A stretch of DNA of 34,127 nucleotides from Planctomycetota bacterium. GTDB taxonomy: Bacteria > Planctomycetota > UBA1135. Under the pieces are notes generated by a model, which ran no database searches, had not been told where the DNA came from, and was given only the letters and a program-made list of their open reading frames with translations. A program made the position numbers and the translations under genes. The stretch spans positions 1-34,127 of the forward strand of contig JASFYO010000070.1 of assembly GCA_045047305.1 (NCBI GenBank), given 5' to 3'. Below are positions 1 through 34,127 of this stretch, in pieces. How positions within the stretch are numbered: position 1 is the stretch's first letter; the number at the start of each line of letters is the position of its first letter.

Positions 1-97
1 GGAGGGGGCGGATGCGCCGTCCGAGCACCATTTCCAGGTGGCTGAGGAAGTTGTCGGAACCCAAGGGGCGTCCCGTCCGTGTTTTCAGTCGAAGGGC
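1..97 (-). mobile_element. Fragment resembling the C-terminus of a REP-associated tyrosine (IS200-like) transposase
   Basis: Peptide LRLKTRTGRPLGSDNFLSHLEMVLGRRIRPL resembles the 'R.HTRTGRPLGS..F...LE..LGR.LRP' tail I recognise from RAYT-type transposases; only ~32 aa are visible. Confidence 0.45.
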
Positions 98-316
98 TTC
101 TTGGAACTCCGTTTCGGTGTAACAGAAACCGTCGGCGTGGGGACGCACCATGCACAGCACCGGAAGGTCTACGGTTTCTTTTACTTGTAGCAACAGATCT
201 CCGCTTGGAGTGAGGCCATCCAGATCCAAGCGTGAGCAAAGTTCGATTCGATCTGCGCCACCTTTTTGCGCCGCAACCGCTCCAGCTAAAGTTTCGGTGC
301 AAACTTCGAAGATCAT
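1..316 (-). pseudogene. cutC: Copper homeostasis protein CutC, N-terminal ~72 aa only, continuing in frame into unrelated transposase-like sequence; runs off the window edge
   Basis: Not in the ORF track; translated by hand from ATG 316 (GTG 319): MIFEVCTETLAGAVAAQKGGADRIELCSRLDLDGLTPS...LPVLCMVRPHADGFCYTETEFQEA matches the CutC N-terminal signature (EVC, GADRIELC, GLTPS, MVRP, FCY). The following LRLKTRTGRPLGSDNFLSHLEMVLGRRIRPL is not CutC-like. Confidence 0.7.
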
Positions 317-327
317 CACTGCCAAAC

Positions 328-2288
<1,961 letters not shown>

Positions 2289-2292
<4 letters not shown>

Positions 2293-3092
2293 CGTTGATT
2301 CAGTCCGGCGCAAACGCCACGAGGGGAAGTCAAAACAAAGTCGGCAAGTTCGCGCACGGCGGGGAACTCACTGGAGGATAGGGATTGTGCAATCTCACCG
2401 GCAGCAGCTCCAGGAGCAAAAATTGCACGCAGGGCTTTACGGATGGCATCGCACTCAGCGGGTTCAATGCCGGCGCGTTGCAGTCCTATACGGTTGGCAC
2501 CGCGCCAGCGATTGGGGTGTGCGCCGGTCACCATGGAAAAGGGTGGGGCGTCGCGAGTGACCATGGATCCGCCAGCAACCATGGTGAGGCGCCCGACCCG
2601 GGTGAACTGATGCACTGCAGCGTTTCCGGACAGAATGCAGCGTTCGCCGATTTGGGCGTGGCCGCCGAGTGCGCTGCCGTTGACCAGCACCACATCATCG
2701 CCTACCACACAATTGTGTCCGACATGACTGCCGGCCATCATGCGCACGCGCGCGCCCAAAACCGTTGCCTGGCCTTCGCCGGTCGCGCGATGGACTGTGG
2801 TGTGCTCATGAAACTGACAATTTTCTCCAATCCGCACCAAGCTGCGCGCGCCAGCATATTTGTCGTCCTGAGGCTCGCCGCCCAAAACGGTGCCCGCGCG
2901 CAAGATACATCCCTGTCCTAACTCTAATCGTCCTAACAGGTGCACCTGCGGGCCGATACGGCAGCCGTCGCCAATGACCACGCCCGGCTCCACTACGCTA
3001 AAAGGGCCGATTTCCACGCCTAAACCGATTTCGGCACCGGGCATAACCACGGCCGTCGGATGGAAAACGGTCTCGGCGGGGGAGGAACTCAT
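2289..3092 (-). CDS. lpxA: Acyl-[ACP]--UDP-N-acetylglucosamine O-acyltransferase (hexapeptide-repeat acyltransferase)
   Basis: HPTAVV start, hexapeptide repeats, PQDDKY, TVHRAT, SHVGHNC, LGGHAQ, AVHQF, GANRIGLQR and a C-terminal S.RG motif. Confidence 0.88.
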
Positions 3093-3185
3093 GCAGATAG
3101 TCTAGAAAATCTCCTGACTAAGAGGCTCGTGCGGCGTATTCTGAGCGACGTCCGCATCCTACGCTGAAATCTCCGGAGACATCCC

Positions 3186-4559
3186 TTGAATCTGCGAACC
3201 CATCTCGCCGCACTCTGCGGCACCCTACTTCTTTTTTCTGTCCCAGCTGTAGCCCAGGAAACGGGCTATTCCCTTACCTACGTCATCCAAGCGGATGGCG
3301 CATGGGTGGGGCCGGGTGTTTATCTCGAACCTGCGTTTATTCAGATCTCCGACGGCCGTGTCGCCTGGATCAGTGAGAGCGATCAGCGGCGCGAGGGCAA
3401 AAACATGCTCGGGCGGTCCACTGGCAAGACCAAGATGATCACCGTGAAGGGTATTTTGGCCCCTGGCATGGTCGATGCTTGGAGTACCTTCACGCCGTCC
3501 GACTTCCTGCGGGAACGGAGCCCTGGCTCCACCCGCAACGTGGAAGATTCTTTGCCTTTACAGGTGTCTCTGGAGGATCCTCTACTTTATGCCACGGTGA
3601 TCGCTGCACGCCAAGCTGGAGTTTCTGCCACCTATATGGCTGGTGGTCAACGTGGATTACGGCGCGGTGTTGGTACTGCGGTGGAGTTCACAGCGCTTGA
3701 CCTGCCCTTAAAGGCTGGACATCAGGCTCTCGACTTTGCCGTTGGTTCCGCAGCAGTTCCTGGCTTTGAGCGCACATACCAGTCTGAGGAGTTGTGGGAC
3801 GCCTTTGAGGAAGCGCAATCCTGGCGCGCGTCCTGGGATGATTACGATGAGGATGTAGAAAAGTACGCCGAGAAGCTGGAGAAGTATCAGGAGAAACTCG
3901 AGAAGTACCTCACTGAGAAGAAGGAGTGGGATGAGAAGCAAGAGGCCAAGGGGTCGATGGCTGGCGAAGGCGATAGCGATGAAGCCCCCAAGGCTCCCAA
4001 ACGTCCGAAACCCCCTAAAAAGCCAGAGTCCAATGTCGCCCGCGATCTTTTGCTGGGTGCCATGGATGGAGCCACGCAAGTGCGGGTTGTGGCCGATCGC
4101 GTTGCCGATCTCCGCGCCCTCATCCGCCTCAAGCAGGAGTTCCACCTCGATCTTGTCGTGCTTGGCGGTTACGACGCCGATTTCCTCGCAGAAGAACTGG
4201 CCGCGGCTGAAATCCCAGTGATTCTGCCCGTCGTCCAGGATCATCACCTTGGTGCCAACCCTGAGCGTAGTTTTGCCACGCGCTATCTGGCTCTTCGCGA
4301 GGCCAAGGTCACAGTCGCGATTGCCAGTGGCGGGTCCGATGGCGCACAATTGATGCTCCCCTTACGCGCCGGCGAGATCATTGCCGCAGGTGGTTCCGAA
4401 GAAGATGTTTGGGCTTCCCTCACTACCGTACCGGCAAAGCTGCTTGGCCTTACCCATTACGGCACTCTCCATACCGGGATGAGCGCCACCATGATTTTGT
4501 TTGAAGGCTCCAGTCCCTTCGACGCCTCCGCGCCCTTCAAAGCCCACAAGCCGAAGTAG
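3186..4559 (+). CDS. Secreted amidohydrolase-fold protein 1 (metal ligands degenerate) with charged coiled-coil and Pro/Lys insert
   Basis: GGAG RBS before TTG; signal peptide ending AVA-Q; LAPGMVDAWS in place of PGxIDxHxH; C-terminal LTTVPAKLLGL..GTL..G.SA..ILFEGSSP. Confidence 0.8.
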   Translation: MNLRTHLAALCGTLLLFSVPAVAQETGYSLTYVIQADGAWVGPGVYLEPAFIQISDGRVAWISESDQRREGKNMLGRSTGKTKMITVKGILAPGMVDAWSTFTPSDFLRERSPGSTRNVEDSLPLQVSLEDPLLYATVIAARQAGVSATYMAGGQRGLRRGVGTAVEFTALDLPLKAGHQALDFAVGSAAVPGFERTYQSEELWDAFEEAQSWRASWDDYDEDVEKYAEKLEKYQEKLEKYLTEKKEWDEKQEAKGSMAGEGDSDEAPKAPKRPKPPKKPESNVARDLLLGAMDGATQVRVVADRVADLRALIRLKQEFHLDLVVLGGYDADFLAEELAAAEIPVILPVVQDHHLGANPERSFATRYLALREAKVTVAIASGGSDGAQLMLPLRAGEIIAAGGSEEDVWASLTTVPAKLLGLTHYGTLHTGMSATMILFEGSSPFDASAPFKAHKPK

Positions 4560-4561
4560 AG

Positions 4562-5641
4562 ATGCTCCTTTCCACCACCTTACTTTTGTCTGCGCTTGCT
4601 TCACCCATGGCGCAACAAGATGCGGTCATCTTGCAACCTGATGCCATCGTGGCTGCCGACGGAACCCTTCAAGAGGGTATGTCGGTGGTGATTCGTGATG
4701 GACGCATCGTGGAAGTCACCGCCAAGCCTTCGCTAGCCGGAACTTCGGTGCGTCTAGCTGGGGTCCTTGCGCCAGGCATGATCGACACTTTCAGTGGCCG
4801 CGGCGCTGATCTTTTGCTCACCGAGCAATCGCAAATTACCACGCCCGATTTGCTCGCGGCCGATGGTCTGCAGTTGTCCTCCCCAGTGTGGGAGAACCTG
4901 ATGGCGCGTGGCGTGACTGCCGTGCATATCACCCCCGACGCCACCAACGTGGTCGCTGGTTGGGGTGCGTTGGTTGCAACCGGCGGCTCCGAGCGCTTGA
5001 TTGAATCCAAGACCCTCATGATTGGTTCCTTGGTCCAATCGGCGATTAACGACCGTCGCGTGGGGCCAAGTTCCCTAGCTGGCGCAGTGGAGTTGTTGCA
5101 AGCGGCATTCGCCGATCCCCAAGCCAGGGCTTATCGCAGCAACATGTGGTTCTTTGTCGAGAGTGCTGAAAGTGCACGCGCTGTTGTGGCCCTGAACGCC
5201 GATATCAAGCAAAGCTCGAATCACTCCATCTTGATGGGGGATATTGGCACTTATGGCGGTTCCTTCGCAGGCCAATTGGTGGGCTTGCCCACCATGGGTT
5301 ATGGCGCACTTGCACGCCGCGCAGCGACTTGGAAATTGATGCACAAAGCCGGAACGCGTTTTGCATTCGGCACGCGCGCTGGAAACAGTGAATGGGATTC
5401 CTTGCGCACCTCCGCCATGGCCTTGAGTCGCTTCACCGGCGATGCCTCGGCCGCATGGGCCAGTGTCACCTCGAACCCTGCTGAGATGCTCGGTTTGAGT
5501 TCTGAGGTGGGCAGCATAAAAGTTGGAAATCGCGCCGATTTAGTGCTCTGGACCGGACATCCATTGGATTCCACCGCAACCGTGAGCGCAGTGCTCATCC
5601 ACGGTGAAACCGTTTTCCGGGCAACCGGGGAGGAGAACTAA
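4562..5641 (+). CDS. Secreted amidohydrolase-fold protein 2 (metal ligands degenerate)
   Basis: Signal peptide; VVIRDGRIVEV, LAPGMIDTFS, GVTAV, TSNPAEMLGL..VGSIKVGNRADLVLWTGHPLD. Confidence 0.85.
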   Translation: MLLSTTLLLSALASPMAQQDAVILQPDAIVAADGTLQEGMSVVIRDGRIVEVTAKPSLAGTSVRLAGVLAPGMIDTFSGRGADLLLTEQSQITTPDLLAADGLQLSSPVWENLMARGVTAVHITPDATNVVAGWGALVATGGSERLIESKTLMIGSLVQSAINDRRVGPSSLAGAVELLQAAFADPQARAYRSNMWFFVESAESARAVVALNADIKQSSNHSILMGDIGTYGGSFAGQLVGLPTMGYGALARRAATWKLMHKAGTRFAFGTRAGNSEWDSLRTSAMALSRFTGDASAAWASVTSNPAEMLGLSSEVGSIKVGNRADLVLWTGHPLDSTATVSAVLIHGETVFRATGEEN

Positions 5642-5643
5642 AC

Positions 5644-7095
5644 ATGATCCTGAACACCATTTTGAGTTTGTGCTTTGCGCTACCTCTGGCGCAACAAACC
5701 GAATCACTGAGCCTCTCCGTCGACCGCCTCCATGTAGGCAACGGTGAGGTCCTGGAAAATGCATTGGTTGTCCTGAATCATGGCAAAATCGTTTCCGTGG
5801 TGGCTGGCGGTTCCGCTGCAGGTGCCATCCACATTGACGGCGCTGAGCTTTCTCCAGGCTTAGTCGATGCTTTCTCCTTCATGGGAGTGGGTGGAGCCAC
5901 GATGGAAGAGTCGCGTGAATCGACTCCCTCGATTCATTTGGCAGATACGGTTTCTCTAGACGCACCTTCTTTTGCCTTTGCTTTAGAAGAAGGCGTGACT
6001 TCGGCTTATCTTTCGCCGGATAGCTTTAACGTGATTGGTGGTCTTGGAACCGTGGTGAAAACTGGGGGCGGCGTTGCTGCCAACCTATTCGCCGACGTCG
6101 GAAGTTCAGCCCGCGTGATTAAACGAGAAGGTGCCCTGAAGGTGACCCTCGGCAACGATGCTTCTAATGGCAACTTCACTCCACGTGGGCGCTCCACGCG
6201 CGATTTCCATGCGCGGCGTCCGAACACGCGGATGGGCACAGTGTGGGTGGTCCGCCGCGAGTTTTACCGCGCTAAGGCTTATCAAAAAGCCTTGAAGGAT
6301 GGTGCCAAGGTTTATGACAAGGATCTCGAGGTTCTAGTCAAGGTTCTAGAAGGCGAGATTCCTTTGCGTGTGCAGGCACGTCGCAGTCACGATGTGCAAA
6401 CCGCATTACGTTTGCAGGAAGAGTTTGGCTGGCCCAATCTCATCATTGAGGAAGCTACGGAAGGTCAAGAAGCGGCAGTAGAGCTTGCGGCTGCTGGAGT
6501 TTCGGTTGCAACCGGCCCTGCTTATGATGCCCTTAGTCGTGCCATCGCGCTTGGCCCCACGGTCGAAGAGCTGACCTTGCTCGCTGACCCTCCGGCAGTT
6601 TGTTGTGAAGATCTTCACGATGTCGAAGGCCTGCATAGTGGCGACGAAGACAACGGTGTGATTGCACTGAACCATCAAGCACTTAGCTTTTTGGTTGCAT
6701 TAGCTCCGCGTTATGGTGCAGCCAGTGGCCTCAACGGCGGGCGTTTCAGTGAAGGTGGTTCCGCAACGCCGGCGCTTCCTGCTCTTCTCTTTGATGCAGG
6801 TGTCTCGCTTGCGATGGGGTCTGCGGAAGCGCATGACCAGTCACTCACCGAAGCCAGTCTCATTTATCAGGCACGTAATGCTGTCCACTGGGGCATGCCC
6901 GAGGCGGATGCACTGCAAGCCATCACTTCTCGCGCCGCAGAACTCTGCGGCACCGCCGATCACCTCGGCAAAGTCGCAGTCGGTTTTGATGCCGACCTCG
7001 TGCTGTGGTCGGGCAATCCGCTCGATAGCAGCTCCCGTCCTCTTCTTGTGATTCTCGACGGCCGCATCGCGGTCGATAACCGTCCCCAGCAATAG
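5644..7095 (+). CDS. Secreted amidohydrolase-fold protein 3 (metal ligands degenerate)
   Basis: Signal peptide; LSPGLVDAFS, EGVTSAYLSP..NVIGG, ALKVTLG, PNTRMG, GFDADLVLWSGNPLD. Confidence 0.88.
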   Translation: MILNTILSLCFALPLAQQTESLSLSVDRLHVGNGEVLENALVVLNHGKIVSVVAGGSAAGAIHIDGAELSPGLVDAFSFMGVGGATMEESRESTPSIHLADTVSLDAPSFAFALEEGVTSAYLSPDSFNVIGGLGTVVKTGGGVAANLFADVGSSARVIKREGALKVTLGNDASNGNFTPRGRSTRDFHARRPNTRMGTVWVVRREFYRAKAYQKALKDGAKVYDKDLEVLVKVLEGEIPLRVQARRSHDVQTALRLQEEFGWPNLIIEEATEGQEAAVELAAAGVSVATGPAYDALSRAIALGPTVEELTLLADPPAVCCEDLHDVEGLHSGDEDNGVIALNHQALSFLVALAPRYGAASGLNGGRFSEGGSATPALPALLFDAGVSLAMGSAEAHDQSLTEASLIYQARNAVHWGMPEADALQAITSRAAELCGTADHLGKVAVGFDADLVLWSGNPLDSSSRPLLVILDGRIAVDNRPQQ

Positions 7096-7101
7096 TCAGG
7101 C

Positions 7102-8451
7102 ATGCGTAACGCAACCCTCTTTCTAGCTTCCGTCCTTCTTTCTGCACCTGCGTTCGCGCAAGGTGGTTCCATTGCTGTACGCGGTGGGAAAATCATGAAG
7201 GCCGACGGCTCGGTCATCGATGGCGGCACTATGGTCATCGAAAACGGTCGTATCTCCAGTCTCGGTGGTGCCGATCTCGAAGTCCCCTTCGATGTCATTC
7301 TCCACGAGTACCCCGATGCGGTCATCTTCCCCGGTTTCTACGAAGCGCACAGCTCTTCGGGTATGGACCGCGCTAACGAAAACGTTGCGGTTGCTCCTTT
7401 CCTGAATGTCAAAGATTCCATCGACCCAGTTTCCTTCTACTTTGAAGATGAACTGCGTGGCGGCACGGTTGCGATTGGCATCATGCCGGGTAACGCCACT
7501 GTCATCGGTGGGCACGGTCGTGTGGTTGCGCCAAGCGGAATGACCATCGAACAAATGACCTTGGATACAGCCATGGGCATGAAGATTGCAATTGGCCCCA
7601 AGCGCGGATGGAGTCGCAGCACCCAACTTGGTGAGCTGCGCGAAACATTTTCCAAATTGGATCGCGATTTGCGCAAACTCGGACTGAAATTGCAGGAAGC
7701 AGGCAAGCAGAAGGAAGACTTTGCCTCGGTGACGGAGGAGGAAGAGGAAGAGCTTTCGGATGGCGATGCTTGGGATAACGCGGGTGGTTTGCTGCGTTTC
7801 GGCGACGATTTCCCAGGCAAAGATTTGATTTCCGAAGAAGATCTCAATGATGGGCAGCGCGGATTAGTGAATATCCTTAATGGCGATGAGCGGTTGTGGA
7901 TTTGGGCACCAAGTGCAAGCGACGTAGTCACCGCACAAAACTGGCTAACGGAATACGGCATGCTCGATAATGCAGTGCTCGTGGTCACTTCGGCAGCTTG
8001 GAAGGCTTCAGCACAACTTGCTGAAATGGGCCGCCCCGTTGTGATCAGTGGCGACCTTTGGCATGTCGAACGGGATCCGGTGACCTACAAAGAGATCCGT
8101 ACTTTCGCACCGGCTAAGTTTGAGGAAGCAGGCATTGCCTTCGCCATCAGCTCGGTCGAAGGGCGCATGGGGCCAGACCGCTTGTCCTACCAAGCTGCCA
8201 TGTGCATCCGCGAAGGAGTTTCGCGTCAGGTCGCATTGGCAGCCGTCACCACCAACCCAGCTAAGTTCTGGGGCTTGGAAGATGACCTCGGCGATTTCAA
8301 GCAAGGCGCCGACGGAACCTTTGTCGTGTTCGACGGCGATCCACTCGCTATCAGCACTCATGTCCTGGAAGTTTGGATTCGCGGCGTGAAGAGTTACGAC
8401 CGCAGTGAAGACGCACGTCTGAAGCGCCTCGAGGAGGGTCGCATCAAGTGA
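7102..8451 (+). CDS. Secreted amidohydrolase-fold protein 4 (partial metal site)
   Basis: Signal peptide ending AFA-Q; IENGRI, IFPGFYEAHS (one His), PGNATVIGG, MKIAIG, TTNPAKFWGL, FDGDPL. Confidence 0.88.
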   Translation: MRNATLFLASVLLSAPAFAQGGSIAVRGGKIMKADGSVIDGGTMVIENGRISSLGGADLEVPFDVILHEYPDAVIFPGFYEAHSSSGMDRANENVAVAPFLNVKDSIDPVSFYFEDELRGGTVAIGIMPGNATVIGGHGRVVAPSGMTIEQMTLDTAMGMKIAIGPKRGWSRSTQLGELRETFSKLDRDLRKLGLKLQEAGKQKEDFASVTEEEEEELSDGDAWDNAGGLLRFGDDFPGKDLISEEDLNDGQRGLVNILNGDERLWIWAPSASDVVTAQNWLTEYGMLDNAVLVVTSAAWKASAQLAEMGRPVVISGDLWHVERDPVTYKEIRTFAPAKFEEAGIAFAISSVEGRMGPDRLSYQAAMCIREGVSRQVALAAVTTNPAKFWGLEDDLGDFKQGADGTFVVFDGDPLAISTHVLEVWIRGVKSYDRSEDARLKRLEEGRIK

Positions 8452-11336
8452 AGCTCAATACTCTCATCTTTTCCGCGATTGGAGGTGTCTGCCTGTTGGC
8501 GGCCGCGCTCCAAGGCGATGATCGCCAAGAGCCGGCGGCAGCAAATGCGCTGGTTTTAAATGGTGAAGGCCCTGCAAAAGCGTATCACGCTGCGGTGATT
8601 CACACTGCGGGTGCCGCTGGCGTTATCAAAGACGGCTACCTTGTGGTGCAAGATGGCAAGGTCGCGGGCGTGGTAGCGTCGGCAGATGATTTGCCACCCA
8701 TGCTAGCGATGGTCGAACTTGGCCAGGCACACATCATTCCCGGTTTGGTTGCAGCAGATACCACCGTCACTGGGGTTTCTGGGCAAGCCGATCGGACTAT
8801 GGCGGCGCACAACTTAGCGTCGGATTCCTTTGATCCTTGGATGGATACGACCAAGGTCCTAGAGCGCGGCATTACTACCTACTACCTGTCGCCCGATCGT
8901 TCACGTTTGATTGGCGGACGCGGCGCTGTGGTGAAAGCTGCGGGCAAAAACTCCATGTTGCAAACGCACGGCGATTTGCGCATCAACCTCACCAGTGCTG
9001 CGTGGAATCCTCCAGATTACTTCCGGCCGCCGATTCCACCAACGGCAGAGAACCCAATCCTTCCAGCGCAAGCACAAGCGCCAAACTCACGCCCCGGTGC
9101 GTTGTTGGCCTTGCGCCAGACTTATGCAGCGGCTCTTGCGGGTGCAGATACTGACCCCAACCTGATTGGTTTGCAAGAGTACTTAAGCTCCGATGCTGTG
9201 TTGCGTTTGGTCGTCAACACCGCCGATGAGGCGGAGGCTGCGCTCGCTCTGGCCAAGGAATGGGGCCGACGTCCTGTTCTGGCTGGCCTAAGCCAAGCGA
9301 ATGCGGCACAAATGAAGGCTGCGTTGGAGCAGCAGAGGGCAACCTTGTTGTTTGAAGTTCCGCTGTTTATCACCATGCCGGAACTCGACGCCAATTGGCA
9401 GTTCCCAGAGGCGGATTTGCTCGCTGAGATGAGTCCATTGGCACCAGTCGCACTGGAGGCAGGCCCTTATGGGCGTTGGACTTGGTTGCTCGAAGCTGCT
9501 GCTTCCGCCACCAGTTATGGCTTAAGTGAGAGCGATGCGCTTCGCGGAATCACCACCGTGCCGGCCGACATTCTCGGTGTTGGTCAGCGCGTCGGCCGCC
9601 TGGAGAAAGGCTTTGATGCCGACTTTGTTGTGCTCGATGGAGGCCCGCTGGATGCGGCTGCCAGCGTGCAAAAGGTTTACGTGGATGGCAGTAAAGTTTG
9701 GAGCCGCAAAGGAGTGAAAGCTCTGGTTAGCGATGCCGTTGTCATTCGCGCTGGAACTTTATGGACTGGCGATGGCGCGCCAATTGAAGGCGGGGTAGAA
9801 GTCCTGCTTGAAGATGGGCTCATCGTGGCAGCCGGGCGAACGGTGCCGCATCCTGCTGGTGCACGCATTGTGGATGCTGGAGCCGATGCTCACATCACAC
9901 CTGGCTTCATTGACGCCCGTGGATTTATTGGCACCAATGGAGCGCGGCGGATTAACGATCGTGTCGATATCGGACGTCTTGCTGACGGCTCCTTTTTCTC
10001 CGACCGTTGGCGTCCTGTAGCGCAATCTGGCATCACCTCGGTGGTGATGGGCCCGCGCAATTTGTCAACCACCGGCACTCGCGCTGCGGTAGTCAAGACC
10101 GCCGCAGGGGCTGAGTCCGGTTCGCTAGAAGATCGCTTTGTCGTATTCTTCGATGCGCGTTCTTCCGACCACGCAGCCAGCCGCAAGGCCTTGGCCGGTC
10201 AACTTAAGAAAGGGAAAGCTTATTTTGATAAGTGGGAAGCCTTCCGCAAAGAACGCGCGGAGTGGGAGGTCGAGAATGGAAAGAAGACTTCCGATGCACG
10301 TGCGGAAAAGGAAAAGGATCTGCGCATTCGGCTCGCTCAAGGGTCTGCCCCTAAGGTGGAAGAAGTTGTAGTGGAAGAAGTGGAAGAAGTGGAGGTTGTC
10401 GAAGAGGAAGCCAAGCCTGTGGACCCTGTTAACGGGATGTGGGAAGGCCTCTTAGAGCATGAGATGCTTGGGGACGAGGGCATCGAAATCCAAGCCCGCT
10501 TACATCATGAAGGTAAACAGTTAACCGGTATATTTGGAACGCCGGATGCGCCAGACGATACCTTGGAGCTGGAAGGCTCTTTCGAAAACAATGCCATTCA
10601 CTTTGAGTTCCCAACCCAGGTAGGGAATCTCATGATTGACGGCAGCATCGATGCCCCAGATTCCATGTCGGTCAAGATCGAGCTCGCAGGTTTCGGCTCG
10701 GCTGAATTTGTCATGGCTCGCACTGAGGTCGAGGAAGAAGGTGCGGCTCCGATTGCCAAAAAGAAGACGAAGACAGACGATGGTCCACAAGCTCCAGACA
10801 TGAATTGGGGGTTGGAAGGCTCACGCGCAATGTTTGAAGGACGCGCCCGTGCCGTGGTTGCTGCTTCGCGTCGTGACGAAATCGAGAGCGTGTTGGCTCT
10901 CTTTGATGAATACCAACTTCCGGTGCAACTCATGTATGCCGAAGAAGCACTCGACATGGCCGACGAACTCCGAGCACGTGGAGTCGGCATTGTGGTTTCA
11001 CCGAATGTTACCAGCCGACGAGAAAACGTGGATTATGTGGCAGCAGCGGAACTGCATGCCGCTGGAATCCCGATTGCCTTCCAGTCGGACCGTACCCAAG
11101 GCGCACGTTTCTTACCGCAGCTCCTGACCATGGCAACTCGTTACGGTTTGGGTGCAGAGCAAGCACTTGCTGGCCTCACTTCTTCCACCGCAGACATGCT
11201 CGGCATTGCCGATCGTGTCGGCCGAGTGAAAGCTGGACTCGATGGCGACATCGTTATTTTTCAAGGGCCTCCATTTGATCTGCGATCACGGGTGACCCAC
11301 GTCTTTGTCAACGGCCGCGAGGTCCCACAACCGTGA
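8448..11336 (+). CDS. Secreted double amidohydrolase-fold protein 5 (two degenerate domains; extra beta-rich domain inserted in the second)
   Basis: Two copies of the fold: IIPGLVAADT...GFDADFVVLDGGPLD and ITPGFIDARG...GLDGDIVIFQGPPFD. GTGA overlap with the previous stop. Confidence 0.88.
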   Translation: MKLNTLIFSAIGGVCLLAAALQGDDRQEPAAANALVLNGEGPAKAYHAAVIHTAGAAGVIKDGYLVVQDGKVAGVVASADDLPPMLAMVELGQAHIIPGLVAADTTVTGVSGQADRTMAAHNLASDSFDPWMDTTKVLERGITTYYLSPDRSRLIGGRGAVVKAAGKNSMLQTHGDLRINLTSAAWNPPDYFRPPIPPTAENPILPAQAQAPNSRPGALLALRQTYAAALAGADTDPNLIGLQEYLSSDAVLRLVVNTADEAEAALALAKEWGRRPVLAGLSQANAAQMKAALEQQRATLLFEVPLFITMPELDANWQFPEADLLAEMSPLAPVALEAGPYGRWTWLLEAAASATSYGLSESDALRGITTVPADILGVGQRVGRLEKGFDADFVVLDGGPLDAAASVQKVYVDGSKVWSRKGVKALVSDAVVIRAGTLWTGDGAPIEGGVEVLLEDGLIVAAGRTVPHPAGARIVDAGADAHITPGFIDARGFIGTNGARRINDRVDIGRLADGSFFSDRWRPVAQSGITSVVMGPRNLSTTGTRAAVVKTAAGAESGSLEDRFVVFFDARSSDHAASRKALAGQLKKGKAYFDKWEAFRKERAEWEVENGKKTSDARAEKEKDLRIRLAQGSAPKVEEVVVEEVEEVEVVEEEAKPVDPVNGMWEGLLEHEMLGDEGIEIQARLHHEGKQLTGIFGTPDAPDDTLELEGSFENNAIHFEFPTQVGNLMIDGSIDAPDSMSVKIELAGFGSAEFVMARTEVEEEGAAPIAKKKTKTDDGPQAPDMNWGLEGSRAMFEGRARAVVAASRRDEIESVLALFDEYQLPVQLMYAEEALDMADELRARGVGIVVSPNVTSRRENVDYVAAAELHAAGIPIAFQSDRTQGARFLPQLLTMATRYGLGAEQALAGLTSSTADMLGIADRVGRVKAGLDGDIVIFQGPPFDLRSRVTHVFVNGREVPQP

Positions 11337-12538
11337 TTGTTAGCGCACTACTTACCTTTTCTCTGACCGCAATGGCGCAAGTGCCTGTGGCGGAAGATGT
11401 CATTATTTTGCGCGCCGCCAAGGTTTACACCGCGGGGGAGCAAGGCATGATTAACAATGGCTTGGTCGTCATGCAAGGCGAGAAATTGCTGTGGGTTGGC
11501 CCCGAATCTGACCTGCAGGTCGATGCGCGTATCAGGGTGCAGGACCTCGGTGATGTTTGGTTAGTTCCAGGACTTATCGAACCGCACAATCACGTTGCTG
11601 GTTCCTTGCGCGACTTGAATGACACCGTGTTCCTGACTAATCCGGAACTTCATACCTACGAAGTCCTGGAACCGCAAAACGAGTTTCTCAAGGATGCGGT
11701 CGCTGGTGGTGTTACCACGGCACTGTTCATTCCGGGCTCCGGTTCTAACATGGGTGGCTTTGGCATGCTGGTGAAAACTTCTGGCAAAACCCCGGATGAA
11801 ATGGTGGTGCGCAGCCCCGGATCGTTGAAGATTGCACAAGCGGGTAACCCGGAACGTTATTCCTGGGGTGTGCGTCGTGCGATGATGAACTGGAATACGC
11901 GCGACACCTTGGAGAAGGGGTTGGCCTGGGCCGAAGCTTATGAGGCAGGCGAAGCCGAATTCGATCCTCGCTACCAATATTTCGTCGGGCTGCGCAACGG
12001 CACCATTCCAGTCAGTGTGCACACCCAGATCTATCAAGTGGTGATGCAAACGCTCACCATGCAAGTGCGGGACCTCGGCTTGAAGTCCTTCATCGATCAC
12101 GGCACTTTTGATGGCTACAAAAATGCCCCGCTGGCAGCAGAGCTGGGTGTCCCGGTCATGAACGGCCCGCGTCAGTTTTGGTTTGACCGCTCCACTTCCA
12201 TGATCATGGGGTGTGCTGCTGGTTGGGCTAGCGAGGAGGGCATCATCCTTGGCTACAACACCGATTCTCCGGTGCTGCCTCAAGAGGAGCTTCCCTTTCA
12301 AGCCGCAATGGGTGTACGTCTCGGCGCTGGAACCAATGAGTCCGCGCTCAAAGGCATGACCGCACACGCGGCTACGGCTTTGTTGATGGAAGATATCGCC
12401 GGCCGCTTAGAGAAAGGTCTCGATGCCGACGTCGTGGTGTGGACCGGGGATCCCGTCGACCCACGTAGTTCCGTTCTCAAAGTTTGGGTGCGCGGCGAGA
12501 AAGTTTACGACATCGATGAGGAGAAGCGCCGCTTCTAA
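11333..12538 (+). CDS. Secreted amidohydrolase family protein 6 (complete binuclear metal site)
   Basis: PGLIEPHNH (HxH), SLKIAQ (Lys), VSVHTQ, FIDHGT, YNTDSP; GLDADVVVWTGDP. Confidence 0.92.
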   Translation: MIVSALLTFSLTAMAQVPVAEDVIILRAAKVYTAGEQGMINNGLVVMQGEKLLWVGPESDLQVDARIRVQDLGDVWLVPGLIEPHNHVAGSLRDLNDTVFLTNPELHTYEVLEPQNEFLKDAVAGGVTTALFIPGSGSNMGGFGMLVKTSGKTPDEMVVRSPGSLKIAQAGNPERYSWGVRRAMMNWNTRDTLEKGLAWAEAYEAGEAEFDPRYQYFVGLRNGTIPVSVHTQIYQVVMQTLTMQVRDLGLKSFIDHGTFDGYKNAPLAAELGVPVMNGPRQFWFDRSTSMIMGCAAGWASEEGIILGYNTDSPVLPQEELPFQAAMGVRLGAGTNESALKGMTAHAATALLMEDIAGRLEKGLDADVVVWTGDPVDPRSSVLKVWVRGEKVYDIDEEKRRF

Positions 12539-13734
12539 TGCTCGGATTGCTATTGCTTCTACCGCTGAGTCAGGCGGCTGCCCAACCGGAACCCGGCATG
12601 GTTTTGGATGTGGGCGTAGCCCTGACTATGGAGGAGCGTCGGGTGGTGCACAATGCACGCATCCTGATTGGAAGTGATGGACGCATTCAAGAGGTGGGGC
12701 GACAAGCAGATATCGCGCGACCTGATGGTTGGGAATACCTGAACTATCCCAATTCGTTCGCTTGGCCAGGCGGGATTGATTTGCATTCCCATACGCATAC
12801 TGGTGGCTGGGAAGACATCAACGACATGGTGCATCCAGACAATCCAGAGCTCCGCACCCTGGATACCATCGTGCCGAATAATATCCTGCATCGCATGGGC
12901 CGTGCTGGGGGAGTCACTTTGGTGAATGCGATTCCCGGATCGGGCACCAATATTTCCGGCGCTGGTACTTTGGTAAAACTCAAGAACAGCGTTTCGGTGG
13001 AAGATGTGGTCTTCCGCTACCCCGGTTCGGTGAAAGTGGCGCAAGGCTACAACCCAGAACGCAGCGATGACCTCGGCTCCACCCGTATGGGCATGTGGTG
13101 GATGTTGCGCTGGTACCTAGACCGCGCCAAAGAAGTGGCCGCTGCCGACACTCTGGCGGAAAATCCAGATGTCGCCAGTCTCGCCGGTGTTTTTCAACAG
13201 CGTTATCCCTTTTTGGTCCACACTGCTGGCGCCCGCGATACTTATGGCACGGTGCGGATGTTTCAACTTGAAGCAGGAGTTCCAGTGATTGTGAGTCACG
13301 GTTCCTTCAACGGATTTATGGTCGGTGAGGCCATTGCCAAGGTTCATGCTTCGCTCAACTTAGGCCCGCGTAACTTCGATTACACGGTGAGCCGTAATAG
13401 TCAATTCCGTGGACTCGTGGAGGCTTTCGAAAGCGCAGGTAATACCGATATCTCGGTTCAAACCGACGCCGGAGTCATCCCACAAGAAGAGTTTATTTAC
13501 CAGGCCACTTTGGCCGAACGCCTGGGCTGTTCCACTTGGTTAGCCCTGGAATCCATCAACGTGAACCCCGCTCGACAGATTCTGGTAGAAGACCAGGTCG
13601 GTCGTCTCTTGCCCGGACTACAGGCCGACATTGTGGTCAGTACTGGGCAGCCGTTGGACCCGCGCGCGGCGGTGCAGCTCGTCATCATTGAAGGCGAAGT
13701 TGCATACGACCAAAGTACGGGCCAGCTTTACTGA
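12538..13734 (+). CDS. Secreted amidohydrolase family protein 7 (complete binuclear metal site)
   Basis: PGGIDLHSH, SVKVAQ, FLVHTA, IVSHGS, VQTDAG; TAATG overlap with the previous stop; close paralogue of protein 6. Confidence 0.92.
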   Translation: MLGLLLLLPLSQAAAQPEPGMVLDVGVALTMEERRVVHNARILIGSDGRIQEVGRQADIARPDGWEYLNYPNSFAWPGGIDLHSHTHTGGWEDINDMVHPDNPELRTLDTIVPNNILHRMGRAGGVTLVNAIPGSGTNISGAGTLVKLKNSVSVEDVVFRYPGSVKVAQGYNPERSDDLGSTRMGMWWMLRWYLDRAKEVAAADTLAENPDVASLAGVFQQRYPFLVHTAGARDTYGTVRMFQLEAGVPVIVSHGSFNGFMVGEAIAKVHASLNLGPRNFDYTVSRNSQFRGLVEAFESAGNTDISVQTDAGVIPQEEFIYQATLAERLGCSTWLALESINVNPARQILVEDQVGRLLPGLQADIVVSTGQPLDPRAAVQLVIIEGEVAYDQSTGQLY

Positions 13735-13751
13735 ATCCATTCCCAACCAAG

Positions 13752-15101
13752 ATGCTTGCATCCTTAATCCTAACTTTTGCGCTACCCGCTGCGGTGCCGC
13801 AAGAAACGCCGCGTGACCCAGTGGGCCGCGCAGTCATTTATCGTTTCGATACTGTCGAGACCATGGATGGCGAATCTCTTTCCAATGTCACCATGTTGGT
13901 TCGTGATGGAATCATTGAACGCATGGGGCAAGCGGTAGTCATACCCGAGCATGCAGAGGTTCACGATTACCGTGGCAGTGGCAAAGTTGCGATGCCGCCT
14001 TTCGCCTTAAGCCACGCTAACTTTTTGGTTAGCGATCGTCGTGGTAATGGGCGCAATACGCGTTACACCGCGGTTGATTCCATGTGGTTAGACGCAGACT
14101 GGGAGCAAGATTTGCTTGAAGAGGGCGTGCTCTTGGTAGGGGTGGACCCACCTGGGCGCGGATTGCCCGGACGCACATCGGTGCTGTTGGTTGATGGGCA
14201 AACAGGAGTGCCGCATGCCCTTGTTTCGGATCTTCATCTCAAGGTGATGGTTTCCACTTCATCGACCGCCAAGCGTTTGGTGCGCGATGGATTCAAGGCC
14301 GCCGATAAGGCAATCAAAGACGAAGACAAAGCCCGCGCGGAATGGAAGAAGGCGCGTGAAGAGTGGGAAGCTAAGCAGAAAGAGGAAGCCGAGGCTAAGG
14401 AAAAGGAGAAGGCTGACAAGGACGACAAAGGTGAAGCTGCAACCGCTGCTCAAGATGAGGGCGATGATAAGAAGGAAGACAAGGGGCCTCCCGATGAATT
14501 TGAGATTCCGAAAATCGATCCCAATGTAGAGCCATTGGTGGAGTGGATTCGTCAGGAGCGGGTCGGTCAGGTTTGGCTAGGCACGGCTTCGGATTGGCTA
14601 CATTGGCAGGACTTGTTACGTGAGCGCGAGTTGTCTTACGAGATCGTGCTGCGGCATGGCACCACGCAAAATTTGTTTGAAGTGGCCGACGCCATCGCCA
14701 GCACCGAGTTGCGTGTCGATGTTCCGGCACGGATTAGCTTTTTGCCTTACACTCGCACCCGCGCCAACCTTCCTGCCGATCTCGTCGCAGCGGGCGTGAC
14801 TAAGCTCATCCTTTCGCCGTCGAGTGATTCTTTGAGTGGTTTGCGCAACTATCGTTTAGCCGTTTCCCAAGTAGTTGCTGAAGGCTTGGATCGCGATGTC
14901 GCATTGCGCGGCATGACGGTTGAACCTGCGCTTTCGATGGGGCAAGAAGAATTGCTTGGTGCACTCAAAGTTGGCGCACCCGCCACCTTTGTCATCTGGA
15001 ATGGCGACCCACTCGATCCAATGAGTGAAGCCGAGTTTGTGCTTTCGGAAGGAGAAGTGGTTTATGACCGCGCCAAAGCCGAAGCGGAGGATCAGTCATG
15101 A
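13752..15101 (+). CDS. Secreted amidohydrolase-fold protein 8 (degenerate) with long charged insert
   Basis: Signal peptide; LVRDGII, AMPPFALSHAN, MTVEPALSMG..LGALKVGAPATFVIWNGDPLD. Confidence 0.82.
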   Translation: MLASLILTFALPAAVPQETPRDPVGRAVIYRFDTVETMDGESLSNVTMLVRDGIIERMGQAVVIPEHAEVHDYRGSGKVAMPPFALSHANFLVSDRRGNGRNTRYTAVDSMWLDADWEQDLLEEGVLLVGVDPPGRGLPGRTSVLLVDGQTGVPHALVSDLHLKVMVSTSSTAKRLVRDGFKAADKAIKDEDKARAEWKKAREEWEAKQKEEAEAKEKEKADKDDKGEAATAAQDEGDDKKEDKGPPDEFEIPKIDPNVEPLVEWIRQERVGQVWLGTASDWLHWQDLLRERELSYEIVLRHGTTQNLFEVADAIASTELRVDVPARISFLPYTRTRANLPADLVAAGVTKLILSPSSDSLSGLRNYRLAVSQVVAEGLDRDVALRGMTVEPALSMGQEELLGALKVGAPATFVIWNGDPLDPMSEAEFVLSEGEVVYDRAKAEAEDQS

Positions 15102-16624
15102 AATCCATGTGGAAGCTAGCCATTCTTTCTCTTTGCACTTTGGGTGCACAAGGAACACTCTTGGCCGCAGCGCCGATGGCGCAGGAGCCTCCTCCTGAAG
15201 TGGTCGATACGCCACCGCCACCTCCGCCCGAAATTGTGGAAGAGCCGCAGGAGCCTACAGAAGAAGTCATCGAAGAGGTGGTGGAAGATTCCACTGAGGA
15301 TGCGGTCGAAGAGGAAGCGGTTGAGGAGGAAATAGTGGAAGAGGAGCCGGTGGACCCGGAGCTCTTCATCGATCCCGACAGCCCGTACCTTTACATCCAT
15401 GGTGCCGACATTCACACCGTGACCAACGGTGTGATTCATAAGGGTGATCTCTTGTGCAAAGATGGCCGCGTACTCAAGTTAGGCGAAAGTCTGCGTAAGC
15501 CGCATGGTGCGCGCCGTATCGACGCCACTGGTATGCAGATTTATCCCGGGCTGATTGCTGTGGATAGTTCTGGCGTGGTAAGTGGTCGCGGTCTTTCAAT
15601 CCGCGATTCCTATGACCCGTATGCACTCAACATTGACCTCGGACTTTCCGGTGGGCTTACTTTGGTTCAGTCTGGCGGTGCATTAGCCAAGTTGAAGCAC
15701 GGAACTCTAGATGGCATCCTTTTGGGGGAAACCCATTGGGTCAATATGAGTTACTCGACCACCTCTCCAAGCGGACGTCGTAAGTTGCGCGAAGAATTTG
15801 GAAAGGTTCGTGATTACTTGCGTGAGCAACGTCGTTGGGCGTTGGATAAGGAGCTTGGCGAAGATGTAGGTGAGGAGCCACAAGCGAAAGGATTTAAAGC
15901 AGATTACTTAGCCTTGTTGAAAGGCGAAGCTGTCGCGCGTTTCAGTGCGAACTCGCTGAAGGATTTACTTGCCACCTGTGACCTGCTGGAGGAATACCCC
16001 ATGCAGTCGGTCATCATTGGAGGTCGTGAAGCATGGGCCTGCGCCGGACGTCTTGGTCGTGTCGGTGCACAACTGGTGATTACCCCACGCGCAAAAAGTT
16101 GGGCCGATGACAGCCTTAACCGCCCGAGTGGTTGGTCGATTGAGAATGCGCGCATCCTGTGGGAGCATGGCGTGCAGTTTGCCATCCTTCCGGCGCAACG
16201 TTTCATCTCCACCGGTGGTATTGCAGGGCGTGACTTACTTACCTTGCCGATGGAAGCAGCCTTCGCCATTCGGGGCGGCTTGCCGCAAAACGTCGCGCTG
16301 CGTGCGATTACTTTGGATGCGGCTAAACTTCTTGGCGTCGACCACCGTTTGGGATCCATCGAAATCGGAAAAGACGCAGATTTTATTCTGTGCGATGGCG
16401 ACGTCTTCCACTACCGCACTTTTGTGCAATGGGCTGTGGTTGATGGTGCTGTGGTGTACGACAAGATGAAGGCACCTTACTTTGCTCACATTCGCCCGCG
16501 GGAAGCGACTTCCTTGGATGAGGTCATCGAGGAAATCAAAGATGCAGTCGATGCTGAAGCCGAAATCATCGAAGAATCTTCGTCGGAAGTTGCTTCTGAC
16601 ATCGACGCGCCGGAAGAAGATTAA
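15098..16624 (+). CDS. Secreted amidohydrolase-fold protein 9 (degenerate) with Pro/Glu-rich N-terminal extension
   Basis: Signal peptide, PPPPPP/EE tract, IHTVTNGVI, IDATGMQIYPGLIAVDS, ITLDAAKLLGVDHRLGSIEIGKDADF; ATGA overlap. Confidence 0.88.
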   Translation: MKSMWKLAILSLCTLGAQGTLLAAAPMAQEPPPEVVDTPPPPPPEIVEEPQEPTEEVIEEVVEDSTEDAVEEEAVEEEIVEEEPVDPELFIDPDSPYLYIHGADIHTVTNGVIHKGDLLCKDGRVLKLGESLRKPHGARRIDATGMQIYPGLIAVDSSGVVSGRGLSIRDSYDPYALNIDLGLSGGLTLVQSGGALAKLKHGTLDGILLGETHWVNMSYSTTSPSGRRKLREEFGKVRDYLREQRRWALDKELGEDVGEEPQAKGFKADYLALLKGEAVARFSANSLKDLLATCDLLEEYPMQSVIIGGREAWACAGRLGRVGAQLVITPRAKSWADDSLNRPSGWSIENARILWEHGVQFAILPAQRFISTGGIAGRDLLTLPMEAAFAIRGGLPQNVALRAITLDAAKLLGVDHRLGSIEIGKDADFILCDGDVFHYRTFVQWAVVDGAVVYDKMKAPYFAHIRPREATSLDEVIEEIKDAVDAEAEIIEESSSEVASDIDAPEED

Positions 16625-16652
16625 TCATCCCCAAAACTGCCTTGGCAGAATC

Positions 16653-16686
16653 AAGAGGGCGGGCCATAATCGGCACGCCCTCTTTG
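16653..16686 (+). terminator. Probable rho-independent terminator of the amidohydrolase operon
   Basis: Inverted repeat AAGAGGGCG-G-GCC...GGC-A-CGCCCTCTT followed by a short T-rich stretch, ~30 nt after the last stop. Confidence 0.6.
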
Positions 16687-16692
16687 TCGTGA

Positions 16693-17187
16693 GTGGCAGA
16701 TTTCTTGACTAATCCAGTTCTTGCCCCCGGGAACCGCGCCCCCGCATTTACCTTGCCCACCGATGGTGGAGGCCGGGTGCGTTTGACCGAACATCGTGGA
16801 CGTTGGGTGGTGCTTTTTTTCCTGCCTCCAGCACTGACACCTAGTTGCTGTTTACAGGCGAAGGAATTTCAAAGTACGGCAGACAAGTTTTGGGATTTAG
16901 GAGCGGTTGTAGTCGGAGTCAGTCCCAGCGAGCATCACCGTCATCTCGAGTTCCGCCAAAAGAACAATCTCGATTTTCCTCTATTGCACGACCGCGACGC
17001 CAAACTAGCGATTCGTTATGGTGTCTATCGGGAACGCAAAACCAGCGTCCGCAACTATTTCGGAATCGTGCGCACTACAGTCTTAATTGATCCGGCCGGT
17101 AAGGTTGCCCATCTTTGGGATAACCTGCGGGTGAAGGGGCATGTCGGACGTGTTTATTCTCGCTTAGAGGAGGAGCTCCAAGGTTAA
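16693..17187 (+). CDS. bcp: Peroxiredoxin, BCP/PrxQ subfamily
   Basis: APAFTLP, WVVLFFLPPALTPSC (PxxxTxxC), VVGVSP, LDFPLLHD, RTTVLIDPAG, VKGH. Confidence 0.85.
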   Translation: MADFLTNPVLAPGNRAPAFTLPTDGGGRVRLTEHRGRWVVLFFLPPALTPSCCLQAKEFQSTADKFWDLGAVVVGVSPSEHHRHLEFRQKNNLDFPLLHDRDAKLAIRYGVYRERKTSVRNYFGIVRTTVLIDPAGKVAHLWDNLRVKGHVGRVYSRLEEELQG

Positions 17188-17189
17188 TT

Positions 17190-18218
17190 ATGCCTGACGG
17201 TATCCGCCCCCTTCTTCATCGGATCTCAGGATCGGTCAGCGGCGGTCGCATCCATAATCTCAGCGCCGAAGCCGCAGAGAAATTGTTCGGTATGCTGTTG
17301 GCCGGCGAGGGAACCGATGCGCAAATCGCCATGTTCCTTGCCGCCATGAGGGTGAAGGGAACGACTTCGGAAGAGCTGGTTGGGGCAGCACGAGCCGGTC
17401 GTGCACGCATCGTGTTCCCAAAACTGCCGCCGAATTGTGTTGTTGTCGCCACCAGTCGTCATGGCAAGCATCACAGCCCACCGATGGTTCTTGCCGCCGC
17501 CGCTGCTGCCGCATCCGCCGGGGTTCCAATCTTCTTGCAGTCTGCGCCAAGCCTGATTGGTGGTGGCGTGACTCCTGGAGATGTCTGGCAAAGAATGATT
17601 GGGCCTTTGCTGGGGGATGCGCATCACGCCGAGGAGCACCTACAAGAATTCGGTCTTGCTTGTTGGCAACCCACCCTTGCTGATGATGGCTGGCAGCGTA
17701 TGCAAAGAATCGAGGACGAAACGGGTATCCGTGGAATTCCAGATGTAGTGAGCAAACTCATGTTGCCCGAACACTGCGCCGTCTTGGCCGCCGCGCTTCC
17801 AGGGCCGGTACTCGGCATGGCTGGCGATGCCTTTGAAAGCCTCGGCCATACCCAATGCATGGTGGTGCAGGGAGTGGAAGGCTCGGTAGATCCCTCGGTG
17901 GTGGAGACTACCCGTGGGTTGCGTTTGCTGAATGGCGTGAAGGCTCCGGTGCGCCTCCGCCCTGGTGATTTCGCTTTATTCGAGGAAAGCGAGCCGAGTG
18001 GCATGCATGAAGATCCAATTGAGGCTGCGGTTATGGCTACACAGCAAGCATTGCTCACCTCTACAGGACCTGAAGCTTGTGCGGCCTCGCTTGGTGCTGC
18101 CTTGCTCATTAGTTTGGCCAACCCAAACGACGACTTGGCTTCCTGTATGGGACTTGCAGTCGACGCCGTCGAGTCTGGGGCAGCCTCCCATTTGCTGCAG
18201 AAGTTAAAGAACAGCTGA
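17190..18218 (+). CDS. Anthranilate phosphoribosyltransferase-like (glycosyl transferase family 3, YbiB-like) protein
   Basis: N-terminal LSAEAA..LF..LLAGEGTDAQIAMFLAAMRVKGTTSEEL typical of the TrpD/YbiB N-domain; VQGVEGS; lacks the TrpD GTGGD motif. Confidence 0.75.
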   Translation: MPDGIRPLLHRISGSVSGGRIHNLSAEAAEKLFGMLLAGEGTDAQIAMFLAAMRVKGTTSEELVGAARAGRARIVFPKLPPNCVVVATSRHGKHHSPPMVLAAAAAAASAGVPIFLQSAPSLIGGGVTPGDVWQRMIGPLLGDAHHAEEHLQEFGLACWQPTLADDGWQRMQRIEDETGIRGIPDVVSKLMLPEHCAVLAAALPGPVLGMAGDAFESLGHTQCMVVQGVEGSVDPSVVETTRGLRLLNGVKAPVRLRPGDFALFEESEPSGMHEDPIEAAVMATQQALLTSTGPEACAASLGAALLISLANPNDDLASCMGLAVDAVESGAASHLLQKLKNS

Positions 18219-18305
18219 TGCCTCCAGTCCTGCGTTCCCGATAGGGAACCAAACGCAGTGCTATCCTGACCCACCATTTGGCACAGCATTTGCTTCCTTG
18301 GAATC

Positions 18306-19226
18306 ATGCGTAAGCTTCTTTTTCTTCCGGTTTTAGCCCTTGCCGCCTGCGGTCACGCAGATGTCAGGGTGGAGGAGGGGCAAGCCGTCGCCGAAATCAC
18401 GGTGACCAGTAATTTTCCAGCTCCTGTTGCCTTAGAGGTCGAGTCGCTGCCTCGCTTGCTCAAAATAAGCCCGTCGATTTACTCTGGGGCTCAACCCCAC
18501 ACTGCCGCCTCCTTTGCAGCGCTCAGGGAGTTAGGTATTAAGACCATTGTTTCGGTCGACGCCGCGCCTCCCAATCTCGAGGCCGCTGGCAAGGAAGGCC
18601 TGCGCTATCTGCACGTACCGATTGGTTACGACGGCATTTCTCAAGCAGCAGGCGACTCTTATTTCCGCCTGATGGGGGAAGTGGATTTGCCGGTTTACTT
18701 TCATTGCCATCATGGTCGGCAACGTGGGCCTGCCGCCGCCGCGATTGCTTTACGAGCTTCCACCCAATGCGATGCAGCCACGGCCTTGGCTGTCCTAGAA
18801 GCAGCTGGTACCAGTCATAAATATGAAGGCCTTTGGCGCGATGTGGAAGCATGGATGGCGCCGCGTCCGGATAAACAACTTCCGGAGCTAGTGTCCTTGC
18901 AGAAGTTGAATCCATTCGTGGTGAAGATGGCCGAGATTGATCGCACTTGGGACCGCATCAAGCAAATCCGCGAGCAGGATTGGAAATCGGTTTCGTTCAT
19001 TCCTGAAACTCAACTTCTACTGGAGCAACTCGAAGAGTGTGCTGGCCACATTCCAGCGGAGCACATCCAGGACAAAAAACTACATCGGGGGTTGGAGGAT
19101 GTAGTTCGATTTGCCGAAAGCTTTCACCGTGCCGCCGAGGCGTTAGATAAAGACTTGCTTGAAGAAGGCTACCGGGATCTCCGCGCGAGCTGTAACGATT
19201 GCCACGCGGATTACCGGAATCATTAA
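18306..19226 (+). CDS. Lipoprotein with protein-tyrosine-phosphatase-like/DUF442 domain (CX5R) fused to a C-terminal cytochrome c'-like domain
   Basis: Lipobox LALAA-C; IYSGAQP, LGIKTIVSVD, FHCHHGRQRG; helical C-terminal half ending SCNDCHADYR (CxxCH). Confidence 0.82.
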   Translation: MRKLLFLPVLALAACGHADVRVEEGQAVAEITVTSNFPAPVALEVESLPRLLKISPSIYSGAQPHTAASFAALRELGIKTIVSVDAAPPNLEAAGKEGLRYLHVPIGYDGISQAAGDSYFRLMGEVDLPVYFHCHHGRQRGPAAAAIALRASTQCDAATALAVLEAAGTSHKYEGLWRDVEAWMAPRPDKQLPELVSLQKLNPFVVKMAEIDRTWDRIKQIREQDWKSVSFIPETQLLLEQLEECAGHIPAEHIQDKKLHRGLEDVVRFAESFHRAAEALDKDLLEEGYRDLRASCNDCHADYRNH

Positions 19227-19229
19227 GCT

Positions 19230-19961
19230 TTAGGGCTCGATGGTAAACGTCACACCGTCGGTAGCGCTTAGGTTTGGCGTACTGTCGATGACAACCTGGA
19301 CATAGACCGTGATGCCTGCAGCGGACGACGGCAAGCTAATCGGTAAATTCACCTCTCCATTGGGGTCGACGACTTGCTGGATGGTGGCAAGGTTGCGGTT
19401 GTTCAGCAGGGTGACTCCCGCAAAGGGGAAGCTTGCCTGAGCGTCGCCCACTAAAAGGTAAGCGGTTGCGCCGGTTTGTGCTTGCTCTACATGCAACAGG
19501 ATGGAGGAGCCGGCGGTTGGCATGTTCTGCATCTGTAACGTAGGTGTAACCCCATTCACTGCCATGCCCATGCCGTAAGCCATGTAGGGCGAACCAATCG
19601 TGGAATCTCCGTTGCTGACATCGAAGTGCTCAACTCCTGGGGCCACATGCATGGTCACGCGGATTCTAACGTGAGGCGAATACAAGTCCGGTACTTGCCA
19701 GTTGTAGATGGAAGTCATGCCGCCGGTGTAGGGGATGTTGTCGACGATGAAAATCCAAGTCTGCGCGCTGTCGAGCGAATACTCGATTTCATAGGTGACG
19801 CCAGTGTGGTGAAAAACGATGTCGTGCCATTCAATCGGGAAGGTCGACATGGCTGGGATGACTTCTCCGCCATTGGGCGAGTCGATGCGCACGTGGGCGC
19901 TGGCAAGGCCGGCCAAGACAGGGACGGCCAGGAGGGAGATGATGCTTCGAGCAAGGTGCAT
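19230..19961 (-). CDS. Secreted two-domain protein: Ig-like N-domain starting with a predicted mature His1, plus beta-rich C-terminal domain
   Basis: Signal peptide ending ASA-H; SPNGGE...IEW...YSLDSAQTW...YNWQVP...RIRV; C-terminal domain ending VYVQVV...LSATDGVTFTI. Confidence 0.8.
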   Translation of the reverse strand: MHLARSIISLLAVPVLAGLASAHVRIDSPNGGEVIPAMSTFPIEWHDIVFHHTGVTYEIEYSLDSAQTWIFIVDNIPYTGGMTSIYNWQVPDLYSPHVRIRVTMHVAPGVEHFDVSNGDSTIGSPYMAYGMGMAVNGVTPTLQMQNMPTAGSSILLHVEQAQTGATAYLLVGDAQASFPFAGVTLLNNRNLATIQQVVDPNGEVNLPISLPSSAAGITVYVQVVIDSTPNLSATDGVTFTIEP

Positions 19962-20193
19962 GAATTGAGATTCTTTGGAGAAACCAGGGAGGTTCAGATT
20001 ATCAGCGAGTTATCACGAAACTGTGACATTTGCGCAGAAAAACAAGTTCCACCATTTAATTCCATAACAGCTAGTCGGCAATAGGCTCCGCTCCCTAAAG
20101 GATTTAGTTTTTGCAATATCCTGGGAACTTTTGTCGCGCATAAGCATCTAATGAAATAGGCTTATCCCTGAAAGGCCTTCTTTTCCCTCGCTA

Positions 20194-21189
20194 GTGCTCC
20201 TTTTTGTGACATCACCCTCCCTCCCCTCTGACTCCTATTCGCGACGTAAGTTCCTGCAAGGGATGGCTTCTGTGACCGGGGTTGCCGTCGTAAGTGGCCA
20301 GCAGACTGGACTTTCGGCATTACACGCCGCTGTCTTCCCTGCAGCTCCTGCCTACACCCTATGGGCGGTCGAAGCGATTCAAGTGCAGGAGGTTTTCCCC
20401 AACGGTTCTGCAGTAGACTTTTTCCGTTATCAACCCTTGCAAGGTTCAGCCACTCGCGGAAATCTGCCGTATTTCGAAGCCACGGAAGGCGCAATCATCA
20501 TCGTTGGAGTCAGGAACTCCCTTTCTATTGCGATTCGCCCGGAAATTGTAGGGGTAGCGGTTGGCCCGCTGATCGCTCCTGGTCAACAGGATTGGTTCCG
20601 CTTCATCATGCCAGCAGCTGGTAGTTACCAACTGAGCCAAGCGGAATACCGCGAAGTCTCTGGTCCACTCGGTCTGGCTGGGGTCATGGTTTCGCGGCCT
20701 TCAAGCGGTGCGCAAGAGCTTTGGAATGGGGGACCTTCCTTTGACCGGGAGTATGTCCTGCATTACCAAGATTCCGATGAGCGTTGGAATCAGGCAGCAG
20801 CGTTAGGTCACTTGCCGAACCTTGGGCTGTACGAGCCGAACTACTTCACGATTAACGGATTGGCCTATCCAAATACTTCGGCCGACCCAGATTCTCACGT
20901 TGCTTGCCTGGTCGGTGAGCGAGTTTTGATCCGACTCTCGAACTCTGGGCGTATACGTCAGAGCATTCACTTCCATGGCTATCATGTGGATATTGCGGCA
21001 CAGAACAACGTGCCAAACATGATTCTTCCGCCTAAAGACACGGTAGAAATTGCGGCTGGTGGAACTACGGATCTAATCTTGACGGTGAATCAAGCAGGCA
21101 TTTTCCCGGTGCACTCACACTCTTTAACCGCAGTGACCTCCAACGGGATCTACCCATACGGTCAACGGACCTTCATTGAAGCTACTTAG
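20194..21189 (+). CDS. Tat-exported two-cupredoxin-domain multicopper oxidase-like protein A (HxH pairs only in domain 2, no type-1 Cys)
   Basis: SRRKFL Tat motif; FTINGLAYP, VLIRLSN, SIHFHG, KDTVEI..G, FPVHSH. True start may be GTG 20206. Confidence 0.85.
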   Translation: MLLFVTSPSLPSDSYSRRKFLQGMASVTGVAVVSGQQTGLSALHAAVFPAAPAYTLWAVEAIQVQEVFPNGSAVDFFRYQPLQGSATRGNLPYFEATEGAIIIVGVRNSLSIAIRPEIVGVAVGPLIAPGQQDWFRFIMPAAGSYQLSQAEYREVSGPLGLAGVMVSRPSSGAQELWNGGPSFDREYVLHYQDSDERWNQAAALGHLPNLGLYEPNYFTINGLAYPNTSADPDSHVACLVGERVLIRLSNSGRIRQSIHFHGYHVDIAAQNNVPNMILPPKDTVEIAAGGTTDLILTVNQAGIFPVHSHSLTAVTSNGIYPYGQRTFIEAT

Positions 21190-21198
21190 AGATTGATT

Positions 21199-22101
21199 AT
21201 GGCTGGACTCGGACAAAACGTAGGAAATAATTTCACCCTAACTGCGCGCATGACTGGAAACCTTTCCGTCGCTGGAGGCAGCTATACCTCGTGGTTCTTT
21301 ACCGATGGAGCGGCAATAAGCGGACGTGGATTTATGGGGGATCGTGACTTTCCGTCGGCGCACTTGGAGTGCATCGAAGGGCAAGCGATTTCTCTGCGCT
21401 TGGAGAATCGGAGCCCTATGGAACACACCATCCACCTACATGGATTGGATGTGGATCAAGCCAATGATGGGGTACCGACGACTTCAGCATCGGTCCCTCC
21501 CATGGGCAGTAGAACTTACCTCTTCACTGCACCGCATGCTGGCACTTATCACTACCACTGCCATGTAGATACGGTGATTCACTACGCTCGTGGCATGAAT
21601 GGAACCATCATCGTGCGTCCGCCAAGTGGGCAGCTAAACCTTGCTTGGGCAGGCGGCCCATCCTTCGATGAAGAAGTGTTGTGGCAGCTTGCAACGATTG
21701 ATACTGCATGGATGAGCCTTTCGGTTTCTAGTTCAGCCAATGCCCGCATGCGGCCCAATAGTTTTCTGTTAAACGGTTTTGAAACGGCCAACTCTAAAAC
21801 GGATCCCTTTTCACGCGTTGTGATACAGCAAGGACAATCGGCCTACATTCGAGTCTTGAGCGCAGCCTATCAATGGGCGCGGGTTCGCTTGGGTGGCCAA
21901 AGTTTTGATGTCGTCGCAACCGATGGCCGGCCCATGCTGGCTGCACAAACGGTTACCGAGTGGGAGCTTGGTCCTGGAGAGCGTTACGATTTGCTGTTCA
22001 CTGGTTTGGCCGCAGGAACCTGGGAAGCAACCATCGAATATCTCGATGACCACAGTGGTGCCATACTCGGTACTGTAAAGACCGATATTGTGGTGGTCTG
22101 A
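21199..22101 (+). CDS. Two-cupredoxin-domain multicopper oxidase-like protein B (type-1 site and HxH pairs only in domain 1; no evident signal peptide)
   Basis: EHTIHLHG, DGVP, AGTYHYHCHVDTVIHYARGMNG; domain 2 has FLLNG, VVATDG, LGPGERYDL but no His ligands. ATG 21199 preferred over TTG 21193. Confidence 0.88.
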   Translation: MAGLGQNVGNNFTLTARMTGNLSVAGGSYTSWFFTDGAAISGRGFMGDRDFPSAHLECIEGQAISLRLENRSPMEHTIHLHGLDVDQANDGVPTTSASVPPMGSRTYLFTAPHAGTYHYHCHVDTVIHYARGMNGTIIVRPPSGQLNLAWAGGPSFDEEVLWQLATIDTAWMSLSVSSSANARMRPNSFLLNGFETANSKTDPFSRVVIQQGQSAYIRVLSAAYQWARVRLGGQSFDVVATDGRPMLAAQTVTEWELGPGERYDLLFTGLAAGTWEATIEYLDDHSGAILGTVKTDIVVV

Positions 22102-22134
22102 AAAAACGGGCCCAATCCTTTCGGAATGGGCCCG
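22101..22134. terminator. Terminator hairpin between convergent genes
   Basis: AAAAAA-CGGGCCCA-ATCC-TTTC-GGAA-TGGGCCCG; the A-run gives a U-tract on the minus strand. Confidence 0.75.
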
Positions 22135-22158
22135 CATCTGGAGGTCTGACAGGGGGAT

Positions 22159-22671
22159 CTAGTATTCCAGATAGGCAACCCCGCGCTCATCGGCGCCAGC
22201 GAGGTCAGCGTAGATTTCTCCGGTGGCAGGAACATAGACCCATCCACAAGAACCGTTCAGTACCGGGGTGCTGTAGTTTTCCGGCATCGAGCGTACGCTG
22301 GAGAGGCCATTTACGGGGTTCGAAGGAAGCGTCTGAAGATAGGGTCCATGAAAACGGTCTTCGAAGTTGTTCAGCATGGCAGTGCTGCCGTCGGAGCGGC
22401 TGCGGCCGACCAGCTGCTCCTCAAAATCGAGATTCGCGCGTCCGGGCATCATGGGGCTACCTTGGACCTCGTGATCCATCGAGAAGCGGAAGACGGCGGT
22501 ACGCAGGACTGAGAGGCTGTCGTGCAGCTCTACGTTCTTCTCACCCGGATCGCCAGAGGATGGCAAAGCGGTGAGGAGGGCTACTGCGACGATGGCAAGG
22601 ACAGCAGCGAAAGTTTCGAACAGGGGAAGACGTTGATTCATGGTCTCATGGGTCAGAGGCTTATCGGCCAT
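22159..22671 (-). CDS. Type II secretion/type IV pseudopilin-like protein with degenerate prepilin motif
   Basis: Hydrophobic N-terminal helix then L..LR.AV..F..DH...PG, GPYLQTLPSNPVN and GWVYVPATGEIYAD, as in GspG-like pseudopilins. Start is ATG 22671 or 22641. Confidence 0.7.
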   Translation of the reverse strand: MADKPLTHETMNQRLPLFETFAAVLAIVAVALLTALPSSGDPGEKNVELHDSLSVLRTAVFRFSMDHEVQGSPMMPGRANLDFEEQLVGRSRSDGSTAMLNNFEDRFHGPYLQTLPSNPVNGLSSVRSMPENYSTPVLNGSCGWVYVPATGEIYADLAGADERGVAYLEY

Positions 22672-22959
22672 TTCCGATTTCCAACTTGACGCAAGAAGTA
22701 TGGGACTTTTGCTGGTCATGCAACCGGAAAACCTAAGCCTTGACAGCAACTTTTTCTCCTTTTTCCTCTAAACTCTTTGCTCCGTGGGCCGAAAGAAAAG
22801 CTGACGAACTGTGAAATGCCCTTATATGGGGGTATCAGCAGCTTGCTCCAATCGCGGAGCACGTTAGTCTTTCGGGAATCTTTTGTCTTTGGCTGCCGCC
22901 TTAGGCAAAAAAAATCGAAAAAAGTCTCCGGAAATGCCGGAAAGGGCAAAAAAAGCCAA

Positions 22960-25869
22960 ATGCAACTCATCATCGCCGAGAAACCTAGCGTAGCTGCTGA
23001 CCTGGCACGCGCTCTCCCAGGTACCTTCCAGCAGCAAGATGGCTACTGGGAAAGCCCCGACACCCTGATTTCCTGGGCCGTGGGTCACCTCTTGGAGCTC
23101 TCCGAGCCCGAAGATTATGATCCAGAGCTGAAAAACTGGTCCCTGGCTAACCTGCCGGTGCTTCCGGACCCTTTTCGGCGGCGTCCGCGTAAAGGACAGT
23201 CATCGCAGTTGCGCTTGCTGAAAAAACTAAGCAAGCGCGGTGATATCGCCAGCATGGTGAATGCTTGCGATGCTGCGCGAGAAGGCGAGCTCATTTTCCG
23301 TGAGATTGCGGAGCACTTGCAGCTAGATGTGCCCATCAAGCGTTTGTGGCTGCAGTCGATGACCGCGGATTCCATTCGTGAAGCCTTTGCCGCTTTGCGT
23401 CCGGGAGAAGAGTTTGAAGGTCTTAGCGCTGCGGCTTATTGTCGCGCGGAGGCTGATTGGCTCATCGGGATTAACGCAACGCGCGGGATTACCAAACGCC
23501 TTAAGGGGCGTCGTGAGCGCGGAGTTTGGTCGGCTGGTCGGGTGCAAACACCAACCTTGGCCTTGATGGTGCACCGCGAGACCAAAGTGCTCGCTCACGT
23601 ACCCGTGGTGTTTTGGCGGTTGAAGGGAAGCTTCGCTGCAAATGGTCTGAGTTATGAAGGCCAGTACCGCACTTCACGCAGTGGCAAAGATGTCGAGAAG
23701 ATTTGGAAGGAGGACGATGCCAAAGCTGTGGTTGCAGCCTGTGAAAAACAGCCGGCCACTGTGGTTGAGAAAATCACATCGAGCAAACGAGCGGTCCCTG
23801 CTTTACATTCCTTGACCTCCTTGCAGAAAGAGGCCAACAGTCGCTTTGGTTTGTCGGCGCGCCGCACTTTGCAGGCAGCACAACGGCTTTATGAAGGTCA
23901 TAAAGTTCTGACTTACCCGCGTACTGATTCCAACTGCTTGCCGCAGGATTACACCGGGCACGTTGATGAGGTTTTAAAGACTTTGGCCAGTGGCGATATG
24001 GCTACTGCTTTCAGCGAGTCGGAACGCCACACTGCGATTGATAAGGCTGCGGCTTTACTGCTGAAGGAAGGCCTGAGCAACACCAAGCGCAACTTCAATG
24101 ATGCCGGAGTGAGTGATCACTTTGCCATCATTCCTACAGGCAATATTCCATCATCACCTCTAGGCGGTGATGATGCACGCGTTTTTGAGCTCGTCACCCG
24201 ACGTTTCGTCAGCGCCTTCATGACCCCTAGTCGTTGGGAGAAGGTAGTGCGGGAAAGCAAAGTGGAGAATGGCGGCCAGAGCTACAAGTTCTTTACCGAA
24301 GCCAGCCGCATGGTGGAGGCTGGGTGGCAGTTGGTCGATCGTCGGCCAAAGGCTTCTGAGCAACTTGGCGAGCTAGGCGTTGTGCCAGGCGAAATCGCTC
24401 ACGGCAAGGTGGAAGCTCTCAACTTGGAAGAAGATTCGACCCGCCCTCCGAAGCGCTTCACGGAAGCTGGGTTGTTGAAGGCTATGGAGACCGCTTCCGA
24501 CCTGGATTTGGATACTTGGGAGGAGATTGAAGACGATGAAGCTGTTCGGGTGATGAAAGACAAGGGTCTGGGCACTCCAGCAACCCGCGCCGACATCATC
24601 GAGGCCTTGATTGCCAAGGGATATGTTTTACGCAGCGGCAAGACTTTGCGGGCATCGGCGAAAGGAATTACTTTAGTCGACTTTCTCGAACGTTTGCAGG
24701 CAGATGACTTGGCCAAGGCATCGCAGACGGCAGAAATGGAATCGCGCCTCTACCAGGTAGAGAATGGTCAACGTAGCCGTGAAGACTACATGAATGAAAT
24801 CAAGGCGTCGGTCACCGAGTTGGTCGGCAAATTGAGTACCTTCTCTTACGATGAACTTTACTCTGAAGAGGAGTCGATTGGAAAGTGCCCGAAGGACGGT
24901 TTTGATATCCGCGAAGGTCTCAAAGGGTATCGTTGCGTGCGCAAGGCCAAGGGTACTCAGTACAAGCTCACGATTAAGAGTTTGGGCAAGGAAGCGAAAA
25001 CATCGTTGAATGATATGGCGGAGTTGTTGCAGAAAGAGCTCGAAAAGATGAGCGATGTGGTCACGGTAGAGCCAGACATCAAGCGCACCAATGGATACTT
25101 GAACTTCGCGATTAAGTCGGAGCGCATGGTGGATGAGTATGTCGCTGAGTTGGTGCCAACTTTAATGGAAGCAGTGCCAGCCGACAGCCTGAAGGAAGAC
25201 TTGAAGCTGGAAGCAGTGGATCCCGATGCATGTGGCTACACCATTTGGAAAGAGTTCCGTGGTCGCTACATTAACCGTCCGGTTGCTTCCAAATTGTTGG
25301 TGGAAAAGGATTCCGGCCCGATTGAGGGCTTCGTCAGCATGCGCGGCGAAACCTATGCTGGCCGCATCTTGGTTGACGAAGAGATGAAGCTGGCATTTGA
25401 GCCAGTGAAAGACTTCAAGGGCTCAGACGATGATGGCGCGGTTGCTCCGGAACTGGTTTCTTATCAGGTGGATGAATCGCCGTTTGTGGCATGTCCATTA
25501 GGGAAGGGCATGATCATTGAAACCCCAACCCATTTTGAATCGTCTGAACCGAAAGGCATCAAAATGCCGCGTACGGTTTGTAAGCGAGAAATGCGTCGCG
25601 TGGACTTGATCCCGTTCTTCGATTTGGAAGTCGGGCATACCGACTGGATCGAGGATTTCATTTCGCGCAAAGGCCGTAACTTTACTGCGCGTTTGGTGCG
25701 TAAGCCAAACGGCCGCCACGGCTTTGAATTTAAGCCGCGTGAAGGTGGCCCGAAGAAGAAGAAAGTGGTGAAGAAGAAGGCGGCAAAGAAAAAGGCCACC
25801 AAGAAGAAAGCCACTAAGAAAAAGGCTGTGAAGAAAGTTGCGGCAAAGAAAGCTTCTTCGGAGGACTAG
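22960..25869 (+). CDS. topB: DNA topoisomerase III (type IA) with C-terminal repeats and Lys-rich tail
   Basis: MQLIIAEKPSVA, GHLLEL, NACDAAREGELIF, SAGRVQTPTL, LTYPRTDS (catalytic Tyr), GLGTPATRADIIE, C-terminal IEGFVS..G / IEDFISRKG repeats. Start moved to ATG 22960. Confidence 0.92.
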   Translation: MQLIIAEKPSVAADLARALPGTFQQQDGYWESPDTLISWAVGHLLELSEPEDYDPELKNWSLANLPVLPDPFRRRPRKGQSSQLRLLKKLSKRGDIASMVNACDAAREGELIFREIAEHLQLDVPIKRLWLQSMTADSIREAFAALRPGEEFEGLSAAAYCRAEADWLIGINATRGITKRLKGRRERGVWSAGRVQTPTLALMVHRETKVLAHVPVVFWRLKGSFAANGLSYEGQYRTSRSGKDVEKIWKEDDAKAVVAACEKQPATVVEKITSSKRAVPALHSLTSLQKEANSRFGLSARRTLQAAQRLYEGHKVLTYPRTDSNCLPQDYTGHVDEVLKTLASGDMATAFSESERHTAIDKAAALLLKEGLSNTKRNFNDAGVSDHFAIIPTGNIPSSPLGGDDARVFELVTRRFVSAFMTPSRWEKVVRESKVENGGQSYKFFTEASRMVEAGWQLVDRRPKASEQLGELGVVPGEIAHGKVEALNLEEDSTRPPKRFTEAGLLKAMETASDLDLDTWEEIEDDEAVRVMKDKGLGTPATRADIIEALIAKGYVLRSGKTLRASAKGITLVDFLERLQADDLAKASQTAEMESRLYQVENGQRSREDYMNEIKASVTELVGKLSTFSYDELYSEEESIGKCPKDGFDIREGLKGYRCVRKAKGTQYKLTIKSLGKEAKTSLNDMAELLQKELEKMSDVVTVEPDIKRTNGYLNFAIKSERMVDEYVAELVPTLMEAVPADSLKEDLKLEAVDPDACGYTIWKEFRGRYINRPVASKLLVEKDSGPIEGFVSMRGETYAGRILVDEEMKLAFEPVKDFKGSDDDGAVAPELVSYQVDESPFVACPLGKGMIIETPTHFESSEPKGIKMPRTVCKREMRRVDLIPFFDLEVGHTDWIEDFISRKGRNFTARLVRKPNGRHGFEFKPREGGPKKKKVVKKKAAKKKATKKKATKKKAVKKVAAKKASSED

Positions 25870-25877
25870 ACCATTCC

Positions 25878-26615
25878 GTGGGCACCAAGCGTCTTGCGAT
25901 GTGGTCGTGCCCACGAACCGTCTCTACTGCACTGTTGCGCAGCTTTGCGCAACGAACGGATACGCTTTGTGTCGATGAACCTCTTTATGCGCACTACCTA
26001 AGCGCCACAGGGTGCATTCACCCTATGCGCGAAGAGGTGTTGGCCGCCCAGCCTCATGCTTGGCGCGATGTCGTGCAACAAACCTTGTTGGCGCCGTGCG
26101 CAAAACCAGTGCAGTTTGTAAAGCACATGGCGCACCACTTAGAAGGGGGAGTGGAAACCGATTTCGCCCTAGAGGCCTCGATGATCAATCTGTTCTTGAT
26201 TCGTCATCCACGCGAGATGCTTCCTTCTTTGTTGTCTGATTTAGGCCATTTAGAGCCGATGGACATTGGCTATGGGCGCCAAGTCGAGTTGTTTCGGCGC
26301 TTGAAGCAGGCCGGTCGGTGCACCGCTGTTATCGACAGCACCGAGTTGCTTGCCGCGCCGGAAAGCATGTTGCGTGCCCTATGTACTGCTGTGGGCCTGG
26401 ATTTCGAGCCTGCCATGATGGAGTGGCCTGCGGGCCGACACGAGAGTTACGGAGTATGGGCTCCTGCTTGGTATGCCAAGGTGGAAACGTCCACTGGGTG
26501 GCGCAAGCACGTTGCAAAGACCGCGCCCTTTCCACCTCAGCTAGAGGAACTTTATCCGCTTGCGCTTACGGCCTATGAAGAGCTGTATGCTGAAGCTTTA
26601 CATCCTTCTGCATAG
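25878..26615 (+). CDS. Sulfotransferase-like P-loop protein (family resembling the N-domain of BCAT-like fusion proteins)
   Basis: RLAMWSCPRTVSTALLRSF..R.D..C.DEPLYAHYL, KHMAHH, FLIRHP, GVWAPAWY..VE.STG. Confidence 0.85.
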   Translation: MGTKRLAMWSCPRTVSTALLRSFAQRTDTLCVDEPLYAHYLSATGCIHPMREEVLAAQPHAWRDVVQQTLLAPCAKPVQFVKHMAHHLEGGVETDFALEASMINLFLIRHPREMLPSLLSDLGHLEPMDIGYGRQVELFRRLKQAGRCTAVIDSTELLAAPESMLRALCTAVGLDFEPAMMEWPAGRHESYGVWAPAWYAKVETSTGWRKHVAKTAPFPPQLEELYPLALTAYEELYAEALHPSA

Positions 26616-26621
26616 AGGACC

Positions 26622-27026
26622 ATGACTGAAACAGCGCAACTCATCGAGGCCGCACGTGCCGCGGCTCAGCAATCCTATTGCCCATACAGCAAGTTCGCGG
26701 TTGGGGCTGCGATTCTATGGAGTGATGGAGAGTTAAGCGTTGGGGTGAATGTCGAAAATGCGAGTTACCCCTTATCGGTTTGTGCCGAGCGCAGTGCCGT
26801 GAGTGAAGGTGTGCGGCGGGGGCAACGTCGGATACATAAGGTTGCGGTTTGGGCCGACGTCGACGACGTGGTGGCGCCATGCGGTGCGTGTCGTCAGGTG
26901 CTCTATGAGTTTTGCTCTGGAGATGCTGCAAGTGTGGAAGTCATCCTTGCCGGTCGCACTGCTAAGCGCACGACGACCTTAGATGTACTCTTGCCAGACG
27001 CCTTCGGTCCGCAATCTCTGCACTAA
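26622..27026 (+). CDS. cdd: Cytidine deaminase (homotetrameric type)
   Basis: YCPYSKFAVGAA, GVNVENASY, CAERSA, PCGACRQVLYEF, LLPDAF; GAGG RBS. Confidence 0.95.
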   Translation: MTETAQLIEAARAAAQQSYCPYSKFAVGAAILWSDGELSVGVNVENASYPLSVCAERSAVSEGVRRGQRRIHKVAVWADVDDVVAPCGACRQVLYEFCSGDAASVEVILAGRTAKRTTTLDVLLPDAFGPQSLH

Positions 27027-28030
27027 TCCTGTTGCAGTAATGGCGCGAGGATTTCCGTCGCCATGCGTTTCGAAAACCATGCAGCACCCCGAGGTGCATA
27101 GTGGATGAAGTCGCGGTAATGCTCCATGGGCAAATCCCAATGCTGTTGCAGATTGTAAAACGGAATACCAAGCTGGTCTGCACTCCTTTCGATCCACTGT
27201 AGGTACTTCGGATACGCGCCCTCTTCGAAGTGTTCTAGTAATCCGGTGTAGAAGGGTTGATGCACAAGAATGAGTTGTACTTCGTTTTGCTGACACAACC
27301 TGGCAATCTCGCGCAAATCTGCAGCCCATGCTTCGCTGGTGTGATAACCGCCGACGCGCAACCGTTCGCGCACCGCTTTTTGTTCCGTGACTGGAGGCTG
27401 ACGTCGTGCCATCGGCAACTCCTCTAACTCATATACCCCGCCATACTTCGCGGTGTGATGCGCACCCTCGGGGAAATCCTCGCCCACCACACCCGATGCC
27501 AACCATAAAGCCTCCACGCCCCACGATAATCCATGAACCGCTTCCGGGATGTCGCGCCTGCGCATGCGGTTGCCTTCGGTGAGCATCGATTCCGCTCCTG
27601 CAAACCAACGCCAGAACACTTCCGAATCGGGATGACGTTCGCGGTCGGCATCCCACAGGAAGGGTGCGGCTTCGAGCACAAAAATGCGCGGACGTTGGTG
27701 GGTGAACAGCTCCCGCGTGTAAAAGCGTGCTATTTCAGGAGTGGCTCCTGGCATCGCGAGGTTCCACACTTCCGTCGGACGTCCGAGTTCCTGCTCCAGG
27801 TTTTGCGCGATGACTTGCGGCGCAATGGCGTTGCGCATGGAGGAGGTGCCGAAGAACACCACGTCGACCGGATTGGGGGAAGTCGCGAATCCATGCACGA
27901 CCTGGAGATAACTGTGGTTGGGCACATCCTTCCAGCGCAGATTCAGACTGCCGGCAATCCAATTGGTGAGGCATAATACCGCCCAAAACCCCACTAAGAA
28001 GCGCGTCAGAAAAATGAGGTTTTGTCGCAC
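27023..28030 (-). CDS. Membrane-anchored SGNH-like protein, partner of the MBOAT (AlgJ/DltD/PatB-like role)
   Basis: N-terminal TM helix, VVFFGTSS, WNLAMPG, C-terminal YRDFIHY (DxxH). Start moved to GTG 28030, which overlaps the MBOAT stop (TAGTG). Confidence 0.75.
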   Translation of the reverse strand: MRQNLIFLTRFLVGFWAVLCLTNWIAGSLNLRWKDVPNHSYLQVVHGFATSPNPVDVVFFGTSSMRNAIAPQVIAQNLEQELGRPTEVWNLAMPGATPEIARFYTRELFTHQRPRIFVLEAAPFLWDADRERHPDSEVFWRWFAGAESMLTEGNRMRRRDIPEAVHGLSWGVEALWLASGVVGEDFPEGAHHTAKYGGVYELEELPMARRQPPVTEQKAVRERLRVGGYHTSEAWAADLREIARLCQQNEVQLILVHQPFYTGLLEHFEEGAYPKYLQWIERSADQLGIPFYNLQQHWDLPMEHYRDFIHYAPRGAAWFSKRMATEILAPLLQQD

Positions 28031-29466
28031 TAGAATTGGAAGTAGATAAAGGGTGAGCCCTCGGTTGCGAGTAAGCCGCTGAGTCCGAGGATAAGGAGGA
28101 AGGCGACGCCTAGAAGTTCCGGAGTTAGGCGACGCCATAGGCGCCGAATGGTGGAGCCGTAGTATTCTGAAATAATGGTCATAGCTAAGGCTAAAACGAT
28201 CAAGATTAATCCGCGTATAGGGACGGGGCCGACAACCTCGCCGGATGGTCCAAGGCGTATGAGGGAACGTCCGACCGCCGCGAGTTGATCAATAGATTGG
28301 GTGCGGAAGATGGGCATCGCGATGAGCCAAACGTGAAAGGTGACGAAACGCTGCCACCAAATCCACCAAACGGCGTCATCCGGAGAGTCCACTCTTCCAC
28401 GCGCTTTGCGGCCCATTTGAAATACACGTGAAAAACAAATGGTGATGCCGTCGACGATGCCCCAAATTACAAAATTCACACCCGCGCCGTGCCACACACC
28501 ACTAAAGAGGTTGGTGATCATAATGTTGCGGTAGGTTTTCTTGTTGCCGCCACGACTGCCGCCTAGCGGAATATAAATGTAATCGCGCATCCAAGTTAGA
28601 AGCGTAATGTGCCAGCGTCGCCAGATTTCCAGGTTGTTGCGTGCCATAAACGGGTTGTCAAAGTTCTTAGGCAACTTGAATCCAAGCAACAAGGCACAGC
28701 CAATCGCCATTTGCGAATAGCCGGCGAAGTCACCAAAGAGTTGGAAGGCGAAACCGTAAATGCCGGCCATTGCGCCGAAGAAACCGTAGCCATCAGGGTC
28801 GGAGTAATAAGGTTGGGCGAGGTCGGCGCCGAGGACGTCGGCAATAATGACCTTCTTGAATAATCCTGAGAGAATGTGATAGATGCCCATTTTGAGGTCA
28901 TCTGTCGTTGGCATTGGGTTACTTTTGAGCTGCGGTAAGAAATCACGCGCACGCACAATCGGCCCGGCGACCAGTTGCGGGAAGAAGCCAACGAAGAGTG
29001 CAAAGTCCAAGGCCGAATCGTGTGGCTTGATTTTGCGAAAATAAATGTCGAGTGAATAGGAGAGCGTTTGGAAAGTGTAGAAGGAAATGCCTACCGGCAA
29101 AATCAGCTTCAAGGTATGAATGTTGCCGTGCATGCCGATGGCTTCCAGCAATGCATTCGCGCTCTCTACAAAGAAGCCCATGTACTTAAAAGTACCGAGC
29201 AGCCCAAAGTTGACCGCTAAGCTAAGCCAAAGCCACCACTTGCGTTGCTTCGGGCGTTCCTCCGCACCAATTTTTGCGCCGACAAACCAGTCGATCGCGG
29301 TGCTCACCCAAATCAAAAATAGAAAGCGGTAATCCCATTGCGCGTAAAAAAAGTAGCTCGCGAGCAACAGGAAAATCTTCCGCCACACCGGTCGGTGAGA
29401 CAAGATTGAATTTCCCACAAAAATTGCGGGGAAAAACAGCAGGAAGATGACGCTGTTGAAAGCCAT
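28030..29466 (-). CDS. MBOAT family O-acyltransferase (AlgI/DltB/PatA-like)
   Basis: MAFNS..FLLF, LPVGISFYTFQ, FFPQLVAGPI, DFAGYS, WRRWHI, YIYIPLGGSR, SGVWHGA, FIYFQF. Confidence 0.96.
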   Translation of the reverse strand: MAFNSVIFLLFFPAIFVGNSILSHRPVWRKIFLLLASYFFYAQWDYRFLFLIWVSTAIDWFVGAKIGAEERPKQRKWWLWLSLAVNFGLLGTFKYMGFFVESANALLEAIGMHGNIHTLKLILPVGISFYTFQTLSYSLDIYFRKIKPHDSALDFALFVGFFPQLVAGPIVRARDFLPQLKSNPMPTTDDLKMGIYHILSGLFKKVIIADVLGADLAQPYYSDPDGYGFFGAMAGIYGFAFQLFGDFAGYSQMAIGCALLLGFKLPKNFDNPFMARNNLEIWRRWHITLLTWMRDYIYIPLGGSRGGNKKTYRNIMITNLFSGVWHGAGVNFVIWGIVDGITICFSRVFQMGRKARGRVDSPDDAVWWIWWQRFVTFHVWLIAMPIFRTQSIDQLAAVGRSLIRLGPSGEVVGPVPIRGLILIVLALAMTIISEYYGSTIRRLWRRLTPELLGVAFLLILGLSGLLATEGSPFIYFQF

Positions 29467-29655
29467 GGGGCATCGGGCGGGAGAACCCCGATAAGTGAGG
29501 ATATTCCATGGTAAGGATGTCCGATGCCAAAAAAAGCATCTTCCGAAACCAATCGTGCGTTGGGTTTGTCAAGGTTTCATACCTCCTTCTCGATTCGACT
29601 GCAAAGTGCATCAGAGGAAGCATCGCATGGCTGCGAAGTCTCTTAAACTGGCCAG

Positions 29656-30867
29656 ATGCTGCTGCTTCTCATGCCTCTCTTGTTGGGTCAAGACACTCCG
29701 TCGCAAGCGAACGAACTTGTGGTCACGTCCATGCCTTTGGCCGTCGAGCATGGTGGCCGTTTCCCAACTCTTGCAGCGGACCCACAGGGCAATGCTTATG
29801 TCACTTGGTATGCGCGCGGGGAGGCCAAGGGTGAAACCAAGTTGCAGCAGAAGAAGTGGGACGGGGAAACCTGGAGCGCCACCACGACCATTGCAGAAGG
29901 CGGCGGTTGGATGGTGAATTGGGCAGATTTTGCCAAGTTCAGTATCGATGCCGATGGCGGTGCCATGGTGACTTGGCTTGCAGGCGCTCATGGCCATCAT
30001 GGTTATGGCGTGATGTATCAAAAACGCAGAGAGTCAGGTGCCGGATGGACGGATCCCAAACCTTTGCACGTCGATCGCGATGCGGTGGAGCATGGCTTCG
30101 TCTCGCTATTGCCTTATGCAGAGGGCAACTTCTTTGCAACGTGGATTCAGAGCACAGCCGATGGCCCTCCAACGAATCTGCGCTACTGCATTTATGGTCC
30201 TACTGGAAAGCCAGGCAAGGAGCACGAGCTGGACCCTTTAGTCTGTGATTGCTGCGGCACATCGGCGGTGAGTTTCACCGATGGCCATGTTCTGATTGCC
30301 TACCGCAATCGCAGCAAAGCTGAGGTGCGCAATATTCAGCTGGTTTACGGGGACCCTCAAAAACCCAATAGTTGGAAGCCGTCGGGATTTGCTGAACCGC
30401 AAGATTGGATTACGCGATCCTGCCCAGTGAATGGACCATCCTTGGCGGCGATGGGGCAAAACGTCGTCCTTGCCTATTACCACCAAGGTGCAGATGGGAC
30501 AGGCCAGGTAAAGTTTTCTTGGTCAAAGGATGGGGGAGCTAAGTTTCAATTCCCAAGCCTCCTGCAACGGGAAGGAGAAATTCTCGGGCGTGTTGGCACT
30601 GCTATGTTGTGCGAAGATCTGGCGGTCCTGACTTGGCTAGAGCATCAAGGAGAAACCTCTCGGTGGATGGCGTGTACCTTGCAAATGGATGGAAAAGTTG
30701 GGCCGGCGGTTGTTCTCGGCGAAGTCAAAGGCGCTCGGGCCGACGGTTTTCTTCAACTCATACGCATTTCAGGAGGGGTGATGGCTGCTTGGAATGGTAC
30801 GACAGAAGGAATTCTTAATATCTCGAAAATAGATTTATTCCCGCAAAAAAAGGATATTGCAAAATAG
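29656..30867 (+). CDS. Secreted BNR/sialidase-like beta-propeller protein with CDCC and CP motifs
   Basis: Signal peptide; VNWADF, EHGFVSL, VCDCCGTS, AYRNRS, WITRSCPVNGP, Asp-box SKDGGAKF. Confidence 0.8.
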   Translation: MLLLLMPLLLGQDTPSQANELVVTSMPLAVEHGGRFPTLAADPQGNAYVTWYARGEAKGETKLQQKKWDGETWSATTTIAEGGGWMVNWADFAKFSIDADGGAMVTWLAGAHGHHGYGVMYQKRRESGAGWTDPKPLHVDRDAVEHGFVSLLPYAEGNFFATWIQSTADGPPTNLRYCIYGPTGKPGKEHELDPLVCDCCGTSAVSFTDGHVLIAYRNRSKAEVRNIQLVYGDPQKPNSWKPSGFAEPQDWITRSCPVNGPSLAAMGQNVVLAYYHQGADGTGQVKFSWSKDGGAKFQFPSLLQREGEILGRVGTAMLCEDLAVLTWLEHQGETSRWMACTLQMDGKVGPAVVLGEVKGARADGFLQLIRISGGVMAAWNGTTEGILNISKIDLFPQKKDIAK

Positions 30868-30924
30868 AAATAGCCTATGTATTTGTGATATTCTTGTTTG
30901 TTTCCACGTTCCTACCCCCAAACG

Positions 30925-32592
30925 ATGTTTGCCCTAATCCCTATGCTTCGATTTTCAACGGTTGCTCTGCTCGCTTTTGCAGTTGTGCCTGACCAAGCCT
31001 CCGCGGCTCCCGCTCAACGGGCCGATGAGCAAGCTGCCCTGCATATCACCGGCCGCTGGCAAGATTCTTGGGATTTCCCTTTGGCCTTGTTTTGGCCAAC
31101 GGCACATAATTTTAAGGCCGTGCACATGGCACTCATTCCGATGGATGTGCCCATGCCGGGTGGCACCAATTTGCGTGGAAAGATTTTAGCCTGGGGCGAT
31201 CACCGCTCCTTCGGTAATGAATGGCGCTCAGCATGGATGGTGCTTGACCCAGAGACGCAGTCGTTTTTAGCCGGCGGCATTGTTAGTACGATTCATGAGC
31301 GTTCTCTGACTGGTGTGAATGAAGGTAGTATTTTCTGCTCGGGGCATAGCTGGACACCAGAGGGGAAGTTGCTGGTTGCAGGCGGCATGTACTTACCTGG
31401 TTTGAAGAACGGCAACCGCTTGGTTTACATTTTTGATCCCAGTTTGATTGCACAAGGTTTGGACCCGTGGGTGCGTCAGCCAGATCTTGCTACGGGTCGT
31501 TGGTATCCAACCGTTTTGAACATGGCCGACGGCGAGACCATGCTTATTCTTGGTGGAAAAAACCGTCGCTCAGAAGTGCAGGATTCTTATACCGAGTACA
31601 ACTGGAAATCTAATACTTTTGCGTCATTGGTAGCGGAAGGTCCTCCCGGTGATATCAGCACATGTCAGGGAATGTATTTCTATCCGCGTACCCACTTGCT
31701 GCCGAACGGAGACATTTTCTTTTCCTGCTTTATGCAAAACTCGGCCTCGGTGAATCCTGCTACGCGCGCGAACCGCCGTTCCGAAGCGGATTGGGATGAT
31801 TCCTATGAGGTCGATGATGTCCAAGTTCGTGTATACGGCGAAAGTTTAATGTTGCCTTTGCACCCTGGCGACACACTCGATGACGTTCGTATTCAAGTGA
31901 TGAACGGCGAGATCTACGATGAATGCGGCATGGGCGTTTCACTTGGCCCTACTGGCATGGTGGAGGAAATGAGCTTCCACAACGGCGATTCAAACTATAA
32001 AAAGTGGAGTGATTCGGCAGCAGTGGACATGACGGAAAAGCGCTGGTTCCCCAACATGGTGATTCTTCCCGATCAAACGGTAACCGTTTATGGCGGCGAG
32101 GCCGACAATGTCGTGGATCCACGCAAGACCCCGGAAATGCGTGAAAATGGCGTATGGCGTCATCTTGCGAAGATGGATTCCGCACGCGGTTATCACTCTA
32201 CCGCGATGTTGCTTCCAGATGGTCGAGTCATCACAGGTGGGGGCGATCATCGCCTCTCCGACTTTCAGGTTTTTGAACCACCCTATTTGTTTAGGGGTGC
32301 TCGTCCCATCATTGTCAGCCTGTCTGCACATAACTTGGAGTATGGCCAAACTTATACTTTGAATCATACTGGCGATGTGGAGTCCGTGGTGCTGATGCGT
32401 CCCGGTTCAAGGACTCACCACTTTGATAGTGATCAACGCATGGTGATCCTTCATGAGGGGTTGAGTACTTCCGGTACGGTGTCTTTCACCATGCCTACGG
32501 TGAAGGAGTTGACCCCGCAAGGCTACTACATGATGTTTGCGGTCTCGCCAGAAGGAGTCCCATCCTTCGCGCAGTGGGTGCACGTGCACTAG
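30925..32592 (+). CDS. Secreted copper radical oxidase (galactose/glyoxal oxidase, AA5-like) with C-terminal DUF1929-type domain
   Basis: IFCSGH (crosslink Cys), RWYPT (Tyr), RGYHSTAMLLPDGRV (Tyr-His), FEPPYLF, THHFDSDQR (His), GYYMMF. Start uncertain (30898/30925/30943). Confidence 0.9.
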   Translation: MFALIPMLRFSTVALLAFAVVPDQASAAPAQRADEQAALHITGRWQDSWDFPLALFWPTAHNFKAVHMALIPMDVPMPGGTNLRGKILAWGDHRSFGNEWRSAWMVLDPETQSFLAGGIVSTIHERSLTGVNEGSIFCSGHSWTPEGKLLVAGGMYLPGLKNGNRLVYIFDPSLIAQGLDPWVRQPDLATGRWYPTVLNMADGETMLILGGKNRRSEVQDSYTEYNWKSNTFASLVAEGPPGDISTCQGMYFYPRTHLLPNGDIFFSCFMQNSASVNPATRANRRSEADWDDSYEVDDVQVRVYGESLMLPLHPGDTLDDVRIQVMNGEIYDECGMGVSLGPTGMVEEMSFHNGDSNYKKWSDSAAVDMTEKRWFPNMVILPDQTVTVYGGEADNVVDPRKTPEMRENGVWRHLAKMDSARGYHSTAMLLPDGRVITGGGDHRLSDFQVFEPPYLFRGARPIIVSLSAHNLEYGQTYTLNHTGDVESVVLMRPGSRTHHFDSDQRMVILHEGLSTSGTVSFTMPTVKELTPQGYYMMFAVSPEGVPSFAQWVHVH

Positions 32593-32623
32593 TCGGTAAG
32601 ACCGAGGAGTTCGGTAGCCGTGG

Positions 32624-32648
32624 AAGTGAGCGCAGTATGCGCTCACTT
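32624..32648. terminator. Perfect 11-bp hairpin between convergent genes
   Basis: AAGTGAGCGCA-GTA-TGCGCTCACTT; no long U-tract on either side. Confidence 0.6.
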
Positions 32649-32676
32649 GAATGACACCTCTGCCTGGGTCAGAGAC

Positions 32677-33519
32677 CTAAAGAATGACCGGGTTGCTTAC
32701 GGTGCATGTGGTCATGTCGACGGCTTGCAAGGTCTTGCCGCAAAGGCCCGCAGGTACGTTTGGCGACAAGGTAAGAGTACCAACGGCATCAGCGTTGAAG
32801 AAGCCGGCGAGGGTCGGAACGCCAGCAAGGTCGAGGATGGTGCCTGCGCATGGACCGCTGGGAATGGTCCAACTACCAGCATTGCCATAAGCCAAAGCGA
32901 CGGATCCATTTGCGGAAGCTCCGGAAACGGAAATCGTCATGCTGCCAGGACAAGTTCCCGTAATGCTAAGAGTGAAGCCAACCGTGCCCAGCATGTAGGT
33001 TTGGAAGCCAATTTTCCATTCCGGACCATACAGGCTACTGTTAATGAAAAGGTCCGGAGTGTAGAGAGTATTCACTGGAGCCTCGTAAGACCCAGTGACC
33101 CACATGCCATTGTTATTGCCAAAGGCTTCAATGGTGTAAGCATCTCCTGTGGAAAGCGAGATGTTGGCAGAGCTGACATCGATCCAAATGATTTCGGTAC
33201 CCGCAGTGGTCTTAGCGACGGTGCCAGACCAGGCTGGTGGACCCACTTGCCATGGGCTACCGAGATGGAGGGCGAAATTGGCCGAGGCACCAAGCGGGCC
33301 AGTGACTTCCATTTCGAAACCTTCCAGGGTGCCATCCATGCCTGCAAAAACCTCTGCCTGCCAAACGAGGAAGGAAGCGTCGAAATTAAACGAGGCAGCG
33401 CCGCCGCCGGGGACAGCAGAGCCAAAGGGAGAGACTTGATCTAGTGTGCCGCTTTGACCGTGGGCGTTTGCGGTGAGGCATACGAGAGCGAGGGTAGAGA
33501 TGAGGAGGGTTTGATTCAT
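32677..33519 (-). CDS. Secreted hypothetical protein with Cys-containing beta-rich C-terminal domain
   Basis: Start moved to ATG 33519 (MNQTLLISTLALVCLTANAHG-Q signal peptide); C-domain TGTCPG...GPCAG.LDL...ADAVG...P.GLCG..LQAVD..TC..SN. Confidence 0.8.
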   Translation of the reverse strand: MNQTLLISTLALVCLTANAHGQSGTLDQVSPFGSAVPGGGAASFNFDASFLVWQAEVFAGMDGTLEGFEMEVTGPLGASANFALHLGSPWQVGPPAWSGTVAKTTAGTEIIWIDVSSANISLSTGDAYTIEAFGNNNGMWVTGSYEAPVNTLYTPDLFINSSLYGPEWKIGFQTYMLGTVGFTLSITGTCPGSMTISVSGASANGSVALAYGNAGSWTIPSGPCAGTILDLAGVPTLAGFFNADAVGTLTLSPNVPAGLCGKTLQAVDMTTCTVSNPVIL

Positions 33520-33688
33520 GTTGGTTAATCGGGGGAATGTATATTTAAGATTAGCAGGAAACCGCAACCCCGCAGTGGCTTTCATCATTCCATTTAGTGG
33601 TGCTAGGGGGCAAATGGAGCTGAGGCCAGCCCCTTGCGGAGTAACGCCATCTCTCGCCCCATTGCCTATGCACTTTCTCTATGCGTTA

Positions 33689-33768
33689 GCCGAAGGTCCT
33701 GACCTTTACCCGACGCTACAATCTGCGCCACCGTCTCCGTAGCTCAGCTGGATAGAGCACCGCTTTCC
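33689..33768 (+). repeat. 80-bp direct repeat, copy 1 (tRNA upstream region plus 5' half of tRNA-Arg)
   Basis: Identical to 33930..34009 by base-by-base comparison; ends within the anticodon (…GCTTTCC). Confidence 0.95.
33733..33768 (+). pseudogene. Truncated tRNA-Arg 5' half
   Basis: GTCTCCGTAGCTCAGCTGGATAGAGCACCGCTTTCC followed by non-tRNA sequence; no T-arm or 3' acceptor strand. Confidence 0.85.
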
Positions 33769-33929
33769 CTGCTGACCAAGCAGAAGTCATTCCGCATCCA
33801 TCCGGCGCTTACGCTCCCCGGACTTCGTCAGCAGAACCTACACTTATCTAAAGATAAGCGCAGAACCCGCTTCCTTGCCGGAAAACGCAATCACTCGGCT
33901 GACTGCAAAAGCACTTCTACCTGGCCAGC

Positions 33930-34009
33930 GCCGAAGGTCCTGACCTTTACCCGACGCTACAATCTGCGCCACCGTCTCCGTAGCTCAGCTGGATAGAGCA
34001 CCGCTTTCC
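33930..34009 (+). repeat. 80-bp direct repeat, copy 2
   Basis: Identical to 33689..33768 at an offset of 241 bp. Confidence 0.95.
33958..33963 (+). promoter_or_regulatory. Putative -10 element (TACAAT) of the tRNA promoter; also present in copy 1 at 33717..33722
   Basis: TACAAT 10 nt upstream of the tRNA 5' end; no convincing -35 at canonical spacing. Confidence 0.45.
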
Positions 34010-34050
34010 TAAAGCGAAGGTCAGAGGTTCGAATCCTCTCGGGGACGCCA
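33974..34050 (+). tRNA. tRNA-Arg(CCT)
   Basis: 77 nt; acceptor GTCTCCG/CGGGGAC, D-arm GCTC/GAGC, anticodon loop TT-CCT-AA, T-arm AGAGG-TTCGAAT-CCTCT, encoded CCA. Confidence 0.96.
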
Positions 34051-34057
34051 TCCTTTC

Positions 34058-34088
34058 GGCCTTCTTCGCACGGGTGCGAAAGGCCTAC
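34058..34088. repeat. Imperfect hairpin after the tRNA (terminator or REP-like)
   Basis: GGCCTT-C-TTCGCAC-GG-GTGCGAA-AGGCC-TAC; the minus strand begins GTAGGCC. Confidence 0.5.
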
Positions 34089-34127
34089 AGGATGCCAACC
34101 CCGTGAGTCTTCTTTGGCGGAGGTGGA

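Follow-up and report, generated by a model that had tools for sequence, protein, structure and literature searches.

What would lead a bacterium to keep nine adjacent genes for a single enzyme fold, most of them lacking the residues that would make their products enzymes? This question is posed by a run of amidohydrolase-like genes in a 34,127-nucleotide stretch of DNA from a member of the Planctomycetota, the whole of which is referred to here as the window. Catalytic binuclear members of the amidohydrolase family contain a metal center with a carbamylated lysine, the ligands of which form an H-x-H, Lys, His, His, Asp motif. A literature search found no description of such a nine-gene amidohydrolase system. 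A preliminary description of the locus had proposed that the genes encode stoichiometric subunits of one secreted hetero-oligomer, and the evidence bearing on this proposal is presented below.

Operon Anatomy

The operon spans positions 3186–16624 as nine open reading frames on the + strand, and its gene coordinates and intergenic gaps (2, 2, 6, −4, −4, −1, 17, and −4 nt) are exactly those of the preliminary description. The nine genes carry ten amidohydrolase-fold domains, each assigned to a slot. The first four, g1 (slot p1, 3186–4559, 457 aa), g2 (slot p2, 4562–5641, 359 aa), g3 (slot p3, 5644–7095, 483 aa), and g4 (slot p4, 7102–8451, 449 aa), encode pseudo-amidohydrolases; g1 has a signal-peptide-like N-terminus and a charged insert, while g2 to g4 were assigned by Pfam and a metal-ligand check. 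The two-domain gene g5 (8448–11336, 962 aa; Pfam, AF2, and Foldseek) encodes the fused pseudo-amidohydrolase domains p5a (about 8448–9722) and p5b (about 9723–11336). An insert inside p5b (10170–10730) is predicted to comprise a 56-residue helix, an acidic linker, and an eight-stranded all-β domain, which matched no named family above 0.9 (best 0.83). The active slot is present as two copies, g6 (11333–12538, 401 aa; six ligands and an AF2 model) and g7 (12538–13734, 398 aa; six ligands), and the run ends with the pseudo-amidohydrolase genes g8 (slot p8, 13752–15101, 449 aa), with a charged insert, and g9 (slot p9, 15098–16624, 508 aa), with an acidic Pro/Glu N-terminal arm.

Short spacing also characterizes related loci, in which 357 of the 396 gaps between genes do not exceed 20 nt. 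A promoter scan of the operon gave matches at chance level. The hairpin thought to close the operon is real (16653–16684, + strand; stem of 9 bp plus 3 bp, z −3.16), but its U-tail is poor and it is absent from the terminator scan list, so that it is best described as a possible terminator.

The paralogs are strongly diverged, as had been noted. Local identities between domains are 21–51% (partial alignments), g6 and g7 are 33% identical over 375 residues, and a search of the operon for a long near-identical DNA repeat found none. The low identity and the lack of such a repeat rule out a recent amplification as well as an assembly artifact, as does the slot tree described below.

Fold and Putative Export Signals

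Pfam Amidohydro_1/3 (PF01979/PF07969) matches eight of the nine genes at E ≤ 0.01, g1 being the one without a match; of the curated Pfam cut-offs, g7 reaches one and g8 neither. HHalign comparison with the active-slot profile gave a probability of 100 for all eight other slots, including slot 1. The AF2 model of g6 (pLDDT 92.5, pTM 0.92) has PDB 3OOQ as its closest fold (TM 0.85, next 0.61), which is also the best match of the g5 model (pLDDT 89.4; TM 0.81 by target length), although the packing of p5a against p5b is uncertain because the pTM of that model is only 0.66. The operon domains thus have the amidohydrolase superfamily fold, a TIM barrel plus a β-sandwich, and the earlier count of ten such domains is borne out by Pfam, HHalign, and, for g5 and g6, AF2 with Foldseek.

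Hydrophobic N-termini, previously read as signal peptides, are found in all nine genes by a Kyte-Doolittle heuristic. The best nine-residue mean is 1.84–2.73 in these genes vs. 0.73–1.51 in seven neighboring genes, and in related loci the same heuristic picks out a hydrophobic N-terminus in 339 of the 396 internal genes. The mature parts contain no 19-residue window above 1.43.

Two Intact Metal Sites and Eight Pseudo-Enzymes

Checked against an alignment with 3OOQ, all six ligands are kept among the ten domains only by g6 (H85-H87-K166-H230-H256-D311) and g7 (a complete HHKHHD set), and the other eight domains keep 0–3 of them. The claim that every gene carries amidohydrolase signatures therefore stands for the fold, but the catalytic signature is confined to g6 and g7. 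The ligand sites of g1 read W/T/D/V/G/G, and none of 86 slot p1 members keeps more than one; g3 retains the Lys alone, g4 the first His and the Lys, and g8 matches at three of six sites. In p3, p5a, and p9, one or two sites lie in alignment gaps, which leaves the verdict intact because H-x-H is already absent there. All six ligands are present in 157 of 158 active-slot proteins vs. 3 of 753 proteins of the other eight slots. These three are all members of p2 (3/90, in other genomes), the sole degenerate slot with a full set anywhere, and in some lineages the metal site of p2 or p5b is still partly or wholly preserved. Such loss in eight domains rules out ten active enzymes of one pathway. Pseudogene decay of the dead domains is ruled out by dN/dS values of 0.03–0.17 for every gene (three genome pairs); the eight degenerate domains are pseudo-enzymes under purifying selection.

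Conservation of Slot Order

Gene order does not vary freely but is fixed in the loci examined: across Planctomycetota it reads p1-p2-p3-p4-p5a/b-[active]-p8-p9, except for a split in one family. This order is followed by all 30 complete loci of a first set, from which three loci (L005, L021, and L040) were excluded as broken or fragmentary. A selection of 20 loci representing other families in the phylum follows it without exception. A further 80 loci, 54 of them complete and some representing repeat genomes of the first set, contain no violation. In the exceptional family, f26, the operon is divided into a p1–p5 locus and an active-p8-p9 locus, which indicates that co-transcription is not required. 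Domains p5a and p5b are fused wherever the gene is whole, and other slot fusions join 1+2+3 (L049), 1+2 (L050 and L056), and 8+9 (L051). Each of these rare fusions is seen in one or two assemblies.

The paralogs group by position and not by genome. Among 333 domains, the nine slot groups are all monophyletic (support 0.72–1.0), and HMMs trained on the class place 120 of 120 genes, taken from 15 loci outside it, in their syntenic slot. In phylum-wide trees, slots p1 and p5a are not intact; when a plain alignment is used, members also drop out of p2, p5b, and p8.

Variation in copy number is confined to the active gene, of which there are one to four, giving nine to 12 domains. Outside the class of the window, one active gene (nine domains) is the state in 19 of 20 loci and 44 of 47 genomes; some genomes within the class have 11–12 domains. 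Separate g6-like and g7-like clades span several families, and the two-active state is therefore old within the class. Active copies are lost singly, while no loss of an internal pseudo-slot was seen in the mapped loci.

The active clade was found in 61 of 201 sampled genomes of the phylum. Sixty of these also gave a slot-4 match; in the remaining genome slot 4 is present, cut at a contig edge. A slot-4 profile scan at 1e-80 (56/201) was set aside for these counts from other searches, as it missed five positives and counted one stand-alone paralog (G292). In three of the five missed genomes that were rechecked, the slot-4 match is split in two and falls below the cut-off. The slot-4 alignment is too variable for a locus scan. 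The flanking genes acs, lpxA-like, bcp, trpD-like, and topA are common to the family of the window and partly to its class. Outside the class, the largest shared cluster in a search for conserved partner genes was an ORF that we read from its sequence as sigma-factor-like (8 loci).

Relationship to Known Proteins

The closest sequence match is the Thermotoga maritima protein 3OOQ (profile E 1.1e-82, next 3.7e-23), and the wide margin in both sequence and structure places the operon proteins in a 3OOQ-like subfamily. The 3OOQ assembly is listed with dihedral D5 symmetry and an oligomeric count of 10 (supplement of PMC9556563). This annotation comes from a crystal of a protein that is 27% identical and has no stated function; the CombFold supplement files examined contain no 3OOQ row. 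In the alignment, the active slot and 3OOQ share the H-x-H, K, H, H, D ligands, and the ten chains of 3OOQ correspond in number to the ten domains here. Unlike 3OOQ, a structural-genomics entry with one gene, ten identical chains, and intact sites, the operon has its ten domains, eight of them dead, spread over nine genes with signal-peptide-like N-termini and a fixed slot order.

The same genomes also encode two- and three-domain proteins of this subfamily that combine dead and active domains, e.g., G000:C3:153767-158023 (1419 aa), so that the statement that tandem pairs are common holds for these genomes, to which its support is limited. The triads are dead-active-dead chains with HHKHHD in the middle domain (11/11) and, like the operon genes with inserts, have an extra segment, located after the first domain. 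They and the pairs differ from the operon in having 2–3 vs. 9–12 domains and in forming clades separate from its slots. An origin of the operon by triplication of a triad (3 × 3) was considered and has no support in the trees, the deep nodes of which are unresolved.

The CDD label cd01309 denotes metal-dependent hydrolase subgroup C. Prolidase-like carboxypeptidases and ochratoxin hydrolases (Cc2672 3MTW, 3BE7, 8IHQ) and imidazolonepropionase HutI share the fold and are the origin of the “imidazolonepropionase-like” database labels, but these single-gene enzymes are far more distant (TM about 0.6). The best score to HutI TIGR01224 is 45.8 bits (g6) vs. an equivalog cut-off of 298, and g6 and g5 score 58.1 and 63.7 bits against the Caulobacter-type Xaa-Pro dipeptidase model NF051886, with a cut-off of 500. 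The CRMPs (CRMP1–5) are likewise amidohydrolase-fold paralogs for which the available text of PMC4051505 reports no detected DHPase activity and a preference for hetero-tetramers. They are animal, cytosolic, tetrameric proteins of the dihydropyrimidinase branch without an operon, and CRMP chains match at E about 3e-10 or weaker vs. 1e-82 for 3OOQ, which places the operon proteins outside that family.

In the 20S proteasome, CCT/TRiC, the RNA exosome, and plastid ClpP/ClpR, a homo-oligomer gave rise to fixed-position paralogs, several or most of which are catalytically dead. These rings have unrelated folds, are mostly eukaryotic, archaeal, or organellar, and are not exported; they may serve as an analogy for how the operon product works, with no membership implied.

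A Proposed Hetero-Oligomeric Enzyme and Its Alternatives

Nine genes in fixed order, encoding ten domains of which two have metal residues, point to a probable exported ten-part enzyme complex, most of whose parts would be inactive. The operon probably encodes a single exported hetero-oligomeric metallo-amidohydrolase, a D5-derived ten-domain assembly of about 4,400 residues with eight dead scaffold domains and g6 and g7 as its catalytic subunits. All chains would be exported by Sec to the periplasm, translational coupling would yield near-equal amounts, and the chains would join into a single particle. The eight ligand-less, fixed-position domains would form the scaffold, g6 and g7, as interchangeable subunits, would fill two catalytic places, and the binuclear center would hydrolyze an amide or peptide bond, our best guess for the substrate being small peptides or N-acyl amides. 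The dead subunits and the helical and β inserts may have a role in gating, in positioning, or in capturing the substrate. The neighbor-slot fusions and the D5 decamer as closest structure fit a hetero-oligomer, and the proposal of stoichiometric subunits gains from these as well as from fixed order and positional grouping, so that two of the three tests set to refute it did not do so; it needs amending in that active genes number one to four and eight domains are incomplete enzymes, and the complex itself is deduced. A predicted complex of mature g6 and g8, each with its own alignment, scored 0.00 in a run in which the controls did not fold, and it counts neither way.

Outside the class of the window nearly all genomes have nine domains, and some genomes in the class have 11–12. 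For a decamer, one must further assume that the catalytic subunit is doubled or swapped: a lone active gene would supply the same chain twice, and genomes with three or four would exchange alternatives. A less likely reading is one complex or a few sub-complexes of another size. This might be a nine-slot particle in which eight subunits are dead and one, the catalytic subunit, is exchangeable; it might also be a doubled nonamer, or p1–p5 and active-p8-p9 might form modules of their own. Nine domains are the commonest architecture, the f26 split lies between p5 and the active gene, and no observed fusion spans this boundary. The three-domain relatives suggest multiples of three; since ten places are not evenly divisible among such chains, the oligomer number can change within the subfamily. 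Against this stand the ten chains of the nearest solved structure, the age of the two-active state, and the trees, which do not support a triplicated three-domain unit.

It is unlikely that the genes encode independent periplasmic proteins under shared regulation, with one enzyme and eight non-catalytic binding or carrier proteins for different ligands. Purifying selection on all slots and the ability of the operon to split would suit such proteins, and in p4 the invariant N92, E93, and D105 near the retained His and Lys might form a pocket. However, single gains and losses would be expected, yet internal pseudo-slots are retained in the mapped loci; in most slots the residues of the former pocket are variable; and no transporter or receptor was found as a conserved neighbor. 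It is very improbable that the product is chiefly a structural polymer or scaffold of the envelope in which catalysis is secondary. The degeneracy of eight of ten domains, the long charged inserts of several, and the CRMP precedent could be cited for this reading, but identity across families is highest in the active slot (41%), which keeps its ligands almost invariably and is accompanied by slot 4 in each of the 61 genomes having the active clade.

Returning to the ten-domain enzyme, a more specific version can be offered tentatively, with somewhat less than even confidence: a periplasmic enzyme cage in which a D5 homo-decamer became, by diversification in the manner of the proteasome or CCT, a fully asymmetric hetero-decamer with eight dead subunits that are obligate and two catalytic cartridges that can be exchanged, its genes arranged in assembly order and near-core in much of Planctomycetota, with stages of catalytic decay visible in p2 and p5b.

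Significance and Distribution

Rings with a different paralog at every position, most of them catalytically dead, are textbook material for eukaryotic machines; to our knowledge, they have rarely been described in bacteria. If the proposed complex exists, it would offer a compact, clonable, exported bacterial model for the transition from homo-oligomer to obligate hetero-oligomer and for the retention of dead subunits. Variants that differ in active-gene number (one to four), have neighboring slots fused or the operon split, or keep a partial or complete metal site in p2 or p5b would act as a natural experiment. The operon also marks genes that are near-core in a little-known planctomycete class, with g9 matched in 147 of 151 class genomes (a single match in 145, two partial matches in 2). 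Databases label its products as many unrelated “imidazolonepropionase-like” enzymes, and most such labels sit on proteins without a metal site.

The operon may extend beyond Planctomycetota, as two slot-4 homologs carry the database label Armatimonadota and one Myxococcota. Seventeen metagenome loci were found with one such homolog; a flanking coaX points to no clear phylum, and the loci keep the slot layout where they are long enough.

Operon Anatomy

Re-calling of the open reading frames reproduced the nine genes (g1–g9; 3186..16624, plus strand), their coordinates and the eight intergenic gaps given in the preliminary description. The amidohydrolase fold that it assigned to each gene also held, since Pfam finds the domain in eight of the nine, twice in g5, and the slot of g1, without a Pfam match, aligns with the profile of the active slot (g6 and g7) at an HHalign probability of 100; the catalytic signature, however, is confined to g6 and g7. 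No NCBIfam model came close to its cut-off against any of the nine. Long near-identical repeats are absent, in agreement with the earlier denial of a recent amplification. By a heuristic measure, the N-terminus of every gene in the operon exceeds those of seven neighbouring genes in hydrophobicity. Of 200 shuffled sequences, 199 fold less well than the hairpin 3′ of g9, but a terminator scan did not reveal a clear intrinsic terminator there. A sigma-70-like site (10-of-12; 16642–16670, plus strand) overlaps this hairpin just upstream of an AhpC/Bcp gene at 16693, the regional number of such sites being at chance level.

Gene Order, Copy Number and Distribution

Slots p1–p4 correspond to g1–g4, p5a and p5b to the two domains of g5, and p8 and p9 to g8 and g9. 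Thirty complete loci of the taxonomic order, the window included, share the arrangement p1, p2, p3, p4, p5a/b, active, p8, p9. The active position holds one gene in six of them, two in 22 and three in two; a 5′-incomplete locus has four, and L005, L021 and L040, broken or fragmentary, were omitted from this set. A second set, which overlaps the first and contains kin that are not independent, comprised the best 80 related loci of about 760 motif-holding stretches; these 80 are labelled Planctomycetota or only “bacterium”, among them many Phycisphaerae and “Planctomycetes bacterium UBA1135” at 69% identity. These 80 loci show zero violations of gene order, and the 54 complete ones hold one, two, three or four active ORFs in 29, 20, 3 and 2 cases, respectively, two of the three counted as “3” representing a second active copy in broken pieces. 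The synteny check suggested earlier thus found a constant order in the complete loci examined; L041 consists of p1–p5 alone because family f26, in which the operon is split in two, places active-p8-p9 at another site. Gene number, also expected to be conserved, is constant in the mapped loci for the dead slots, whose domains in the window lack the full set of metal ligands (H-x-H, K, H, H, D), but varies from one to four for the active genes.

Matches to g9 (E ≤ 1e-30) occur in 147 of 151 genomes of the class, and in one genome of family f4 neither g6 nor slot 4 found a match. Genome-wide counts across the phylum rest on two slots: the active clade is present in 61 of 201 genomes and slot 4 in 60 of those 61, the last having slot 4 truncated where its contig begins. 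Outside the class 46 genomes are positive, and 20 of them were examined; all 20 keep the order, and 19 have a single active gene. Beyond the class, no transporter or pathway enzyme was found to accompany the operon. L045, L046, L048, L054, L055, L059, L060 and L115 each have a sigma-factor-like ORF close by, upstream in four and downstream in four. Genes in two pieces, through sequencing error or decay, include p8 of L005 and the second active gene of L023/L073 and L104. Genome G194 possibly has two operon copies, with active-clade genes on contigs C339 and C63, each near a slot-4-like match. Metagenome contigs L161–L177 have the same slot layout with one to three active genes, and a near slot-4 protein is labelled Armatimonadota; the range of the system may extend beyond Planctomycetota.

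Orthology by Slot

The paralogues cluster by slot, as a hetero-oligomer of fixed positions had been expected to show. When 333 domains from the taxonomic order were placed in one tree, the nine slot groups each formed a single clade (support 0.72 for p1, 0.95 for p5b and 0.98–1.0 for the rest), and HMMs trained only on the class assigned all of the 120 genes taken from 15 eight-gene loci outside it to their syntenic slots, five split or fused loci being excluded. The active clade contains g6-like and g7-like branches, and a sole copy can be either. In a phylum-wide tree from a plain alignment, p1 is scattered and members are lost from p2, p5a, p5b and p8; with a profile-mapped alignment, which is biased toward slot grouping, p1 and p5a are still not intact. 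These trees do not resolve the branching order among slots.

Active and Dead Domains

The preliminary description overlooked that, in the window, the six metal-site residues are complete only in g6 (H85, H87, K166, H230, H256 and D311) and g7. Once domains under 300 residues or truncated at a contig end were left out, the de-duplicated set from loci L001–L140 showed all six ligands in 157 of 158 active-slot proteins, the sole exception (a2 of L023) missing its N-terminal part, and in 3 of 753 domains of the other eight slots. Each of the three is a p2 (L034, L037 and L053) and, judging from its residues, may still be catalytic; one further p2 retains five ligands and three p5b domains retain four. 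Six metagenome loci that represent a more distant lineage often have H-x-H-K still in place in p2 and p5b with the later ligands gone, plausibly an intermediate stage. H-x-H-K is likewise often retained in p2 and p5b of L161–L177. The dead genes are not decaying: three genome pairs give a dN/dS of 0.03–0.17 for each of the nine genes, though dS approaches saturation in the one pair to which the window belongs.

Proposed Assembly and Alternatives

The nearest solved relative, both by sequence and by fold, is a Thermotoga maritima amidohydrolase (PDB 3OOQ), to which the g6 model aligns with a TM of 0.85 (runner-up, 0.61) and the predicted model of a dead g5 domain with 0.81. 3OOQ is listed with dihedral D5 symmetry and an oligomeric count of 10 (PMC9556563, supplementary file 3), and its dihedral assembly is also given by a preprint (10.64898/2026.08.06.736029). 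The domains encoded by the window operon also number ten.

Several features of the genes point to a physical complex. By automatic start calls, 240 of 396 intergenic gaps are ≤0 nt, and 357 do not exceed 20 nt. In every complete copy of the gene, p5a and p5b form one fused chain; slots 1-2-3 form a single chain in L049, 1-2 are fused in L050 and L056, and 8-9 in L051. No internal dead slot is absent from any mapped locus, while active copies go missing singly.

The operon is real and conserved, and apparently uncharacterised: full-text searches spanning few subscription journals and no supplements returned neither a description of it nor a function for 3OOQ. Dead paralogues occur in hetero-oligomers such as the proteasome, CCT, the exosome and ClpP/R. 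The amidohydrolase fold and the dead-paralogue principle are already known, the CRMPs being described as dead paralogues in hetero-oligomers within the amidohydrolase superfamily (PMC4051505).

We consider it probable that the operon encodes an exported particle, built like the 3OOQ decamer, in which eight places are dead and two catalytic. All chains would be made in near-equal amounts, exported and joined as one particle, in which eight distinct dead subunits would set geometry and access, and two places would receive catalytic chains, g6 and g7 in the window. Genomes with one active gene would fill both places with the same chain, and those with three or four would swap cartridges of differing specificity. 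The six-ligand set, associated in this family with binuclear amide hydrolysis, suggests that the catalytic chains would perform that reaction; the substrate may be a peptide or N-acyl amide, a guess by analogy with the nearest characterised relatives, which are carboxypeptidases and dipeptidases.

The main weaknesses of the ten-place reading are that nine domains are commoner, that the operon can be split and that the same genomes hold three-domain relatives, which show that membership of the subfamily does not require ten. A complex of another size is the leading alternative, though an unlikely one. Independent proteins forming no complex are more doubtful still. A structural polymer, set beside the intact metal sites of the active slot, appears very improbable.

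Smaller Relatives and Other Genes of the Window

Locus L160 (G000:C3:153767-158023, minus strand) encodes a 1419-aa three-domain relative arranged as dead, intact (HHKHHD) and dead. Other genomes of the order have comparable triads as well as two-gene pairs, with two to three domains in contrast to the ten of the window operon; the intact-looking member of the pairs has H-x-H, and His replaces Lys/Asp at some aligned sites.

Downstream of the operon, a position kept within the family of the window, the gene at 18306–19226 (plus strand) encodes a product with a lipoprotein-like N-terminus, a C-terminal CxxCH and weak phosphatase-like and cytochrome c′ matches. From sequence reading, two adjoining small genes with His-rich motifs (20194–22101, plus strand) resemble the multicopper-oxidase type, the first with a twin-arginine-like leader. 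The same kind of reading places an MBOAT/AlgI-like membrane acyltransferase gene (minus strand) and a convergent 371-aa gene (plus strand) at 27023–29466, where the former overlaps the end of the latter by about 110 nt.

Follow-up and report, generated by a model that had tools for sequence, protein, structure and literature searches.

The window analysed here, 34,127 nt of Planctomycetota DNA, carries a run of nine co-directional genes at 3186-16624 (+), whose reading frames lie where a preliminary description of the locus had placed them (Table 1). They encode ten amidohydrolase domains in total, gene 5 containing two. The distances between successive genes, from gene 1 to gene 9, are 2, 2, 6, -4, -4, -1, 17 and -4 nt, and stop and start codons overlap at both borders of gene 6. 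A hydrophobic N-terminal stretch was found in all nine proteins and no later membrane-like segments, as judged without a signal-peptide predictor. Atlas searches gave no usable match for the insert of domain 5b, and for gene 4 they led mostly to Planctomycetota clusters that carry no functional name. The predicted structure of gene 5 has a pTM of 0.47, so the packing of 5a against 5b is not fixed by it.

Table 1. Genes and features of the amidohydrolase operon in the window.
Feature	Position	Strand	Description
Gene 1	3186..4559	+	Degenerate amidohydrolase domain with a charged helical insert; N-terminus resembling a signal peptide; at most 2/6 ligands in 99 orthologues
Gene 2	4562..5641	+	Degenerate in the window; five or six ligands kept by orthologues of a few other lineages
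Gene 3	5644..7095	+	Degenerate; bridging-Lys position occupied by Lys/Arg, strand-6 His position by Glu/Asp
Gene 4	7102..8451	+	Degenerate; first His in 58/74, Lys in 59/74; sister clade of the catalytic class in the tree
Gene 5	8448..11336	+	Two degenerate domains, 5a and 5b, fused in 99/99 complete loci
Domain 5b insert	10170..10730	+	Predicted 56-residue charged helix, acidic disordered linker and nine-strand beta domain (AlphaFold model)
Gene 6	11333..12538	+	401 aa; full-ligand amidohydrolase, 3OOQ-like
Gene 7	12538..13734	+	398 aa; second full-ligand amidohydrolase; 33% identity to gene 6
Gene 8	13752..15101	+	Degenerate; three ligands here; charged helical insert
Gene 9	15098..16624	+	Degenerate; no more than 1 ligand in any of 99 orthologues; joined to gene 8 in L080

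The same order (six ligand-poor domains, then one to four catalytic genes, then two ligand-poor domains) was detected in 99 of 146 Planctomycetota loci, duplicates excluded, the presence of catalytic genes being part of the definition of a complete locus, and it spans the class of the window and at least two other classes. Among the remaining records, L083 has the last three genes only and L105 has gene 9 only, within 19.9 kb. The record of one locus (L051) is titled Myxococcota. Gene 8 shows frameshift-like breaks in L007 and L103, which may be assembly errors. An orthologue of gene 9 (E-value < 1e-90) is present in 146 of the 151 genomes in the class, among them assemblies of 1.8-2.4 Mb, as well as in the named isolate Planctomycetes bacterium Poly30 (P0110); among the best 120 of 431 matches, those with an organism name are all planctomycetes. 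Since it is nearly universal in one planctomycete class, small genomes included, the operon probably marks an undescribed envelope or nutrition function. Complete loci carry one (56/99), two (28/99), three (7/99) or four (8/99) catalytic genes, a single gene being the commonest state. Either subtype, that of gene 6 or that of gene 7, can occur alone, and in L011 gene 7 is missing with no gap left. Domain totals are nine (56/99), ten (28/99), eleven (7/99) and twelve (8/99), and a constant total of ten was rejected.

Genes 6 and 7 are assigned to Pfam PF01979/PF07969. The model of gene 6 (pLDDT 93, pTM 0.92) predicts a barrel plus beta-sandwich fold, with T. maritima 3OOQ as the closest structure (Z = 44.6, rmsd 2.6 Å over 360 residues; next match 25.2) and also as the closest sequence profile (E-value = 1.7e-77; next 1.2e-21). 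Specifically, His85, His87, Lys166, His230, His256 and Asp311 of gene 6 align position for position with the His-x-His, Lys, His, His and Asp of 3OOQ, and gene 7 bears the same six binuclear-site ligands. All six are found in 164 of the 165 catalytic-slot proteins of the complete loci, in agreement with the full ligand set initially read in both genes. By ligand set and predicted fold, genes 6 and 7 are placed in the binuclear amidohydrolase superfamily, and by its closest sequence and structure matches the array is assigned to the 3OOQ-like subfamily. The next fold matches, Cc2672 carboxypeptidase (3MTW), prolidase 2P9B and imidazolonepropionase, are tied at Z of about 25, and gene 6 falls far under the curated cut-offs for Xaa-Pro dipeptidase NF051886 (58.1 of 500 bits) and HutI TIGR01224 (45.8 of 298 bits). 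We do not credit the database name imidazolonepropionase given to gene-9 orthologues, whose domain has no ligands. A metallo bile-salt hydrolase (PMC13081902) was also rejected as a relative, as it follows the same ligand logic but has 945 aa and 3ICJ/3MTW as closest structures.

Concerning the other eight domains of the window, His-x-His is absent from all of them and each retains zero to three exact ligands, so that none has the six-ligand set. The preliminary description, which had reported this loss in intact frames, was correct on both points and went too far in adding that all eight lacked the later ligands: three ligands remain in domain 8 (first His, Lys, strand-6 His) and two in domain 4 (first His, Lys), with one each in domain 3 (Lys) and domain 5b (Asp). 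Nor are all eight slots non-catalytic everywhere, as in slot 2 all six ligands are kept by L075 and five by L033 and L080, the six-ligand state occurring in one or two genomes. Seven degenerate slots have at most four ligands in every protein; the maximum of four in slot 8 is reached by 7/99 orthologues with a one-residue tolerance. The slot-by-slot pattern recurs in the 99 complete loci and therefore is not due to chance. In another amidohydrolase, substitution of any one of the six ligands abolished activity (PMC13081902).

These residual ligands could mean that domains 3, 4 and 8, and on occasion also 2, work as enzymes whose metal sites are altered or hold a single metal, in which case the operon would encode a multi-step hydrolytic pathway or a multienzyme particle. 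We consider this unlikely. No slot has a constant alternative His/Asp/Glu set across lineages in the alignment, the strand-6 His of domain 8 is kept in just 16 of 79 orthologues, and pockets are no more conserved than background in slots 1 (0.41/0.37), 2 (0.41/0.39), 5b (0.34/0.40) and 8 (0.38/0.39). What speaks for such enzymes, besides the six ligands of slot 2 in L075 and the frequent His and Lys of slot 4 (Table 1), is the Lys/Arg (62/72) and the strand-6 Glu/Asp (64/72) of slot 3; in addition, the pockets of slots 3 (0.54 vs 0.41) and 4 (0.61 vs 0.49) are better conserved than their domains overall.

Two same-genus comparisons gave dN/dS values of 0.054-0.103 for the degenerate genes versus 0.054-0.071 for genes 6 and 7, and five close pairs gave 0.03-0.22 for the degenerate genes. 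The single distant, high-divergence pair (n = 1) gave 0.24-0.49 versus 0.22 for the catalytic gene; in the pair L078/L079, five of the eight genes had reached saturation. Judged by these ratios, the degenerate genes are under purifying selection. An attempt to refute the pseudoenzyme reading through relaxed selection failed given these low values. In the tree, eight of the nine slots form clean or near-clean clades (support 0.94-1.0) and slot 2 a complete but weak one (0.58), each slot appearing as an old clade of its own. Decay of eight duplicates, which would account for the lost catalytic residues and perhaps for the breaks in gene 8, is contradicted by the intact frames and the retention across classes, and refuted by dN/dS of about 0.05-0.10; we give it hardly any weight. 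The sequences thus support the view that the eight ligand-poor domains behave as maintained pseudoenzymes.

Neighbouring domains are fused in frame, through short linkers that lack a signal peptide, at 5a+5b (99/99), 1+2 (10/99, seven of these being 1+2+3) and 8+9 (1/99). Within the operon no fusion joins a degenerate to a catalytic domain, and none includes a catalytic gene (0/99, 0/99, 0/66), which is weak evidence because the fusions other than 5a+5b amount to about four independent events. The 2+3 fusion conflicts with reading the gene order simply as five pairs. An apparent 3+4 fusion in L141 was discarded, as its junction lies over an N run and L145, of the same genus, is unfused. Additionally, contig C3 of the window's genome encodes a 1419-aa protein in which a near-full-ligand domain is fused to a ligand-poor domain clustering with slot 9, and which is a minimal version of the operon arrangement in the same genome.

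The fixed order, the overlapping stop/start codons and the fusions point to products that act as one complex. A predicted complex of the single catalytic protein of L011 with domain 8 scored 0.00 with controls that did not fold, and carries no weight in either direction. The degenerate domains might instead form an envelope scaffold, cage or filament of their own, with the catalytic protein as a separate homo-oligomer, only co-regulated or loosely docked. Every fusion joins degenerate domains only and the catalytic genes vary freely from one to four beside a fixed degenerate set, as such a scaffold would predict; however, the catalytic genes lie inside the array with gene 6 flanked by overlapping codons, they occur in 99/99 complete loci (by definition in part), and the C3-type protein unites a near-full-ligand domain with a ligand-poor one. 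We find this arrangement about as improbable as the altered sites, or slightly more so. Even less weight falls on a set of unconnected periplasmic proteins, each binding or sensing its own amide or peptide outside any common complex. Their repertoire should vary in number and order, while the eight slots stay constant from class to class, as many as three domains can be fused, half of the pockets are unconserved and no transporter or regulator/signalling gene is among the most frequent neighbours listed; the signal-peptide-like start of each degenerate domain protein and the slot-specific conserved residues are what such proteins would explain.

We therefore favour, as the probable reading, an exported hetero-oligomer of ten 3OOQ-type domains. 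Within it, two-metal binding and the hydrolysis of amide or peptide bonds would be confined to the products of genes 6 and 7. Eight copies that lack metal ligands yet remain under strong selection likely build an exported mixed particle, its subunits presumably passing through Sec, as their hydrophobic N-termini suggest. A catalytic core with pseudoenzyme partners, as initially proposed, thus stands with regard to the maintained pseudoenzymes; its fixed pair of enzymes does not, a single catalytic gene being so common. A 3OOQ-like homodecamer may have been duplicated, after which each degenerate paralogue would have taken a fixed position, in the manner of proteasome or CCT rings. Each particle would then hold eight degenerate positions and two catalytic places, filled by the same product in one-gene loci, by those of genes 6 and 7 in the window and by interchangeable isoforms in three- and four-gene loci. 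The domain total, which is mostly not ten, counts against a decamer unless two catalytic places are additionally assumed, and a ten-subunit dihedral assembly, of about 4000 residues, is suggested here by analogy with 3OOQ. Subunits 1, 2, 5b and 8 would serve mainly as scaffold, a pocket for binding may persist in 3 and 4, and substrate capture or gating could fall to the long charged helices. The likeliest chemistry would be a housekeeping cleavage that frees periplasmic peptides or N-acyl amino acids of acyl groups or terminal residues, a substrate class we name tentatively, at somewhat less than even odds. More speculative still, with odds clearly below even, is a fully asymmetric bacterial hetero-decamer, a D5 ring-pair with a dedicated paralogue at every position, eight dead and two exchangeable catalytic, where CCT/proteasome-like diversification would have been fixed early in Planctomycetota and the charged helices and beta domain would form periplasmic substrate-capture arms.

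A search of main texts, with subscription journals mostly absent, returned no paper on this operon, and the 20 matches listed, of 193, under the CDD label cd01309 were unrelated medical papers. The closest known protein, 3OOQ, has the same six ligands as genes 6 and 7 and ten chains in its PDB entry, is listed as a dihedral oligomer (10.64898/2026.08.06.736029) and has no function in its PDB title; it is a homo-oligomer from one gene, whereas the window operon has nine genes and ten distinct domains, eight of them dead, with export-like N-termini. In the MetCaCb metformin hydrolase, adjacent paralogues form a hetero-oligomer of two active and four inactive subunits that derives from a homo-oligomer and depends on its metal-free pseudoenzyme (PMC11271267). 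The window operon likewise co-encodes paralogues without metal ligands that are kept by selection, but MetCaCb has the ureohydrolase fold and one kind of dead subunit instead of eight. Work on Pseudomonas ATCase describes a pseudo-dihydroorotase, an inactive chain of the amidohydrolase fold needed as scaffold (PMC7053772), which, unlike the array here, supports an unrelated enzyme and is of a single type. The bacterial enzyme-pseudoenzyme complexes found in the literature searched have one kind of dead partner, and eight position-fixed kinds kept across classes would be extreme. Proteasome alpha/beta rings, CCT/TRiC and CRMP tetramers are homo-oligomers diversified into position-specific paralogues, many of them non-catalytic, with exchangeable catalytic subunits; the folds of proteasome and CCT are unrelated to amidohydrolases, such diversity was reached in eukaryotes, and CRMPs have no catalytic core, so the comparison is one of analogy. 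If the asymmetric hetero-decamer is real, the one-gene 3OOQ, the C3-type two-domain fusion and the armed slot 2 would be living intermediates of its build-up. The operon, with 1-, 2-, 9- and 12-domain states on hand for comparison, would offer a prokaryotic test case for the transition from homo- to hetero-oligomer, by adaptive division of labour or by neutral entrenchment.

The operon is real and conserved, and it is an enzyme-pseudoenzyme system in which the number of different dead subunits, i.e., domains without the full six metal ligands, is unusually high. Its intergenic distances from gene 1 to gene 9 are 2, 2, 6, -4, -4, -1, 17 and -4 nt. Eight of the nine genes match Pfam amidohydrolase families; gene 1 has no Pfam match and its profile aligns to the catalytic class with a probability of 100. 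Gene 5 is two-domain (5a and 5b), and ten domains therefore arise from nine genes. By record titles the relatives are Planctomycetota. At E ≤ 1e-40 a profile of gene 9 found a match in each of the 151 genomes from the window's class, in 146 of them at E < 1e-90. With a cut-off of E ≤ 1e-70, matches came from 55 of 236 genomes in the rest of the phylum; in a second class, 52 of 59 genomes had one. From 152 loci picked by gene-9-type matches, seven duplicates were removed and the window was added, giving 146. The array is complete in 99 of these, with six domains followed by n catalytic genes and then two domains. A catalytic gene with a different domain count occurs in another 30, mostly where a contig ends, a hit is split or the frame is shifted; in L083 only the last three genes are present, the upstream ones being missing from the fetched stretch. 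The catalytic-slot gene is absent from the fetched stretch in 17, mostly truncated loci; these include L105, where gene 9 is the sole member, and L040 and L112, which are other loci. L140, a second array copy in G395, was grouped with L083 and L105 as partial arrays. L051 bears a Myxococcota record title and has the operon, its gene 4 being 68% identical to that of the window and its neighbours the same, possibly a mislabel or mis-binning. These locus counts are non-independent frequencies, since the loci are kin and were chosen for carrying a member.

The ligands of gene 6 (His85, His87, Lys166, His230, His256, Asp311) align with those of the T. maritima amidohydrolase 3OOQ, and gene 7 has the identical set. 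The preliminary description held that the other eight domains lack His-x-His and the later ligands; the former is indeed missing in all eight, but the latter was slightly overstated, as single ligands survive in the window (three in domain 8, two in domain 4, one each in 3 and 5b). In the 99 complete loci the catalytic slot encodes 165 proteins, and 164 of them carry the full six-ligand set; the sole exception (L012) is disrupted in its N-terminal part. Scored with one-residue tolerance, the dead slots reach at most one ligand (slot 9), two (1, 5a), three (3, 5b) or four (one protein of slot 4, seven of slot 8); strand-6 and strand-8 counts are approximate because the mapping posterior is low (0.1-0.7) in several slots. 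Slot 2 has six ligands in two and five in three of the 99 loci by multiple alignment, and by pairwise alignment six in L075 and five in L033 and L080. Its site was thus lost late and more than once. Slot-2 orthologues with four to six ligands occur in L075 (second gene), L033, L074 and L080, and an armed slot 2 is a possible second catalytic position of an ancestral particle. In a descriptive comparison, equivalents of 20 conserved polar/aromatic barrel residues of the catalytic class are conserved above the domain-wide level in slots 3, 4, 5a and 9; slots 1, 2, 5b and 8 show no such excess. Amidohydrolase chemistry requires these ligands for catalysis. In BwBSH1, alanine replacement of any one of the six abolished activity (PMC13081902); on both grounds the dead domains are regarded as catalytically dead.

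The proposed check by dN/dS (Nei-Gojobori) favoured retention of the degenerate genes, with 0.054-0.103 for dead genes vs. 0.054-0.071 for genes 6-7 between the window and two same-genus loci. Dead genes gave 0.03-0.22 in three further close pairs; a further pair was largely saturated, and in a distant pair the values were 0.24-0.49 for dead genes vs. 0.22 for the catalytic gene. In a tree of 168 sequences (17 loci plus six outside domains), the members of every slot group together as a clade irrespective of class (support 0.94-1.0; slot 2, 0.58), with one slot-1 sequence misplaced into 5b and slot 4 adjoining the catalytic class. The slots are hence ancient fixed roles and not recent duplicates. 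The catalytic slot holds one gene in 56 of the 99 loci, two in 28, three in seven and four in eight. Classified by the closest protein of the window, the slot's content is a single gene-6-like gene in 51 loci, a single gene-7-like gene in five and the 6-then-7 pair in 26; in L011, of the window's own family, gene 7 was cleanly lost. As number and subtype vary, the "two-enzyme core" suggested earlier describes the window's lineage and not the general rule.

Features and their coordinates (window positions unless stated)
Coordinates	Strand	Feature	Remarks
3186-16624		Operon, nine genes	All same direction
10170-10730		Domain 5b insert	Long charged helix, acidic linker, beta domain
16693-18218		Peroxiredoxin (AhpC/BCP-like) and TrpD-like glycosyltransferase-family-3 gene	After operon; TrpD-like gene downstream in 26/71 loci
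18306-19226		Lipoprotein-like ORF, tyrosine/dual-specificity phosphatase-like domain and C-terminal cytochrome c'-like heme motif	Weak Pfam hits; downstream in 14 loci
20194-22101		Two adjoining multicopper-oxidase-like ORFs	Tat-like signal on first; together perhaps a small laccase, split or of two subunits
30898-32592		Predicted galactose/glyoxal oxidase-like secreted protein	
about 153760-158020 (contig C3, window's genome)	minus	C3 protein	Near-full-ligand domain 3OOQ-like

Several observations bear on a single complex. Domain 5a is fused to 5b in all 99 loci, 1 to 2 in ten (seven of these, all from one family, with 3 attached as well) and 8 to 9 in one; the linkers shown are short and have no signal peptide. 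No fusion involves a catalytic gene in the 99 complete loci, as expected if it is used twice per particle, although so small a number of independent events gives this little weight. By profile, 3OOQ is the nearest solved structure (E 1.7e-77; next 1.2e-21). The gene 6 model (pLDDT 93) matches it with Z 44.6 (next 25.2), and the gene 5 model matches its chain with TM 0.8, its pTM of 0.47 leaving the packing of the two domains unfixed. The 3OOQ entry has ten chains and is placed under dihedral symmetry in a figure legend of a docking preprint (10.64898/2026.08.06.736029), from which we infer D5. Eight dead slots and two catalytic places give ten, matching the chain number; against a decamer, the domain total is ten in just 28 of 99 loci. 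Further tblastn matches in the window's genome are confined to contig C3, where a 1419-aa protein has two joined domains: one retains His-x-His, Lys, His and Asp, and the other is ligand-poor and groups with slot 9. By its sequence this would be a minimal enzyme-pseudoenzyme pair. L112 has a 1493-aa counterpart, and such fusions are perhaps more widespread than the operon.

All nine proteins have a hydrophobic N-terminal stretch and none a membrane-like segment further on, and these N-termini suggest export. Within domain 5b a 56-residue helix and a beta domain are predicted by the structure model, and charged inserts lie at the matching position in genes 1, 4 and 8; our guess is substrate capture or gating. 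Gene-5 ORFs are shorter in other classes (L080, L099, L102), suggesting absence of the beta domain there. The commonest neighbours listed are lineage-limited; examples are the downstream peroxiredoxin and TrpD-like genes and, upstream, what are presumably acetyl-CoA synthetase-like and LpxA-like genes. We consider it fairly probable that the products would be exported, would join into a single particle with dead subunits at dedicated positions, and that the gene 6/7 subunits would carry out binuclear-metal hydrolysis. As a tentative candidate reaction we propose that peptides or N-acyl amino acids are hydrolysed in the periplasm; the next fold matches are tied (carboxypeptidase Cc2672, a putative prolidase, imidazolonepropionase).

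No description of the nine-gene operon was found in our literature search of main texts. Proteasome or CCT rings are alike by analogy only, and the operon is not a member of either. In mode of working it can be likened to the metformin hydrolase MetCaCb, with active and inactive paralogues (PMC11271267), and to the pseudo-dihydroorotase scaffold (PMC7053772), without being a member of these systems.
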